IMG/VR virus record: IMGVR_UViG_3300008262_000055
Origin: a virus
Taxonomy: Duplodnaviria; Caudoviricetes
Direction: 5' to 3' (one strand)
DNA: 64,000 bases
The notes under the pieces were generated by a model. That model saw only the letters and a list, made by a program, of their open reading frames with translations, ran no database searches and was not told the DNA's origin. The position numbers and the translations under genes were made by a program. Below are positions 1-64,000 of the stretch, in pieces. The number at the start of each line of letters is the position of its first letter. The first letter of the stretch is position 1.

Positions 1-415
1 ACTTTCCTTTAGAAATAGGTGTAACATTAATGTATCCTGCTGGTCTATTAGTATCCATACCTTCTTCTGATAACATTTGTCTTACAATGTCTCTAAACCA
101 ACGATCTACGATTTCTTCCTCAGGGTCACCGTCAAAACCGTAACCCTCTTGCTTTAATTTTAACACAAATTGGTCGTTCCAGTCAAGTTCGAAAAAACCA
201 TTTCGAATATTATCTGGATTTACTTTGGTATCGAGGACGCTAACCCAAGGCTCATTTTTATGAGTAGCTCTTTCTTTTGGTGTTAGTTTAGCCTGCTCAG
301 CTTCTTCTTGTGCCCGAACTGTTTCGGCTACGGCTTTATCTCTGGCTGCTTGTAATGCTTCTTTTTCTGCCTTTAATTTATCGAGGCCAAACACTTTATC
401 TATAATTTTTTTCAT
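1..415 (-). CDS. hypothetical phage protein, runs off left edge (MKKIIDKVFGLDKLKAEKEA...EPWVSVLDTKVNPDNIRNGFFELDWND...)
   Basis: Hand-translated; ATG at 415 overlaps the queE stop (TAATG); open to position 1; absent from ORF track because no stop lies in the window. Confidence 0.8.
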   Translation of the reverse strand, partial: MKKIIDKVFGLDKLKAEKEALQAARDKAVAETVRAQEEAEQAKLTPKERATHKNEPWVSVLDTKVNPDNIRNGFFELDWNDQFVLKLKQEGYGFDGDPEEEIVDRWFRDIVRQMLSEEGMDTNRPAGYINVTPISKGK

Positions 416-1275
416 TAAGTTCCCCACTCATTTTTAAATAACGGTACCTGTAGTCTGTCGCTATAACGTAAACCTGCTTTTATTGCTAGTTCAGCCACCC
501 GTCGATTGTTAAGTGTGTAGACACTTTCTACACCTCCCACGGGCATCAAATATACAGGACCACTAAAACCTTCAGCACGATAAATGTCTACAGTCTCAAT
601 AGCTTCTTCTGCATCTTCTTCTGTAGCTATTACAAATTTAAGATATGTATAACCAACTTCTTCGTATTCACACACCACACTTGGTAATATAGCTTCGTGT
701 CTTGACTCTCCTGAACAGCTCAGTTTAGCACTTACACTGAAGGTTAATCTATGATAACCTCTATTTTCCATACCCCAGTCTAAAAGATATTTTTTAAATT
801 CTGGAGTGAGCGGTTGAGTACCGTTTGTTTCAAAGGTAATCTCTTTGAGATTTTTCATCTTAGGATGATCTAACAGTTCGGGGTAAGCACGTTGCCACCC
901 AAGCAGCGGTTCTCCTCCTGTGATGACGAGGTGTTCGTCTCTCCATTCATTGAACGGTAAAATCTCGCAGATTCTTTCTGCGATGGCGTCGGAAGTAAGC
1001 ATTGGGCTAAGGTCTTTAAAAGCAGGATGCCAGCTAGCGTAACTATCACAACCAGTAGAAACCAATGGAAGTTCTTCATATTTTTGAAATGATTCAATAT
1101 TTGCGTGTGTATAGGCAATGTCGTCGGCTTCAATGCTTATATCACCTTTAGGCATACCAAAGCCAGCACATTTAAAGTTACAACCAAATGTGCGTAAGAA
1201 CACAGAAGGTACGCCCATATAACGTCCTTCTCCTTGTACGCTGTAAAACAGCTCTGCGATTTTAATTTTGCTCAT
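415..1275 (-). CDS. queE: 7-carboxy-7-deazaguanine synthase (radical SAM)
   Basis: ELFYSVQGEG, FLRTFGCNFKC...GCDS, LVITGGEPL, ETNGT, YLMPVG and RLQV motifs typical of QueE. Confidence 0.9.
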   Translation of the reverse strand: MSKIKIAELFYSVQGEGRYMGVPSVFLRTFGCNFKCAGFGMPKGDISIEADDIAYTHANIESFQKYEELPLVSTGCDSYASWHPAFKDLSPMLTSDAIAERICEILPFNEWRDEHLVITGGEPLLGWQRAYPELLDHPKMKNLKEITFETNGTQPLTPEFKKYLLDWGMENRGYHRLTFSVSAKLSCSGESRHEAILPSVVCEYEEVGYTYLKFVIATEEDAEEAIETVDIYRAEGFSGPVYLMPVGGVESVYTLNNRRVAELAIKAGLRYSDRLQVPLFKNEWGT

Positions 1276-1540
1276 AGATGTTTGACCATTTTTTTAATTT
1301 TTCAAATTTAGCTTTTTTAGCACTTTCCATTTTGTCTTTGGAAATTATACCGTCTTTTTCTAAAAGATCAACCATAGCTAACAGGTCACCTAGTTCTTCT
1401 TCTAGATGCTCTCTGTTTGTCTTGGGCTTTCCTGGTTTGTAATTATCGATTCCAAAACGATTAATTTTAGAAACTGCTTGTATGACTTCGGAACATTCTT
1501 CTTGGAGAATGCTCATAATTTCGTGAGATTTAGTATTCAT
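1262..1540 (-). CDS. MazG-like nucleotide pyrophosphohydrolase
   Basis: EECSEVIQAVSK...LEEELGDLL acidic helical motif; start moved to MNTKSHE (1540). Confidence 0.75.
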   Translation of the reverse strand: MNTKSHEIMSILQEECSEVIQAVSKINRFGIDNYKPGKPKTNREHLEEELGDLLAMVDLLEKDGIISKDKMESAKKAKFEKLKKWSNIYEQN

Positions 1541-1547
1541 ACTAATA

Positions 1548-1715
1548 TTATACACTCTCTTTGTTCTCGTTGTCAAGCTTCTTAGATAACATCCAAGAAC
1601 CATCGCCATTATCTTTCCAAACTAAAACATCCCCTTCTTTCCAACCATTAGCTTCTAGGAGATCGGGCGGAAAGGTTATTACTCCGTCATCATCAATAGT
1701 TAAAACCCATTTCAT
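1548..1715 (-). CDS. small AbrB/MazE/SpoVT-like DNA-binding protein (55 aa)
   Basis: Hand-translated MKWVLTIDDDGVITFPPDLLEANGWKEGDVLVWKDNGDGSWMLSKK; fits the swapped-hairpin AbrB pattern; below ORF-track cutoff. Confidence 0.65.
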   Translation of the reverse strand: MKWVLTIDDDGVITFPPDLLEANGWKEGDVLVWKDNGDGSWMLSKKLDNENKESV

Positions 1716-2295
1716 ACAACTTCTCCTTAATTCGTTGAGCTACAATTTTATTACCTTCTTCGGTATAATGATTTACTAGTCCTCTATGAAAGGTCCAGTG
1801 ACTAGTAAAATCCATGTGTAATTCTTCAAAAGCATGATTACAACTAGTTGGTGTATGATCTATAGCTAGATAAGGCAGCTTAATCAATCTACGAATTTCT
1901 CTTCTAACAATATCGTAGATATCTGTTTGATATTGTTCATCATAATGATGTTTGAACCAATTGTAGGCTGTAACAGTACTTTCATTTTTAGGATCTAGAT
2001 TAGCTTCTACATCACTAAAGATCAAATCACAGTTAGCGTGTAACTTGCTTTGATGTATGGGATTAAGGGTGTGAACTCTAAAAGGACTAGTATGATTTAC
2101 TATTACTAAATCAAATTTATCTAAATTTTGATTCTTAATCTGATTTAATATTTTATATTCACCTACTCCGGCCTGAGAAACGTTAGTAATATTATAATCT
2201 TTTTTTAATAACTCGGGCCAACCAGACGGACTGTCGGGCCATTTAGCAGAGAAACTATCACCTGCTAATAAAATTTTTAAATTGTTTTTAGCCAT
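1693..2295 (-). CDS. SGNH/GDSL-hydrolase-like protein
   Basis: LAGDSFS near N-terminus, NVSQAGVG block II, C-terminal VNHYTEEGN. Confidence 0.55.
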   Translation of the reverse strand: MAKNNLKILLAGDSFSAKWPDSPSGWPELLKKDYNITNVSQAGVGEYKILNQIKNQNLDKFDLVIVNHTSPFRVHTLNPIHQSKLHANCDLIFSDVEANLDPKNESTVTAYNWFKHHYDEQYQTDIYDIVRREIRRLIKLPYLAIDHTPTSCNHAFEELHMDFTSHWTFHRGLVNHYTEEGNKIVAQRIKEKLYEMGFNY

Positions 2296-3095
2296 GGAAT
2301 AAATTTAGTAGCAATTAAATCGTGAAACGATTTGTTGTAGTGTTCATTGTCGTCAAGATAATATTTTTTGTGATCAATGAATTTCTTTCTAAAGAACGAT
2401 TCTACTGTAACAGGTGATATTATAGTAGACTTTAATTTTGTATAAAAATCAAACTTTTCCGGAAATTTTACTCTGTCGGTCATATTAAACAGATAGAGTT
2501 TACAACCGTGATCTTCACACATTCTATCCATAACAAGTACATCTTTAAAAAAATCTCTTTGTTCTAGATGAGTATTTAGATCAAAGAATAATTTTACATC
2601 CATGTATGTATCTTTTCGGAGATCTGGTTTTATTAGACCATTTTGATAATCAAAATTAATATCAGCAATTTTTCCAAAATCTTCAAATGTTGGTTTGTTA
2701 AGAAGTTGAAAACGATCGTCTTTAAATATTTGATCATAATACAGATCAACTAACGGATTCTTTTTTTCGTGTTTTAATGTAAAAAAATCTGCCGGTAATG
2801 TATCTTGCGAAAGAGTTTCGTTAAACGCAAGAACAAATCTATTAAAGCTAGATAATAAAACATACACTTCGTCAATGTCGGGGTGTCTATCTAACATAAC
2901 ACGTAACCAATCTGGATATATTCGATTACACACGCCCGGTAACGCATACACCGATGTTGGCTTAGAAAAAGTTTCAGCGTATGACTCTGCGTAGCTATTA
3001 TCATTCCACATACTATAACTACCAAAGCCAACCTTGCCGGGAATAGTTACATATCCGCACGTATGACTATCGCCTAAAAATAATGCCCTACTCAT
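2277..3095 (-). CDS. SGNH/GDSL-hydrolase-like protein
   Basis: FLGDSHTCG near N-terminus, C-terminal DNEHYN. Confidence 0.5.
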   Translation of the reverse strand: MSRALFLGDSHTCGYVTIPGKVGFGSYSMWNDNSYAESYAETFSKPTSVYALPGVCNRIYPDWLRVMLDRHPDIDEVYVLLSSFNRFVLAFNETLSQDTLPADFFTLKHEKKNPLVDLYYDQIFKDDRFQLLNKPTFEDFGKIADINFDYQNGLIKPDLRKDTYMDVKLFFDLNTHLEQRDFFKDVLVMDRMCEDHGCKLYLFNMTDRVKFPEKFDFYTKLKSTIISPVTVESFFRKKFIDHKKYYLDDNEHYNKSFHDLIATKFIPWLKTI

Positions 3096-3295
3096 GTGGT
3101 ATACCTGCTGTTATTTTTCTCGTGATATTCTTTTCTTAATCTACGACACTCTTCTTTAACTTCGATAGGAAAGTCAGGGCTGATTTCAGATATAGTACAA
3201 TCATAAATTTTAGTCCGCGGGTTTCCTAAGTCAGAAGTTAACATAATGAATACACAAAATAGCACTGCTATAATTATGATAATCCTGTCTCTCAT
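3092..3295 (-). CDS. hypothetical membrane-anchored protein
   Basis: MRDRIIIIIAVLFCVFIML hydrophobic N-terminus; ATGA overlap with upstream gene supports start 3295. Confidence 0.65.
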   Translation of the reverse strand: MRDRIIIIIAVLFCVFIMLTSDLGNPRTKIYDCTISEISPDFPIEVKEECRRLRKEYHEKNNSRYTT

Positions 3296-3486
3296 ATTTC
3301 CTCGCTGATCATTAGCTTGCAAAAGAAAGCATCTTTTTCGTTTTTAAAAAAGAACTTCATATCGTCAGCAGACACTTCAGTAGTGTATTTGTCCCCTGGC
3401 AAACCAAAGTGTTCAAGGATTTTAGCACAAGTTTCGTTCCAAAAAACATTACTTTGATTTTTCCAAGGTATCTTAATTTCAGTCAT
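3292..3486 (-). CDS. hypothetical protein
   Basis: ORF in operon packing with overlapping start/stop codons. Confidence 0.65.
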   Translation of the reverse strand: MTEIKIPWKNQSNVFWNETCAKILEHFGLPGDKYTTEVSADDMKFFFKNEKDAFFCKLMISEEI

Positions 3487-3682
3487 TAAAATATTTTTCC
3501 ATTACTTCAAGTTTATCCATATATTCAGCAATCTGAGCAACTTCTTTTTCAATAGCATCCATAAGATCTGTATGATCGTGAATGGCCATAGGATTAGCTA
3601 ACATAATGTCAACATTCATTTTATGTTTTAGAATGTGTGCTTCGAAATGTTGCTTTAGTGTTTCGACAATTTGCTTTTTCAT
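3479..3682 (-). CDS. hypothetical coiled-coil protein
   Basis: ORF in operon packing; helical composition. Confidence 0.7.
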   Translation of the reverse strand: MKKQIVETLKQHFEAHILKHKMNVDIMLANPMAIHDHTDLMDAIEKEVAQIAEYMDKLEVMEKYFND

Positions 3683-4071
3683 TTTGATTTCCTATAATTT
3701 CCCTTTTCGGGTATTACATGTCTAACCCCACCTGTGGGATCTTCCATGTCGCCTTTGCGTCTCGGTATTAGATGAACATGTGGCCATTCAACAGTTTGAC
3801 CAGCAGCTTTACCATAGTTGAGACCTACGTTAAATCCGTCCCATATACCCTGCTCTACTTGTAGTTTGCCAAATCGAACAGCATCTTCAATCGAGTCCAT
3901 CAACACAGCAACGGTGTTGTATTTAGGTACATATAATAGATGGCCTTCAGTTACTGGATATTTGTCAGCAAATACCTTAGTATGAAAGTCTTCGCTAATA
4001 ACAGTTTCCCATGGAGCGTCTGTTGAATCATCAATACACGGAGGTTGACTGTGTATTACGGTTTGGTTCAT
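3679..4071 (-). CDS. HIT family (histidine triad) nucleotide hydrolase
   Basis: DKYPVTEGHLLYVPK, GFNVGLNYGKAAGQTVEWPHVHLIPRR. Confidence 0.9.
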   Translation of the reverse strand: MNQTVIHSQPPCIDDSTDAPWETVISEDFHTKVFADKYPVTEGHLLYVPKYNTVAVLMDSIEDAVRFGKLQVEQGIWDGFNVGLNYGKAAGQTVEWPHVHLIPRRKGDMEDPTGGVRHVIPEKGNYRKSK

Positions 4072-4307
4072 CGTTGAAATTCCTTACGTTCTTGTGGTAG
4101 ATCGTTTTCTCGAACTACAAATTCACGCCCGCCTAAACTTCCTACAAATGCTTTGGTACGTTCCATATAGGCCAATCTTAGTTTAATAGTTTGGAATGCT
4201 ACTTCTAAAAATGCTTTAGGTTTGTATCCTAAAATATGCATATCAAAGTCTTTGCCTGCGTCTGTACAGTGAACTTTAATTTTTTGATCAATCATTTCGT
4301 CCACCAA
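4068..4307 (-). CDS. hypothetical protein
   Basis: ORF in operon packing. Confidence 0.6.
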   Translation of the reverse strand: MVDEMIDQKIKVHCTDAGKDFDMHILGYKPKAFLEVAFQTIKLRLAYMERTKAFVGSLGGREFVVRENDLPQERKEFQR

Positions 4308-4798
4308 TCTTCAAAAGGAAAATCAATCCAAACATCTTTTTCTGCTTTGTTTATCTCTTCGCCAATATAATCCATTGGCACTTCAGCTTTGCTAGCAAGA
4401 TTATCAAACACAGTGGCAAATCTTACATTGTCATTCCACACTTCGGCCCATTTGGAATCGTTAGAAAAACATCCACTAGGCCAGTCATTTAAAATCCAAT
4501 TAATTGTAGCACCAGTATCGTTGATATCATCAACAATGAGAATCTTCTTGTCATTAAACGCATCTTCAGCCATCCACAGATTGCTTTCAGTAGCGTGTTC
4601 CCCGCCGTTGTCTCTAAGGCTTACCTTTAATGCTTCACATGGCACATTAAAATATTGACTGATCATTACAGCAGGTAATAATCCGCCTCTAGTAATTCCT
4701 ACTATATAATCAGGACGCCAACTACTTAAACTGATATCTCTACATATTTTTGCTATCAGGTTTTGGAATTCTATCCAACTAACTTTACGCTTTACCAT
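4292..4798 (-). CDS. type I phosphoribosyltransferase (xanthine/guanine PRT-like)
   Basis: IVGITRGGLLPA and PRPP-binding ILIVDDINDTGAT; W.DFPFE C-terminus. Confidence 0.85.
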   Translation of the reverse strand: MVKRKVSWIEFQNLIAKICRDISLSSWRPDYIVGITRGGLLPAVMISQYFNVPCEALKVSLRDNGGEHATESNLWMAEDAFNDKKILIVDDINDTGATINWILNDWPSGCFSNDSKWAEVWNDNVRFATVFDNLASKAEVPMDYIGEEINKAEKDVWIDFPFEDWWTK

Positions 4799-5249
4799 TA
4801 GACTCCTTACGTTGTGCTATATATTTTTCGTTTTGTATCCATTTGTTGTTAACAAGAAATCCCCATTCTCTTTTTTGAGGACCTGGCATGAATAACGTCC
4901 AAGCAGTTACTCCTTCTTTTAGCTCAATACGATGATAACTGTTTGGACTACAAATTCTAAAATGACCAGGGCCACGCCAGTATTTTATTTCGTTAATTTT
5001 TTTACCTAGAGTGTTAAACACTGGGACCCATTCGTAGTACCCACCAGCAAGAATTAGTGTAGCATACGGCCATGGATGATCATGAACATCATCGGGATCA
5101 CCTTTTAAGAACTTATGTAAGAATATGTTAAAGGGAAAACGCTCGCGATCTTTAAGAAAAAGATAGTAGCGTTCTAGATATGGTTCGTTATCTACACGAT
5201 CCATGATGATACGTTTGCGACCTAGTCGTTCAAGCAGTTTCAACAACAT
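4785..5249 (-). CDS. cupin-like metal-binding protein
   Basis: VHDHPW...GGYYE and YHRIEL cupin-type His/Glu motifs. Confidence 0.55.
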   Translation of the reverse strand: MLLKLLERLGRKRIIMDRVDNEPYLERYYLFLKDRERFPFNIFLHKFLKGDPDDVHDHPWPYATLILAGGYYEWVPVFNTLGKKINEIKYWRGPGHFRICSPNSYHRIELKEGVTAWTLFMPGPQKREWGFLVNNKWIQNEKYIAQRKESNGKA

Positions 5250-5652
5250 CTCTTACCTCTTGGTCTAGATAACGGATTAATTCTTTGTCAGTAGGTTCGA
5301 CAGTATAATTCTGTTTGAAAAAGATCTCATAACTGTCTGAACCATATTTACCAATGCCATATAATATTGTAGCATCATTTCCGTCCCAGGTCAAATAACC
5401 TCTGCTCATTCCGATCAATCTCTTATAACGGACATTAACCATTCCCAAAGGCTGTATGATGCTTTTGACGAATTCTTCATCAGCGTTTATCAGTGTGATA
5501 GGATCGGGAAACCAATATAGGAATTCTGGCAGGCAGGTCTTAACAGGCTTTCGACTGGTCTGATTAAGCATTATGACACCTACAAAGTGTTCCCATGAGT
5601 TCGAGATCTGTTGTTGTACCATTAGGTCGTCACGTAGAGGGTTGAACCACAT
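5230..5652 (-). CDS. MBD4-like HhH-GPD DNA glycosylase (stand-alone catalytic domain)
   Basis: MLNQTS, IQPLGM, LYGIGKYGSDSYEIF (HhH) and EPTDKEL (catalytic Asp position) match the MBD4 glycosylase pattern. Confidence 0.8.
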   Translation of the reverse strand: MWFNPLRDDLMVQQQISNSWEHFVGVIMLNQTSRKPVKTCLPEFLYWFPDPITLINADEEFVKSIIQPLGMVNVRYKRLIGMSRGYLTWDGNDATILYGIGKYGSDSYEIFFKQNYTVEPTDKELIRYLDQEVRDVVETA

Positions 5653-5654
5653 GA

Positions 5655-5726
5655 TTATTTCCTAATAAAGATCCATAAGATGACACCAACGACGATTCCA
5701 ACTATCATACCTAGAGCGAACAGCAT
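5655..5726 (-). CDS. 23-aa single-TM micropeptide MLFALGMIVGIVVGVILWIFIRK
   Basis: Hand-translated; ATG overlaps the upstream stop (TAATG); fills the gap exactly. Confidence 0.6.
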   Translation of the reverse strand: MLFALGMIVGIVVGVILWIFIRK

Positions 5727-5944
5727 TATTCTACTCCTTCGCCAAACCAGTCATCGACCTGCTGTTCAGCTTCTTGCTGTGTCATGGCATGTACGAATAT
5801 TTTAGCAAGTTCACCTTGAGTATGTTGAATATTAAATTTAATAACACCTGCAGGGATCAAATCCCAGTCTCTTTCAACTACAAATTCTTGTAGATGTTTC
5901 ATTCTGTGTATTAAATTATCTGTGAGGGCTTTGGCTGTGCTCAT
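5726..5944 (-). CDS. hypothetical protein
   Basis: ORF in operon packing. Confidence 0.65.
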   Translation of the reverse strand: MSTAKALTDNLIHRMKHLQEFVVERDWDLIPAGVIKFNIQHTQGELAKIFVHAMTQQEAEQQVDDWFGEGVE

Positions 5945-6777
5945 CTTGGGGCAAACTCCTGTTGTAGTTTAATGTTATCAAAGAATTCTTTCTTAGTATT
6001 GCCGTCGTCTTTGAAAGCACCTTTTAATACTGTAGTCTGTGTAAGACTAGAGTGTGCCATAATACCGCGATTCTCACAGCATCCGTGTACTGCTTGGATG
6101 TAGACACCTAGATCTTTGGCTCCTGTGGCACGTTCGATCTCCCTAGCAATGTCATTACAAAGTTCCTCCTGGAGAGTACCTCGACGGGCACACCACTGAG
6201 CGATCCTTGTATACTTGCTAAGTCCGATGAGTTTCTGAGCCGCAATAAGACCAATATAAGCAACACCAGTAACGGGTTGGTGATGATGGCTGCACATGCT
6301 ACGAAGCTCACTGCGAACAACCAACATACCTTCATAACGATCCGCTGTGTCGTTGGGAAATGCTGTTGCGTCTGGTGCTGGTTCATATCTTCCTGCCATT
6401 ATTTCATTAAAATACATCTTAGCCAGTCTACGTGCTGTACCCTGACTGTTAGGATCGTTTTCACGATCAATCAGCAAACGATCTAGCACTAGTTCAAATG
6501 CTTCTGTTGCTTCGTCGATTAGTTTTTCTTTATCGCCTTCGTGTAAGAAGTCGCTGATATTATCTCCAGCCCAGAATCGTTTTCCTTCACGCTTCATTTT
6601 AAAGCGAAGATGATCACCAAGATATGCTTCTTTGTAGCCACCGTCGCCTGCCATTGCGTCAAGTGCTGTTTCTTTTTTAATATAAACCGTTTTACCTAAT
6701 GGTTCATATTTTTCTTCTTTAAAATCTTTATTCACATCTGCGTGAATTACAGGATCCGGTGTAAATTTGGTTGTCAA
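5941..6777 (-). CDS. folE: GTP cyclohydrolase I
   Basis: SMCSHHHQP, IGLSKYTRI, LQEEL, HGCCENRG motifs; TTG start with GGAG SD. Confidence 0.95.
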   Translation of the reverse strand: MTTKFTPDPVIHADVNKDFKEEKYEPLGKTVYIKKETALDAMAGDGGYKEAYLGDHLRFKMKREGKRFWAGDNISDFLHEGDKEKLIDEATEAFELVLDRLLIDRENDPNSQGTARRLAKMYFNEIMAGRYEPAPDATAFPNDTADRYEGMLVVRSELRSMCSHHHQPVTGVAYIGLIAAQKLIGLSKYTRIAQWCARRGTLQEELCNDIAREIERATGAKDLGVYIQAVHGCCENRGIMAHSSLTQTTVLKGAFKDDGNTKKEFFDNIKLQQEFAPR

Positions 6778-6812
6778 TTATTTTTCTCCGAGTTATTGTC
6801 GTGGATGACATA

Positions 6813-7913
6813 TTATTTTAACATCTTTAATAGTTTATCGCAACTAAAGAAATCATTCGTTAATATATCGACCTGTTTATTTAGGCTTGGTAAAAACTTT
6901 TCATAATTTTCCATGTACTGGATTATCTTATGGCAGACTTCTTTCCTGTGGATTTCATATGATTCAAAAGATTCAGTCCATTCGCTAGGATACTTAAATG
7001 TATCAAACGCCATTTCACTGTAGCTTAATCTATCAGGAACCATAGGAATAGCATCTACTAACGCACCTTCGTACCAGCTAATGCCTAGTGTTTCTTGTAA
7101 ATTAGCACTGAACACTAACTTTGCCTCTCCTAGCATATTATGATATTCATTTTTTGTCAACGGGTATTCTTGACAGACTTTGAACTCATATTGAGGAAGA
7201 TGTTTTTTAAGATCTTCAAAGATTGGCAATTGTTTTTCTGGAGCAATACGATGTGGAAATAGTATAAGATTACGTTTAGGCATATTCTTATACATTAACA
7301 ATGTATCAGACATATATTCCATAGGCCATCCAGAACGAACTACATTTTTCCATTCGCCTTTAAGGGCATCTGCTACATCGTCTTCTATCCAAGGATTTTC
7401 AAACATTCCGTCATTGATAAGGTTACGGATAAACATCTCAATATGAAAATTTGTAGCAAAGTAGTTGTGATCAAATGCGTAGAAGAAACTCTTCTCGGCA
7501 TTTCTAACCCAAGGCTTATTGCCTACAAGACGACCTAGGAAGTCTTGAGGATCATAACTGCCAGCATGCCATAATCCGTGTGTTGTTACCGGAATGCCCA
7601 GCAGTTCACTCATGTACTTTAAGTTTATGATACCAGGATGCCAAGCATCAGTAAAAATAAAGTGATCACCGGGATGAACGGCTCCGTTACAAAATAAGCG
7701 GCCCATCTGCTCAACCTGATTAGCTTTGTATATATTGGTACCACCAAAATTAAGAAAGGCACCAGGAGTAGTGGCACTAGGAATATCCTGAGGGCCAGAG
7801 ATAATTTGAACATCATGTCCCCTTTTTTGTAACAAGGTAGGCAAGTGAGATTTCCACTGGCCTGTGTACCTTGTTTCTACTGCTTCGAGATCTACAAGAA
7901 ATACCTTAGCCAT
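6813..7913 (-). CDS. GT-B fold glycosyltransferase (GT4-like)
   Basis: C-terminal FPHRIAPEK and E-x7-E (ETLGISWYE) nucleotide-sugar-binding motifs; start MAKVFLVD at 7913. Confidence 0.7.
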   Translation of the reverse strand: MAKVFLVDLEAVETRYTGQWKSHLPTLLQKRGHDVQIISGPQDIPSATTPGAFLNFGGTNIYKANQVEQMGRLFCNGAVHPGDHFIFTDAWHPGIINLKYMSELLGIPVTTHGLWHAGSYDPQDFLGRLVGNKPWVRNAEKSFFYAFDHNYFATNFHIEMFIRNLINDGMFENPWIEDDVADALKGEWKNVVRSGWPMEYMSDTLLMYKNMPKRNLILFPHRIAPEKQLPIFEDLKKHLPQYEFKVCQEYPLTKNEYHNMLGEAKLVFSANLQETLGISWYEGALVDAIPMVPDRLSYSEMAFDTFKYPSEWTESFESYEIHRKEVCHKIIQYMENYEKFLPSLNKQVDILTNDFFSCDKLLKMLK

Positions 7914-8124
7914 GGCGTTTATTGTATGGCTTGTATCCACGATCCGTGTAGCCACGATTGTTATCCCAACGTCTTGGAGGACGTTGACTATTTAAAAACG
8001 CACGATAATTTTCATTATCTTTATTGTATAAATGTGCGGGATTAAACTCACGCAACTCGAAACGGCAAAAATCCAAGTAGCGGTCGAGATCGTCAAAGAT
8101 TTTCTCAACTTGTTGTTTCATCAT
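7906..8124 (-). CDS. hypothetical protein
   Basis: ORF with AAGGA SD, operon packing. Confidence 0.7.
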   Translation of the reverse strand: MMKQQVEKIFDDLDRYLDFCRFELREFNPAHLYNKDNENYRAFLNSQRPPRRWDNNRGYTDRGYKPYNKRHG

Positions 8125-8133
8125 GTTTCCTTT

Positions 8134-8340
8134 TTAATATTTGATGAATGAACCATTTTCTCCGTCTTCGGAGACCTCAATCCAAACCTCACGGTCTGGG
8201 TACTTTGCGTGAATCTGAGCGTATAAATCATCGCTCATCATCTCACAACTCTTATAGTCTAGCGACAATACACCTTCGTTGCTAGAATACAATTTTTCCA
8301 ACCATCGTTTGAATTGTATAAATTCCACATCTCTGTCATT
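8134..8340 (-). pseudogene. 5'-truncated QueD-like/T-fold protein (C-terminal half NDRDVEFIQFKRWLEKLY...KSCEMMSDDLY...VSEDGENG)
   Basis: Frame is open from 8340 but preceded by in-frame TAG with no ATG or SD. From memory, it resembles the C-terminal half of a phage T-fold family found near folE/queE. Confidence 0.5.
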
Positions 8341-8531
8341 GCGTCTCTAGTCATATGAAAGTTATATGTGCTTGAAGAATTAACCTTGCCATCATCATTT
8401 AGACATTCTTGAATAATATCTACAGAAAATAATCCTTTAGGATTGATAGATTCCCAAGATTCTACACGAACCCTATATGCTGGACTTTCTTTAACAGTGA
8501 TGTTTTTAATATTTAGATCAGTGTGTCTCAT
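8259..8531 (-). CDS. hypothetical protein (C-terminus possibly chimeric)
   Basis: ORF; last ~27 codons run through the other frame of the 8134-8340 fragment. Confidence 0.6.
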   Translation of the reverse strand: MRHTDLNIKNITVKESPAYRVRVESWESINPKGLFSVDIIQECLNDDGKVNSSSTYNFHMTRDAMTEMWNLYNSNDGWKNCILATKVYCR

Positions 8532-8881
8532 CTTTTTAATGACTCCATCATTACAATTTTACCCAACGCATCACCAAGATCTTGATCTTCAGTGATAACG
8601 TGCATGCTATTAAAATTACGATCTTTGTGGCTATCGTAACTACGAGTTTCTACAACATAGCCGCCACTGGCTTTGTAAATCTGTAGACGCATACCATCAC
8701 TACAAAGTCTGTCCGATTCTACTACTTGAGGAATATCTTGTTCATACTCGTCGCTGTTCAACCAATTACGAATACGTTGTCTAAATGTTAGTTTCACTTT
8801 CGTTGCCTTTTTTATTTTACGACTGGGTCTAATTGCTTGATGTTTAGCACCAGATATAGTTGCGTAACCCATAGTTCCCAT
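8528..8881 (-). CDS. hypothetical protein
   Basis: ORF in operon packing. Confidence 0.7.
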   Translation of the reverse strand: MGTMGYATISGAKHQAIRPSRKIKKATKVKLTFRQRIRNWLNSDEYEQDIPQVVESDRLCSDGMRLQIYKASGGYVVETRSYDSHKDRNFNSMHVITEDQDLGDALGKIVMMESLKR

Positions 8882-9438
8882 TATTTGATGATCTCATCCT
8901 TGCCATATTGGTCCCAATCTGTAAAGCGATCTCTTCCCAGAAGGTCCTGTAGGTTATGGCACCATACCCCAGAATTAGTTGCGTTAAAATCTTTGTCGTC
9001 AATCTTTAATGTAGCGTTATAACCTAATTGATTTAGATAAGGTAATTTTACACTAATTTGCGGAATAAATCTACGTTTTTCGGTAAGACCGCTCTCTAGC
9101 AATCCTTCCGTTTCGCGTACATCAAAATCTAATGTACACCACAGATCATATTCACTATCTAAACATACATAGATCATACTTTCCCAAGGACGCCAAGTTT
9201 CCGAATCATTAGTGCCCTTAGTTTTAAAACTTTGATTAGCACCAAAGTAGATATGCTTGATATGTTTAGATTCGTCTGTGTAAGATCTACTTTCTTTGAC
9301 CATTTCTAAAATAATGTAAGGATCATGTACACCTACTACAAATAGAGTTTTCATTCCATAAGCAGGAGTCTTTTCAATCTCTACACCTGTAAAAAATGTA
9401 ATGTTATCTTTTATACCATCTTTATAATCACGTTTCAT
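8881..9438 (-). CDS. hypothetical protein in the deazaguanine cluster
   Basis: ORF (FFTGVEIEKTPAYGMKTLFV...HIYFGANQSF); function not recognised. Confidence 0.75.
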   Translation of the reverse strand: MKRDYKDGIKDNITFFTGVEIEKTPAYGMKTLFVVGVHDPYIILEMVKESRSYTDESKHIKHIYFGANQSFKTKGTNDSETWRPWESMIYVCLDSEYDLWCTLDFDVRETEGLLESGLTEKRRFIPQISVKLPYLNQLGYNATLKIDDKDFNATNSGVWCHNLQDLLGRDRFTDWDQYGKDEIIK

Positions 9439-9935
9439 TCTTCAAACCCCGATGATTTCATTTCACGGCTTCTCATACGTTCTTGATATTCTGCTTCATG
9501 CTTGTCGCAAAGTGTGCGGATCCACCCACCATTACGAGATTTGCCAGGATCTCCACAAGTTTCGCAAGTCCTAGCCGCCCACGATTCTGCCATACGCACC
9601 ATACCATGAATCTGTTCATCGCCACCGTCGTAATAAAAACGCAGCCCGCCAAATTTTTCTTTGACCTGTACAGCGACTACTTGATCAATAGCATCTGGAA
9701 CTTCTCTTAGTTCCTCTGGTGCGGCCTTGCTGTTAAATGTAATTGCCCATTGACGTTGTTTTTCTTTCCAATCAATGTGATGTTGAATATTACCGCATAG
9801 GCTATCGAGGACGTTATACCAACCATCGCCGCATTCAAACCCCCAACACATAAGTGTTTCTTTCATGTCTCCATGACGGTTTTTGAAAATTTTTGGATAT
9901 TTGCTACACAGTGCTTCGTCAAGTTCTTGTTTCAC
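9435..9935 (-). CDS. hypothetical protein with C-terminal CxxC...C zinc motif
   Basis: QVKEKFGGLRFYY, CETCG, TLCDKH. Confidence 0.75.
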   Translation of the reverse strand: MKQELDEALCSKYPKIFKNRHGDMKETLMCWGFECGDGWYNVLDSLCGNIQHHIDWKEKQRQWAITFNSKAAPEELREVPDAIDQVVAVQVKEKFGGLRFYYDGGDEQIHGMVRMAESWAARTCETCGDPGKSRNGGWIRTLCDKHEAEYQERMRSREMKSSGFEE

Positions 9936-10159
9936 CAGGTGCTCACATCAGTGATATCAACGGTAGTATCGATGTCCTTATCGATATCGTTGAATAGATT
10001 GAATTTTACAACAACGGTAGGACCAATTCCGCTGCTGCTACTTTCTTCTAGAGTGAACCACTCAACTTCTTTAAAGTGAGCGGCCATTTTTGCCAATTTT
10101 TCAATTTGACCTCGATTGAGGCAAAACTGAGCCGGTTGATACTTTTTATCTTTCGTCAT
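9932..10159 (-). CDS. hypothetical protein
   Basis: ORF; start moved to MTKDKKY to avoid long overlap. Confidence 0.6.
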   Translation of the reverse strand: MTKDKKYQPAQFCLNRGQIEKLAKMAAHFKEVEWFTLEESSSSGIGPTVVVKFNLFNDIDKDIDTTVDITDVSTW

Positions 10160-10358
10160 CGTCGTAATGGATAGTTTCGTGATCATGTTCCCATTGCTTA
10201 CGTTTAAGTATAGCAATTTCATCCTTTACTGTCAACTTATGTTTCTTCAAATCAGTCAATCTTTGGTCAGTAAAGTTGCCAGTTCTTTCCAAAGTTTCAA
10301 TTTGCTTGTCAAGTGCCCTGTGTGCTTCTTCCAAATGCTTGATTCTATTTTCATACAT
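10146..10358 (-). CDS. YdcH/DUF465-like coiled-coil protein
   Basis: HLEEAHRALDKQI...LKKHKLTVKDEI pattern. Confidence 0.65.
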   Translation of the reverse strand: MYENRIKHLEEAHRALDKQIETLERTGNFTDQRLTDLKKHKLTVKDEIAILKRKQWEHDHETIHYDDDER

Positions 10359-11877
10359 TCTGAGCCTCCTGTTCGTAATAAAGTTCTTCCAATTCTTTTA
10401 GCTTTTCATCTTCTGGGTCCATAAAATCTTCTACAGCACCAGTTTTGGCTTCTTCTTCGAATAAACTATTAAATTGATTTTTAGCAACACCGCCTTTAAG
10501 ACGCATACCCATCATATTATTGAGCATTGGACGAGCTTGTTCAATCATCTGCATTGGAGTTTCACTCTTAAACAATTCTTTTACGAATCGATCAAAGTAA
10601 AGTATATTTCTAGGCACCCAGTCTGAGTATTCATCACTCATGTCTGAGTCTTTGACCTTCTTCCATTCTCTCCAATCCGGATCAAATCTTGCTGTTTCGA
10701 TATCCATTAAATTATTGGCACGTTGTACTGCTTTAATATGACAGTAGGTATTATGTGCCATCATTAGAGCATAACCAAAACTGTCCCATGATGTTTTACC
10801 TTCTTTACCTACTTTGTTTAACATTCCTGGTTTATACCAACAAATGTCTCCTTGAGTAAGTCTTCTTCCTATTTCTGATTCGAAAGGGAACGGGATGTTA
10901 AAAGCCTGGCTAAGGGCTTTATTGTCGGGGGCTTTGTCCATGATGACTGACCAACGTTTGTTGGTATGTTGGGCGTTGGTGTAGACAAGTCCGTGGGCTG
11001 TTGCGATAAACGGGCTGGCACAATCAAAAGATATGGTAAAGTTTTCATTGATATTTTCCCTTACTTGACGTTGAATAGAAGTTAGATAGCAGGACCAATC
11101 CAACTGGGCTGTACCTAAGAAGTGCATCCAGTTCCTATCATCTAAGAGTTTTTCGTCTCTAAGAATAATAAGGCGTTTCAATGCGATTTCCATATCGCAC
11201 ATATTTTTACCACCCATCGCCCAACCTTCAGTTGGCAGATGTTTAACCGCTTCATACCAAGCCTGTGCTGTTTCCCAATCGCTGCCTTGTAGCACGTTTA
11301 AGAACTTGGTTTGCCCTAATCGATTACGAATGAAATAATCATTATTGTGTAAAGTTTTATCTAAGCAATCATTAAAACTTTTTAAACCAGTTTTTGGACT
11401 ATGAATATGATCACACGCCCACGTAGGCACGTCTAACAACATCGACCAGTCGGCAGTTAATTCTAACCAGTTAAGGATATTATCTCGAACTTTATTTGCA
11501 GCGGCACCTTCAAAGTTTTGCCAATCAAATTTAAGAACACCTTTACCAATCTGATAACCACCGGAATCACCTACAATCACTGTATTAGCACGATCTCGAT
11601 CTTGTATCATAGCATCCTGTGTTATGGTTTTATTTAGATCTAACTGTGCGTGACCTGCTGAATACAGTCCGTACTTGTAAGTAAAGTATCCTTCTTCCGG
11701 ATTTAAAAAGTTCATACCTTCGATGCCTCGATCAAAGCCTTTGGGAATTCGATCATCTGGAACAAATTTATCAAATCTTTGTTTGCTGACGTAGGTGCTA
11801 AAAAAGCAGCTAATGGCTGGCAGATATACTGCGTAATCTTTTTGTAAAGGTGTTAAATTAACTGGTGGCTGTTTCAT
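10351..11877 (-). CDS. dpdA: TGT-fold guanine transglycosylase, probably DNA-acting DpdA type
   Basis: TGT catalytic motifs in order: GDSGGYQ, LLDVP, VLQG, AMGG, HFLG, SFDCASP; same locus as folE and queE. Confidence 0.7.
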   Translation of the reverse strand: MKQPPVNLTPLQKDYAVYLPAISCFFSTYVSKQRFDKFVPDDRIPKGFDRGIEGMNFLNPEEGYFTYKYGLYSAGHAQLDLNKTITQDAMIQDRDRANTVIVGDSGGYQIGKGVLKFDWQNFEGAAANKVRDNILNWLELTADWSMLLDVPTWACDHIHSPKTGLKSFNDCLDKTLHNNDYFIRNRLGQTKFLNVLQGSDWETAQAWYEAVKHLPTEGWAMGGKNMCDMEIALKRLIILRDEKLLDDRNWMHFLGTAQLDWSCYLTSIQRQVRENINENFTISFDCASPFIATAHGLVYTNAQHTNKRWSVIMDKAPDNKALSQAFNIPFPFESEIGRRLTQGDICWYKPGMLNKVGKEGKTSWDSFGYALMMAHNTYCHIKAVQRANNLMDIETARFDPDWREWKKVKDSDMSDEYSDWVPRNILYFDRFVKELFKSETPMQMIEQARPMLNNMMGMRLKGGVAKNQFNSLFEEEAKTGAVEDFMDPEDEKLKELEELYYEQEAQNV

Positions 11878-12226
11878 GTTCTCTCGCTAAAATTGTTGTA
11901 AGTTCTAATCTAGTCTTTGCCTGTTCTAATTGATCTAATGCTATACGAACTGCTTCGTTGCTAGAAGCCAGCTTGTACCATTCATTTTCTTGAGCACGTT
12001 TCTTACGTGCCCATTGAACTATATCTAATACGTCTTGATCTAGGCCTACAGTAGCATAACTGGTACTCATGTTGATCCATGAGTTGCCGTCAAACACCTG
12101 CATATCATTACCCCATACACGGAGCATACCTTGTATAGGATTGTTGTTGTTTTGATTAATGTACGGCATACTGGTGTTACCACCAGTTACCGTTAACCCG
12201 CTAATACCTTGTAGACCTTTAATCAT
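11858..12226 (-). CDS. hypothetical protein
   Basis: ORF in operon packing. Confidence 0.7.
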   Translation of the reverse strand: MIKGLQGISGLTVTGGNTSMPYINQNNNNPIQGMLRVWGNDMQVFDGNSWINMSTSYATVGLDQDVLDIVQWARKKRAQENEWYKLASSNEAVRIALDQLEQAKTRLELTTILAREHETATS

Positions 12227-12963
12227 TATTGTTGCTGTGCTGGAATAATGTATTTGTAAGTAGCAAGTCCGCTGTCTAAAGTGATTTGGATAGCACCTTC
12301 ATTACTTAAAGCCATTTTAGTATTGTTAACATCAGCAGCTTTTAAGATACTTAGAATTGGAAGTACTGGCCATGTCCATCCGCGATCAAGTTTACCTACT
12401 ACATTCTGTGCGAATACAAATTCGCCGCCGTGTGTTGAAGCATCGCCAAATATAAACTTTAGATTATTGCCATCTGTTTTTGCCAAGAATGTTGGATGTT
12501 CACTATGAGCACCTGCCTGAAAGTTAAAACGTGTAACAGAAGCTACACTTGGCTCAAGCTCTACATCCCACTTAACACCACGGAACTTAACTGTTTTCAT
12601 CTTTTCGTTGATGATTTCTTGATTCATAAAACGATAATCGTTCTTAAAGTCGCCATCTTTGTTTTCAAAGTGAATACCAACAGGAATAGTTTCTCCGTTA
12701 CGTTCTGCTGTAGTAATGTTTATCTTAGCATCCTCTTTGTATTCTGGACCGTCTATTAGATATTTTAATTTCTGTAGTTGCGGCATTCCAAATGTACCAA
12801 TCATATCTGGATATGGATTGTGTGTGCTAGCTTCCATAATTACTGAACGGTCATCAGCCATTGAGAAGATGCTTGTGCCTTCTTCTGTGCCTGTGACCTT
12901 AACTGTGGTTAAGAAGCCTAGGTTTTGCGTATGTGATACGATGTCTTGTAAAATATCTTTCAT
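12226..12963 (-). CDS. gp45: DNA polymerase sliding clamp (T4 gp45-like)
   Basis: 245 aa; directly downstream of polB; two-domain beta-rich pattern ending LATYKYIIPA. Confidence 0.7.
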   Translation of the reverse strand: MKDILQDIVSHTQNLGFLTTVKVTGTEEGTSIFSMADDRSVIMEASTHNPYPDMIGTFGMPQLQKLKYLIDGPEYKEDAKINITTAERNGETIPVGIHFENKDGDFKNDYRFMNQEIINEKMKTVKFRGVKWDVELEPSVASVTRFNFQAGAHSEHPTFLAKTDGNNLKFIFGDASTHGGEFVFAQNVVGKLDRGWTWPVLPILSILKAADVNNTKMALSNEGAIQITLDSGLATYKYIIPAQQQ

Positions 12964-12992
12964 TTAGAGAGTCTCCATGTATATTAAGATTA

Positions 12993-12999
12993 TATTTAG
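12993..12999 (-). promoter_or_regulatory. T4-late-like promoter variant (CTAAATA)
   Basis: Variant of recurring NTAAATA motif upstream of the clamp gene. Confidence 0.35.
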
Positions 13000-13025
13000 A
13001 TCTTGAGAAAAAATCAACCTAGAAA

Positions 13026-15692
13026 TCACTCAAAATCAAACAATTTGCTGAATGTATTATCCGACCTAGTTGAACTGATGTCCCATTCCAAAACACCAAT
13101 TAGGTTTTCTAACTTTTCATCGATAACTGTGGTTTCCATTTCACCGTCGGCGAAAGGCAAGTCTTTGAACCATTGAGGAAGTCTAAGCTCGTCAACAGGA
13201 TAAGCTACACTAGTATAGCCCATTGGATTATCTTTGATCTTACATACAATGACTTTAGCACCATCAGTGATACTCATGCTGTATTTGTCATCATTCATGC
13301 GTTTCAAAGTATTCCAATTTAAGCTAGCTCGAACATGTCCTGGCATGTTTGCTTTGCCTTGTTTCTTTTCTTTGGCCTGATACTCAGTGATATTGTTGGC
13401 TCGTTTAGGAGAACCTTTTTCCCAACCCGGCCGTGTTTTAAATTCAGTTCTAAAATTAGTAATGTATTCTAGGACTTCTTCTTTAGGCACACCGTTTAGG
13501 ACTTGTTCTAGCACTTGACTTAAGAAATCTTGAATAACAACTGGAGTGTCTGAACGTTTAAGATCTAGACCCATAGCCTTGATCTTTCCCGGTTTACCAT
13601 TTACATCTGCTCGTTTACCTTCTTTATCATAATAAAGAACAGCATAGCGTTTCTTAGTAATAAACAGACCTTTTGAAGCTACTAGTTCTCTTCCTGCTTT
13701 GATAACTTCGCCGCGAGTTTTAGGACAATGAAACTTATCTTGCATCATTTTAGGAAAGCTGGCATTTACCTCATCTGCTATTTGGTCGTAGAGTTGGACT
13801 ACAGTTTCTTTATTCCAAGGTAACTGACCGCTTTCAATTTCTTTTTTCAACACAGGGTAAGCGGAAAAATAACAAGAGTCTGTGTCGCCGTAGATTACAG
13901 CTTTTCCTTTGTAATCATATTCGCCTGTGGCTATTTCATTTATTTTACCAGCCATGTGTCTAACAATCTGTCTACCACTAAGTGTAGTACTTTGACCAAT
14001 CCTGTTATCAAAGAATCTACAGCCGGGATTAAGAATAGCACCATACAGGCTGTTTAGGTTAATCTTTTTAACTAATTGACGCTTGTCCCAGTATTCTTCT
14101 TCTACTTTATTTCCGGCAGCAATACACTCTTTGAGTTTGGCCTGCATCTCTTTACGTTCAGCGTACCAGCGTTTTAACAATCCGGGAATAACACCTTCTT
14201 TTTCGTAAGTGAAAATTGTACCGTTAGCAGAAATCATCCAAGGTTGATTACTTTCGAAGATAAGGTCATAGATTTGAGCACCACTTAGGGTATCGCTACC
14301 CCCACCTTCCCAATCAATTGTAATTTCTTTGGCAATATTTCTTTCCATCACGAATTCGTATTCAAGACTACCAAATATACCTTCCCAAGCAGCAGCAAAT
14401 GATTTTCCCTTGCCCATTTCCTGTTCAATGTAATTTTTTGTATAGTCTTGACGTAATTGTCCAACAATAGTCTCTGGACCCATATTCAAAGCACGAATCG
14501 CTGACGGATACAGCGAGTTAATATCAACTGAACCGATCCATTCGTGGATACCTTTCTTTGGATACGCAACATACGCACCCGCAGCCGGCTCTGAACCAGG
14601 TTCTCTTCGGATCCTATTAGGAACAATCATTCCTCTTCGATGAGCTTCGTTAATAATAGCCTGTTCAGTAACAGCTACAGCACCCATAGTTGTCTGTAAT
14701 AATACAGTACATTCATGTGCTAGTTTGTTAGCAAGATCTAAAAACTTTAGTTTTTTGTCTAATTTATCTAACAAGGCCGTGTCTTGTCTATTGTATTCAA
14801 TGAACTTACGGAAATCGTTGTTATACAGTTGATCCAACGTACCTTCGTAGACAGTCTTGTTCTCACCTATCTCCATTTCTCCAATAGCATCAAGTCTGTA
14901 TGTGTGGCGTTCTTCATAGGTATATTTGCGGTACAACTCGAGACTGTCCAGATGAACACGACCAACAAGGTCATAAGTAACAGCTTGCCTTCCATACTTC
15001 TCATACTCTCGTTTCTTTGGATATTGATCCCACAGACAGAATCTACGTGTGTCGTCTTTGCTTAATACCTTGGTTACACGATTAACAGTATAAGGAATAT
15101 CAAAGCCTTCTGAGTTCCATCCGCTTAATACATCGGCGTCTTGGATTAAATTTAGGAAGTTGTCTAACAGCTCTGCTTCTGTTTCAAAAATATAAGTATT
15201 AGGAAATTCTGCTACTGCTTGTTTAGCTTCTTCTACGGTGAGAGTTTTTGGAGGTATAGCTAAACATACTAGAGTATCTAACCATTGTAAGTGTACAGCA
15301 ATAGCAGTTATAGGCATAAACGCATCTTCTGGTGATGCGTAGCCACGCTCAGGATCAAAGTCTACTTCAATGTCAAAGAATGCTACATGTAATTTGGGGG
15401 AGTCTTGATTTAGATAATTGTCTTCTAGACATCGATAAATTGGATTTATATCCGATTCATACAGCTTCATACCGCTGTGTATTTTAAGTTCTTTATGTAG
15501 GTCTTTGAGATTTTTACAAGTTACACGGCTAAGTGGTTCGCCGTTAGTACTAGTATATTTGCCCTTAGGGTCTTGAAAGTAAAAGATATGTCGAGCAGGA
15601 TATTCTTTAAAATGTCTATGGCCATTATCGTCTCGTTCAACGATGTGGATAGTATCCTGATCGCGATTATAGAATGCGTCAACGTAACTCAA
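13026..15692 (-). CDS. polB: family B DNA polymerase (T4 gp43-like)
   Basis: Exo FDIEVD, WNSEGFD, YNRQD; pol DINSLYPS, KINLNSLYG, YGDTDS; TTG start with AGGAG SD. Confidence 0.97.
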   Translation of the reverse strand: MSYVDAFYNRDQDTIHIVERDDNGHRHFKEYPARHIFYFQDPKGKYTSTNGEPLSRVTCKNLKDLHKELKIHSGMKLYESDINPIYRCLEDNYLNQDSPKLHVAFFDIEVDFDPERGYASPEDAFMPITAIAVHLQWLDTLVCLAIPPKTLTVEEAKQAVAEFPNTYIFETEAELLDNFLNLIQDADVLSGWNSEGFDIPYTVNRVTKVLSKDDTRRFCLWDQYPKKREYEKYGRQAVTYDLVGRVHLDSLELYRKYTYEERHTYRLDAIGEMEIGENKTVYEGTLDQLYNNDFRKFIEYNRQDTALLDKLDKKLKFLDLANKLAHECTVLLQTTMGAVAVTEQAIINEAHRRGMIVPNRIRREPGSEPAAGAYVAYPKKGIHEWIGSVDINSLYPSAIRALNMGPETIVGQLRQDYTKNYIEQEMGKGKSFAAAWEGIFGSLEYEFVMERNIAKEITIDWEGGGSDTLSGAQIYDLIFESNQPWMISANGTIFTYEKEGVIPGLLKRWYAERKEMQAKLKECIAAGNKVEEEYWDKRQLVKKINLNSLYGAILNPGCRFFDNRIGQSTTLSGRQIVRHMAGKINEIATGEYDYKGKAVIYGDTDSCYFSAYPVLKKEIESGQLPWNKETVVQLYDQIADEVNASFPKMMQDKFHCPKTRGEVIKAGRELVASKGLFITKKRYAVLYYDKEGKRADVNGKPGKIKAMGLDLKRSDTPVVIQDFLSQVLEQVLNGVPKEEVLEYITNFRTEFKTRPGWEKGSPKRANNITEYQAKEKKQGKANMPGHVRASLNWNTLKRMNDDKYSMSITDGAKVIVCKIKDNPMGYTSVAYPVDELRLPQWFKDLPFADGEMETTVIDEKLENLIGVLEWDISSTRSDNTFSKLFDFE

Positions 15693-15704
15693 ATTTTTCT
15701 CCTA

Positions 15705-15749
15705 TGCCATTTGCGGCTGGCAAACCAAACAGATCATTTATGGCTGATC
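15705..15749 (-). promoter_or_regulatory. tandem twin hairpins in polB leader (candidate translational operator)
   Basis: Minus strand GATCA-GCCATAAA-TGATC and TGCCA-GCCGCAAA-TGGCA; second hairpin abuts the SD. Confidence 0.65.
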
Positions 15750-15760
15750 AAACCTTATTC

Positions 15761-16051
15761 TTAAGTACTTAGCATCCTAACTAACCCTACTGAGTCAATT
15801 GTGACCAACAATAGGTAATTAGCCAGCATCCCAAAGGAACCACGACTATAAGCACACCCAGCGTATATAGCACAACCAGTAATCCAAATTGGGTAAAGTA
15901 TAATGAGAGGTGGTGTTGGAACGGTGAGTGCCATAGTGATAGAACAGCCAATGCTAATAGCCCAAGCAACGACCTCAAGACAAAAACGAACTCCATTGCT
16001 CGAATAGTCTTGTTTGATCCATGTAGCTGTTCCATTTAAAATATCTATCAT
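15761..16051 (-). CDS. hypothetical membrane protein (3 TM)
   Basis: Three hydrophobic segments. Confidence 0.7.
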   Translation of the reverse strand: MIDILNGTATWIKQDYSSNGVRFCLEVVAWAISIGCSITMALTVPTPPLIILYPIWITGCAIYAGCAYSRGSFGMLANYLLLVTIDSVGLVRMLST

Positions 16052-16308
16052 TCGGGTAATCTTTTTGTAACACCTAAGATCATTTCAATTTCGTCCCACT
16101 CTTCTTCATGGGATTTCCAATTATCTTTATGTGCGATTTTAATTGCTTTGTTAATAATACTAGGTTTTACTTGTAATTCTTCTGCGACTGCTTTTACAGT
16201 TTCTTTAAGACCTTCACTTAAATCTTCAATTTCACGAAGTACATTACCACCTTCGTTAATCAATCTTTCTAATTTTGCTTTTTCTTCAGGTCCGTACATT
16301 TTTGCCAT
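16048..16308 (-). CDS. T4 DsbA/GapR-like dsDNA-binding protein
   Basis: EIEDLSEGLKETVKAVAEELQVKPSIINKAIK pattern; GGAG SD before MAKMYG. Confidence 0.6.
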   Translation of the reverse strand: MAKMYGPEEKAKLERLINEGGNVLREIEDLSEGLKETVKAVAEELQVKPSIINKAIKIAHKDNWKSHEEEWDEIEMILGVTKRLPE

Positions 16309-16346
16309 TTGTAAACTCCAAGTAATAATGTATATTATATAGTCAT

Positions 16347-16378
16347 AAAAAAAGCCAGTCAAGTAATGACTGGCTTTT
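16347..16378 (-). terminator. rho-independent terminator
   Basis: Inverted repeat aaaagccagtca/tgactggctttt with T-tract on the minus strand. Confidence 0.8.
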
Positions 16379-16394
16379 GTTTACCAAAAGAAAT

Positions 16395-17348
16395 TTATTC
16401 TTTGATAATTTTATGTAGGTTCCATTCGCCGCCCATTCTTTCATAGGTAGCAGCAGCAAATGCCTGTGCTTGAACAGATTCGTTAAATTTGCTCTTACCT
16501 ACACGCTCTGCCCATGACCATAAATCTTTGTCCATAGGATCAATTTGAAATTGGCCTCTACTTTCTCTAACTACTTGAAGTGCTGTAGCAAAGGATAATG
16601 ATTCTTTAGCTTTCTTTTTGCCAAAGAATTTTTCTTGCTTGGCTGACATGCCTTTCTTAGCACCGTCTTTGGCAGCAGGTGTTTTACCTTTTCCTAGGTC
16701 CTTAGGACCTTTTCCGTCTTGTGCGTAATCCGGAATGCCGTCTTTGTTAGCGTCTGGCTTGGCACCTTCTTTAACAGATTCGTCTTTTTTACGATTGTCA
16801 AATTTTTCGCCGTCTTTCATACCCCAGGTCTTAGCACTCTTTGGAGATTGTTTTTGTTTTGGAGCACGATCTTTCTTTTCCGCTGCTGACATTGACTTAG
16901 CATGGCTCTTTTTACCCTTGCCTGACTTCTCTTCGCTGTCCCCGCCATCGTCGTAGCTTTCTGGATCACGTTCGTGTTTGATACCAGTTGCTGTTTTAGT
17001 AATTGTGCCACCGGAAGCTGATTTCTTTTTGTCGCCAACTTTCATTTCTTCTTTAACAGCTTCGGTTGTCTTTTTAGCTGTTGCTGTAGCAATAGCCATC
17101 TTTTTAGATTTTTTCATGCTAGGGTCGTCTTTTTCGATTGCCTTAGCAACTTCTTCTTTCTTTTTCTTTTCGGCTGCTGTTAATTTCTTTTCAGCAATAA
17201 CAGATTCAGTTAGTTTTGTAACACCAGCTAGAACACGTAATTCTGTGCCTTCGTCTAATCTAATAGGATCGGCTTGTTTTGGTGCTTGAACTCCCTTTGG
17301 AGGAGCAGACAAATTGTCTAGTTTGTTAATTATAGATTTAAAATCCAT
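16395..17348 (-). CDS. Lys/Glu-rich putative internal head protein
   Basis: MDFKSIINKLD...LRVLAGV; low complexity; DANKDG loop; start at 17348 with AAGGA SD. Confidence 0.7.
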   Translation of the reverse strand: MDFKSIINKLDNLSAPPKGVQAPKQADPIRLDEGTELRVLAGVTKLTESVIAEKKLTAAEKKKKEEVAKAIEKDDPSMKKSKKMAIATATAKKTTEAVKEEMKVGDKKKSASGGTITKTATGIKHERDPESYDDGGDSEEKSGKGKKSHAKSMSAAEKKDRAPKQKQSPKSAKTWGMKDGEKFDNRKKDESVKEGAKPDANKDGIPDYAQDGKGPKDLGKGKTPAAKDGAKKGMSAKQEKFFGKKKAKESLSFATALQVVRESRGQFQIDPMDKDLWSWAERVGKSKFNESVQAQAFAAATYERMGGEWNLHKIIKE

Positions 17349-17352
17349 GTTC

Positions 17353-17691
17353 TTATCCTTGTGTCTTAAATTTTTTCCATTGATCTGTGAGGTTTTCAGC
17401 AACTTCAGCAGTTAATGATTCGTCTGGTTCAGAGTCCAACGACATTTCGTCATCCATTTTAGGTTCTTCGAATTTCTTTTGATATTCCATATAATGTGCT
17501 ACAGAATCTAGATAATCAGCTGCTTTAGTGATCTTAGCAGCTACCCATCCTTCTAAATTATCGCCGGGCTTGATCATATGGAAGATCTTAATAGCATATT
17601 CAGCAGACTTGTATAGTTCTGCTCTAGCCATAGAAGCTTCGTGGTCTTGAGGACCTAGATCGTTATCTTCATTAAACACATTGTTTTTCAT
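17353..17691 (-). CDS. hypothetical protein
   Basis: ORF preceded by ATAAATA. Confidence 0.75.
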   Translation of the reverse strand: MKNNVFNEDNDLGPQDHEASMARAELYKSAEYAIKIFHMIKPGDNLEGWVAAKITKAADYLDSVAHYMEYQKKFEEPKMDDEMSLDSEPDESLTAEVAENLTDQWKKFKTQG

Positions 17692-17696
17692 AGTAG

Positions 17697-17703
17697 TATT
17701 TAT
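17697..17703 (-). promoter_or_regulatory. T4-late-like promoter ATAAATA
   Basis: Motif 5 nt upstream of ATG 17691. Confidence 0.55.
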
Positions 17704-17891
17704 CTTTTTACCAAAGAGCCGCCTGAAAGCAGGTTTCCGCCTTTTAGATCTAATGCGTTAGGAGCAGTACCGTCTTTTCGTTTTTTAGGCTGCTTTCCTT
17801 TGACATTAGGGTAAGCTACCCCTACGGAAACATTAGCTGCTGATGTAGCACCTGCTGTAGCTGTTTCTTGAATAATATCTTTAATTTTCAT
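17700..17891 (-). CDS. small putative head-targeted protein (MKIKDIIQE)
   Basis: ORF with shared N-terminal motif. Confidence 0.7.
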   Translation of the reverse strand: MKIKDIIQETATAGATSAANVSVGVAYPNVKGKQPKKRKDGTAPNALDLKGGNLLSGGSLVKR

Positions 17892-18073
17892 TTAATTTCT
17901 CTAACATTGCTAACTAGGGCAGTTTTTCCATACTGTGCTTTGATTAATCTACGGGCCATTTCTTGATTCTTAGCAGTAATAGTAGTATCTATAACTTGGC
18001 TATAGCCGGTCTGCTTGACTCGTACTTTAGCAGCAAAGAATTTAAACTGACCTGTGATCTCTTCAATCTTCAT
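17888..18073 (-). CDS. small putative head-targeted protein (MKIEEI)
   Basis: ORF with shared N-terminal motif. Confidence 0.7.
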   Translation of the reverse strand: MKIEEITGQFKFFAAKVRVKQTGYSQVIDTTITAKNQEMARRLIKAQYGKTALVSNVREIK

Positions 18074-18076
18074 AGC

Positions 18077-19249
18077 TTATTTACCGCTTTTCATATTGGC
18101 ACACCAATGATACATTTTAGCCTTTTCGCCGGAAGCATTCTTGGCTTTTTTTCTTAAATCAGTTACTGATCCATCACAACTAGCACCGGCACGTTTTACA
18201 CGCCCTGGCCTACTTTTGCCTTTGACTTTGCCATCGGCAAAATTTTCTACGTTGTACCTAGGATCAGTTTTTTGACGCTTCATTCCCTTAGGTTGTTTAG
18301 GATCAACCGGATCAATATCAGTAGTAGTTAATCCTGTTTTTTCTAAATCTTGAATATACTTGTGTTCTTCTTCTTCGTCACCAAACGATAAAATAGTACT
18401 TGGAGGCCCTTGGCCAAAATCGTGCTTGCCTAATCCCTTAAGATTAGCAATATGCATTCCTAGTTTATACCAATCGTAGACATCACTGACATCAACTTTT
18501 ACTGTACCTTTTGGCATAGTAGGTTTAGCTTCCGGACCATATGGCTCATCATTAACGTGTCGATCTTCACCACCAGCACCGTCCCCGCCGATACCACCAT
18601 CACCGCTGTACCCTACTGCTGTACCGTAATAGCCATATGGTCCTGGACCATAAGCAGCCCACCGACTACGTTTCTTTTTTCTTCTAGCTTCGTCTATGTT
18701 TTCAGTTGGCGTATTAGATAAAATTTCTTTAGCATCACGTAACCCGTCTAATACTTTTTTAAGACTGTCTTCATCTGCTTGATATTTGATAGCAATCCCG
18801 CCAGCAGCCTGCCACTTTCTAATGTTTACACCATAGTCGTCAATTAGTATATTAGGTACACCATTGGTATTAGCATACATTTGTTTTTCATGTTCAAACA
18901 CCCACGCATCGGCAGGCACGTTGATATGTTTTGCTAACCACTCTTTCTTGCCTTTGATACTACCTGCTTTGTCAAAGTTTAATGGACTACTTAAGATTTT
19001 GTATCCGCCAGCAAAGTTTTTAACAATGCTTAATAATTTATTAGCGGTAGGAAATGCTGGAAGTCCTTTAAAAAGTTCGTAGGCATTTGAATCTTTAAAA
19101 AACGTTTCCCATTGATCCTGAGTCATCTTGTTGTAATGTTCTACATCGTGTAATCCGCCAACGTGATTAAACAAGTCAGCAAGAACACCGTCCATGTCAA
19201 CGTAGACTGTAACACCTTTAGGTAACTGATTTAATTCTTTAGCTCGCAT
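18077..19249 (-). CDS. HAD-family 5'(3')-deoxyribonucleotidase-like protein with C-terminal extension
   Basis: YVDMDGVLAD and ILIDD HAD motifs; start MRAKEL. Confidence 0.75.
   Translation of the reverse strand: MRAKELNQLPKGVTVYVDMDGVLADLFNHVGGLHDVEHYNKMTQDQWETFFKDSNAYELFKGLPAFPTANKLLSIVKNFAGGYKILSSPLNFDKAGSIKGKKEWLAKHINVPADAWVFEHEKQMYANTNGVPNILIDDYGVNIRKWQAAGGIAIKYQADEDSLKKVLDGLRDAKEILSNTPTENIDEARRKKKRSRWAAYGPGPYGYYGTAVGYSGDGGIGGDGAGGEDRHVNDEPYGPEAKPTMPKGTVKVDVSDVYDWYKLGMHIANLKGLGKHDFGQGPPSTILSFGDEEEEHKYIQDLEKTGLTTTDIDPVDPKQPKGMKRQKTDPRYNVENFADGKVKGKSRPGRVKRAGASCDGSVTDLRKKAKNASGEKAKMYHWCANMKSGK
18078..18084 (-). promoter_or_regulatory. T4-late-like promoter GTAAATA
   Basis: Motif 4 nt upstream of ATG 18073. 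Confidence 0.45.
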
Positions 19250-19323
19250 CAATGATCACCGTAAGGATTTATTGGACGATCTTCTTCGCTCTGTTGTTCG
19301 GGGTATACTGGATATTTGTTCAT
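19249..19323 (-). CDS. 24-aa micro-[27 protein letters not shown]
   Basis: Hand-translated; ATGA overlap upstream and TGATG overlap downstream. Confidence 0.55.
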
Positions 19324-19646
19324 ATTGAAAAACTGCTTCCGCAACCGCAAGTTGTTTGTGCGTTGGGATTTTTAATAGTAAATTGACTGCCATTAATGTC
19401 GTCTGTATAATCTATCTGAGCACCAGTTAGATACTGCATACTCATAGCATCAATAACAACTTTCCAGCGATCACTAAGTGCTATCTCAAAGTCGTCATCG
19501 TTTTGTGCTTCGTCAAAAGTAAAACCGTAACTAAATCCTGAGCACCCACCTCCCTGAACAAATGTGCGTAACATTAGCTCTGGATTATTTTCTTCGTTTA
19601 GTAGATCAATTACTTTAGCTTTAGCTGATTCTGTTATCTCGACCAT
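19320..19646 (-). CDS. erpA: A-type Fe-S carrier (ErpA/HesB family)
   Basis: [12 protein letters not shown] and [14 protein letters not shown]. Confidence 0.85.
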
Positions 19647-19852
19647 TGATCATCTCCTACAGGTTTTTCGCCAGTCATATAAGGTAAACTGAACCATAGT
19701 TTAAACCATTCTGGTGTTCCGGGTTTTATATTGTGTTTCTTTTCTAATTGTCTTTTTTCTGTACCAGTGATGCTGATATTACTACCACCATAGGGTTGGT
19801 AGCCTTTAAATTCTTTAATACCGGCTAAACGTTTAAGATCTTCTATGTTCAT
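19634..19852 (-). CDS. hypothetical protein (LKRLAGI motif)
   Basis: ORF in operon packing. Confidence 0.7.
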
Positions 19853-20649
19853 TATTCTGTTGCTGGTTCACCAGTGATAGAAACTTCCCACTTTTTACCA
19901 GTGGCGGCAGTTTTTTTAGCAGCCCAATCTTTTAACTGGTAGTAGTGTTGTCTTTCACGCTCGTCGTCTGCGTAATATCCACGGCCTTTAAATACTTTCC
20001 ATTTCTTGCCGTTGATATAAACAGCAAAGTTATTTGGAGGTTCAGTATTGCCTTCGTCCCAATCTTCTGGATCTCTTGCTTCCATATTTGCCTCTTCGGG
20101 GAACACACGTTTTGCCACACCGCCCATATGAGATATTCTAGGATGCTGTGTATAGGTAAATCTTTCGTTAGGGTGTTTAGCTTTTAATTGTTCAAACGCT
20201 TCTTTAGCTTCTTCATATGTAGCGTATGCAGGACCAACAGCGTCCCATGCCTTAGGTGGCATTTCTAATTCAATATCTCGTTTGGTTTGATGACGCACTC
20301 TAAAGTAATGTGGATCTTCACCGGGATTAAGCTCTACGGTGCTTTCGGCCATGGCTTGATCTATATCTTGAATATTCACAGTGGTCAATTCACCGTTTGA
20401 TGCTTTGACTGTGACAGTGTTGCCCTCTACTGAGATCACAGTTCCGTATTGGGTTTTCATCCCAGGTTTGATTTGTGGGTCTCCATGGTCTTCCGCCACA
20501 CCTTGTTCAAACTGTTTAGCTTTATGTTTTACATCACCTTGTTTGGCTGCTTTCTTTTTATCTTTGTGGGCACCGGCCCCTGCAGTTTTTTGATTCTTAG
20601 CTACAAAGTTACGTGGCTTACTTGTTGGTATAAATTCTTTTGCTTTCAT
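19852..20649 (-). CDS. modular putative head protein (MKAKEFI)
   Basis: ORF with shared N-terminal motif and internal xxE-delimited modules. Confidence 0.7.
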   Translation of the reverse strand: MKAKEFIPTSKPRNFVAKNQKTAGAGAHKDKKKAAKQGDVKHKAKQFEQGVAEDHGDPQIKPGMKTQYGTVISVEGNTVTVKASNGELTTVNIQDIDQAMAESTVELNPGEDPHYFRVRHQTKRDIELEMPPKAWDAVGPAYATYEEAKEAFEQLKAKHPNERFTYTQHPRISHMGGVAKRVFPEEANMEARDPEDWDEGNTEPPNNFAVYINGKKWKVFKGRGYYADDERERQHYYQLKDWAAKKTAATGKKWEVSITGEPATE

Positions 20650-21332
20650 GATGATCTCTTTTGTTTAGGACCTTTACGAGTTTTCCATTTCTTATCAGTT
20701 GAGCACCAGTAGCGACCGTAGCTTTCTGAAACCCCTTCTGATATCCAAGGTTGTAATCCTTCTCTAACAGCAGAAAATACTGCTTCAACATCGCCCTGTA
20801 ATCCAGTAGCTAGTCCTGATTTAAATTTTTCAACGTCATTATCTATAGCAGCCTGTCTCATCTTAGTACCGCTCATGCCTTCTGCTCCCGGGGAGTCTGG
20901 ATCTCTCATGCCGCTAGACTGTATTTTTAAATTCTTAATATTATAATCACTACCGTTTCGATCATTTAGCAGCTGAGTGAATTCGGGCACTCGATCTGAA
21001 CCGCAGACCATGATTACTGTTTCGTAGCCTTTATCTTCTAGATACTTCATCATTTCTATAACTGTCTTAACAGATGTGTCACCTATAGGAATATTAGGAA
21101 ATGCTTTTTGTATAAAATGTAGTTTTGTATCAAATGGCAACGGATTTTCAAATCTTGTTTTGTTCTTTCCCGTAGGCTTATGAGTATGTGACACAAATAA
21201 GAAATGAGCATCTGCTGGTTGATCCATTACAGCTTTGATTAATTTTTCGTGACCAATAGTAGGAGGATTGAGTCTGCCAAAGGCAACTGCTACAGTTTTG
21301 TCTACTTGTTCAAAAAGTTCTTTAAGTCTCAT
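20646..21332 (-). CDS. cytidyltransferase-like (HxGH) nucleotidyltransferase
   Basis: FGRLNPPTIGH, VCGSDR, MSGTKMR motifs; N-terminus MRLKELFE. Confidence 0.75.
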   Translation of the reverse strand: MRLKELFEQVDKTVAVAFGRLNPPTIGHEKLIKAVMDQPADAHFLFVSHTHKPTGKNKTRFENPLPFDTKLHFIQKAFPNIPIGDTSVKTVIEMMKYLEDKGYETVIMVCGSDRVPEFTQLLNDRNGSDYNIKNLKIQSSGMRDPDSPGAEGMSGTKMRQAAIDNDVEKFKSGLATGLQGDVEAVFSAVREGLQPWISEGVSESYGRYWCSTDKKWKTRKGPKQKRSS

Positions 21333-21675
21333 AATCGCCGCGTTCTAAATAATTACATTGCTCTTCGGCAAATCTTTTACAAACTGCTTCAATAACTTCA
21401 TTGGTAAAAATGTCTTCTTCCACATCAGACATTTCGTATTCTGCACAGTATTTGGGAATTGCTGATTTTACAGCATTGAGATAAACATGATATTGCCCAG
21501 GTTCTCCACCTAATGCCTTGTGTTTCTTAATAGCTGGAAATAAACTTTGACTTACTAGATCGTTGTCATTGTCTATAAAAAATTTTAAATCAGATACATA
21601 ATCAATATCTGAATTTAATCTTTCGTCTTTGTTTTCTGACTCAGGGCCAAACAGTTCAAATAATCTCATTACCAA
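21322..21675 (-). CDS. hypothetical protein (MRLFELF)
   Basis: ORF with shared N-terminal motif. Confidence 0.7.
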   Translation of the reverse strand: MVMRLFELFGPESENKDERLNSDIDYVSDLKFFIDNDNDLVSQSLFPAIKKHKALGGEPGQYHVYLNAVKSAIPKYCAEYEMSDVEEDIFTNEVIEAVCKRFAEEQCNYLERGDYET

Positions 21676-22409
21676 CTCCTACAAGACCAGTATCTCGCTT
21701 TCCAACGTGGTCCTGGATTTTTACAATTATGTCTAGCACGGAATGATTTTCTACGTGCTGGATTTGATTTTTTAATACGCATTTTCTTATCGCCAAAGTT
21801 TACTTTGACAATATTACCATTAGGCTTGCGTACATATACTTTTGATTTTTTAACATCGCCGGCCATCTTTTTACCTAACGGTACTTCACGGCCTTGATAC
21901 TTAGCTTCGTCTGTTTGATCTTCTTCTATATCTTCGCCCATCTTAACGCAGTTATCTACAGTCTTGCCGCCTTTCTGTTTGGTGCCCATACGCTTGTAGC
22001 CTTTCCAACAAGCCTTGCCATCAACACCTTTTTGTTTTTCTTCGTTGACTACTTCGCCTTCTAAGAATGTTAAACCTTCGTTGGTCAGCATATCTAAAGC
22101 AGTGTCATCTAGTTCAATTACAATACCATCTTCTAGGATATCTACAATTTCTGTAGCAATTTCGTGATCTTCAGAAAAGCTAATACCAAACCCGTCACCT
22201 ATCTCTAAAGATTCTGAAAATCCTTTAGATTTAGCTTCTCGTTCAAGATCTGCTTTACGTTGCTCTATAGCAGATGAAATTTCAGGGTCGGATGATGCTA
22301 CAGGATCTGCTTCTAGATCAGCTAGGGCTTTGCGTTTAGCTTCTAGATCTCCCTGATCTTTGAGGGAAGATTCGTTGATTACGTTTAATTTATTAAGAAT
22401 ATCTCGCAT
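21669..22409 (-). CDS. modular putative head protein with Cys-containing basic C-terminal domains
   Basis: KACWKGY...NCVK and RRKSFRARHNC...ARYWSC modules. Confidence 0.75.
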   Translation of the reverse strand: MRDILNKLNVINESSLKDQGDLEAKRKALADLEADPVASSDPEISSAIEQRKADLEREAKSKGFSESLEIGDGFGISFSEDHEIATEIVDILEDGIVIELDDTALDMLTNEGLTFLEGEVVNEEKQKGVDGKACWKGYKRMGTKQKGGKTVDNCVKMGEDIEEDQTDEAKYQGREVPLGKKMAGDVKKSKVYVRKPNGNIVKVNFGDKKMRIKKSNPARRKSFRARHNCKNPGPRWKARYWSCRSW

Positions 22410-22435
22410 AGTATCTCTCTTTGAAGATGATACTA

Positions 22436-22442
22436 TATTTAT
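22436..22442 (-). promoter_or_regulatory. T4-late-like promoter ATAAATA
   Basis: Heads the 22409-16395 gene run. Confidence 0.55.
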
Positions 22443-22470
22443 CGCAGACTAGAATTGATAAGAAATTGTA

Positions 22471-23109
22471 TTAGTCCTGTATAATCAGGTTATAAACTGT
22501 GCCAACCACGTTAGAATTCTTTAATTTCAGCATTAGCAGCGTCTTTTCGCTATCTACAAGAATATATCTACGATCCCAGTTCCAGTGAGTAGTTATAAAC
22601 CACTGCGATACAGCGTCAGAAATAGAAACTCCATTAACGCTTTTTAACCATTTAATATACTGCGGTTTTTCACTAACATCCATTTTATGAGGTTTCATGT
22701 ATACTCGCATAGTAAACTTATCTTGAGGATACTTTTTTACAAGAATGGTATGTTTGTCAGATAGTTGCTGCTCGGGTTTTTGTGCGAATCGTATTTTTTC
22801 GGGTAACAGGCATAGCATTGTGTTAAAAAATGCTTCGTCGCTAGTATAAACATCAATGATATTTGTTTCTATTCTAATATCATAGGAATTTCCAGGAACT
22901 TTTTTTAATAAGCCAGTGAGATGTACTAAATCATCCTTGCTATTGATAATTTTGCGATTATAGGTACTGTTAGGCACAAGTTTTTCAATAGTATTCTCAA
23001 TACCGTCAAAAGACTTATGCCTTATGAATGAACAGCCGTCAATGTTATAGCTGACTTTGTAAAGCCATTTACCGTAGAATAACTTTTTAGTTGGCTTGTA
23101 TTGTATCAT
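22471..23109 (-). CDS. hypothetical protein
   Basis: 212-aa ORF. Confidence 0.75.
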   Translation of the reverse strand: MIQYKPTKKLFYGKWLYKVSYNIDGCSFIRHKSFDGIENTIEKLVPNSTYNRKIINSKDDLVHLTGLLKKVPGNSYDIRIETNIIDVYTSDEAFFNTMLCLLPEKIRFAQKPEQQLSDKHTILVKKYPQDKFTMRVYMKPHKMDVSEKPQYIKWLKSVNGVSISDAVSQWFITTHWNWDRRYILVDSEKTLLMLKLKNSNVVGTVYNLIIQD

Positions 23110-25429
23110 CTTTTATCAATGGAGCACCGTCTAGAATCCTTCTATGGTGCTTAAAAGCACGTTTTTCGTACTTGTCTAGCTCGTCCTCTTGTAATTTTAC
23201 AACAAACTCTAGTTTATTGTCAACCACATTAACAAATACCTTGCCTCCATTTTTCAATTCACCGAATAGTATTTTTCTACTAACAGGTGATTTGATTTCG
23301 TTATCAATTAGTCTGTTTAGAGGTCTAGCACCTAATTTGACATTATAACCATTCTTAGCTAGCCAATTTCTAGAATCATCTGTGAGTACAATTTCTACAC
23401 CCTTGTCTTTGATCTGATGATTTAATTCACGCATAAACTTGTCTACGATAACTTTGACAGTATCCATTGATAATCCGCCAAATTTAACAATAGCATCTAA
23501 ACGATTACGGAACTCAGGAGCAAAGAATTTCTTAACCGCTTTATCATCTTCGCCGTCTTTGTTTAAATCGCCAAACCCAATAGTGTTTCTTTCATTGTCC
23601 GCCGCACCTAAGTTTGATGTCATAATAAGAATGCTGTTACGGCCATCTGCTTGTTTACCATTACTGCCTGTTACAAAACCATTATCCATGAACTGTAACA
23701 AGATATTAGAAACATCTGGATGAGCTTTTTCAATTTCATCAAGCAATAAAACACAGTTTGGTGTTTCTTGAAGTTTAGTAATCAGTTGTCCGGCATTATC
23801 TTCAAAACCTACATAGCCCGGAGGAGCACCGATCAGTCTTGCTACACTGTGTTTTTCTTGATATTCGCTCATATCAAATCTTACCAATGGCATTGTCATC
23901 TTTTCAGACAATGCTTTAGCAGTTTCGGTTTTGCCACAACCAGTTGGACCCACAAACAAGAAACATCCAATGGGCTTATTGGGTACTTTCATACCTGCTT
24001 GTGCTACAAAGATTTTATCGAGCAAGTTAGAGATTGCTGATTCCTGACCAAACACAGAATTTTTTAAATTGGCTTCTAAGTCTGACAGATTTTTAGATTC
24101 CTTTTCGCTAACTGCTTCAAACGGCATATTGGTCATTTTACTGACTTCAAACATAACCTGTTCAATGTCAACAATACTTACAGCAGTTTCGACATCATTA
24201 TCTTTGATTTTATATCTAGCCGCAGAGCAATCGATAATGTCAATGGCCTTATCTGGTAATTTCTTATCGGGCATGTATTTGATACTCATTTTTACAGCCT
24301 GTTCGATAGCAGCATCGGTAATTTTAACACCGTGAAACTGCTCGTAATACTTGCGAATGCCTTTGATAATCTTAACTGACAGTTCCGGTGTAGGCTCATC
24401 AACTGTAACACGCTGGAATCGACGCATCAAAGCACGATCCTTTTCAAAGTGTTTACGATATTCTTCCCATGTAGTTGACGCAATGACTTTCATTGTACCT
24501 TTGGTCAACATTGGCTTGAGGATGTTAGCCAAATCGTTAGCTGACCCATTAGCGGCACCAGCACCATTCATCATATGTGCTTCGTCGATGAACAGAATAA
24601 TTTTTCCTTTTTTCTCCAAGGCTGTTAGAACTGCTTTAATTCGTTCTTCAAAGTCGCCTCTATATTTGCTGCCTGCTAGCAACGCAGAGATATCTAATGT
24701 ATAGACACTATGGTCTAATATAAATTTAGGAACTTTCTTTTCAAATATTTTACGAGCTAGCCCTTCTGCTATAGCAGTTTTACCAACTCCGGGTTCGCCA
24801 ACTAATAAAACGTTGCTCTTTGTCCTACGTGCTAGAATAAGTTGTATTTTTTCTAACTCGTCATCTCTGCCTATTACTGGATCAATCTTACGTTGTTTTG
24901 CCAAGAGGCTTAGATTACTACAGAATTGATTGAGAATTTTATCCAATTGGTTATGATTTAGTCTAGGATTTTGTTCGTCTACTTCGATATCGTTTTCAAA
25001 TTTGGATTGGAAGTATTCGATTAGTTTTTCTTTAGTAATACCAGCTTTGGTCATATAATAAAAACTAAAGCTCTTTCTTTCTCCGATAATGGCAATTAAC
25101 ACATCTTCTACTTCAATAACTTGTCGCCCACTGAATAAGGCCTGTGTAAATGCTCTGTTTAGCACACGCTCAACTGAAGTAGTTCTTTTTGGTTTGTGTT
25201 TATCAGTACCAGTTCTAATATCATCTAATTTTGTTTTAAGAAAATGATCTAAATTAACTTTGAGGTACTCGCTAGCAAATCCGGATTTCTGTAAACCATT
25301 AAATGTTTCCTCATCTAACATAATAGAAAAGGTTAAATGTTCAATAGTAATGTATTCGTGTTCTAGTCTTTGAGCAACATCGATCGCTTTTTCAAAGACT
25401 GCTTGGAGTTTTTTACTTGGTTCTAGCAT
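23087..25429 (-). CDS. clpA: ClpA-type ATP-dependent unfoldase
   Basis: Clp N-domain (HEYITIEHL); GEPGVGKT and GPTGCGKT Walker A motifs; FDMSEYQEKH; no ClpB coiled-coil M-domain. Confidence 0.92.
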   Translation of the reverse strand: MLEPSKKLQAVFEKAIDVAQRLEHEYITIEHLTFSIMLDEETFNGLQKSGFASEYLKVNLDHFLKTKLDDIRTGTDKHKPKRTTSVERVLNRAFTQALFSGRQVIEVEDVLIAIIGERKSFSFYYMTKAGITKEKLIEYFQSKFENDIEVDEQNPRLNHNQLDKILNQFCSNLSLLAKQRKIDPVIGRDDELEKIQLILARRTKSNVLLVGEPGVGKTAIAEGLARKIFEKKVPKFILDHSVYTLDISALLAGSKYRGDFEERIKAVLTALEKKGKIILFIDEAHMMNGAGAANGSANDLANILKPMLTKGTMKVIASTTWEEYRKHFEKDRALMRRFQRVTVDEPTPELSVKIIKGIRKYYEQFHGVKITDAAIEQAVKMSIKYMPDKKLPDKAIDIIDCSAARYKIKDNDVETAVSIVDIEQVMFEVSKMTNMPFEAVSEKESKNLSDLEANLKNSVFGQESAISNLLDKIFVAQAGMKVPNKPIGCFLFVGPTGCGKTETAKALSEKMTMPLVRFDMSEYQEKHSVARLIGAPPGYVGFEDNAGQLITKLQETPNCVLLLDEIEKAHPDVSNILLQFMDNGFVTGSNGKQADGRNSILIMTSNLGAADNERNTIGFGDLNKDGEDDKAVKKFFAPEFRNRLDAIVKFGGLSMDTVKVIVDKFMRELNHQIKDKGVEIVLTDDSRNWLAKNGYNVKLGARPLNRLIDNEIKSPVSRKILFGELKNGGKVFVNVVDNKLEFVVKLQEDELDKYEKRAFKHHRRILDGAPLIKDDTIQAN

Positions 25430-25432
25430 TGA

Positions 25433-25924
25433 TTATTTTCTCTTATTAATTTTTTTAATAGCTAATTGTAGCTTCATCTGAGATACTCTGTCAACAAAAC
25501 ATATTCCCTTTAGGTGATCAAACTCGTGTTGAAAACATCTAGCAATTAGCCCGTCCATCTCAGCAGTGACAATGTCTCCTTTGCTATTTTGAAACTCTGC
25601 GATAATAGCTTTGGGTCGTTTAATAGTTAACCATAAATCAGGATAACTCAAACATCCTTCTTTAAAAAGGTCTGTGTCTTTGCTTACTTCTAAAATTTTA
25701 GGATTAAACACAGCCATAGGTTCGTATCCTGAAATATTTTTACTACCTATCACAAAAACATTTTTTGTAAATCCTATTTGATTAGCAGCTAGCCCTATGC
25801 CGTTATTATCTAACATAAAGTCTATCATTTGTTTTTCTAGATCCTCTGCGTTTTTATCAACAGAAAAATCCCAGTCCAAGCTAACCTGTGTTAACGCATC
25901 ATGTGGGCCGAGTTCAAATGCCAT
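25433..25924 (-). CDS. def: peptide deformylase
   Basis: GIGLAANQIG, EGCLS, QHEFDHLKG. Confidence 0.95.
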   Translation of the reverse strand: MAFELGPHDALTQVSLDWDFSVDKNAEDLEKQMIDFMLDNNGIGLAANQIGFTKNVFVIGSKNISGYEPMAVFNPKILEVSKDTDLFKEGCLSYPDLWLTIKRPKAIIAEFQNSKGDIVTAEMDGLIARCFQHEFDHLKGICFVDRVSQMKLQLAIKKINKRK

Positions 25925-26723
25925 TGCGTAAATCCTCTATAAGTTTTTTTGCCTGCTCAGAAAGTATCTTTGGTATGTTAACTTTAACTTTAATTAAAAT
26001 TGCTCCACGCACTCCTGATCGAGGGTGTGGTAGGCCTTCTCCTTTGCAGCTAAACACTGTCCCAGGTTGTGTTCCAGCTGGTACTGTTATGCTTAGAGTT
26101 TTCTTTTCTAAAGTTTCAAAAGTTACTTCAGTTCCTAGTAGTGCTTCCCAAACATCTATATCTTTTTCTAACAATAGATTAGAGTGCTCTCTACGCCATA
26201 TTGGATGAGGTATTACTCTAACAGTTACAATAAGGTCGCCGGGGTGAAGTTTGGGAATACTGTGATCTCCCATTCCTGGATATCTGATCTGTACATTATC
26301 TTCAATACCTGCTGGTATGTTTATAGAAACTAGTTTTTTCTGACCGTTTCTAAAGCTGATCTCAGCATCTATGGTTTTACCAGTCAACACATCTTCTAGA
26401 GTAATTGTGACATTGGCACCTATGTTAGTATTTCTTTGTTGCTGTTGGAAACCAAATCCAAAAGGACTACCTCCACCAAAAAATGTTGTGAAGATATCAT
26501 CGCCCATATTACTGGTATTAAACTGGTATTGATTAGGATTGTCGTATTGAAATCTTTTTTCATCGTCGCTGAGTGTACGATATGCTTCTTCAATTTCTTT
26601 AAATTTATTAGCGTCACCGCCGCGGTCAGGATGATGCTTCATAGCCAAGCTACGATATGCTTTTTTAATTTCGTCCTGTGTAGCAGATTTTCCTACACCT
26701 AAAGTTTTATAATAATCTATCAT
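25914..26723 (-). CDS. dnaJ: DnaJ/CbpA-type co-chaperone
   Basis: J-domain with HPD, G/F-rich linker, C-terminal domain; no zinc finger. Confidence 0.92.
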   Translation of the reverse strand: MIDYYKTLGVGKSATQDEIKKAYRSLAMKHHPDRGGDANKFKEIEEAYRTLSDDEKRFQYDNPNQYQFNTSNMGDDIFTTFFGGGSPFGFGFQQQQRNTNIGANVTITLEDVLTGKTIDAEISFRNGQKKLVSINIPAGIEDNVQIRYPGMGDHSIPKLHPGDLIVTVRVIPHPIWRREHSNLLLEKDIDVWEALLGTEVTFETLEKKTLSITVPAGTQPGTVFSCKGEGLPHPRSGVRGAILIKVKVNIPKILSEQAKKLIEDLRNGI

Positions 26724-26728
26724 AGAGT

Positions 26729-26764
26729 AAAAAAGGGTATAGTAGTAATTATACTATACCCTTT
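26729..26764 (-). terminator. rho-independent terminator
   Basis: aaagggtatagta/tactatacccttt stem with T-tract on the minus strand, downstream of the lysis cassette. Confidence 0.75.
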
Positions 26765-26784
26765 GATAAAAGTCAAAAACAGAA

Positions 26785-27012
26785 TTATTTCTTTGCGTCA
26801 GGTACTTTGGTGCCTTCATGCTTTTGATGTTTCTTAACTGTTTTACACTCTTGTTTTGGTTTTTTGGTTTTTGGATCAATAACAGGTTTACCGTCTTTAC
26901 CCTGTACATCGACGCAAACTTTAGCAGTTTCTGCCTCTTTCTTTTCTTCAGCGGCATACACTGGACCAGCAGCTAAAAAGCCTGCCATTAACATTGTTAA
27001 AAATAATTTCAT
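26785..27012 (-). CDS. secreted Lys-rich small protein
   Basis: Signal peptide ending VYA; two Cys; AGGAG SD. Confidence 0.75.
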   Translation of the reverse strand: MKLFLTMLMAGFLAAGPVYAAEEKKEAETAKVCVDVQGKDGKPVIDPKTKKPKQECKTVKKHQKHEGTKVPDAKK

Positions 27013-27031
27013 TTAAATCTCCTTGATTAAA

Positions 27032-27364
27032 TTATTTTCTGCTCATCCAGGCTGTTACACCCATATAAGCACCTACTACACCGGCTTGAGCAATATAGAA
27101 CATTCCTAAAAGATCAGCCAAGGCCTTTACACGTTCAACTTCAATTATTGGTAAAAATAAAAATCCGCTGAAGATGATCATTGAAACCATTGCAACCCAT
27201 GCCATTCTTCTATGAGCATCTGCCTTTTCTTCTCGAAGCTCAATTTCTAAAATTTCATTAGCGTTGTTGATTTCTTCGTCACTAACAGTACCATCACTGT
27301 CCATATCGTATCTATTATATCTTGAATTTTTTTCTAGTATTTTTGCCATGTGCCGCTCCTGCAA
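27032..27364 (-). CDS. two-TM membrane protein with EF-hand-like loop; candidate holin
   Basis: DMDSDGTVSDEE then two TM helices; last gene of the lysis cassette. Confidence 0.5.
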   Translation of the reverse strand: MQERHMAKILEKNSRYNRYDMDSDGTVSDEEINNANEILEIELREEKADAHRRMAWVAMVSMIIFSGFLFLPIIEVERVKALADLLGMFYIAQAGVVGAYMGVTAWMSRK

Positions 27365-27368
27365 AAAC

Positions 27369-27641
27369 TTATTTTACTTCGTCAAAGATTTTTTTCTGTG
27401 ACTCGTACCATAGTATCCAATTATCAACTTTTAACTTACACTCGTGATATTGAGTATAATTTTCTGTAACAACTGTAAGTACTTTGCTCAAAGATTCTGT
27501 GCCCTTATCTACTTTTTTAAGATTTGGACACGCTGCTATTAGTTCAGCAGGTACATCTGGAAAGTTACGTTTTACTGGAGCAGTAGTAGTGAAGCAACCA
27601 GTTAATAGAAAAGCAGGTATTAATAAGATTAAGAATTTCAT
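27369..27641 (-). CDS. o-spanin (Rz1-like lipoprotein)
   Basis: Lipobox LLTG-C, Pro-rich; follows i-spanin. Confidence 0.75.
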   Translation of the reverse strand: MKFLILLIPAFLLTGCFTTTAPVKRNFPDVPAELIAACPNLKKVDKGTESLSKVLTVVTENYTQYHECKLKVDNWILWYESQKKIFDEVK

Positions 27642-28105
27642 TTCTTTTCTCCTTCAGGTACACCTGCAGCACTTTCGTTAAGAATATCTAAAGCTTCTTG
27701 CGGAACCTTACATTGTGCGTCAATAATTTTTTCTTTTTCTACTATAACTTCCTTGATACGATCTTGGAACACTTTAATTTCCTTGACTTTGGTTATAATT
27801 TTTTCTTTGATAATCGTATTAGTTTCTTTAGATTTTTGTTCTGCTATAGCTACTTTAGATTCTAATTCTCTAACACGTTCACGCCATACCATTTCGGTAC
27901 CGTAACTACCAAATACATAAGCTCCTACAGTTAATATTAGAACTCCTAATATTTCAGCAGGAAATTTGTACTGACTTATTATTGGAAGCCATTTTACTAT
28001 CTTACTGAGAACATATAGTCCTACACCTATGCCTATCAGTGCGTAGGACACCCAGAGAAAGAAGCTGTCTGGTATAAAGCTCAGCATCCACCCTGTTAGC
28101 CACAT
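27638..28105 (-). CDS. i-spanin (Rz-like)
   Basis: N-terminal TM segments then coiled coil, C-terminal Cys; between endolysin and lipoprotein. Confidence 0.7.
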   Translation of the reverse strand: MWLTGWMLSFIPDSFFLWVSYALIGIGVGLYVLSKIVKWLPIISQYKFPAEILGVLILTVGAYVFGSYGTEMVWRERVRELESKVAIAEQKSKETNTIIKEKIITKVKEIKVFQDRIKEVIVEKEKIIDAQCKVPQEALDILNESAAGVPEGEKK

Positions 28106-28106
28106 A

Positions 28107-28736
28107 TTAGTGAACTCCTAACACATGCTTGGCATGTTCGAAGTGCTTGATACGATCGTCTAATCCAATAGTACCACCGTTAATACGTTTAGTCAACGTT
28201 AGAATATCACCTTTGTCTGCCCATTGATTGAGATTGTTTTGTTCCCAGAAGAAACAAGCTGACTGGACAGCACCCTCAAAAGTTCCTAGATATTCTGGAA
28301 CATCCTCAACTTTCATGTCTAAGCTGGCAGCAAAAAATGTATAATTGTTTTTGCCAGTTAACTGAATAAGACCGCGACCGCAATAACGCCAGCCATCACC
28401 AGATGCTTCATCGCCGTTGCCCATGCGACTAGCATAAACTCTGTTGGCAATTTTTTCTTGTTTATTAGCATACTCGGCAGCAATAGCATCATCTGGAAAA
28501 TACTTAGGAAATACTTTACGCAGGCTAGGTGCTTTGTAATTTAAATTTTCTTTTAAGAATTTAAATCCACCACTCTCGTGAGCACACTGAGCAATAAATG
28601 CCGCTACACGCTCTTTGGTATTAATTTCATACTCTGGAAGAATTTCACATAAAGCATGATGCCAATTATCCAAGTAAGGATTATTACCGATCATTTCTTT
28701 TAGATGTGCTTTTGTAAATTCAAAATCAAAACTCAT
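28107..28736 (-). CDS. glycoside hydrolase family 19 endolysin
   Basis: FIAQCAHESGG, GRGLIQLTGKNNY, TKRINGG. Confidence 0.9.
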   Translation of the reverse strand: MSFDFEFTKAHLKEMIGNNPYLDNWHHALCEILPEYEINTKERVAAFIAQCAHESGGFKFLKENLNYKAPSLRKVFPKYFPDDAIAAEYANKQEKIANRVYASRMGNGDEASGDGWRYCGRGLIQLTGKNNYTFFAASLDMKVEDVPEYLGTFEGAVQSACFFWEQNNLNQWADKGDILTLTKRINGGTIGLDDRIKHFEHAKHVLGVH

Positions 28737-29476
28737 TATTGCTCCTCCATTTTAATTATCATGGATTTCTTTCCGTCTTCTAGGACGAATTGATCACCAT
28801 ACTTCGTAATATTAAAGTCTCCCAAGACTTTAGTAAGCCACATGACTTCTGCCATGCTTTTAGTATCAATTTTTACTGTTTCAGTGATTTTCACTTGTAA
28901 ATCATCTGCTTGACCAAATTCTACTAGATTAAAAGTAAATCTAGATCCGAAAGGTTTAATAACAGTGATTTTGTTTCCTTCTATAATTAATTCATTTTTA
29001 AATGTCTTAGAAAAGAAACGTTTAATGCTTTCCACCCTAATAGTTTCAACCATCATGTCGTAGGCGTCTGGGGTACCAGGAACTGCTGATTTTAAAGCCT
29101 GTTCATCTAAACTCTGGTATCTATTACCTTTATGGTATTTAAATTTCCATTCGTTGATAGCTGTTAATCTCTTAACGCCATCTATTAATTCGTTAATTTG
29201 ATCGTATAAAGCTGGGGTTCTTTTTAACTCAATAAAAATATGATAAAGACCGTGCTTGTCTTCGCCGGAACTTACATCGGCGTCAAGTACAAACGCATAA
29301 CCTTTTTCAATGAACTCCATCATGTCTTTAGCTGGACCACGTTCTCTAGCTTTGAACGACACTACGCAAACATCTCTATCTTCTCCCATCTTACTTTGGA
29401 AAGAATCAATTTCGATGCTGTCGAAAACCATATCGGCTAGATCGTTAGGTCGAAGACCTTCTTGTAATTGTGTCAT
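28736..29476 (-). CDS. hypothetical protein
   Basis: 246-aa ORF. Confidence 0.75.
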   Translation of the reverse strand: MTQLQEGLRPNDLADMVFDSIEIDSFQSKMGEDRDVCVVSFKARERGPAKDMMEFIEKGYAFVLDADVSSGEDKHGLYHIFIELKRTPALYDQINELIDGVKRLTAINEWKFKYHKGNRYQSLDEQALKSAVPGTPDAYDMMVETIRVESIKRFFSKTFKNELIIEGNKITVIKPFGSRFTFNLVEFGQADDLQVKITETVKIDTKSMAEVMWLTKVLGDFNITKYGDQFVLEDGKKSMIIKMEEQ

Positions 29477-29994
29477 TATTGTGTTGCCCCTTCTACAGGT
29501 TCAGCCTGACTTTGTTGCGATGGAGGTACAGCGGTAATAACACCAGCCATAGGACTTTCTACTTTATTTTTAGTAAGTTTTCTATAACCTTTATCAACAT
29601 CAAACATTAATTTCTTAGGCATACGTATTTCCACAATCCATACAGACTTGTGATCTATCTTACCTTGTTTAGTACCAGGACGAATATCGTCTGGAGTTTT
29701 AATCTTTCTTACTTCAGCCATTTCATCTTGTTCAAAGAATACTCTACAGCCGTAGTCTAGTAATCTCATGCCTCCCTTAGGATTAGGCATTTTCTTTTCT
29801 GGCCACATAAATTTACAACTGATAAAATATCTAGATTCTTTAGGACCTTCTAACAGCTCGCCGTCGATCCAGTTTTCATAAACATAAAGATCTAACTCGT
29901 CAAGCACACGCTCGAAGTCTTTTAGTAATTTTAAGCTGTTGTTTGAACCATAGATATTTTCTATGTTTTGTAGTATTTCGCGGGTATCACGCAT
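29476..29994 (-). CDS. hypothetical protein
   Basis: 172-aa ORF behind ATAAATA. Confidence 0.75.
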   Translation of the reverse strand: MRDTREILQNIENIYGSNNSLKLLKDFERVLDELDLYVYENWIDGELLEGPKESRYFISCKFMWPEKKMPNPKGGMRLLDYGCRVFFEQDEMAEVRKIKTPDDIRPGTKQGKIDHKSVWIVEIRMPKKLMFDVDKGYRKLTKNKVESPMAGVITAVPPSQQSQAEPVEGATQ

Positions 29995-30013
29995 AGCTTT
30001 TAATCTCCAATAG

Positions 30014-30020
30014 TATTTAT
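30014..30020 (-). promoter_or_regulatory. T4-late-like promoter ATAAATA
   Basis: Heads the run containing the lysis genes. Confidence 0.55.
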
Positions 30021-30079
30021 CGCAGAAAAATTATCTTAAGTTATTATTTTTTGACTCAGGTATTAAATACTGATGTGTT

Positions 30080-30114
30080 CGGTCACGGACACAACGGTTG
30101 AAAGGTCCGTGCCG
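30080..30114 (+). promoter_or_regulatory. GC-rich hairpin in phoH leader
   Basis: cggtcacggac/gtccgtgccg stem between TTAAATA (30063-30069) and AGGAGG SD. Confidence 0.45.
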
Positions 30115-30138
30115 CTCACTTAATTAGGAGGCTATCCT

Positions 30139-30879
30139 TTGAGAAAACAAAGAAAATCAGTCAAAAATCTAGCTGTACAAGAGCAAGATAACGTAGTTCA
30201 AATAAATAAATTCCTTCCAAAAAAGAAAAATAGGGTACTGATATATCCTAAAAACCTCAATCAAGAGAATTATCTCTTAAAACTCCAAGAAGAACAGAAA
30301 AACATAGTATTTGCTATTGGGCCTGCGGGAACCGGTAAAACTATGCTAGCCTGCCAGTGGGCAGTAAAGCTGTTTCAAGAGGGAGAGATCGATAAGATCG
30401 TGGTTACTCGTCCAGCTGTAAGCGTGGATGAGCAGCATGGATTCCTACCAGGAACTCTACAGCAAAAGATGGAACCTTGGACACGCCCTATTTTTGACGT
30501 ATTCGAAGAATACTATTATGCTAAAGAAATAGAAAATTTTATCAAAGAGGGGGTGATTGAGATCAGTCCTTTAGCATATATGAGAGGACGTACATTTAAA
30601 AAGAGCTTTATCATTGCCGATGAGATGCAAAACGCAACCCCTAGTCAGATGAAAATGTTGTTGACTAGATTGGGTGACGGCTCTAGGATGGTAGTAACAG
30701 GAGATTTACAACAAGCAGACAGACCAGCATCAAATGGACTTCTTGAATTTTTAAAATTATATAATAATTTTGAAAACCACAAACACGTTGATATTTGCCA
30801 GTTTAGTGTCGAGGATGTAGAACGACACAAAGCGGTTAAAGAAATATTAGCTATCTACGGAGATTATGACGGGAGGTAA
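30139..30879 (+). CDS. phoH: PhoH family ATPase
   Basis: GPAGTGKT, TRPAV, GFLPG, LAYMRGRT, DEMQN, GDLQQAD; TTG start. Confidence 0.95.
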   Translation: MRKQRKSVKNLAVQEQDNVVQINKFLPKKKNRVLIYPKNLNQENYLLKLQEEQKNIVFAIGPAGTGKTMLACQWAVKLFQEGEIDKIVVTRPAVSVDEQHGFLPGTLQQKMEPWTRPIFDVFEEYYYAKEIENFIKEGVIEISPLAYMRGRTFKKSFIIADEMQNATPSQMKMLLTRLGDGSRMVVTGDLQQADRPASNGLLEFLKLYNNFENHKHVDICQFSVEDVERHKAVKEILAIYGDYDGR

Positions 30880-31103
30880 TCGAGTAAAGTAGAACCAATA
30901 ACTTTCTTATAGAACTCCAACATATCGTTAAATGATGCGTTGGAGTTTAACTCGTTTTTAAGGATAGTTTTTTTCTTAAGGTCTAAGATGACCTTAGCAC
31001 GATGTCTGTTTTTGAATTTTAAACTGTTTTTAAACTCGGTAAGTTCATTATATTTTCCATCATCTCTTTGATGATAGGAGACTAACATATATCTGTATTT
31101 CAA
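30864..31103 (-). CDS. hypothetical protein
   Basis: ORF in operon packing. Confidence 0.6.
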   Translation of the reverse strand: MKYRYMLVSYHQRDDGKYNELTEFKNSLKFKNRHRAKVILDLKKKTILKNELNSNASFNDMLEFYKKVIGSTLLDYLPS

Positions 31104-31612
31104 AATTCCACCTGTTCTACTTTGACTCCCGATTTTTCAAGAAACTCAACACCACTAGTATCCCTATAAGAGTTCCGATATAAAACACTGCCAATACCAC
31201 TTTGGAATATAAGTTTGGCACACTCCATACATGGAGCATGGGTAATAAACATAGTAGCACCCACACCGCTGTTGTTAGACTTAGCCAGTTTTGCGATCGC
31301 ATTAGATTCTGCATGTAACACCTCTGGTTTTGTTTTTAATCCATATCTGACATTACGTTCTGCTTCTGAATGCCATTCTTCATAGGGATATTTGATTTCA
31401 ATCTCTTCTGGACTCAACCATCCACCGGCTCCGGGATCAAATACCTTATCCTCGCAGTTGTTATCCCAACCAGCAGGCATACCGTTGTATCCATAACTGA
31501 TAACACTATCGTCTTTGACAATAACAGCACCAACTTGTAATCGCATAGCATGACTAAGTTTTGAACAGCGTTCGGCCCAATCCATATACAGGCTAATAAA
31601 TTTCTGTTTCAT
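31100..31612 (-). CDS. dCMP deaminase
   Basis: GYNGMP, HAESNAI, PCMECAK zinc-deaminase motifs. Confidence 0.92.
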   Translation of the reverse strand: MKQKFISLYMDWAERCSKLSHAMRLQVGAVIVKDDSVISYGYNGMPAGWDNNCEDKVFDPGAGGWLSPEEIEIKYPYEEWHSEAERNVRYGLKTKPEVLHAESNAIAKLAKSNNSGVGATMFITHAPCMECAKLIFQSGIGSVLYRNSYRDTSGVEFLEKSGVKVEQVEF

Positions 31613-32529
31613 AATTTAAGTTTAGCTAATTTAACTAGTGTAGCAGAAAGATTAATTTCAGGATCAGAAATTAATGTATGATCTACCAGTCCTTGCTTGA
31701 TGATCAATATAGCGTTGTCTTGTTTTGCTTCTTCACCAAATATAGCGATATTATCGTAAAGCCAACGGTACACTTCTTCCATTTCTTCTGCTCTTAATTT
31801 ACCGCAGAGCAGTTTACGTGCTTCGTTGAGTTTACCTGCGTTGAAAAGTTCAACCATATCAAATTTCCAGTCAGCGGTACCTTCATCGCCTTTGTTTGGC
31901 GGTAAGAGTTTTCCTTCTTGTACATTTTGTTGAACAAGATTAATACACTTACGTAGATCTGGATATGTTACTTTAACATAATTGTCTAGCGTCTCAAGAT
32001 CGAAATCCACAGCCTCTTCAACAAGAATAGTAGCAACACGAGCGGTAAACTCAGTAAAATCCGTTCGCTCAACGTGAAATCCTTGACATCGTGAATGTAA
32101 AGCAGGGATAATGCGATTAGGGTAGTTACAGGTGAGGATGAAACGAGCAGTTGAATGATACTCCTCCATGACCCCACGTAACGCTGCTTGAGCATTCGGA
32201 CTAAGATAATCAGCTTCATCTAACAGTACCACCTTAAAAGGTCCAAACGGAATCATTTGGACGAAGTTTGTAATTTTGTCTCTAACATCATCGACAGAGT
32301 TTGTGCGACTTGCGTTAATTTCTAGAATATCATAATCTTCGATACCAATTTCGTTGATAAGAATTTTTGCTAACGTCGTCTTACCGATGCCAGCATTACC
32401 GCTTAACAGTAAATGCGGAATGCTTTTATCTTTGATCCAAGTTTCTACTTGTTTCCGTTGATGGGCATCTCTAAAAACATAACCATCTATGCTCTTAGGT
32501 CGATACTTTTCTACCCATAATTCTCTCAT
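31609..32529 (-). CDS. gp44: clamp loader ATPase subunit (RFC small / T4 gp44-like)
   Basis: WVEKYRP, GNAGIGKT, INAS, LDEAD, SRC. Confidence 0.92.
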   Translation of the reverse strand: MRELWVEKYRPKSIDGYVFRDAHQRKQVETWIKDKSIPHLLLSGNAGIGKTTLAKILINEIGIEDYDILEINASRTNSVDDVRDKITNFVQMIPFGPFKVVLLDEADYLSPNAQAALRGVMEEYHSTARFILTCNYPNRIIPALHSRCQGFHVERTDFTEFTARVATILVEEAVDFDLETLDNYVKVTYPDLRKCINLVQQNVQEGKLLPPNKGDEGTADWKFDMVELFNAGKLNEARKLLCGKLRAEEMEEVYRWLYDNIAIFGEEAKQDNAILIIKQGLVDHTLISDPEINLSATLVKLAKLKL

Positions 32530-32729
32530 TTTTTGTCCTTGTTTATTTGATCTAATTCGTGCGGTTCTGCAAATCTAACATTTGGATCTATCATTTTATA
32601 CAACTGAAAAGGTTTCCAGTACTTATGAAGAAGATTGTTTATAACGAGAATAACTGCAAATACAACAATAAACCCGAGTCCTGCTAAAATGCTACTTGCT
32701 AAAAAAATTGCTGCTTGATCCATCGTCAT
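32526..32729 (-). CDS. hypothetical membrane protein
   Basis: Single long TM segment. Confidence 0.65.
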   Translation of the reverse strand: MTMDQAAIFLASSILAGLGFIVVFAVILVINNLLHKYWKPFQLYKMIDPNVRFAEPHELDQINKDKK

Positions 32730-33160
32730 GTTTTTAATCCTTTGTTTATTTCAGCAGCAATTACTCGTTGCCGTAATTCACTGGTTGAGAAATTGTGTTC
32801 TCGTTTATTAAAATAGAACTCAATGCTACGGGCAGTACACTCAAATCTACCTGTAAAGTCTTGATGTTCATACTCTTGTCCTAATATTCTAACATCTATA
32901 GGATAAGAAAGCAAGATGTTTACAAGATCTTGTTCTGTTTCATAGACGAGGATTTCGTCAATATACTTACAGGCTTTGAGTTGTTCGTAGCGTTCAAAAA
33001 CACTTTGGACAGGTTTGTTTTTAATACCAGGACGATCAATAGTAGGGTCAGTTTGTAATCCTACTATCAAGTGATCGCATTGTGTCTTAGCTTCCTTGAG
33101 CATCATAATATGCCCAGCATGGAAGAGATCAAAAGTTGAGCAAGTAAAACCAATTTTCAT
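32726..33160 (-). CDS. tagD: glycerol-3-phosphate cytidylyltransferase-like
   Basis: FDLFHAGH, RYEQL...CKYIDE, FSTSELR. Confidence 0.8.
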   Translation of the reverse strand: MKIGFTCSTFDLFHAGHIMMLKEAKTQCDHLIVGLQTDPTIDRPGIKNKPVQSVFERYEQLKACKYIDEILVYETEQDLVNILLSYPIDVRILGQEYEHQDFTGRFECTARSIEFYFNKREHNFSTSELRQRVIAAEINKGLKT

Positions 33161-33915
33161 TCAGATACCATATTAATTAGGTTCCTGGCACGATATAATC
33201 TATCGCCAGATGTTTTTTCTCCTAATATAATTATAGCATATTTCTTTTGATTTTTCTCAACTATTATTACCAAACAGCGGCCTGCTGGATCAGTATATCC
33301 AGTTTTACTCAAAGTAATATTATCAAAAATTTTTAATAAATGACTATTGGTATTACCCACTGTCATGTATGTGATTTTTTTCTTGTTTTTGATTTCTACT
33401 TTAAAGAATTTTGATGCTGAGGTATTACTGATTTCTGGATGTTCGTGTGTTTTTGAAACTAATATGACCAAATCTTTGGCGGTACTAATATTGTGTCTTC
33501 CTAGACCGCTTGGATCTTCAAAGCCAGTATTGAGCATTCCTAGCGATTTAGCACGTGAGTTCATGACATTTATAAACACTTCTCGCCCGCCGGGGTACGA
33601 ATTTGCCAATGCTTCTGCGGCTTGATTATCACTCTTTATTAGCAATGATTCTAACAAATCTGATCTTGATACTTTTTTATTTCTCCAAATGCCACCTTTA
33701 TAGTCAACAGCTTCGCTCATGGATAACTTTGACTCCACTATAACTAGAGCAGTCATTAATTTTGTAATTGACGCAATGGGGCGTACTTTATCTTCATTAC
33801 TAGAAGATATAGTTTCTTTTTTTGAAATATCTAGGACTAAATGAGAAGGCCGGTCAACAGCATAGACTTTGTTGATCATCAGTACTGATATTGCTATCAG
33901 TAATGAGCGTTTCAT
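33157..33915 (-). CDS. D-alanyl-D-alanine peptidase (S11, PBP7/PbpG-like)
   Basis: Signal peptide; SxxK (SITK), SxN (SDN) and KTG motifs. Confidence 0.88.
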   Translation of the reverse strand: MKRSLLIAISVLMINKVYAVDRPSHLVLDISKKETISSSNEDKVRPIASITKLMTALVIVESKLSMSEAVDYKGGIWRNKKVSRSDLLESLLIKSDNQAAEALANSYPGGREVFINVMNSRAKSLGMLNTGFEDPSGLGRHNISTAKDLVILVSKTHEHPEISNTSASKFFKVEIKNKKKITYMTVGNTNSHLLKIFDNITLSKTGYTDPAGRCLVIIVEKNQKKYAIIILGEKTSGDRLYRARNLINMVSE

Positions 33916-34277
33916 TTAACGAATGGTTTTAGATCCGGGGGTGTCCAACCTAAAGGTTTTAGAACTTTACCATCTTCACGCTTACGCACCTTGCCAGTTT
34001 CTTTGTCGATCTTAGCTAAGTTAGTACGCATGACTTCTTTCCAACCATCCTCTCCGTCGTATCCGCCAGAATGAATGGCACCTATGGTTACTACAATAAA
34101 ATCTAACAAGGCATCTAGCGTTTCTAATCTGTCATTGTTATCAATGGCTACTTTTAGTTCTTTCCATTCTTCTTCCATTAATTTAAGATACAAATTAAAT
34201 TGATCTAAATTAAAATTATCTACTGATTGATCGCAGGCTCGCATAAAACGTTCCTGATCTCTAAATGGATTAGTCAT
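33912..34277 (-). CDS. MazG/HisE-like NTP pyrophosphohydrolase
   Basis: EEWKEL...ETLDALLDF...NLAK...DGKVLKP. Confidence 0.75.
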   Translation of the reverse strand: MTNPFRDQERFMRACDQSVDNFNLDQFNLYLKLMEEEWKELKVAIDNNDRLETLDALLDFIVVTIGAIHSGGYDGEDGWKEVMRTNLAKIDKETGKVRKREDGKVLKPLGWTPPDLKPFVK

Positions 34278-34519
34278 TGTTTCTCCTTGAGGATCCTAAG
34301 TATTTTTTTCTGTTCTTGCTCTTTTAACCAACGGTGCTCTAGTTCACCAAAGTCGGGAGCATCGGCTAATGCTTCTTCTACTATGTATTTGATAAGATAA
34401 AGATCTTTTTTACATTCGAAAGCAGTGAAGCCGTCGTTATAAGCACTAGCACATTCCCTTGATAGAGAACGCAGCTGATTGGCTATATCGGCAGCATCCC
34501 AACTTTTTCTAAAACCCAT
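34274..34519 (-). CDS. hypothetical protein
   Basis: ORF in operon packing. Confidence 0.7.
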   Translation of the reverse strand: MGFRKSWDAADIANQLRSLSRECASAYNDGFTAFECKKDLYLIKYIVEEALADAPDFGELEHRWLKEQEQKKILRILKEKQ

Positions 34520-34878
34520 TAAGAATTTACCAGAGGTATAAAATTATCGTCTGATGTTGGTGGGTCGTTTGAAATAGCTAACATACATTTAATGTCAACT
34601 TTACGTACAGTTTTTATTCCGTCGCCGTCGTCTATCTCCATGCCCCTAGTCCAACGACCGTGTTCGACTAAAACCCATTGACCTTCTTTGACGTCTTTTT
34701 GCTCTGGGCCTATTTTGTATACCTTGCCCCAACGTGGTTTAATACCATGTACCTTACCATCGTCGGATTTTAAAATGATACCGGAACTGGTTTTCTTTTC
34801 TCCAAATTCCATATCAATAATTAAAACGTCGGCATGGATTGCCCTAATTTTTAATTTCTTTGGTTCGTAAGCAGCCAT
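34519..34878 (-). CDS. groS: GroES-like co-chaperonin
   Basis: EKKTSSGIIL mobile loop; G.V..IG...V..G.WVL pattern. Confidence 0.8.
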   Translation of the reverse strand: MAAYEPKKLKIRAIHADVLIIDMEFGEKKTSSGIILKSDDGKVHGIKPRWGKVYKIGPEQKDVKEGQWVLVEHGRWTRGMEIDDGDGIKTVRKVDIKCMLAISNDPPTSDDNFIPLVNS

Positions 34879-34879
34879 T

Positions 34880-35101
34880 TTATTCCTGAGCTTTCTTTTC
34901 CGATTTTACACTCTTAGGATTTTTTTCATAATAATCAGAAACGATATCTTCACGCTTTCTAATAATTTGTCCGCCAGGCCCCAATTCATCCCCGCGAGCA
35001 TTAACTCTAGCATTTCCTACTGCCGGAGTTAGTTCATTTAATAGGGCTAGTTTTTCCATGTCGATCTCTTTGCCCTGCATTGTTCTATAAGTCTTTCCCA
35101 T
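34880..35101 (-). CDS. hypothetical protein
   Basis: Start MGKTYRT with AAGGAG SD. Confidence 0.75.
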   Translation of the reverse strand: MGKTYRTMQGKEIDMEKLALLNELTPAVGNARVNARGDELGPGGQIIRKREDIVSDYYEKNPKSVKSEKKAQE

Positions 35102-35102
35102 T

Positions 35103-35576
35103 TTATTCTCCTTTAAAGAAGTCCGATATAGGTAATCTATATTTAACACTATCTATCTTATGTATACCTATAAGATACAAACAGTAGCTAGAAACGGAAC
35201 TTCCCCTACCTACTCCCCAGACTATGTTATTTTTTCTTAGTGTATCTACAAGATATTTCATAACTTTTAACACATCTAACATATTGTGTTTTTTGTATAG
35301 ATTTAGTTCTTCGACTAATCTATCATAATTTTCTTTTGGACATTGATTTACCAAAAATTCTTCTATATCCATTTCCTTATACTCTTTAGGAATAAACCAT
35401 TTTCGTCCCTGTGGTTCCTCAATCAAAGGAAAAGGATAAGGGAGTTTTTCATCACTTATCCTTTGGATATAATTTTCAATATTTGGATTGTCTGTGTCTA
35501 CAAGGCAGTGCTCCAAAATATTCGGACCGTGCTTTAAGATACCTTGTAATAGATTTTCGTCTGTATTAATCGACAT
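35103..35576 (-). CDS. stand-alone DnaE (Pol III alpha)-like fragment
   Basis: EELNL...GVGRGSSVSSYCLYLIGIHKID resembles DnaE GRGSxxGSLVAY.LGIT.ID; only 157 aa. Confidence 0.65.
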   Translation of the reverse strand: MSINTDENLLQGILKHGPNILEHCLVDTDNPNIENYIQRISDEKLPYPFPLIEEPQGRKWFIPKEYKEMDIEEFLVNQCPKENYDRLVEELNLYKKHNMLDVLKVMKYLVDTLRKNNIVWGVGRGSSVSSYCLYLIGIHKIDSVKYRLPISDFFKGE

Positions 35577-35808
35577 TAATAAGTTGACCCAAGTCTTCGT
35601 TCGTTACGTTGTTGTTCATAGATAATGATTTAGCTTGTCGTTTACGCATTTCATCTCTATATATTGTAACAAATGTTGACAGTTGTGTCAATAGTTCTTG
35701 GCTTCCTAAACGGGATGCTTGATAATGTTTTTTAGTCAATTCTTGTAATTTAGATTCTACTTCTGAATCTTTAAGTTTACTAAGATCGCCTTCAAGCGGA
35801 TGGAACAT
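35566..35808 (-). CDS. hypothetical coiled-coil protein
   Basis: ORF in operon packing. Confidence 0.7.
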   Translation of the reverse strand: MFHPLEGDLSKLKDSEVESKLQELTKKHYQASRLGSQELLTQLSTFVTIYRDEMRKRQAKSLSMNNNVTNEDLGQLINVD

Positions 35809-36398
35809 TATGAAAATTGTCCTAAATAGTTAAGGAAAATAACTCTACCCAAAGAACCTGGATCTTGACTTTTGGCTCTAGTTATTATTTCAATTAAAAT
35901 TGGATTAGATGTGCTGGACACAGCTAACGATGTTGGAAAATTGCTGCTTTTTTTGATAGGATACGCACCGTCTGTAAAAAAAGATACATTATAAGTTCCG
36001 CCATCGGATAATAATTCTACTGTAACTTTGTTTACGTTATCAGTTGAAAATCCTTCAAACTCAAAAGTTACATCATCATCTAGTCGATAAACTTGATAAT
36101 CTGCATTTCCAAAATTTATATCGATTCTATTACTTACACCGGAACCAGTTCCGTAATTATTAAGACTATGTTGATTTTGTTTTAATACCGCATTTGATAA
36201 GACTTTGTTGTTATAGCTATTGTCACGATCAAGTCTAGCAGTATAATTTAGTAATTCATCTATTTCTGTTTTGGCAGTGTTTAACGCAGTCTTGATATAT
36301 GAGAAGTTATCTCTAAAGCCTTGTGTATCATTATCCACACCAGCAACAGGATAGGCCTCGTCAATGGCTGTTGCGTTAATATTACTGTTTGTTGGCAT
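35808..36398 (-). CDS. putative virion structural protein
   Basis: NDTQGFRDNFSYIK N-terminal coil, beta-rich C-terminus, late promoter. Confidence 0.65.
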   Translation of the reverse strand: MPTNSNINATAIDEAYPVAGVDNDTQGFRDNFSYIKTALNTAKTEIDELLNYTARLDRDNSYNNKVLSNAVLKQNQHSLNNYGTGSGVSNRIDINFGNADYQVYRLDDDVTFEFEGFSTDNVNKVTVELLSDGGTYNVSFFTDGAYPIKKSSNFPTSLAVSSTSNPILIEIITRAKSQDPGSLGRVIFLNYLGQFS

Positions 36399-36419
36399 CT
36401 TTTATCTCCACCTTATAGG

Positions 36420-36426
36420 TATTTAT
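36420..36426 (-). promoter_or_regulatory. T4-late-like promoter ATAAATA
   Basis: Upstream of 36398. Confidence 0.5.
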
Positions 36427-38996
36427 TGTCTAAATTTCTCTGCTTCAAATGTTGGAAATGCGAGATATTTATCCTCTATTTCTCCGTCTAAAGCATCTAT
36501 GATATAGCGATCTACTTCAAAGTCTAAAACTTTGAAATCAAATTGACTGTTTTTAATGTTTAGTATAATATCATCTGCTTGCCCGGGTTTAACGTAGCAC
36601 AGCGGAATCATACTTACAAATCCTGGTTCTGCAAATTGATCTTCTTGAATACTTCTCATCCATAACGGTAAGTATGACCTATCTCTATCTCCGGTCTGCT
36701 TAAGTCGCTTACGCATATTTTTAATAGAGTTTGGAAATATCCGTTGGTGATCTTCATCGCTGGCTAAGGGAATATCGCTGCTGACATTTATTCTTGTGTT
36801 ATTAATCAAAAATGGACTGTTGATAGTATCTGATAATGCTATTAAACTAGATATACTCTTTCCGTTCTTAACTAAAGGATCGACTATTTCTACATATACT
36901 ACTTCATATATTACATTTTGAGTAGATGTATCTTTGGCTACTGCTTTTTTTACACTACCAAAATTTAGTCTTTTGAAGTAATGATTTCTACTCATTGCCT
37001 GTACAAAGGTTTCGGCGTTGTTGCTTTCGATACCAGCAAACATCAGCATTTTAATTTCGTCCTGGACGCCAAACGCAGGATCGCCGTAACGATAGATTTT
37101 TTCTGGAATAAAAATAGAAAAATCTGAAATAAAATTATTCCAAACTTCTCTCTTTGATTTTTTCTGATAGGCTTTAAAATATAAGTTACTATAGACTATG
37201 TCAGCTTGTGTTTCTATTTTTATCTGAAAAGTTTTAGCACTTTCTGTATAGTTTAAGATATCTCTGGCTTCAACAATAAATGTATAGACTCTATCAAAAG
37301 ATGTTAAGTTACTGTCATATGTTGTTGAGGTATAATCTCTAGCACTGCTGCCATCCCAATTATAAAATCTAGTTATGCCTTCTACTAACTCTGTGCCTAT
37401 TTGATTAACCTTACCGTATATTTCACCTGACGGTAACAATTTTAATCCCGGAGGTAGATGTCCTGATCTTAGTTGATAAAATACATTTCCGCCGTTTATT
37501 TTAGACTGTGCTTCTACAAATAACATACTGTCTTTATTAGGACTGATAGTACCTAGCTCTCTATCTGATATCCATACAATACCGCTTTCAATTTCGCCCA
37601 ATACTCTTAGATTGAACGTTCTAGCCGTTGAAGCAGATACGCCGTTGTCGTATGTGTTTACAGCACTTACTGTAAATTTGTAATCTGTTGTTATTCTTGG
37701 TTGATAAGGTAAACTACCTACTAGTTCTCCTGTTATTGTATCGAGATCTAACCCTGGAGGAAATACACTGTCGTTGCCAAATATTATCTCAGCATCTTGA
37801 ATTACTCTTTCACCTAGACTAGGATTAAACGTAATTCCATACCTAGCAGTATATCCATCAATTTTTTCTACTTGTAAAATTGTGTAGGTTCCAAGGGAAC
37901 TGTCTAGATAATTGTAAACATTAGCAACAGCAAACTTTTGATTTCTTCTAGGTAAGCCAGTTACGCCTTTAGGGTCTGGAACTATGTCTACTTCAATATA
38001 ATCTGTTTCGTCTCTAAATATTCTAACAGATTTTCCGCTAAATTCGGGATTGATTGTTTCTGATCTATATGAAATATAACCAGGCATTGATGGCGGATTA
38101 TATACATCTAAATAAACTGTTACATAATTATTAGCACGTCTAATTCCCAGATCTGATTCAGTTAACCATATTGGTCTTCTTACATAGGTATTATCCGCTC
38201 TAAATATACCTGTGCCTACTTGCATTATAGTATTGTCAGATCTTAGGAAATCTTCGCTGACAACATAAATTTGGAAAGTTCGACGGTCTTCAAATAATCC
38301 GTCTGTGGCAACTACTGTAAATTGATAGTAGCGTGTTAATCGTCTTGGAAATCCTGTTTCGTCAAAGTAGTCAAAGGTTCTTGAATCAAAATCAAAACTG
38401 TCAAAGCCATTAATGGGTCTAGTACCTAGATCATAAGGTTCAGAATCAAATAAATTTAAATCAAAATTACCGCTGTATATCTTGTAGTCTAAGGCAAAAA
38501 TAGGATCGGTGAACCCTGTAATACGTCCGCCTCTTGATAATGTTAATCCTGGAGGAAGTTCCCCGCCGTTGTAAGGAATGTAGTATTCTATAGTGTCCCC
38601 GGCAGGCATATCGGGATCCATAGCTATTAATTGAAAATCTACTTTATCGTTGTCAAGAACAAAAAATGTTGAATTAGGACCTACTGGTAATAGGCCTCCT
38701 GTAGTTACCCATCGAGGTTCGTCGTACCCTCCTACAGATATACTAAATGTTCTATCTTTATTTTCTACACCATCGCTGGCTCGTATAACAAACCGTGAAG
38801 TAGTAGGTTTAGAAACTTCAAACGGAGTTCCTAGAATGTTATTATTTTCTAATCTAAGACCTCTAGGCAAGGATCCTGCCTGTATAGAAAAGGTCACTGG
38901 CCCTTGAGTTGATGTGGCAAGTATTGTTATATCTTGCCTATCTCTCTCATTTATGCTCCCTAGAGACCCAGGGGGTGTTATCCAAGACAGTGACAT
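36423..38996 (-). CDS. baseplate-wedge-like structural protein with Ig-like (LPPGL) repeats
   Basis: Repeated GSLPRGL, GELPPGL, FPPGL and GHLPPGL motifs; position in the structural block. Confidence 0.65.
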   Translation of the reverse strand: MSLSWITPPGSLGSINERDRQDITILATSTQGPVTFSIQAGSLPRGLRLENNNILGTPFEVSKPTTSRFVIRASDGVENKDRTFSISVGGYDEPRWVTTGGLLPVGPNSTFFVLDNDKVDFQLIAMDPDMPAGDTIEYYIPYNGGELPPGLTLSRGGRITGFTDPIFALDYKIYSGNFDLNLFDSEPYDLGTRPINGFDSFDFDSRTFDYFDETGFPRRLTRYYQFTVVATDGLFEDRRTFQIYVVSEDFLRSDNTIMQVGTGIFRADNTYVRRPIWLTESDLGIRRANNYVTVYLDVYNPPSMPGYISYRSETINPEFSGKSVRIFRDETDYIEVDIVPDPKGVTGLPRRNQKFAVANVYNYLDSSLGTYTILQVEKIDGYTARYGITFNPSLGERVIQDAEIIFGNDSVFPPGLDLDTITGELVGSLPYQPRITTDYKFTVSAVNTYDNGVSASTARTFNLRVLGEIESGIVWISDRELGTISPNKDSMLFVEAQSKINGGNVFYQLRSGHLPPGLKLLPSGEIYGKVNQIGTELVEGITRFYNWDGSSARDYTSTTYDSNLTSFDRVYTFIVEARDILNYTESAKTFQIKIETQADIVYSNLYFKAYQKKSKREVWNNFISDFSIFIPEKIYRYGDPAFGVQDEIKMLMFAGIESNNAETFVQAMSRNHYFKRLNFGSVKKAVAKDTSTQNVIYEVVYVEIVDPLVKNGKSISSLIALSDTINSPFLINNTRINVSSDIPLASDEDHQRIFPNSIKNMRKRLKQTGDRDRSYLPLWMRSIQEDQFAEPGFVSMIPLCYVKPGQADDIILNIKNSQFDFKVLDFEVDRYIIDALDGEIEDKYLAFPTFEAEKFRQ

Positions 38997-39006
38997 TCAT
39001 GATTCC

Positions 39007-40377
39007 TTAGAATGTGGCTAAAATAACAGGAGTTCTAATCCATATGTCAGCAACACCATCCCACGGTGCTATGCAGAAATAAATGTAATTGGCGTTTGCG
39101 TATATCATACCTGGCATATCACCGTTAAGACCTTTTGATGTAGCAGGAACAACATCTCTAAATGTAGCAAGCGGTGTACTAGTAGATGGATTAAAGAACC
39201 TTACAGTCTGCCCGCTTACGTTCCCTGAAGGAGTAAAAGTGCCAGTGGTTGTTACAGTACTACCTACGACGCTCTGAACTTCTAATTCTGAAGTACCACT
39301 TAGATAGAATTTAGCCCCATTTTTAATACCAGAACCAGATGTAACTGTAAAGTTAGTAGTTGAAACACCGTCGGGGATAGTAGCACTGAGCGTAGTAGTT
39401 ACTTCTACGTTACTGTTGATTCCGCCCCAAGCAGATAAGTTATCACCATCTAGTGTTAGATGTCTATCAGCAATGTTCAATCCGTTTTGGAAATAACCTG
39501 TGGTAAATCTATATTCTCTATTACCTACTCTTGAAGTGTCGTTAACCGCAGGAATAACTTCATCAACAGTTCCATTAGCATTAATACGTGATTCAACTCC
39601 ATCAACAAGCCTTGTAGAGTCATTGCCATAAACAGAGCCAAATACATCACCTAAAAGATTTGCTGGTAGTGTAATATCTCCGCTTAATCTAGTGTCAAAC
39701 AGAACATCACCTCCAGGAGTTTGTACAGCACCAATAAATGATCCAGTAACAACACCAGCTACGTTTCCGTTGACATCACCAAGAACATTACCTATAACGT
39801 TTCCAGTATGAGTTCCTGCGGTATTACCAGTGACATTAGCAAACACGGGACCAACTATTCTTCCTGATGTAGCATCAACTAATAACGTTGAATTATCTGC
39901 AAATATAGATCCAGTAACGTCTCCAGTATGATATCCCTCAGTGTTTCCATTGACAGTAGTAGCATCTACAATGTTAGCATAAACTGTATTCCATTTTTTA
40001 AGTGGAGCACCTAAGTCGTATGAATTATTTGTATCTGGAACAATATTAGAAATTATTTCTGCTTTAAATTCTACTTCGTCTGCGTCATTATTACCAAGTG
40101 TAATAGTTCCGTCTGATGTTATATTACCTGTAGCATGTATGTTACCAGTTACATCGATATCACCAGTTATGTCAATATTGCCTGTACCGGTAATGTCATT
40201 TCCGTTTAGAACAATATCATCAATAATTGTTCCGCCACTAGCTAATAGTTTTCCGCCGGCTAAGGCTCCGTCTCCTATATAGATCGCTTTTTGATCCGTG
40301 TCATAAACCAACTCTCCATTGAGTGGAGTGTAAGTTAATCTTTCAGCTGTGGTTCCTCTTTTTAATCTTAGAGCCAT
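39007..40377 (-). CDS. tail-fibre-like protein with Mtd_N-type N-terminus
   Basis: LRLKRGT...P..GEL.YDTD...IYIGDG; G-N-V-T repeats. Confidence 0.65.
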   Translation of the reverse strand: MALRLKRGTTAERLTYTPLNGELVYDTDQKAIYIGDGALAGGKLLASGGTIIDDIVLNGNDITGTGNIDITGDIDVTGNIHATGNITSDGTITLGNNDADEVEFKAEIISNIVPDTNNSYDLGAPLKKWNTVYANIVDATTVNGNTEGYHTGDVTGSIFADNSTLLVDATSGRIVGPVFANVTGNTAGTHTGNVIGNVLGDVNGNVAGVVTGSFIGAVQTPGGDVLFDTRLSGDITLPANLLGDVFGSVYGNDSTRLVDGVESRINANGTVDEVIPAVNDTSRVGNREYRFTTGYFQNGLNIADRHLTLDGDNLSAWGGINSNVEVTTTLSATIPDGVSTTNFTVTSGSGIKNGAKFYLSGTSELEVQSVVGSTVTTTGTFTPSGNVSGQTVRFFNPSTSTPLATFRDVVPATSKGLNGDMPGMIYANANYIYFCIAPWDGVADIWIRTPVILATF

Positions 40378-40390
40378 TTATAATTCTCCG

Positions 40391-41110
40391 TTAAAACGTT
40401 CCGAGATCTATTTCTAGATCGGTTGGGACTATTATAGTTCCCATGTCAAAGTCACTGTTGGAAACAAGAAATTGTAGAGCATTGTTGAATACATTTGTAT
40501 AAGTTCCAAAATCAAAAGAATACAACGCACTCACTGATTCAAAACCATTGTAGCCCCAAAGATCTCCATTAAAATTGTTAGCAGTAATGTTCCCGTTAAT
40601 TGTTATATTACCAGTACCGATAATATTATTTGTGTTTAAATCTAGATTCTGTAATAAAAGATTTCCTACAGGATCAGTATTAATTGTTATTGTTTTACCG
40701 TTAACTTCTAGATTAGTGTTAACCCCGCCTACAAAAGTTAGGGTTGTATCAGAAGTATCAGCACCAATTATTATACTAGCTTCTGGTACCGAAACTTTAG
40801 TAAAAACATTTTGTAACGGAGTAGAAATAGTAATATCGTTGGAATTTTCTGTAACTGTTATGTTAGCAGAACCTTTTATAGACCTAAATTCTAACCTATC
40901 TGACTCCGTTTCCGGAGCAATAGTTGCGTCGCCGTTAGCGTTTGATTTTCTTTTGTATACAGCAGCACCGTCGCCTAAACTGCGTCCTGCTAGAACTAAC
41001 TCGCTGTTTAACGATAAAAGGCTATTATTAACCTTTTGAAAAGCCGTGCGTAGATCGTCACCGAGCCCGTCGTTAACTAAATTTCCTATGTTTACTGTTT
41101 CTATAGCCAT
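40391..41110 (-). CDS. baseplate gp9/gp10-like structural protein
   Basis: VNIGNLVNDGLGDDLRTAFQKVN N-terminal motif. Confidence 0.65.
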   Translation of the reverse strand: MAIETVNIGNLVNDGLGDDLRTAFQKVNNSLLSLNSELVLAGRSLGDGAAVYKRKSNANGDATIAPETESDRLEFRSIKGSANITVTENSNDITISTPLQNVFTKVSVPEASIIIGADTSDTTLTFVGGVNTNLEVNGKTITINTDPVGNLLLQNLDLNTNNIIGTGNITINGNITANNFNGDLWGYNGFESVSALYSFDFGTYTNVFNNALQFLVSNSDFDMGTIIVPTDLEIDLGTF

Positions 41111-41129
41111 AATTATTGTTTCTATCTAA

Positions 41130-41136
41130 TATTTAT
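41130..41136 (-). promoter_or_regulatory. T4-late-like promoter ATAAATA
   Basis: Upstream of 41110. Confidence 0.5.
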
Positions 41137-42791
41137 CCGCGTCTTCTAATACGTAGGCGTGGATATATGTTACCTGCAGCTGGGCGTTGATCGTAACTAA
41201 CATCTGGAAAAGCTGAGCCTTGCTGTGCTCTTTCTATTGGAAAATATAGATATCTGTTTTTACTATCTCTAAGATTGGTAAAATCTCCGTAGTTTCCGTT
41301 AGTAGTTCCTATTTGCCCTGTTTTACATTTTTCAATTAGGTAATCGTATAATTCTTCAGGAGTAAAATTAGGATATCTACTCATAATACAAGCAATTACT
41401 CCTGCTACTTGCGGCCCAGACATACTAGTTCCTGATATTGAACCTAGTTTAAAAGTAGAGTTTCTTGGATCATCAGCTAAGGTAACTCCAAATTCACTGG
41501 CCGCTGTGGAATTGTAAACTGCTGATATTATATTTTGTCCAGGAGCCCATATATCTATTCTGTCACCGTAATTACTAAAATTTGTTTTATATTCTTGCGT
41601 AGAAGTACTTAATGCTCCTACACAAATAACTCCTGCGGCTGCTCCTGGGCTAGATCCATTAGAATGGTATAATACCCCGCCATTGTCTGTAATGCTATTA
41701 TTATAATCTGGATGAGTAGGGTCGTCAGTAACGTACCAATAACTATTTCCAGCCGAAGCTACGACAATGATTCCATCATCAATAGCATCAGCAATGTCTG
41801 CCTCCATAGCAGGATATCTTGCCGGAGTTCTATAAAGAAAAGTTCCTGCAGGTACAGGAACACCGTTGTTTTCTAACACAACTCTTTTGGCCGCGGTAGT
41901 TTGTCCAACTACATTAGTTGTACTGCCGCGATATGTAACTTCGTTTATACTTGAAAGTGATATACTGCCGTAGCTATAACCCCAACTGTTATTTGTGACA
42001 GTAGGATTTCTACGTCCAGTAACTGGATTAATTGGTTTACTGTTATGCCATGCTCTAAGAAAATCAAATAGGTACAACACCCAACCTTGAGGTTGACTCC
42101 AACTAGGATAATCAAATTCCATATAATAGATATTAGACTTTCTAGCCCAGCCTTGAGTATTACCTGCTGTTGTGCCTGCGGTATGTGTTCCGTGATTACT
42201 ACTAAAGGAAGCGTAGCTATATGTTCCTAAACCACTTAATCCTACTTCTGCTTGATGTTGAAACCAATCGTATTGAATAACTCTGGTACCGCCCGAGCCG
42301 TCTTCATTACGAGCAAACTCGGGATGAGCAGGATTTATATGGGCATCAATGATCACAACATCTACATGTTCACCTGCAGAATCTGTAGATATAGCAGTTT
42401 GTAATTCGTTGAATAATCCATTAGTACCCCAATCGTTAGTTTGAATCCCGTTTACAATTCTAGCTAACCCCCAATTTTTATCAGTAGATTGAATAGCTGT
42501 GCTTTTTTCAAATTTTCCAGTCTGCTTCCAGAAGGGAGTTGGCTCCATACCAAGATCTTTGGGTAATCTAGAAACTCCCGCTACACGAGGATCATTTTTT
42601 AATAAATCTGCTTCTTGGTTGGTAAGATAGTAATGAGTATTTCTGCTAATGTGTCTTCTACTGGCTACCGTTACAGATCGATCTGGAATATATAGATCGC
42701 CGCCAGGAGTTTCCATATCGTTATAGAATTGAGGCAAGTCCTCTTTATTTTTAAGAGTTACTATATATTCGTAACGATCTATTTCAGACAT
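41133..42791 (-). CDS. subtilisin-like (S8) serine protease with N-terminal prodomain
   Basis: Triad VVIID, HGTHTAG, GTSMSGP; oxyanion ASAGN. Confidence 0.9.
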   Translation of the reverse strand: MSEIDRYEYIVTLKNKEDLPQFYNDMETPGGDLYIPDRSVTVASRRHISRNTHYYLTNQEADLLKNDPRVAGVSRLPKDLGMEPTPFWKQTGKFEKSTAIQSTDKNWGLARIVNGIQTNDWGTNGLFNELQTAISTDSAGEHVDVVIIDAHINPAHPEFARNEDGSGGTRVIQYDWFQHQAEVGLSGLGTYSYASFSSNHGTHTAGTTAGNTQGWARKSNIYYMEFDYPSWSQPQGWVLYLFDFLRAWHNSKPINPVTGRRNPTVTNNSWGYSYGSISLSSINEVTYRGSTTNVVGQTTAAKRVVLENNGVPVPAGTFLYRTPARYPAMEADIADAIDDGIIVVASAGNSYWYVTDDPTHPDYNNSITDNGGVLYHSNGSSPGAAAGVICVGALSTSTQEYKTNFSNYGDRIDIWAPGQNIISAVYNSTAASEFGVTLADDPRNSTFKLGSISGTSMSGPQVAGVIACIMSRYPNFTPEELYDYLIEKCKTGQIGTTNGNYGDFTNLRDSKNRYLYFPIERAQQGSAFPDVSYDQRPAAGNIYPRLRIRRRG

Positions 42792-42792
42792 T

Positions 42793-43698
42793 TTAAACCT
42801 CTAATTTTATTAAAGATAACGTCACTGTTACAGTTCCAGTAACAGCGTCAGTATTAGTTACTCTCACATACACGTCGGTAGTAGGAACAGTTTCATCATT
42901 GAATCCAATAATACTTGGCGATATTAAAACTGGGTTGGTACCGTCAGTGATTGCTTCAGCTATAACTCCGGACCCCGGCAACGGATCGTCGGTGATTAGT
43001 CTTGAAGTATCGGCAAACCTAGCAGCCTGTGATGTATATACTCGAACCCATGCTGCTCTGTTTGTTAATATTTTTAACAATGCATAACTCTTAAATCCCA
43101 CTAAATCTAAATTTTCTGAGGCATTAGTTGCTAAACTTCCACTAGTGCCAACAGCAGTTGTTCTACTTTCCAACCCAGCACTAAGCAAATTGCCAACATC
43201 AGACAATTGATTAATGTCTGTAGGTATTTGATTATCGACGTATGTTTTTACAGCTAGTTTAGTAGCTAATGTAGAATTATCGTTGTCAACGGCAAATGTG
43301 GTATCTGTACTAATATTATCAACTAATACTCCAGAATCTAATTCTATAGAAGTAACTGATAGGACACTAGGAATAGCTGGAGTAATACCGCCAATAGTTG
43401 AACCTAATGGTAAATCTACAATACTGCCCGAAGAAGTAATTACCGCAGTCCCGATGTGTAATCCGGTTGAACTTACATAGATATTGTCCCATTTCTTACT
43501 GCTAGATCCTAGATCATGATCTTCGTCAAAATCTGGTATTAAACTCGATCCAAGAGATGTTAAGTCAACACCGGACCCACCAATACTAAGATATAACTCA
43601 GTAAAGTTATCGTTGATCTTGGCAAATATTGATTCAGTCTCTCCACCAAATTTTTCCCAAGTCAGCGGGGGTGTTATTGATATTGTTCTCTGTGCCAT
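42793..43698 (-). CDS. putative virion structural protein
   Basis: FAKINDNFTELY N-terminal motif shared with the giant protein. Confidence 0.65.
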   Translation of the reverse strand: MAQRTISITPPLTWEKFGGETESIFAKINDNFTELYLSIGGSGVDLTSLGSSLIPDFDEDHDLGSSSKKWDNIYVSSTGLHIGTAVITSSGSIVDLPLGSTIGGITPAIPSVLSVTSIELDSGVLVDNISTDTTFAVDNDNSTLATKLAVKTYVDNQIPTDINQLSDVGNLLSAGLESRTTAVGTSGSLATNASENLDLVGFKSYALLKILTNRAAWVRVYTSQAARFADTSRLITDDPLPGSGVIAEAITDGTNPVLISPSIIGFNDETVPTTDVYVRVTNTDAVTGTVTVTLSLIKLEV

Positions 43699-43700
43699 TC

Positions 43701-46700
43701 TTATAATCTCCCTACAGCAACTTCTATCAGGCCGATATAATCACTGTCATAGTTTTGTAATGCTTTTCCAATTATTGTACCAGGCTGAGCAACCTCGCCT
43801 GCCGAAATAGCAACACCTGATATTGAACTTGCAATTATTAAATCGCCTTTGTAAACTTTTCCTACTACTTTACATGGCACACGTCCCTGTAAAGCTACGC
43901 AAGATCTAGTTCCTTGTAATCCCTGGTTCATTGTGTATGCTGGGTTAGTAGTTACTACACCGGCTACTCTAGTAGTTCCTTGTTTGGTTGAAGCACGTAC
44001 TTCGGCATCGCCACCAAATTCTAAAACAGTTCCTGGTTCGTATTCTTTGTCTGAACTATACCACTCTGCTAAGTCGGCCCATGTGGCTTGGAAAGTAGCC
44101 CCAATATCTAAGGTAAATGTACCTTGTACAGTGGCAGCACTACTACCTCCACCTGCTTTTAATATCCCCCCAGAAATATTTAAAATGCCACCGCCACCTG
44201 TAGAATTATAGATTCTGTGTTCTTGAGCATAGTATTCTGTTCGTTTGTTAGCAGCACTATTGCCATCAACTAATACAATACCTAATCCACCGTTACCATT
44301 TCTTAGAACAGTTTTAAAAGCATTGTCGCCTGTACTTTCAATAGCTCTTTGTAATATAGTTGCAGTTGTACTGCCAATAGTTGCTCTAATACCCTTAGGA
44401 TTACTAATACTAGCAGTATCAGTGACTATAGTAATGTTGTCATTAGTTAAGATACCATTGGTAGTTATAAGGTTAGCTGAGAAATCACCGTTAGCATCTC
44501 TCTGTACTAGATCATTACTGCTGTTAGCAGAACCGTAGCCAATGGATGTGAAGCTGACGTCTGTAGGATCATTACTAAGGTCGGTTCGTACTATCACACC
44601 TTCTAACGGTACATCAAACTTAGATAATCCAAAACCGTCTCTTATAATAGTTCTAGCATCGATTGGTACAGGACTGCCTATTACGGAACCAGCAGTTGGT
44701 AAAGAACGTCTACCTAGTAGTTTAGTGCCGCCACCAGCATAGGTAGTTTCATCTGTAGCGTCATACACAGCAGGATCGATATAAGCAAGTTTGTCAAATG
44801 TAACACCCGTTGCTACACTGCTTGATGGTCTTAGTTGTAAGAAACCTGTGTTTGAAATTTGAAACTCTGTGGTCTTAGCACCGCTAAGAATACCGGGCTC
44901 TCTTACTTTAGCATTACCACTAAGCACACCAGTTAAGCCTGTAATAGGAATATCAAAAGTGTTTGTAGTAATGCTTACAGCCTTCCAGCGTTTGTTAATG
45001 CCTGACAGCGTTCCAGTAGTTTCGCCTAAGATCTCAATACTGTCATTTTCGCTAATACCATGTCCGTTAGCAGTAAATCTAGTAAAACCCGATGGAACTC
45101 CAGTAGTTGTATATGCTGTGATTGTAAATCCATCAGCAGCAGTATCGCGGATATAATTTAACTGAAGTTTATGTTGTAAAATTGCAGCATCGTAGTTTAT
45201 GTCGTCGTTGACTATAACGTTATCGTTGATAGTTGAAACAACAAACGGATCAGTCGGTGTTGTTGTGTTTAAAGTAAATGTTAACGCACCAGTCATTGTA
45301 GCATGACTAAACTGACTGTCAGTGCCAGTAAATGCTAATATGTCTGCTCTCTGTATAGCATAAGTTGGCGTACCTAATGCCGGTCTCCAATAGTCTGGAC
45401 CATCTTCTACGTTACCTAGCTTCATGAAGAACTTAGGCACAGCTTCTGTGTCACCTACAGCTCCTCTTCTTGGAGCAGGTAAGTTACGTAGAGTGTTACC
45501 GTCCATTTCGATAGTACCTTTAACTGCCAGTGAACCATCTAAAGCTAGATAACCTGGACCTCTTAGACCGTCTGTAACTCTAACACCAAAGTGATTTAAT
45601 CCTAATCGCTTGTCAATATAACTTCGAATAGCATATTCAGTTGGAACAGCCTGTGGGTCAGCCGCACCTTCGCCGCCCATAGTAATGTCGTTGGTAAATT
45701 CAAAAATTTCATTACCAGAGCGTAACTTGAGAGAGTCAATACCTTTCAAGTCGATCTTAGCATCAAGCGTAAGTTTACCAGTACCTTGGTCAACAGCAAA
45801 GAAGTCACCAACTTTAAAGTTACCGTTTTGGTCAGTACTTACATAGAATACACGACCTGTAGTTACTTCAACTACCTGTGCTTCAACGTCCGGCTCGTTA
45901 GCTGGCTCACCAAAGATATTACTTGGATAGTTAGTATCAGCATAAGAACCAGTACCAATGTCTAAGAAGTCATGACCAGTGGCTCGCATGGTTGAAATGT
46001 TAACAGTAACAGTACCTGTAGCACCTGCTCTAATACCTGCGTCAAACGATACATTTGTACCGTTGGTTTCTAATGGAGAATATGTTAATCCACCTAACAC
46101 TGTTAGGCTAGTAGCAACTCCTAGAGAACTAGAATTTACACCTAGAGTTAAATCTTCATCACTGTAAAGCTGAAGTTCCATCCTCACTGCTTTGGCTACA
46201 CCTCTTGAAATAATAGCTTCTGTAATATCTCCGCTGCCGCCTACATCATTTACTGTAATAATAATATCGTTGGTAGGAGTAGCACCACCTAGGCTAGTAC
46301 CTAAGATTCTTATAGTGTCTCCAATTTCATAGCCTGTGCCTGCCACACTAACTTGTATATTTTCGTAAACAATACTGTTAGTTCTTGTGATAATAAATGT
46401 AGCACCAACACCGCCACCAGTAGCAGGCACTACATTAGTACCTCCAATAGGTCCGTGATTAACATTGCTTACAACATTCTTAACATAATAATTAGAGCTA
46501 TTAATTTTAACTCTTCTGCCATCGGATAAGTTATGATCTGCTGTTAAGGCTAATTGAGCAGGTGAAGAACCTGTGACTGTAAAACTATATGTTCTAGAAC
46601 TTTCAATTAATGGTTGAGTAACATTTCTAAAGGTAATGATACCAAATATATTATTTGGGTCTAGATTATTAACTTCATAATCTGTGATTTCATACATAGA

Positions 46701-49700
46701 GTCCTGGAAACCAAAGATCATACCACCTGTGCCAGTAGTTGATCCATCATAGATCATAGCACCAGTAGTTGGGAATACCACACGTTTAGAATCTCTAAAA
46801 TTCAGAGCCTGGACGATTACACGATCATCACCTAGTTCTCCAAATCCCGCAGGAATATCAAACTCAGGAGTATCTTTTAAGATAGTGAGTTTAACATATT
46901 GATAGCCATCTCTAGTAGTAATAATTTGATCGTCAACCAAAGCATCAATATCATCGTACTGGTTAAAGCTCAATAATCTAATCGCTGTGCCTGTATTCTC
47001 ACTAAAGATAAGAGCAGTTGAAGGACGTACAGCAACAACTTCCTCTTTGTCTGATAGAACAAATTCTTCGTTGCTTCTAACAATTAAATTTTTACCAGGA
47101 GCAACATAAACCGCTAGGCCGGCATTGGCCGCAACAGTGCTTAACTGTAATTGTGCTACACCTGTAGGAAGACCTGATATAGTAACAGTTTCGACAACAT
47201 ATGATCTTTGACCAATAGTTGTTAAAGTATAAATTGTGCCATCGCCGTTGCCTGTGTTGGCTGCTGTAAATTTATCGCCTACGGCATACACTATAGCACT
47301 AGTTCCAGCCGCAGCATTCCAATCTGTAGTTCCTAACGTTGCAATTTCATATTCAGTGCCTACCTGTAAAGAGGTAGCAGGATTAATAGTATCGGTTCTA
47401 TCACCGGTATGATCTATGTCAACAATACATCCTGCTCTAGGTAGATATGAATAATTAGTTACCCAGATAGTATCGCCATTCCTTACATTTTCGATTTCTA
47501 AAGCTACATTTTCATAGGCCTGTGCTATCTGTATCATTGGGAATTTCAATACTACAGAATCTGGTATTTCGTTAGGATCAGCACCTTCAGCTTTAAGACC
47601 AAATACTCCGTGAGCTGATGAACCGTTCAGTGATCGAATCTGAGCTCCGTTGAGAGAATAGAAGGCTGTGTAGCAATAGTAAGTAAACACAGACACTTGC
47701 TCAGATAAACCGTTATTGGTACAGAAGATACCATACCCCATGTCGTTAACTTGAGTAAAGTCATTGCCCAACATAGACTTATTACCAGCTGTGCTGAGTA
47801 CTACTTTACCGGTAACGTTTTCTAAGAACTCCAATACAGCAGTCTTGATTGTTTCTTTAGCAGCAATTACTTCAGTTCTAGCTGCTAACTTATTAGCATC
47901 TTGACCTATAATAGTTGGTAATACTTCTGTAACCGGTGTGTCATAGTCGTCATCGGCAACATAGTCGATTAAGATATCTGTGAGGTTTTGTAAAGTAGTT
48001 CCCTCTGTGGCAGTAGCTGCAGGATTGCTAGTATCTTGTGTTAAGGTGTTACTAGATGATTTAGTCCATGAAACGGTATCGTTTTGTACAACATAGAATA
48101 ACACTGTTCTTAATCTTGTGAAAGCAGACGCCGTAATTACTTCTTGATCTGGTACAAAACTTTCTCCATCTCTATAATATGTTTCACCATTGTTTTTAGT
48201 CTGACTATTGCCACCGTAAAGCAAATCGTAGATCATACCATCTAATAGATAAGCTACGTCACGAGCACACTTGGCTGTGTCATATTCAAAACTAGGATTA
48301 GTATCAGTTACGTATGCGACTATTTCTGTCTTAATAAAATCTCTATTGGCCACTAACACATCAACTGCTTTGGCTTTATTAGAACCAACTGATACACTTG
48401 CCGGTAACGGGTATGTTACTGTGGGAGCAGCACCAACACCATTTCTTATTATGTTTCGAATTATTTCAAATCTATCTGAATAAGCACTTCTAGCTGCCGA
48501 ATAGATACCTTCTGGAATTAATGCCAACGCTTCAACTTCTGCTTTGGTAATGCCGTTGATAGTAGGTTGTTTCTGTTCGTCAATAACCACGCTGGAATAT
48601 GATCTTAGATATGATAGACCGGCTTTAACTGATTGATAGTTAGATCCTAATACCATATCGTAGTTAACAGCATCTAAGATTAGGCCAACGTCTCGAGCAC
48701 ACTTGGCTTGATTAAACAAACCGTTACCGTAATACGGACTGTCTAATACACACTCGTATTGAGGATATATTCCAGGCACGCCAGCTGTTTCACCACTAAT
48801 TAGTGTAGTGATATAATCTCTACCAGCGTTAATTGCTGCCTCAACACCAGAGTCAGTGATATCAATAACCACTAGTTCAGGATCAGTGACTTGATAGTAT
48901 TCTAAGGTGTGGGTTGTACCGCTGCCTGTGCCAACAATGTTTAATTCAATTGATGTACTAACACCTTTTTCTTTTGCAATTAACAGAGGTAAGTTTTCTA
49001 CAAGTTGAACATTGTCACCATCAACTACGTATACATAAAAAACAAGATCGTTTAAGTCGGTAATTGGATCACCATTCTCGTCGTCGAGGTTATCCACAAC
49101 AATAGAATTACCGCCACCGCTGCTGTATTTTATTCTAGATCCACTTTTGAATCCGTGATCTAAAATTGTAATAGTATTAGCTGTTAAATCAATGTTTGAG
49201 CTAGGATTAAAAGACTTAGTAGTTCTAACTAATCCACCTAACAATTCATTTTTAACAATCTTGTTAGCTAATAAAGCAGCATATTCAATACCGTCGATTG
49301 TTTCTGCTAACTGACTGGTTGGCCCAGAGTCGGGAATAATTCTTCCGCCTTGTTTATAATAAGCATAACCTGCTCTAACAGTATTATTGAAATCACCAAA
49401 AATATCTATAGACCATGCGTCTACAATATATCCAACATCTCTATAACAGGTATCTCTATCGTAATTTAGTGTAGGATAAATTGCATCTAGGTATGCGATT
49501 GTTTCAGCTTGTATAATTTCTTTGTTTGTTTGTAATAGATCTTTGGCCTTATAAATTGTTTCGCCAAATTCTACAATATTAGCAATAAGATCAAACGCAG
49601 CTTCTACTTCAGTCTGTGCGTCGCCGCCGTTTGGATAAGCTGGTAAAAATATTTGATCTACAGTACCAACACGTTCATAGTCTGGATCTTGTGTAATAAC

Positions 49701-52226
49701 AGCCACAGCTACTTCTTTGGCTTTAACTATTGCTGCTACAGTTTCTGCTACCTGACCAGAAACTACTGTATTACCGCCAACAAAATAAAGTCTAGCAGCT
49801 TGGGTGGAATTTAAATAGCCGCCGTATAACACGTCCTGGATTACAGCATCAACTAATAACCCCACATCTCTAAAACACTTGTCTTCGTTGAACTCTAATG
49901 TAGGAAATTCACCGTTAACAAATGCTACAGTTTCAGTCTGTATAAATCTTCTGTTTCTTTCAAGTAAAATCTTAGTATCAAAATAACCAGTCTCTATTCT
50001 ATTCGACAATGTTATTCTATATAGATTTTCACCTATAGTAAACGATGTTGGTAAACTAGGAGGACGTAATAAACCACCAATGATTACTTTTTCGTATTCT
50101 TTAAAAGTTGTAGGATCCGATGGAACATAAGCAGGATCACTAGGATCTACTTCTCGTTGTCTTAGTAAAACACCTTCTAGGTTACCAGAAAACCCGTCAA
50201 TAAATTGACCACCAGCAAATTGATGCTCGTTGATACTCTTAGAAAAACTAGTTCCTGTTTGGAAATAAGGTGACTTAGATAAAATTTGTCCATTTGGATC
50301 AAGCACCATGACAAAGCCGCCGTGTCCTTGGAAAGAAATTTCTGAAACACGGGTAGCATCATTACACAGTAATACATCCATTTCGTCATTGTTTTTTGGT
50401 TGACTTGAGTAGTCTAATGGATCTGTTAGATACTGATAACCGTATTCATATTCAGTTACACGCAATTCGTCAATGACGCGATCTCTTCTAAAGAAAACTC
50501 GAGCCCACGGTGATTGACTGATACCTGGTTTTGGTCTTATGATTGATCTACGAAGATCGTCTCCTCTTAGCGTAACGTTTTCTGCTAATCTTAATGGATA
50601 GTTTTCATAATAAATTCCAGTTTCAACATGGATAGTTACTTGGATATTTCTAGTAAGGTCGGCATAGCTAACTCTTTCTCCAAGCTGGAATACACCACTT
50701 AATACTTCAATTTCAAAAATCTCGTTACCGTCTTCGTCTAGCGAACCATCTTGTGAAACAATTCTAGCTAACGCACCTGATGTTTCGCCTCTTAAGGCTT
50801 GACCTTCACGAATGTCATCAAGATAGTCTGTGTTTAATCTTTCAGTTGATAACAACAATCTTGGAAGATAAACAGCTGCAGAAGGTACTCCGGTGTAACC
50901 AGTTCCTCCTTTAGCAACCGTAACTTCTTTGATTTCGCCACCGATCTCAGTAATAAAAGCTTCAGTTCCAGTTCCACCGCCGCCGGTGAAAATAACAGAA
51001 GCAGAAGTATAATTTTCTCCAGTGTCGGTGACATCGACCTGCGTTACAGTCCATCTAACTCTAGCACGAGCAGTACCTGAACCTGACCCGCCAACTAACA
51101 TTAGGTAATCGTTATCTACATGTGATTGGGGTAGTATGCTATAGATACCTTTTTGTTTGACATCGTCAACATCGGTGTTAATTGCTAACTGTAAAATAGA
51201 TCCAGCAAAGTCAACAGCAACAACTCTAAACTGTGTTTCTTGACCTAGATATGTTCCGCCGTTAGGGGTTAATATGTCATCCTTTTGATAACCAGTGCCT
51301 GCGATTAAAATCTGTATTGGCGATCCAATATCGTCAATACCCATTCGTGCTTCTACAGTACATCCGGTTCCCGACAGTTCCGATTCTTCAACAGAAACAA
51401 TTTCACAGAATTTAGTACCATTAGCATAGGTTAATATCTTTTGGTAAGGCCCCAATTCAAGCGGAGCATTGTTAACTAACTCTTCTGCTTTTTCGCAGGC
51501 CTTCTGAACAGTGGCAAAGGCAGTGGCTTCTGAACGTCCGATCTGATTTTGGGGGATGTCGGTTCTTTCATCGATGCCTCTAGGACTTACATAAATGTTG
51601 TATTCGCTGCTGAATGTTTTGCTATCTACATAGGCTTTTGTAGCAGCAATTAATCCGTTGTATTCTAAATCATCTTCTTCAATTGGATTTCTAGATAGCA
51701 CCAACGGACCACGCATCAATCCCCAATCTGGTCTAGCAAATCCGCTAACATCTATAGCATCAGTTCCGTCCAGACTTACCTTGTTGTCTACGTAGCCTTT
51801 GGTAGCAGCATCTTCGTCTTCAGTAGCTTCGCTAAGGTTAGTTAATCGTTTGAAGTTAGCATTTAAATTAGTTTGTAGTGTAGGGTCAGGGTCGTTAATC
51901 AACGCAGAAGCTAGAGAACTTAGACGTATTTGTCCGGGTATACTTTGATTAACAATAATAGTTTCAGAACCGACTAGTTCTTTAAAAACAATTTGTTCAC
52001 CCTCAGCATCAACTACTAGAACTCTGTTATTATCAGAAGTCCTATAACCTTTAACAGTTCGTTCTTTTTCAACATCGTCTAGGCCTATAAATGATAGTTT
52101 TCCACCTTGACCTAGGATAGCATATAATTCTGTAAAGTTTTCATTAACTTTTTGGAACGAATCGCGAATACTGTCGCCTGTACCGTCATTACCTTCGATA
52201 CCGATATTAATTTCTTTTCTTGACAT
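43701..52226 (-). CDS. giant (2841 aa) tail/baseplate-associated protein: gp9/10-like anchor, beta-helix-like region, four C-x-R-D helical repeats, C-terminal peptidase-G2-like chaperone
   Basis: INIGIEGNDGTGDSIRDSFQKVNENFTELY; GIYYENYPLRLAENVTLRGD; ADLAEWY...YEPGTVL...GRVPCKV. Confidence 0.8.
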   Translation of the reverse strand: MSRKEINIGIEGNDGTGDSIRDSFQKVNENFTELYAILGQGGKLSFIGLDDVEKERTVKGYRTSDNNRVLVVDAEGEQIVFKELVGSETIIVNQSIPGQIRLSSLASALINDPDPTLQTNLNANFKRLTNLSEATEDEDAATKGYVDNKVSLDGTDAIDVSGFARPDWGLMRGPLVLSRNPIEEDDLEYNGLIAATKAYVDSKTFSSEYNIYVSPRGIDERTDIPQNQIGRSEATAFATVQKACEKAEELVNNAPLELGPYQKILTYANGTKFCEIVSVEESELSGTGCTVEARMGIDDIGSPIQILIAGTGYQKDDILTPNGGTYLGQETQFRVVAVDFAGSILQLAINTDVDDVKQKGIYSILPQSHVDNDYLMLVGGSGSGTARARVRWTVTQVDVTDTGENYTSASVIFTGGGGTGTEAFITEIGGEIKEVTVAKGGTGYTGVPSAAVYLPRLLLSTERLNTDYLDDIREGQALRGETSGALARIVSQDGSLDEDGNEIFEIEVLSGVFQLGERVSYADLTRNIQVTIHVETGIYYENYPLRLAENVTLRGDDLRRSIIRPKPGISQSPWARVFFRRDRVIDELRVTEYEYGYQYLTDPLDYSSQPKNNDEMDVLLCNDATRVSEISFQGHGGFVMVLDPNGQILSKSPYFQTGTSFSKSINEHQFAGGQFIDGFSGNLEGVLLRQREVDPSDPAYVPSDPTTFKEYEKVIIGGLLRPPSLPTSFTIGENLYRITLSNRIETGYFDTKILLERNRRFIQTETVAFVNGEFPTLEFNEDKCFRDVGLLVDAVIQDVLYGGYLNSTQAARLYFVGGNTVVSGQVAETVAAIVKAKEVAVAVITQDPDYERVGTVDQIFLPAYPNGGDAQTEVEAAFDLIANIVEFGETIYKAKDLLQTNKEIIQAETIAYLDAIYPTLNYDRDTCYRDVGYIVDAWSIDIFGDFNNTVRAGYAYYKQGGRIIPDSGPTSQLAETIDGIEYAALLANKIVKNELLGGLVRTTKSFNPSSNIDLTANTITILDHGFKSGSRIKYSSGGGNSIVVDNLDDENGDPITDLNDLVFYVYVVDGDNVQLVENLPLLIAKEKGVSTSIELNIVGTGSGTTHTLEYYQVTDPELVVIDITDSGVEAAINAGRDYITTLISGETAGVPGIYPQYECVLDSPYYGNGLFNQAKCARDVGLILDAVNYDMVLGSNYQSVKAGLSYLRSYSSVVIDEQKQPTINGITKAEVEALALIPEGIYSAARSAYSDRFEIIRNIIRNGVGAAPTVTYPLPASVSVGSNKAKAVDVLVANRDFIKTEIVAYVTDTNPSFEYDTAKCARDVAYLLDGMIYDLLYGGNSQTKNNGETYYRDGESFVPDQEVITASAFTRLRTVLFYVVQNDTVSWTKSSSNTLTQDTSNPAATATEGTTLQNLTDILIDYVADDDYDTPVTEVLPTIIGQDANKLAARTEVIAAKETIKTAVLEFLENVTGKVVLSTAGNKSMLGNDFTQVNDMGYGIFCTNNGLSEQVSVFTYYCYTAFYSLNGAQIRSLNGSSAHGVFGLKAEGADPNEIPDSVVLKFPMIQIAQAYENVALEIENVRNGDTIWVTNYSYLPRAGCIVDIDHTGDRTDTINPATSLQVGTEYEIATLGTTDWNAAAGTSAIVYAVGDKFTAANTGNGDGTIYTLTTIGQRSYVVETVTISGLPTGVAQLQLSTVAANAGLAVYVAPGKNLIVRSNEEFVLSDKEEVVAVRPSTALIFSENTGTAIRLLSFNQYDDIDALVDDQIITTRDGYQYVKLTILKDTPEFDIPAGFGELGDDRVIVQALNFRDSKRVVFPTTGAMIYDGSTTGTGGMIFGFQDSMYEITDYEVNNLDPNNIFGIITFRNVTQPLIESSRTYSFTVTGSSPAQLALTADHNLSDGRRVKINSSNYYVKNVVSNVNHGPIGGTNVVPATGGGVGATFIITRTNSIVYENIQVSVAGTGYEIGDTIRILGTSLGGATPTNDIIITVNDVGGSGDITEAIISRGVAKAVRMELQLYSDEDLTLGVNSSSLGVATSLTVLGGLTYSPLETNGTNVSFDAGIRAGATGTVTVNISTMRATGHDFLDIGTGSYADTNYPSNIFGEPANEPDVEAQVVEVTTGRVFYVSTDQNGNFKVGDFFAVDQGTGKLTLDAKIDLKGIDSLKLRSGNEIFEFTNDITMGGEGAADPQAVPTEYAIRSYIDKRLGLNHFGVRVTDGLRGPGYLALDGSLAVKGTIEMDGNTLRNLPAPRRGAVGDTEAVPKFFMKLGNVEDGPDYWRPALGTPTYAIQRADILAFTGTDSQFSHATMTGALTFTLNTTTPTDPFVVSTINDNVIVNDDINYDAAILQHKLQLNYIRDTAADGFTITAYTTTGVPSGFTRFTANGHGISENDSIEILGETTGTLSGINKRWKAVSITTNTFDIPITGLTGVLSGNAKVREPGILSGAKTTEFQISNTGFLQLRPSSSVATGVTFDKLAYIDPAVYDATDETTYAGGGTKLLGRRSLPTAGSVIGSPVPIDARTIIRDGFGLSKFDVPLEGVIVRTDLSNDPTDVSFTSIGYGSANSSNDLVQRDANGDFSANLITTNGILTNDNITIVTDTASISNPKGIRATIGSTTATILQRAIESTGDNAFKTVLRNGNGGLGIVLVDGNSAANKRTEYYAQEHRIYNSTGGGGILNISGGILKAGGGSSAATVQGTFTLDIGATFQATWADLAEWYSSDKEYEPGTVLEFGGDAEVRASTKQGTTRVAGVVTTNPAYTMNQGLQGTRSCVALQGRVPCKVVGKVYKGDLIIASSISGVAISAGEVAQPGTIIGKALQNYDSDYIGLIEVAVGRL
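47900..49990 (-). repeat. four degenerate ~143-aa helical protein repeats with (K/T)C-x-RDV motif
   Basis: Cys codons at ~49876, 49447, 48700, 48268; spacings 429 and 432 nt within pairs; boundaries approximate. Confidence 0.8.
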
Positions 52227-52257
52227 TAGGGAACTCCGTTGGATACCTTATAATTGA

Positions 52258-52293
52258 TATTTAGCCCAAAATTTTATAAGCCGAATGTAAATA
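52258..52293. promoter_or_regulatory. divergent T4-late-like promoters (CTAAATA minus; GTAAATA plus)
   Basis: Between the giant gene and the plus-strand ORF at 52299. Confidence 0.45.
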
Positions 52294-52298
52294 AATGT

Positions 52299-52586
52299 AT
52301 GTTCTTAAAGAAAGAAACTAGAGAAATGGAATATGTTCGAACCAGTAAATTAGGTTCGGAACATACCTATGTGCGAACAAAAACTGTAGCACTATTACGT
52401 TGTGATAACTGCGACGAAAAGTTTGAAAGAGATTTAAAACATATGGACCATCGTAGACTTAGCAACAATTATTTTCATGTATGTGCTAACTGCGATGCTA
52501 AAAGATTTGCAAAAAGAAAAGCAGTGGAAAGAAGATCTATATGGGATATGCCAGCTAGCTCTACATTGCCTGTAGGCAAATACTAG
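52299..52586 (+). CDS. small zinc-finger protein
   Basis: CDNC...CANC; start moved to MFLKKE. Confidence 0.7.
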   Translation: MFLKKETREMEYVRTSKLGSEHTYVRTKTVALLRCDNCDEKFERDLKHMDHRRLSNNYFHVCANCDAKRFAKRKAVERRSIWDMPASSTLPVGKY

Positions 52587-53221
52587 CGAGTCATTAATTC
52601 GTCTACGAATTTTAATAGCAGTTTATGATGTCTGCCGTGATGCCAGTGCTTGGGCATCCAGGAATGATAGTCGTACCAAACTCTGGTACTTTCAGGGTGA
52701 CACCCAATTAGTCCAATTTTCCCTTGTATAACAGCCATAGGATCGCCGTTGCTGTAGGTAGCCACAACATCCATATTATCACCAACAATAGCACAGCCGT
52801 CATAAAAATACATCCTTTCTGGTTGTCCTTGCCAATTAACTAGTTGACCTTTGGCATGGGGTCTTCGAGTATCTGTATTGGGACGTTTAATATATTGTAC
52901 AACTCTAGTTCCCGGATCAAGGATATCAAAATAGTATTGATCGGCCCAATAAGCCCCAAGGCATATACCTAAGTACTTGCCACCGTTTTTCATCCAATTG
53001 CGTATAATGTCAGCATGTTTAACCATCACGGTATCAAAACTATCGCTGTCACCCAGCCCACCCGGAAAACAAACAATATCTACATCGTCGAAGTAGGTGT
53101 CCTCTACTTCATGCTTGGTGAATATTTTAAATTTGTAGTAAGGTGATAACGATTCGATAATGCCGTTTACAGAATCAACAGCACATAATGGGTGATGTAC
53201 AAATATTGCTATAGTTTTCAT
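52583..53221 (-). CDS. class I glutamine-amidotransferase-like (BPL_N-type) protein
   Basis: FPGG, YLGICLGAY nucleophile elbow, GCHPE. Confidence 0.75.
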   Translation of the reverse strand: MKTIAIFVHHPLCAVDSVNGIIESLSPYYKFKIFTKHEVEDTYFDDVDIVCFPGGLGDSDSFDTVMVKHADIIRNWMKNGGKYLGICLGAYWADQYYFDILDPGTRVVQYIKRPNTDTRRPHAKGQLVNWQGQPERMYFYDGCAIVGDNMDVVATYSNGDPMAVIQGKIGLIGCHPESTRVWYDYHSWMPKHWHHGRHHKLLLKFVDELMTR

Positions 53222-53237
53222 CGAACACCATAATAAA

Positions 53238-53336
53238 GCTCACTTCAGGATGCCATTCCGGGGCACGACTCCCATAACATCCAGCCCAGCAGCCGGGCAC
53301 ACCTATAGTAACGATAACGTCCTAAGGTAGGTGTTT
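53238..53336 (-). ncRNA. candidate structured RNA (three-stem), family unidentified
   Basis: GC-rich intergenic; ACACCTA/TAGGTGT, GCCCGG/CTGGGC and GGATG/CATCC stems. Confidence 0.45.
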
Positions 53337-53663
53337 TTAAACCCTAAACGATTCGCCACAACCACAGCGAGCTTTTTCGTTAGGATTTATGAATTCAAAA
53401 CCTTCGTTCAAACCTTTTTTCTGCCAGTCCATAGTAAGTCCATTGACATAAGGACTGCTACGACCGTCAACCCAAACTTTAATTCCGTTGCTCTCGTAGA
53501 CAAATTGATCTCTAGTAATAGGAGCAACATCTACATATTCTAAAACATAAGCAAGTCCTGAACAGCCGCTGGTCTTAACGCCAACACGGATACCAAGCCC
53601 ACCGCCTCTACGTTCCAATTGTTGTTTTACTTTTTTAGCTGCTAGATCTGATAGAGTTATCAT
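53337..53663 (-). CDS. iscA: Fe-S cluster assembly protein IscA
   Basis: [26 protein letters not shown]. Confidence 0.92.
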
Positions 53664-54039
53664 ATTTCTCTTTATAGTCCTTTACTGCTGCCTTAATAGC
53701 ATCTTCTGCTAGAATTGAACAATGTATCTTAACCGGAGGCAATGCTAGTTCTGTGGCGATTTCGGAGTTTTTGATTGTTCCGGCTTCATCGAGTGTTTTG
53801 CCCTTGAGCCATTCTGTAGCAAGGCTCGAGCTCGCAATAGCCGATCCGCAGCCATACGTTTTAAATTTTGCATCTGTAATAATACCTGTATCATGATCTA
53901 CCTTTATCTGTAATTTCATAACATCGCCGCAAGCAGGAGCACCAACCATCCCAGTACCTACATTAGTATCGGTTTTGTCAAAACTACCCACGTTACGAGG
54001 ATTTTCATAATGGTCAATAACTTTGTCTGAATATGCCAT
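53635..54039 (-). CDS. iscU: Fe-S scaffold IscU
   Basis: [34 protein letters not shown]. Confidence 0.96.
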
Positions 54040-54040
54040 G

Positions 54041-54607
54041 CTATTCTCCCATACTTGTTAATCTATCGTTTACGACACCCCAGTCTATAATACGCCAAAT
54101 ATTGTTTAAGTATTTGGCTTTGTCCTGCTGATAGTCTAATGCCCAAGCATGTTCCCAAGCATCTACCAACAATGAAATCTTCATAGATCTTTTGTATTCG
54201 TGATTATGAATAGTGTGCAAATCTCCGGATTCGTCCATATAGATCCAATTAGATCCTTGTGCTGCCATAAATTCTTTTTCAAACGCTTCTTTAAACTTTT
54301 CAAAACTGCTGTATTTTTTTTCTATAATTTCGTTACTGATCCCCGTAGGTTTATTAGCTGCTCTGGGTGGGGTAAGATTTCCAAAAAATAAATTATGTAA
54401 CATAGCACCCCCGTAATTAAAATCGGGGTCGCCTTCGCCTTTGTTATAACGATCAAAATACTTCGAAGCAAGTCCGTCATAGTGATACTTTAGAGTATCT
54501 TCGCTCATTACGGGTTCTAGCTCTTTGCGATCAAAATTAAGTTTATTTTGATATACTTCTCGCTGATCCGTGCTTTCAGTCAAATATTTCAAAAAATGTA
54601 GTGTCAT
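54041..54607 (-). CDS. sod: Fe/Mn superoxide dismutase
   Basis: Metal ligands in YHY, LHN and DAWEH; start probably MTLHF. Confidence 0.8.
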   Translation of the reverse strand: MTLHFLKYLTESTDQREVYQNKLNFDRKELEPVMSEDTLKYHYDGLASKYFDRYNKGEGDPDFNYGGAMLHNLFFGNLTPPRAANKPTGISNEIIEKKYSSFEKFKEAFEKEFMAAQGSNWIYMDESGDLHTIHNHEYKRSMKISLLVDAWEHAWALDYQQDKAKYLNNIWRIIDWGVVNDRLTSMGE

Positions 54608-54612
54608 AATCA

Positions 54613-54619
54613 TATTTAT
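54613..54619 (-). promoter_or_regulatory. T4-late-like promoter ATAAATA
   Basis: 5 nt before ATG 54607. Confidence 0.5.
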
Positions 54620-54625
54620 TGTAAA

Positions 54626-54928
54626 ATCGTACTTTTCGCAGTAGTTGTAGTAGCACTAGGTGCTTTCATTTATTACAATCGTAGCTCTAAGAGTTTAGAC
54701 GTAAACAATGATGGTAAAGTAGATGCTGCTGACGCTAAAGCCGCTGTCCAAAACGTAGTAGAAGGTGTCAAAGCCTCCGCTGACGTAAACAAAGACGGTA
54801 AAGTAGATGCCGCTGATGTAGCAGTAGTTAAAGAAAAAGCCAAAGCAGTTGCTAAGAAAACAACAGCTAAGGTTAAAGAAACTGCTAAGAAAGCAGCACC
54901 TCGCGGTCGCAAGCCACAGGCAAAGTAA
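54626..54928 (+). pseudogene. membrane-anchored dockerin/EF-hand-like repeat protein with Lys/Ala tail; no start codon or SD visible
   Basis: Hand-translated IVLFAVVVVALGAFIYY...DVNNDGKVDAAD...DVNKDGKVDAAD...KPQAK*; in-frame TAG at 54599 and no ATG between. Confidence 0.65.
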
Positions 54929-55943
54929 TACCCTTAGCCTCTTCGTATAGTGCAAACGAAGCTAAATTCTTAGCTTTGCTTTCGCACATGATATCGAAGT
55001 TATCCCTAAAACTCAGAGCCCATTGATTCACTGCTGTATTCCAGTAGAAGTTTGAGTGTGCCCTGAGTTTTGCTTTTTTATGTCCTGAGTCTAGGAGGGT
55101 CTGAAGAGCGGGACGTGATTCTCTGGAATGTTCTCCAAGTATATCTTCCCTAGAAACAGAGTAGTGTATGACAGGCCGCACACCACGCCAGCTATCAATA
55201 ATCCTTTTAACACGATCGTCAGTAACTTCAATATATTCTCCAGTTTTAATCCAGTGGTGATGAATGTCTAAGACTAGGGCACAGTCATTGACTAAGTCAA
55301 TACTATCTTCAATACCCCAGGTCATTTCGTCGTTTTCGATAGTTAGTGTATTACGGGCTTCGGGTGTCATCCGTGCCAAAGCACTACGGATACCTGCTGG
55401 ACCTTGTCGGCCTGCGATATGAACATTAATTTTAAAGTCTTGAAACGTTTTACCGTAGCCCATCCAGCGAACCATGTCCACATGATATTCAAACTCCTCT
55501 ATAGATCGATTTACAATATCTGGATTATCGCTAGCCAACACAGTAAACTGGCCAGGATGCATAGATAGCCGAACGTTTTTCTCACGAGCAATATCTCCGA
55601 CTCGTTTAAATTCTCTTTCACAATAGGCTCGCACATCGGGATTCCGCCAATACCCGCCCCAAGTTGGCTCAGTGTAGACAGGGAGGATATCGCTACTGAG
55701 TCGTACCATTCTAAGACTTTCATCTTGTTCTCCTACCAGAGAAACAAGTTTACGCACCGCTTCTATGTTGCCTACCATTAGATCCCATAGTTTTTGTTCC
55801 GCAACATCTCTGGTCTGTCTATTTAACCAGGCCACAGTAGTACTACCTGTGTTGTATTGTTTACAGTTGTCTTTTTGTTTGATACCGTCAATTTGACTAG
55901 GACCGTCGATCCACTTGCAGGCAAAGCCTATACGTTTAATCAT
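54885..55943 (-). CDS. uvsE: UV damage endonuclease
   Basis: RLSSD, RLSMHPGQF, LTIEND, LVLDIHHH, HSN motifs. Confidence 0.88.
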   Translation of the reverse strand: MIKRIGFACKWIDGPSQIDGIKQKDNCKQYNTGSTTVAWLNRQTRDVAEQKLWDLMVGNIEAVRKLVSLVGEQDESLRMVRLSSDILPVYTEPTWGGYWRNPDVRAYCEREFKRVGDIAREKNVRLSMHPGQFTVLASDNPDIVNRSIEEFEYHVDMVRWMGYGKTFQDFKINVHIAGRQGPAGIRSALARMTPEARNTLTIENDEMTWGIEDSIDLVNDCALVLDIHHHWIKTGEYIEVTDDRVKRIIDSWRGVRPVIHYSVSREDILGEHSRESRPALQTLLDSGHKKAKLRAHSNFYWNTAVNQWALSFRDNFDIMCESKAKNLASFALYEEAKGITLPVACDREVLLS

Positions 55944-56110
55944 TAGTGTACCATTTCTTTAGCGTCAACTTCACATTCGATTACCCAATTGTTAAATTCG
56001 GTAAACTTGGTTACTTCTACTCCTAGCCCAACTGCTTCGTGTACAAAATGTTTTAATAGAGCATTGTAGAGTTCATCGGGCATAGTTTCTTTATCAAACT
56101 TGATTTTCAT
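55943..56110 (-). CDS. hypothetical 55-aa protein (MKIKFDKETMPDEL...)
   Basis: Hand-translated; TAATG overlap with uvsE start. Confidence 0.7.
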   Translation of the reverse strand: MKIKFDKETMPDELYNALLKHFVHEAVGLGVEVTKFTEFNNWVIECEVDAKEMVH

Positions 56111-56393
56111 CTTTTGCTTTCGCTGAAATTACATTGGCGATACGGAAGGAACGCCATTCCTTTTTGTCCAAACACCAAACACTCATCACATCTGGGTTTT
56201 GCTTCTTTTCTTTCTTTACTACTGGAAAGTCAATGGGATTATCTGTATTGGTTATATGTACTGGCGTTGGCGGAAGCAGTGCTTCGTTAAGCGTACAAGG
56301 CATAGAACGGACTTCGCCGTTTACTTTGGTAAATTCTACAACACACTCGCCAGAGTGGAGTAGTTCGGATAGGTGTTCTCGTGTAATAGTCAT
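56094..56393 (-). CDS. WYL-like (DUF2693-type) Sm-fold protein
   Basis: VEFTKVNGEVRSMPCTL...WCLDKKEWRSFR. Confidence 0.7.
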   Translation of the reverse strand: MTITREHLSELLHSGECVVEFTKVNGEVRSMPCTLNEALLPPTPVHITNTDNPIDFPVVKKEKKQNPDVMSVWCLDKKEWRSFRIANVISAKAKDENQV

Positions 56394-56438
56394 AGTCTTA
56401 TTATACACTATGCGATGATGAAAGTCAATATATAAAGT

Positions 56439-57251
56439 ATGAGATTTGATCTTTATCCACAATATGGTGCTCTAAATAGTCCTCCAATCTTTGAAAGTTT
56501 TCGTCTCGGATTATTAAAAGCCAAACAAGAAGTAGGCATCGCTGACGGTCACGGCGATGCAGCAGTAATTTGGAGTGTGCTTTGGAATGGCCGTATGCGG
56601 CCTAATAGAAACATTTGGACTAGATATAGAGATTTAGGTAAACCAGTTATTGTATTAGAAATTGGTAATCTTATTAGAGACCGAACATGGAAGATTGGAA
56701 TCAACGGGATTAATCTTGGATCTTATTTTAATCAGCAAGGCAAAGATGATTCAAGGGCTAAAGAATTAGGATTAAAACTAGACAACTGGACTATGGAAGG
56801 GCATCAGATACTAATCTGCGGACAGCACGAACATAGTCAGCAATGGGAAGGTCAACCTTCTATGGGCATATGGGTAGAGCAGACAGTTAATAATTTAAAA
56901 AGATATACTGATCGACCTATAGTATTTAGACCACACCCTAGATGTTTGGTAAGGACTAGGAATCAAATTAGTATCAGTACTGGTGATTTTACATCGGAGA
57001 TTAAAAAATCCTGGGCAGTAGTTGGATGGAATTCTAATCCAGCCATACAATCTATCATAAAAGGTGTGCCAGCATTTGTTTCTAATAATAGTTTAGCAGC
57101 ACCGGTGGCTAATACAGATTTTAAATTTATTGAATCACCACAACGGCCAGATAGACAACAGTGGTTTAATGATCTATGTTGGACCGAATGGACGCAGCAA
57201 GAAATGGAAATGGGTGTGCCGCAAAAACTTATTGCCAGTTATCTAGGATAA
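56439..57251 (+). CDS. capsule-synthesis (KpsS/KpsC-like) glycosyltransferase
   Basis: LICGQ, VFRPHP, NSNPAIQSIIKGVP motifs. Confidence 0.6.
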   Translation: MRFDLYPQYGALNSPPIFESFRLGLLKAKQEVGIADGHGDAAVIWSVLWNGRMRPNRNIWTRYRDLGKPVIVLEIGNLIRDRTWKIGINGINLGSYFNQQGKDDSRAKELGLKLDNWTMEGHQILICGQHEHSQQWEGQPSMGIWVEQTVNNLKRYTDRPIVFRPHPRCLVRTRNQISISTGDFTSEIKKSWAVVGWNSNPAIQSIIKGVPAFVSNNSLAAPVANTDFKFIESPQRPDRQQWFNDLCWTEWTQQEMEMGVPQKLIASYLG

Positions 57252-57924
57252 CTTGATCTTGTACTTGATCAACTCTTGGATGCCCGTGAAAGGCTAGTAT
57301 ACAACAGTCTGTTGGTATTGGCGGATTTCTAACAGAAATAAATCTAGCACGTTGTCCCATCCCTTGTATTTCGTCCCTGGATCGAATTTCCCATTTGTAA
57401 CTTTGTATCCAAGGATCTGGAAAAAAGGTAATGTTTGATTTATGTAAATGCCATATCCAATCTTGGTCTCCGTGGAATTTTCTCATGATGCCGGGATTTT
57501 TTTCCATGTCTGTCCAAATATCCGAAAAGCATCCTGACTGCCAACGCATTACAGCACTGCCTAGTTTTTGATAATCGGGTCGAAATACTCTTCCTACATC
57601 TCTGAGACCTAGGAATTTTCCAGGTAGATATTCTATTAGCTGTGTAAAGTTTTTTACTATAACAGTATCTAGATCTAAAAAAAGATTAGTGTCGCCAATA
57701 GGAAAATGATCAACTTTGAACACATATGGTTTCCACCACCAACCTGAGATAGTAGAAATGGGCAAGATTCTAGTTTCTATTCTAGTATCTATTCCTTCAA
57801 TATTGTCTGTAAAACAAACGAATCTATGTGGCACATGTAGATGCCTTTGTACCATGTTGTACAGTTTGTTTACATATTCTGGACCATATTTGGTTCCGTG
57901 TTTTAGACAAACGACATTTAACAT
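57229..57924 (-). CDS. GT-A fold glycosyltransferase
   Basis: FVCFTD, WWWKP, LFLDLD (DxD), GDQDWI, FHGHP. Confidence 0.75.
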   Translation of the reverse strand: MLNVVCLKHGTKYGPEYVNKLYNMVQRHLHVPHRFVCFTDNIEGIDTRIETRILPISTISGWWWKPYVFKVDHFPIGDTNLFLDLDTVIVKNFTQLIEYLPGKFLGLRDVGRVFRPDYQKLGSAVMRWQSGCFSDIWTDMEKNPGIMRKFHGDQDWIWHLHKSNITFFPDPWIQSYKWEIRSRDEIQGMGQRARFISVRNPPIPTDCCILAFHGHPRVDQVQDQVILDNWQ

Positions 57925-58115
57925 TACCAGTGTCTTATCACATTTGCTATAATAAACAGGCAGGTGATAATATGAATTATTACCCAGAACGTTTTAAGAA
58001 ATAATGCTATCCTTGCTTCTTTAACAGTAAGGATAGGAACATCCGGACGATCATCGTCGGTATGTCCCATTAGGTGCCCGGTTGCCCGAGCCCATATTTT
58101 TTCTAGACTGTTCAT
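57924..58115 (-). CDS. hypothetical membrane protein
   Basis: C-terminal TM segment. Confidence 0.7.
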   Translation of the reverse strand: MNSLEKIWARATGHLMGHTDDDRPDVPILTVKEARIALFLKTFWVIIHIITCLFIIANVIRHW

Positions 58116-58660
58116 TCTCTTATAACAGGATTATCGCCTTCGTAGGTAGCCGAGTTACCTGCGTGTTCAAATACTTCTACTGATTTGATACGCACTGATG
58201 GATTCAGTGGATAACGATGATTGCCGTTCTTTAGCAACCAATCCATCTTATCGTAGCACATTTTGGCAAACAGTTCGCAGCCAACACCTTCTACAATACG
58301 TAAGTCGCAAACACCACTGCGTCGGAACGGTTCAGTTTGTACACGTTCTGGATTGCCGTCGTGTTCTGGATTTGAACTCCAACCAGCCATTTCTTTGAAT
58401 CTATCTAGCAATGGGTCGTCTTGTGCAATTACAGTAGTGTGGTCAAACATATGATCTGCCCACGCTTTGAAATCTTTTAGACCACCGAAGTCCATGCCCC
58501 AATTCTTTTCATCTAGCGTGTCGCATTCGAACACAAGTTTGATGCCAATTGAGTAACCGTGTAGCAGTGAGCAATGACTGTGTGTTGCTCTCCACTGTCT
58601 AAAACAGCATGACAGCCCTCTGTCGTTGCCGTATGTTTTTGTTGAAAGATATTTTGCCAT
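58112..58660 (-). CDS. queD: 6-carboxy-5,6,7,8-tetrahydropterin synthase
   Basis: HCSLLHGY, GMDFGGLK, FDH, EVFEH; AAGGAG SD. Confidence 0.88.
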   Translation of the reverse strand: MAKYLSTKTYGNDRGLSCCFRQWRATHSHCSLLHGYSIGIKLVFECDTLDEKNWGMDFGGLKDFKAWADHMFDHTTVIAQDDPLLDRFKEMAGWSSNPEHDGNPERVQTEPFRRSGVCDLRIVEGVGCELFAKMCYDKMDWLLKNGNHRYPLNPSVRIKSVEVFEHAGNSATYEGDNPVIRE

Positions 58661-58755
58661 CTCTAGTCTCCTTTTGTATGAGCAAGTTTGACGACATGCA
58701 GAATTTATAAAGCGGGATGAATGGCGTAGAAGGCCGCTATTGACTTAGTTTACTA

Positions 58756-59346
58756 TCATTGACGCAATAGGTCAATACTTTTAAAAGAAACATTTTCCAA
58801 ATACCAACTTTCTGGAACAGTCCAATTTTTCTCATTGTAAACTATGAAATACTTATCAGGACAGTAACGAAACACTTTAGAAATCTGATGTATCCAATAT
58901 CTAGGATCTATAGCTCTGTGAGTTTTAGGATTATAATTATCAGTGCCTTTGTAAAGATTGTTTATATTTTTATCGTTACTCCAAAGATCAAACCCTATCA
59001 TAGAAACCGTGTTTGATAATTGTGCTGCTAATAATACCGCATAAGGTCCGCTGCCCCAATGAAAAGGATCGTCTGCTCTTTGATCACCTTTGTAGGGAAG
59101 ATTGGGAACTGTTTTAACACAATTTTGAGTTTTAAATTCTTTGATCCAATCGGGTCTAGTATAGACATACGCTGGACAATTAGTATGTGACAGTGCCTCA
59201 CGAACCATTCTTCGATCAACACAAATGAGATGATCTACTACATAGTCTCTGACTATGGCATTACAACCTATTTTAATATCGCTGGGGATTTTGTTAAGAT
59301 CTATTTTGGAACGACTTTCACCGTTGCCTATTGCTAGAGATAACAT
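58756..59346 (-). CDS. DUF115/MptE-like Rossmann-fold protein
   Basis: IGNGESR, IGCNA, HLICVD, SGPYA, MIGFDL. Confidence 0.55.
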   Translation of the reverse strand: MLSLAIGNGESRSKIDLNKIPSDIKIGCNAIVRDYVVDHLICVDRRMVREALSHTNCPAYVYTRPDWIKEFKTQNCVKTVPNLPYKGDQRADDPFHWGSGPYAVLLAAQLSNTVSMIGFDLWSNDKNINNLYKGTDNYNPKTHRAIDPRYWIHQISKVFRYCPDKYFIVYNEKNWTVPESWYLENVSFKSIDLLRQ

Positions 59347-60785
59347 TAACTAATGATACCAAACGGTCTCCAAGTGCCAGGACTTCCAGCACGTACACAA
59401 ACCCAACCCACAGGTGAATTAAGTTTTGGGTCAGTGTTCCAGACTATATCACCAGAAGTATAATTACCAGTTTGTGGTACGTCATCACCATAGGTGTGTA
59501 AATGATTGTTAAATCTTACAGCACCATTTACGTGTAAGTCTACAGCAGGATCTGGACTATTAACTCCTATGGATATTTTACCATGTACATGTACTTGTGT
59601 AGGAGGAGTATTCTTATTACCAAGAGTAATTTGACCGTTGTTATGTATAGTTACTCTTGACGTATTGTCGGTGACCAATGATAGATCGTGGTACCCGTGA
59701 GTACCAAATACTGCTTTACCATCAACAAAGTCGTGCTTGAGTTCTATATTATTACCAAATACTGAAAGTTTACCATTAGCTTCGCCTAGCCCTACAGTTA
59801 ATCTTTCCGCTGATGAGTTTAGAAAAACAAAGTTAGATAGATTGGAATCTCCCATTACGGTAAGATCTTTTAGTATGCCAACTTCTCTTAAACGACTTTT
59901 TGTTATACTAGGACCTAATTCTTTTTCGCTAATCACAACAGTGTTATTGATTAGAAAACTTTTACCCGGTTGAAGATCTATATTTTCTGTTGAAAATATA
60001 CTGTCGTCTCCTTTGAGAACAAACTGTTTAGTTGGACCCATGCCGGTCCAAGCTAGACCCTTGCCAAATATGGGATTGTCTGGTGCGTGTTTAAATTCTA
60101 GGCTAGATGTTCTTTCTAGGCGTAGGTCTGATTTTATTTCAGAAACTTCAATCCTTTTAGCTTTGATAGTGCCAGTGATTTCAGCACTTTCTGCTCGGAT
60201 AGTTTTTTCTACAGTCAGTGTATCTAATACCTTAGCTATAGAAATAGTGTCAACAAATATACCTTCGTCTTTGATTGTAATTTTAATAGAACCGGTACTT
60301 TGATCTCTAATACCTGTGCTGGCAAAATTACGTACAGTGCCGGGACCTAATAGATCCTGCGATATGGCTTGTTTAGGAATACGTTTTAAGAAATCTGCGT
60401 AGTTAACTTCTACGTTAGCACGTAGTACACCTGAAACTGTAAGATCTTTTAGTACAGTTATTTCATTAGCAATTAAACTTTCTTCAACAAATACTCGACC
60501 TTTTAAAGCAGGAATAGTAGCACTAGGTGCTTCTATGGTTCCGTTTTTAACTAATAAAGTGGGTTCAGCAGCTGAATCTTGAATACCTGTACTAGCAAAA
60601 CTTTTAATTTTTCCGCCAGCAATTTGGTCTCCGGATATGCTATTATACGGAATTGCTTTAACAATATCTCCAATTTTATCTGTAACATCTTTGATATCAA
60701 AGGGCGTAGCGGCCTTTGTAGATTCAATGTTTTTCAGCGTTTGCCCTAGAGATTCTAATACTTGATCGATTTGATTTTGTTTCAT
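59346..60785 (-). CDS. putative virion structural/fibre protein
   Basis: Repeated NFASTGI.D; C-terminal GDIVWN...GWVCV..G.PGTW; perfect TATAAATA promoter; start MKQNQID. Confidence 0.7.
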   Translation of the reverse strand: MKQNQIDQVLESLGQTLKNIESTKAATPFDIKDVTDKIGDIVKAIPYNSISGDQIAGGKIKSFASTGIQDSAAEPTLLVKNGTIEAPSATIPALKGRVFVEESLIANEITVLKDLTVSGVLRANVEVNYADFLKRIPKQAISQDLLGPGTVRNFASTGIRDQSTGSIKITIKDEGIFVDTISIAKVLDTLTVEKTIRAESAEITGTIKAKRIEVSEIKSDLRLERTSSLEFKHAPDNPIFGKGLAWTGMGPTKQFVLKGDDSIFSTENIDLQPGKSFLINNTVVISEKELGPSITKSRLREVGILKDLTVMGDSNLSNFVFLNSSAERLTVGLGEANGKLSVFGNNIELKHDFVDGKAVFGTHGYHDLSLVTDNTSRVTIHNNGQITLGNKNTPPTQVHVHGKISIGVNSPDPAVDLHVNGAVRFNNHLHTYGDDVPQTGNYTSGDIVWNTDPKLNSPVGWVCVRAGSPGTWRPFGIIS

Positions 60786-60793
60786 GATATCAA

Positions 60794-60822
60794 TATTTAT
60801 ACTGTAGCAGTAACAATAAATA
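60794..60822. promoter_or_regulatory. divergent T4 late promoters (TATAAATA minus 60794-60801; ATAAATA plus 60816-60822)
   Basis: Exact T4 consensus on the minus strand; both precede structural genes. Confidence 0.65.
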
Positions 60823-60841
60823 CTAAGCAAAGGGATAGATA

Positions 60842-63800
60842 ATGCCGTTAACCAATACTTTTAACCCGTCTACAGCCGTCAATACCGGCACAGACACAAT
60901 TACAATAAATGCTCACGGATACTTAGATCGCCAGGGGGTGCTGTATCATTCTGGTGGCGGCACAGCTATTGGCGGTTTAGTTAATAGCTACAAATATTAC
61001 GTTATCGTTGTAACCCTAGACTCTATTAAACTGGCACTCACAGAAGAAGATGCTATTACCAGTACAGCAGTAGATCTGCTGAGTGTGGGCACAGGTACGA
61101 CGCATTCTTTTGAATCTACTAATATCTATCCTAACAGTGCAGCCTATTACGATTTCTTTAGAAAAGTAAGATTATTAGGTAACGGTACTCCGTCGGGCGG
61201 ATATAAACTTGAAGCAGATTCCGTGCGAGACAGTTTAACTATCGTTGCTGGCGACAACATAGTCTTTGAAAACGCCAGCGAGCAACAAGATACATTTACT
61301 ATTTCTGGTTCTGAATATGATTTTGATATCCCTGTTGGAACTACTGAACTTAGGTTATATGGTAGAGTTGGTCCCGTAATTACTGATGATCAAAGCATTA
61401 GATTTTCTGTAGATCGAGGCATCAACATTACACGTATCAGTGACACAGAATTAAGATTTGAAGGTCTAGGAGTTACTGAAACAGATACACTACATTCTGT
61501 AACTGAACGGGGTGCGTTAACTTCTAACACCATTTACGTTAATAATTTAGAAGTTGGTATTATACAAAGTATTCCAGGTGAAGACGGCGTAACAAATTTT
61601 ACATCTACCGGAACAACCGGAGTCGCTATTAACTTAACAGGCGACGGAACTCTAGACAGTCCGGGAGAAATAGATTTATCATCTACTACTGAAACTAGCA
61701 AAACTGTACAGATTAATTTTACCTTGCCGGTATCAGGAACACTAACATATTCTGCCAGTTATAAAGCTGAATCTGCTTTAACTACTGGCTCTGTTATTTT
61801 ACAAAGAGAAACCCCAGGAAGTCCTGGAACTTGGGTAACTATAGATTCAGCTTCTGGAACTACAGCCAGATACGCTTATACAATACAGAACATTTACGCT
61901 GAGCCAAATGCTACTGGAACAAACTTTAGAATAATAACAACCTGGACAGGATTGACTACAGGATATATAGACTTTCCTATCAATTTACAGTTTGAGATAT
62001 CCCCAATTTATATCAATGAGATGATCCGCACCGATACTGGTGCTGGTGAACTATATCTAGGTCGCATTGACGGTGAAGTCTACCTACGAGGTGACATCAA
62101 TATTAGAGATAGGATCAACACTGACGGATTGTATATCTATCAGAATGTCATTCAAGGAACTAACTCTAATGATGATATTATAATAGATCCGGCAGGTACT
62201 GGCGGTGTTGAGTTAAGAACACAGACTCTTAACACTGATCAAACCACATTTAATTTAATTGACAATATTGCTACGACAGTAAATGTATTTGGATCAGCAA
62301 CTGCTATCAATATGGGTGCTAACACTGGCACTATCACTATAGAAAATCCTACCTTAGTAGGCACAGTAGCAACACAGAATCTTTATGACACTACTGCCAC
62401 TACCGTTAACGCATTTGGGGATGCTACTGTTATCAACATGGGTGACAATTCAGGAACGATCACAGTTCGTAATCCTACATTAGTTGGCGTTGAAACCACA
62501 CAGAATGTTTATAATACAGTAGCCACAACAGTTAATGCATTCGGAGCAGCCGCTACATTAAACATTGGTGAGAACAGCGGAACCGTAACCCTGCGTAATC
62601 CTACATTGGTTGGTACTCAGACAACCCAAAATGTTTACGATACCGTGGCTACAACGGTTAATGCTTTCGGTGCTGCCACTACAATAGATGTGGGTGCCAC
62701 TACTGGTACAATTACTATTAACAATCCTACATTAGTAGGAACACAAACTACACAGAATGTCTATGACACTGTAGCAACTACTGTCAACGCATTCGGTGCT
62801 GCCACTACAATAGACATAGGTGCTGCTACTGGAACGATTACAATCAATAATCCTACACTAGTGGGGACACAGACTACACAAAATGTTTATAATTCGGTAG
62901 CAACTACTGTAAACTTTGCCGGAGCCGCTACACTTGTTGAAATTGGTGCTGCTACAGGAGACACTAATGTTAATAATAATCTTGTTGTTGATTTAGATTT
63001 ACAGGTTAAAGGTGGCGACATTACCACCAACCAAACTACATTTAACTTACTCAATACTACTGCTACAACTATAAATGCGTTTGGTGCGGCTACAACAGCC
63101 AACATAGCTACCGCCGGCACAACAATTGAAATAGGTGCTGCTACTGGAACAACAAATATTAATAATAATCTTGTTGTTGACTTAGATCTTGAAGTTAAAG
63201 GCGGCGATCTAACCACAAATCAAACCTCGTTTAATTTATTAAATGCAACAGCAACCACAGTCAATGCCTTTGGTGCTGCGACTACGATCAGCATAGGGTC
63301 GGCAACTGGCACTACCACAGTAAACAATAGTCTAACAGTAACCGGTGACTTGATAGTAAATGGCACTACAACAACATTAAACACCACAACATTAGATGTT
63401 GAAGATTTAAATATCACTATAGCCAACGGTGCTGTTACAGCCGCTGCTGCCAACGGTGCGGGATTAACAGTTGAAGGACCAACTACGCCGGCAACATTGA
63501 CTTATGCGTCTGCTGATGATAGTTGGAACGTTAACAAACTACTAAAAGGTACATCGTCTAGTTTCACAGGCGATCTACAAGTGGATGGAAATCTTACATT
63601 TGGTAGCGATGATACAGATAGCATTACAGCTAACGCCTTTTTTGTTAACGGTACACAATTAAAATCTGGCAAAGCTAATACTAATACTCTATCGTTGTCT
63701 GCGTATGATGTTGATGGTACAGCTTATACGAATTTAATAACACTCACAGCCAGCAATACTCCTACTCTTGCTTTGACTTCGATTGGCGTAGGTACTATTA

Positions 63801-64000
63801 ATAATATAAACATAGGTACTACTACACGAGCTACTGCTAACTTTACAACATTAGATGCTAATTCAACTGTCGGATTAAGTCCGGCAAATGCTACTGTGAC
63901 TATTAGTCCGACAGGAACAGGTACAGTAACTATCAATCCGGCAACAACTGGCACTATTGATAACACAAGTATTGGTGTTACTACAGCAGCATCCGGCCGC
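60842..64000 (+). CDS. long tail-fibre-like protein (>1053 aa), runs off right edge
   Basis: Hand-translated MPLTNTFNPSTAVNTGTDTITINAHG...; open to window end; Thr/Asn/Gly-rich repeats; missing from ORF track because no stop. Confidence 0.88.
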   Translation, partial: MPLTNTFNPSTAVNTGTDTITINAHGYLDRQGVLYHSGGGTAIGGLVNSYKYYVIVVTLDSIKLALTEEDAITSTAVDLLSVGTGTTHSFESTNIYPNSAAYYDFFRKVRLLGNGTPSGGYKLEADSVRDSLTIVAGDNIVFENASEQQDTFTISGSEYDFDIPVGTTELRLYGRVGPVITDDQSIRFSVDRGINITRISDTELRFEGLGVTETDTLHSVTERGALTSNTIYVNNLEVGIIQSIPGEDGVTNFTSTGTTGVAINLTGDGTLDSPGEIDLSSTTETSKTVQINFTLPVSGTLTYSASYKAESALTTGSVILQRETPGSPGTWVTIDSASGTTARYAYTIQNIYAEPNATGTNFRIITTWTGLTTGYIDFPINLQFEISPIYINEMIRTDTGAGELYLGRIDGEVYLRGDINIRDRINTDGLYIYQNVIQGTNSNDDIIIDPAGTGGVELRTQTLNTDQTTFNLIDNIATTVNVFGSATAINMGANTGTITIENPTLVGTVATQNLYDTTATTVNAFGDATVINMGDNSGTITVRNPTLVGVETTQNVYNTVATTVNAFGAAATLNIGENSGTVTLRNPTLVGTQTTQNVYDTVATTVNAFGAATTIDVGATTGTITINNPTLVGTQTTQNVYDTVATTVNAFGAATTIDIGAATGTITINNPTLVGTQTTQNVYNSVATTVNFAGAATLVEIGAATGDTNVNNNLVVDLDLQVKGGDITTNQTTFNLLNTTATTINAFGAATTANIATAGTTIEIGAATGTTNINNNLVVDLDLEVKGGDLTTNQTSFNLLNATATTVNAFGAATTISIGSATGTTTVNNSLTVTGDLIVNGTTTTLNTTTLDVEDLNITIANGAVTAAAANGAGLTVEGPTTPATLTYASADDSWNVNKLLKGTSSSFTGDLQVDGNLTFGSDDTDSITANAFFVNGTQLKSGKANTNTLSLSAYDVDGTAYTNLITLTASNTPTLALTSIGVGTINNINIGTTTRATANFTTLDANSTVGLSPANATVTISPTGTGTVTINPATTGTIDNTSIGVTTAASGR
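62240..62960 (+). repeat. 126-bp (42-aa) tandem coding repeats
   Basis: NPTLVG anchors at 62345, 62471, 62597, 62723, 62849 (exact 126-nt period). Confidence 0.9.

What the first reader, a model, noticed from the sequence alone, without database searches (positions are those of the whole stretch)
47900..49990. Four phycobiliprotein-like domains with the bilin-attachment C-x-R-D motif inside a giant virion protein
Seen: four ~143-aa helical repeats with DKCFRDVGLLVDAVIQDVLYGG, DTCYRDVGYIVDAWSID, AKCARDVGLILDAVNYDMVLGS and AKCARDVAYLLDGMIYDLLYGG. Recalled knowledge: the phycocyanin alpha chromophore helix reads about [22 protein letters not shown], where Cys84 binds the bilin and Arg86/Asp87 hold it. 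The resemblance extends to the flanks. AKDLLQTNKEIIQAETIAYLDAIYP mirrors the A/B helices ending in FP, and GDAQTEVEAAFDLIANIV mirrors the terminal GDAATEANSYLDYAINAL helix. The unit length fits a globin-fold core. Inference: the particle may carry bilin-binding (light-absorbing, photoprotective or sensing) domains, or a repurposed globin scaffold. The phage looks non-cyanobacterial here (no photosynthesis genes in the window). Some phages are known to encode heme oxygenases and bilin reductases (PebS, PcyA, PcyX) without a clear acceptor protein, and this could be one.
Basis: partly seen in the sequence, partly recalled or inferred. Interest (0 to 1): 0.9.

Follow-up and report, generated by a model that had tools for sequence, protein, structure and literature searches.

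The report
Phycobiliprotein-like domains in phage fibre
A giant baseplate or tail-fibre protein of a freshwater jumbo phage contains four domains that are true remote relatives of the light-harvesting phycobiliproteins and keep their pigment-attachment Cys-x-Arg-Asp site. Related phages also carry the two genes that make such a pigment, so the virus particle may be pigmented and possibly light-sensitive.

Summary
One 2841-aa gene (43701-52226, minus strand) holds four ~145-aa helical domains with C-x-R-D at residues 784, 927, 1176 and 1320. They form two pairs separated by a ~118-aa insert.

The phycobiliprotein resemblance is real:
- AlphaFold model of repeat 4: pLDDT 91. All 50 best PDB fold matches are phycobiliproteins (Z 12-14; other globins at most 10.4).
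- Profile-profile comparison: 93% probability, with C-x-R-D aligned to Cys84/Arg86/Asp87.

The domain family is phage-specific, with 1632 clusters and up to 37 copies per protein. Across 2117 copies at ~17% column identity, Cys, Arg and Asp are each kept in about 99%, and they tend to be lost together.

The phage is a T4-superfamily jumbo phage of lakes, and its polymerase is nearest to Rhizobiales jumbo phages. Relatives lack psbA, hli, GAF and bilin lyases. They do carry hemO and pcyX 71-78 kb upstream of the orthologous gene, which is beyond this window's edge.

Bilin binding is untested, and counter-examples exist: pelagiphage Mosig has pcyX without the domain, and one near-complete genome has the domain without a bilin reductase.

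Among five cultured cyanophages, the domain tracks published light-dependent adsorption.

This scan found the same kind of protein earlier on other DNA.

The parts
43701..52226 (-). Giant virion (baseplate/tail-fibre-like) gene, 2841 aa (P0001)
   Evidence: Single ORF. PHROG tail fibre and virion structural families, E 2e-48 to 1e-18.
52107..52220 (-). N-terminal T4 gp9/gp10-like baseplate attachment segment (aa 3-40)
   Evidence: Pfam PF07880 E 2.3e-5, 25 bits, at the cut-off. T4 gp10 chains 5hx2/2fl8 E 0.002, residues 2-41.
49578..50003 (-). Phycobiliprotein-like domain 1 (aa 742-883), Cys784 codon at 49875-49877
   Evidence: Family profile E 2.4e-38; motif CFRD.
49203..49568 (-). Phycobiliprotein-like domain 2 (aa 887-1008), Cys927 codon at 49446-49448
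   Evidence: Family profile E 2.6e-36; motif CYRD.
48849..49202 (-). Insert of ~118 aa between the two domain pairs (aa 1009-1126); fold not analysed
   Evidence: Not covered by the domain profile; seen in the repeat alignment.
48417..48848 (-). Phycobiliprotein-like domain 3 (aa 1127-1270), Cys1176 codon at 48699-48701. It is the most phycocyanin-like unit and has a long B-E loop.
   Evidence: Family profile E 3.6e-30. Pfam PF00502 at 22.0 bits against a 22.2 cut-off. C-phycocyanin alpha E 1.4e-3. AF2 model pLDDT 78, with all top 50 PDB matches phycobiliproteins, though weakly.
47964..48419 (-). Phycobiliprotein-like domain 4 (aa 1270-1421), Cys1320 codon at 48267-48269
   Evidence: Family profile E 8.8e-41. 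AF2 pLDDT 91.4, pTM 0.86. Foldseek and VIA-align best matches are all phycobiliproteins.
47814..47927 (-). Possible remnant of the first two helices of a fifth unit (aa ~1434-1471)
   Evidence: Weak profile match, E 0.18, profile positions 6-43. The same piece is picked up in orthologs.
45606..46064 (-). Tail-fibre-like region (aa 2055-2207)
   Evidence: phrog_9851 tail fiber protein, E 2e-48.
43713..44255 (-). C-terminal domain shared with other phage fibre-like proteins (aa 2658-2838)
   Evidence: phrog_6427 E 1.3e-12 and phrog_22593 E 1.6e-11. No solved relative.
36423..43698 (-). Downstream fibre/baseplate module of five genes: a 301-aa unknown, a subtilase-like protein, a weak gp9-like connector, an Mtd_N protein and an Ig-domain protein
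   Evidence: Pfam Peptidase_S8, Mtd_N and He_PIG. PHROG baseplate wedge tail fiber connector E 6.5e-6.

Best explanation
The gene encodes a giant fibre anchored to the baseplate by a T4 gp10-like N-terminus. Its shaft contains four globin-fold domains that are remote homologues of phycobiliproteins and of the bilin-binding globins (BBAGs). These domains lack the N-terminal X-Y hairpin but keep the complete bilin-attachment triad Cys-x-Arg-Asp on the helix equivalent to helix E.

Most likely mechanism (inferred): in the infected cell, host heme is opened by a phage heme oxygenase and reduced by phage PcyX to phycoerythrobilin. This pigment is attached by thioether to the conserved Cys of each domain without a lyase, as happens in ApcE and BBAGs. 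The assembled virion would then carry pigmented fibres.

Likely use of the pigment (more speculative): light sensing that changes fibre conformation and gates adsorption. Alternatively it could act as a stabilising or photoprotective cofactor.

Shown here: the repeats, the motif, the predicted fold, the homology, the extreme conservation, and the presence of hemO-pcyX in related phages.

Not shown: presence in the virion, trimeric state, any chromophore, any light response, and hemO-pcyX in this phage's own genome.
For: Fold:
- The AF2 model of repeat 4 has pLDDT 91.4.
- The Foldseek top 50 are all phycobiliproteins, with TM 0.58-0.71.
- VIA-align gives Z 13.8 for phycoerythrin, 13.7 for allophycocyanin and 12.5 for the ApcE bilin domain. 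Photocobilins and heme globins score at most 10.4.

Sequence:
- C-phycocyanin alpha matches at E 1.4e-3.
- The family profile matches phycocyanin over profile positions 18-73 = PC 37-103.
- hhalign against 24 CpcA/CpcB sequences gives 93.3% probability and E 2.7e-7, with C-x-R-D on C84/R86/D87.
- Pfam PF00502 reaches profile positions 30-154 in a relative.

Constraint:
- Across 2117 copies from 121 proteins with ~17% mean column identity, Cys is 99.1%, Arg 98.8% and Asp 99.7% conserved.
- 12 of 18 Cys-less copies have also lost Arg and/or Asp, against 16 of 2099 Cys-containing copies.

Pigment supply:
- hemO and an FDBR lie side by side 71-78 kb upstream of the orthologous gene in all 3 related contigs that reach that far.
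- The FDBR of the complete relative G003 is a PcyX (PDB 5owg, E 5e-68).
- 5 of 5 large contigs picked only for PcyX carry the domain.
- 3 of 4 near-complete, psbA-less, domain-selected genomes carry an FDBR.
- In 50,697 cultured-phage records only one non-cyanophage has a PcyX-like gene.
- Phosso, Atu_ph07 and HTVC008M have neither the domain nor an FDBR.

No rival acceptor: relatives have no GAF domain and no other phycobiliprotein.

Lyase-free attachment has precedent in CXRD-bearing BBAGs (PMC10151467).

Phenotype lead: the light-dependent adsorbers S-PM2, P-HM1 and P-HM2 carry the domain, while the dark adsorbers P-SSM2 and P-SSP7 do not (PMC6628666).
Against: - No chromophore, colour or modified peptide has been observed.
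- Pelagiphage Mosig has hemO and pcyX but no detectable domain, so PcyX has some other use at least there.
- G017, a 99%-complete 160-kb genome, has one domain copy and no FDBR.
- No CpeT or CpeS lyase was found in relatives.
- hemO-pcyX lies ~75 kb away rather than clustered with the gene, and its expected position is outside this window.
- The co-occurrence is largely within one phage clade and is not phylogenetically independent.
- The domain has its own invariant residues that phycobiliproteins lack (Asp at Cys+14 99.9%, Tyr at +30 99%). These stay conserved even in Cys-less copies, which points to a structural or other role.
- Orthologs at ~54% identity keep repeats 3 and 4 after losing the motif.
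- Sequence scores to phycobiliproteins are marginal (Pfam 22.0 against 22.2 bits).
- The five-phage adsorption correlation is tiny and confounded by relatedness.
Confidence: 0.55

Rival explanations
1. Structural module only. A phycobiliprotein-derived globin domain has been recruited as a rigid bead of the fibre shaft. Cys-x-Arg-Asp and the other invariant residues serve folding or inter-domain and inter-chain contacts, and no chromophore is bound. On this reading hemO-pcyX in these phages serves something else, such as iron release or host metabolism.
For: - The domain occurs only in long tandem arrays inside giant fibre-like proteins, never as a small stand-alone protein.
- It has its own invariant Asp+14 and Tyr+30, which persist in Cys-less copies.
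- Orthologs keep repeats 3 and 4 after losing the motif.
- Mosig has PcyX without the domain, and G017 has the domain without an FDBR.
- No lyase genes were found.
Against: - A single unpaired Cys kept in 99% of more than 2100 copies, at ~17% overall identity, in a presumably extracellular protein is hard to explain by packing alone.
- The three residues are exactly the ligand-contacting ones of the homologous family, and they are lost together.
- psbA-less phages with the domain are strongly enriched for hemO and FDBR (against 61).
Confidence: 0.3
2. The domains bind a ligand, but not a phage-made bilin attached through the Cys. Possibilities are a host-surface molecule (a receptor-binding role), a metal, or a non-covalently held tetrapyrrole. 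The Cys might instead act in cross-linking.
For: - Several invariant acidic and polar residues lie on one helix face (Asp+3, Asp+9 at 84%, Asp+14) together with Tyr+30 and Thr+45.
- The protein sits in a fibre module next to receptor-binding-type genes.
Against: - There is no conserved His, so canonical heme binding is unlikely.
- Receptor-binding parts of fibres normally vary, whereas this site is near-invariant across very different phages.
- The motif aligns residue for residue with the bilin site.
Confidence: 0.1
3. The likeness to phycobiliproteins is convergence or chance in an unrelated helical repeat.
For: Single-sequence and Pfam scores are marginal. The AlphaFold-DB cluster search gave only weak globin-like rows.
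Against: - Independent lines agree: a template-free fold model whose best 50 PDB matches are all phycobiliproteins; profile-profile probability of 93%; and an alignment extending over most of the Pfam model in a relative.
- Chance predicts 0.04 motifs; 4 are seen here and more than 2000 in homologs.
Confidence: 0.03

Closest known systems
Phycobiliproteins (C-phycocyanin alpha, phycoerythrin, allophycocyanin; Pfam PF00502)
   Same: Globin-type helical core (helices A, B, E-H). Cys-x-Arg-Asp on helix E is aligned to Cys84/Arg86/Asp87. The B-helix and 'GG' segment after helix E are also similar.
   Different: - No X-Y N-terminal hairpin.
- Not a ~165-aa stand-alone subunit but 4-37 tandem copies inside 1-6 thousand-residue phage proteins.
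- Below or at the Pfam cut-off.
- Extra invariant Asp+14, Tyr+30 and Thr+45.
- No lyase genes nearby.
- Encoded by phages, here apparently of a non-cyanobacterial host.
- Chromophore not shown.
ApcE (core-membrane linker) bilin-binding domain
   Same: A phycobiliprotein-type domain embedded in a much larger multi-domain protein. It is reported to attach its bilin without a lyase (my own knowledge). Fold match Z 11.6-12.5.
   Different: ApcE has one such domain followed by linker repeats and sits in the phycobilisome core. Here several copies sit in a virion fibre.
BBAGs, bilin biosynthesis-associated globins (Rockwell et al. 2023, PMC10151467)
   Same: Phycobiliprotein paralogues outside photosynthesis. 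Some have CXRD and self-attach bilins, and they occur in genomes that encode heme oxygenase and an FDBR.
   Different: BBAGs are small cellular proteins encoded next to the bilin genes. The phage domains are tandem arrays ~75 kb from hemO-pcyX. No BBAG sequence was available here for direct comparison.
Phage hemO-pcyX cassette (PcyX, PDB 5owg; PMC11480375)
   Same: Relatives of this phage carry exactly this cassette. The literature leaves its purpose in non-cyanophages open and names BBAG-like globins as a possibility.
   Different: The cassette is not in the window. The cultured pelagiphage Mosig has it without the domain.
T4 gp10 baseplate wedge protein and long cyanophage 'tail fibre-like / structural' proteins (S-PM2, S-WAM2, P-HM1/2)
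   Same: gp10-like N-terminus. The same domain fold and family occur in annotated cyanophage tail and structural proteins.
   Different: Only the first ~40 residues resemble gp10. The protein is about five times longer, and its orthologs are found in freshwater jumbo phages.

Membership tests
Phycobiliprotein family (Pfam PF00502) | Globin-like all-helical core with phycobiliprotein topology | tested here: met
   AF2 pLDDT 91.4. All top 50 Foldseek PDB matches are phycobiliproteins. VIA-align Z 11.6-13.8 for phycobiliproteins and ApcE, above the 10.4 or less for other globins. The repeat 3 model agrees weakly.
Phycobiliprotein family (Pfam PF00502) | Score at or above the curated Pfam gathering threshold | tested here: not met
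   22.0 bits against a cut-off of 22.2 for residues 740-1450; 13.7-15.2 bits for other cuts. Only 6 of 99 family units hit at E<=0.01. Profile-profile comparison nevertheless gives 93% probability.
Phycobiliprotein family (Pfam PF00502) | Cys-x-Arg-Asp bilin-attachment site on helix E (Cys84 position) | tested here: met
   Aligned column for column with C84/R86/D87. Present in all four window domains and in ~99% of 2117 copies.
Phycobiliprotein family (Pfam PF00502) | N-terminal X-Y helix hairpin that forms the alpha-beta monomer | tested here: not met
   Alignments start at phycobiliprotein residue ~19-39. The unit has only two helices before the Cys helix, and these align to helices A/B.
Phycobiliprotein family (Pfam PF00502) | Covalently bound bilin chromophore | not testable with these tools
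   Needs expression or virion biochemistry.
Phycobiliprotein family (Pfam PF00502) | Dedicated bilin lyase (CpcS/CpeS, CpcT/CpeT types) in the same genome | tested here: not met
   No PF06206 or PF09367 match in five related jumbo-phage records, including a complete one. E/F-type lyases were not searched. S-PM2 does have cpeT 1.4 kb upstream of its domain-bearing gene.
BBAG-type bilin-binding globins | Occurs with heme oxygenase and an FDBR | tested here: inconclusive
   Same genome in relatives but 71-78 kb apart, not clustered. The window's own genome could not be searched. Exceptions are Mosig and G017.
BBAG-type bilin-binding globins | Small stand-alone globin that self-attaches bilin | tested here: not met
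   No stand-alone relative of 82-260 aa was found. All hits are giant multi-copy proteins. Self-attachment is not testable here.
Heme-binding globins | Conserved proximal histidine | tested here: not met
   No His-dominated column among 159 profile positions.
T4 gp10-like baseplate proteins | gp9/gp10 N-terminal attachment domain | tested here: met
   PF07880 at 25 bits, exactly the cut-off, E 2.3e-5. gp10 chains E 0.002 over residues 2-41. Only ~40 residues are matched.

The most novel reading that the evidence does not exclude
Phage particles carry covalently bound bilin on phycobiliprotein-like domains of their fibres and use it as a photoreceptor that gates adsorption. This would explain two things: the long-unexplained light-dependent adsorption of cyanophages such as S-PM2 and P-HM2, and why phages of non-photosynthetic hosts, such as this freshwater jumbo phage lineage, encode heme oxygenase and PcyX.
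Probability: 0.2. Interest if true: 0.95.

Novelty: new variant of a known kind. Interest (0 to 1): 0.85.

Why it matters
Two open questions become directly testable.

1. What are the heme oxygenase and PcyX/PcyA genes of phages that infect non-photosynthetic bacteria for? The literature states that the purpose is enigmatic and only speculates about phytochromes or BBAG-like globins (PMC11480375). Here the phages themselves encode hundreds of kilodaltons of domains with an intact bilin site, and no other candidate acceptor.

2. Why do some cyanophages adsorb only in the light, independently of host photosynthesis? Authors have suggested light-sensitive receptors or tail fibres (PMC6628666, citing Jia et al. 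2010). The domain is present in S-PM2, P-HM1 and P-HM2 and absent from P-SSM2 and P-SSP7.

A chromophore-bearing, light-responsive virion would be a new kind of virus biology. The domains would also be a large natural library of compact bilin-binding modules that may not need a lyase. If instead the domains are colourless, they are still a striking case of a photosynthetic antenna fold recruited as a building block of phage fibres.

Tried and rejected
- Megablast of the gene against cultured phages found no match.
- The window's own genome is not held, so hemO/pcyX could not be searched in it. Earlier notes on the same genome mention no such genes, which shows nothing either way.
With P0009 in viral contigs it found nothing.
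- The search for small stand-alone relatives found none at E<=0.001.
- The AlphaFold-DB cluster search gave only weak globin, RsbR and 'phycobilisome protein' rows (E 0.1-1.2).
- The homotrimer test of one domain (complex prediction, 3 copies) gave no verdict (score 0.00) and says nothing about assembly.
- The sequencing-run search listed no RNA holder.
- Literature searches found no paper describing phycobiliprotein-like domains in phage virion proteins. The library is incomplete, so prior description cannot be excluded.
- I found no virion proteomics for the cyanophage homologs.
- Considered and rejected:
  - Heme binding: no conserved His.
  - A phage phytochrome or cyanobacteriochrome as the acceptor: no GAF domain.
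  - A cyanophage identity for this phage: relatives have no psbA/psbD or hli, and the polymerase is nearest to Rhizobiales jumbo phages. This remains unproven.
- The degenerate-motif scan of 185,579 prokaryote genomes gave multi-copy hits only in MAG bins (Rhodobacteraceae Water_Bin34, Crocinitomicaceae). Contig coverages there differ, so these are probably mis-binned phage contigs and not a host assignment.
Full report
**The observation**

Window 47900-49990 lies inside a single ORF on the minus strand (43701-52226, 2841 aa, P0001). C-x-R-D occurs four times, at residues 784, 927, 1176 and 1320, where residue composition predicts 0.04. The four units are 30-35% identical to one another.

A profile built from the wider repeat family finds exactly these four full units in the window (E 4e-30 to 9e-41), plus a weak N-terminal remnant of a fifth. 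It finds nothing in any other reading frame. The spacing is 143/249/144, so the units form two tandem pairs split by a ~118-aa insert.

**What the protein is**

- The first ~40 residues match the T4 gp9/gp10 N-terminal domain (Pfam at its cut-off; gp10 structures E 0.002).
- The rest matches PHROG families annotated as tail fibre, short tail fibre or virion structural protein.
- Downstream genes include a subtilase-like protein, a weak gp9-like connector, an Mtd_N protein and an Ig-domain protein.

Virion location and a trimeric state are inferred from this evidence. Neither is shown.

**Is the phycobiliprotein likeness real?**

- *Sequence.* phmmer of residues 740-1450 against all PDB chains returns almost only C-phycocyanin alpha (best E 1.4e-3). 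Pfam Phycobilisome scores 22.0 bits against a cut-off of 22.2.
- *Family profile.* A 99-unit alignment (A2) hits phycocyanin alpha over profile positions 18-73 = PC 37-103.
- *Profile-profile.* I fetched CpcA/CpcB genes from metagenome contigs. hhalign of A2 against them gives 93.3% probability and E 2.7e-7, with C-x-R-D placed on Cys84/Arg86/Asp87. In one relative the Pfam model aligns over positions 30-154 of 155.
- *Fold.* A template-free AlphaFold2 model of repeat 4 has pLDDT 91.4 and pTM 0.86. Its 50 best Foldseek matches in the PDB are all phycobiliproteins (TM 0.58-0.71).
- *Exhaustive structural alignment.* Phycoerythrin (Z 13.8), allophycocyanin (13.7) and the ApcE bilin domain (12.5) rank above photocobilins and heme or sensor globins (10.4 or less).
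- *Repeat 3.* The model is poorer (pLDDT 78) but again retrieves only phycobiliproteins, weakly.
- *What is missing.* The unit corresponds to the globin core (helices A, B, E-H). The X-Y hairpin is absent.

I conclude that this is a genuine, remote member of the phycobiliprotein/BBAG superfamily and not a member of Pfam PF00502 in the strict sense.

**The wider family**

The word-index search gave 797 giant proteins, many already carrying a precomputed PF00502 flag. The exhaustive profile search of 1.84 billion representatives gave 1632 clusters, with up to 37 copies in one protein. No small stand-alone form was found.

Among cultured phages the domain is seen only in T4-like cyanophages (72 records). 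Their predicted structures match it as well. In prokaryote genomes it appears only in a few MAG bins that look like mis-binned phage contigs.

**Conservation**

An HMM census found 2117 copies that cover the motif. This census did not use the motif pattern to pick the copies, although the profile itself was built from motif-selected units.

| Position | Residue | Conservation |
|---|---|---|
| Cys | Cys | 99.1% |
| Cys+2 | Arg | 98.8% |
| Cys+3 | Asp | 99.7% |
| Cys+14 | Asp | 99.9% |
| Cys+30 | Tyr | 99% |
| Cys+45 | Thr | 92% |

Mean column identity is only about 17%. No column is dominated by His.

Loss of the Cys goes with loss of Arg and/or Asp: 12 of 18 Cys-less copies against 16 of 2099 Cys-containing copies (Fisher 3e-20). 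The copies are related, so this is not a true probability. In the Cys-less copies Asp+14 and Tyr+30 persist.

Orthologs of the window protein at ~54% identity have lost the triad in repeats 3 and 4 but kept it in repeats 1 and 2.

**The phage and its pigment genes**

*Phage identity.*
- The window also encodes a T4-type DNA polymerase, a clamp loader and an ATP-dependent protease.
- The polymerase is closest to the jumbo phages Sinorhizobium phage Phosso (50.7%) and Agrobacterium phage Atu_ph07 (47%), then to Rak2/121Q-like jumbo phages.
- Near-identical DNA occurs in lake and freshwater metagenomes from about 15 studies.

*Orthologs.* Orthologs of the giant gene lie on IMG/VR contigs of 169-364 kb.

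*Pigment genes in relatives.*
- In all three contigs that reach far enough, including the complete G003, a heme oxygenase and a ferredoxin-dependent bilin reductase sit side by side. They lie 71-78 kb upstream of the giant gene.
- The two contigs without them, including the 92%-identical ortholog, end before that position.
- In this window the position would be ~59-66 kb past the high end.
- The G003 reductase is a PcyX (5owg, E 5e-68). PcyX is the phage enzyme that makes phycoerythrobilin.

*What these genomes lack.* They have no psbA/psbD, hli, CpeT, CpeS or GAF domain.

**Co-occurrence tests**

| Test | Result |
|---|---|
| Large contigs chosen only for PcyX | 5 of 5 carry the domain in giant ORFs |
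| Large psbA-less contigs chosen only for the domain motif, near-complete ones | 2 of 3 have an FDBR; G017 does not. With G003 this makes 3 of 4 |
| Phosso, Atu_ph07, HTVC008M | neither feature |
| 50,697 cultured-phage records | only one non-cyanophage, pelagiphage Mosig, has a PcyX-like gene, and it has no detectable domain |

So the association is strong but not absolute, and it is largely a property of one clade.

**Published context**

- CXRD-bearing BBAGs attach bilins without lyases, and phycobiliproteins arose within such globins (PMC10151467).
- The role of hemO with pcyX or pcyA in phages of non-photosynthetic hosts is called enigmatic, with phytochromes or BBAG-like globins offered as speculation (PMC11480375).
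- Light-dependent adsorption of cyanophages does not depend on host photosynthesis. It has been ascribed to light-sensitive receptors and/or tail fibres (PMC6628666).

I checked the five phages whose phenotype that last paper states:

| Phage | Adsorption | Domain |
|---|---|---|
| S-PM2 | light-dependent | 9 copies |
| P-HM1 | light-dependent | 4 copies |
| P-HM2 | light-dependent | 4 copies |
| P-SSM2 | adsorbs in the dark | none |
| P-SSP7 | adsorbs in the dark | none |

This is five for five, but P-HM1 and P-HM2 are one species and P-SSP7 is a podovirus, so it is a lead and not a test. In S-PM2 one domain-bearing gene starts 1.4 kb after cpeT.

**Verdict**

- The domains are real phycobiliprotein-type domains: ~0.95.
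- They carry a covalent bilin made by the phage's own hemO/pcyX: ~0.55.
- The pigment serves light sensing for adsorption: ~0.2.
- The main rival is a purely structural, colourless module: ~0.3.

I found no paper that describes this. The same scan reported the same kind of protein on two other genomes (e1-5338118, e1-5342814), and a first-stage note reports a second such protein elsewhere in this genome (e1-5378267).

Noticed in passing
window 53635-54039 (-) and 54885-55943 (-): A NifU-like Fe-S cluster assembly protein (phrog_8429, E 4e-41) and a UvdE UV-damage endonuclease (Pfam E 9e-40) lie just upstream of the giant gene. Both fit a phage exposed to light that runs ferredoxin-dependent chemistry, but no link was tested.
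   Followed up: no
window 41133-42791 (-): A subtilase (Peptidase_S8, E 2e-29) is encoded inside the fibre module, two genes downstream of the giant gene. It could process or mature fibres.
   Followed up: no
window 60842-64000 (+): A second large ORF (more than 1052 aa, running off the window) has virion structural and short tail fibre PHROG hits. It contains no phycobiliprotein-like domain.
   Followed up: partly
window 23087-25429 (-): A 780-aa ATP-dependent protease (phrog_4871, E 2e-248). In the related complete phage a ClpS adaptor gene sits directly beside hemO-pcyX (L041:2979-3281, Pfam ClpS E 5e-30).
   Followed up: no
orthologs P0084, P0094, P0095 (~54% identical): Repeats 3 and 4 have lost Cys, and partly Arg and Asp (for example DFSRD, ARSAD, KFSSD, AYSRN), while repeats 1 and 2 keep the triad. 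This looks like a natural 'mutant' series.
   Followed up: partly
all domain copies; in window residues 1334, 1350, 1365 (nt ~48132-48227): Asp at Cys+14 (99.9%), Tyr at Cys+30 (99%) and Thr at Cys+45 (92%) are invariant in the phage family but not in phycobiliproteins. Their role is unexplained.
   Followed up: partly
L278 (S-PM2, NC_006820 160450-173268): In S-PM2 the bilin lyase gene cpeT and a 2OG-Fe(II) oxygenase lie immediately upstream of a domain-bearing giant gene. The RefSeq 'short tail fiber protein' CDS there is drawn across a block of tRNA genes, which is probably an annotation error.
   Followed up: no
L132 (Pelagibacter phage Mosig, MT647606 36653-43330): In Mosig, hemO-pcyX lies between three 2OG-Fe(II) oxygenases plus a ferrochelatase on one side and the neck and tail-sheath genes on the other. 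This phage has no detectable phycobiliprotein-like domain.
   Followed up: partly
same genome, ~104 kb before the window and 10-39 kb beyond its end (earlier notes): First-stage notes report another giant virion protein with five KCxRD repeats and a 21-28 kb cluster of radical-SAM and 2OG oxygenase 'tailoring' enzymes. I did not check either.
   Followed up: no
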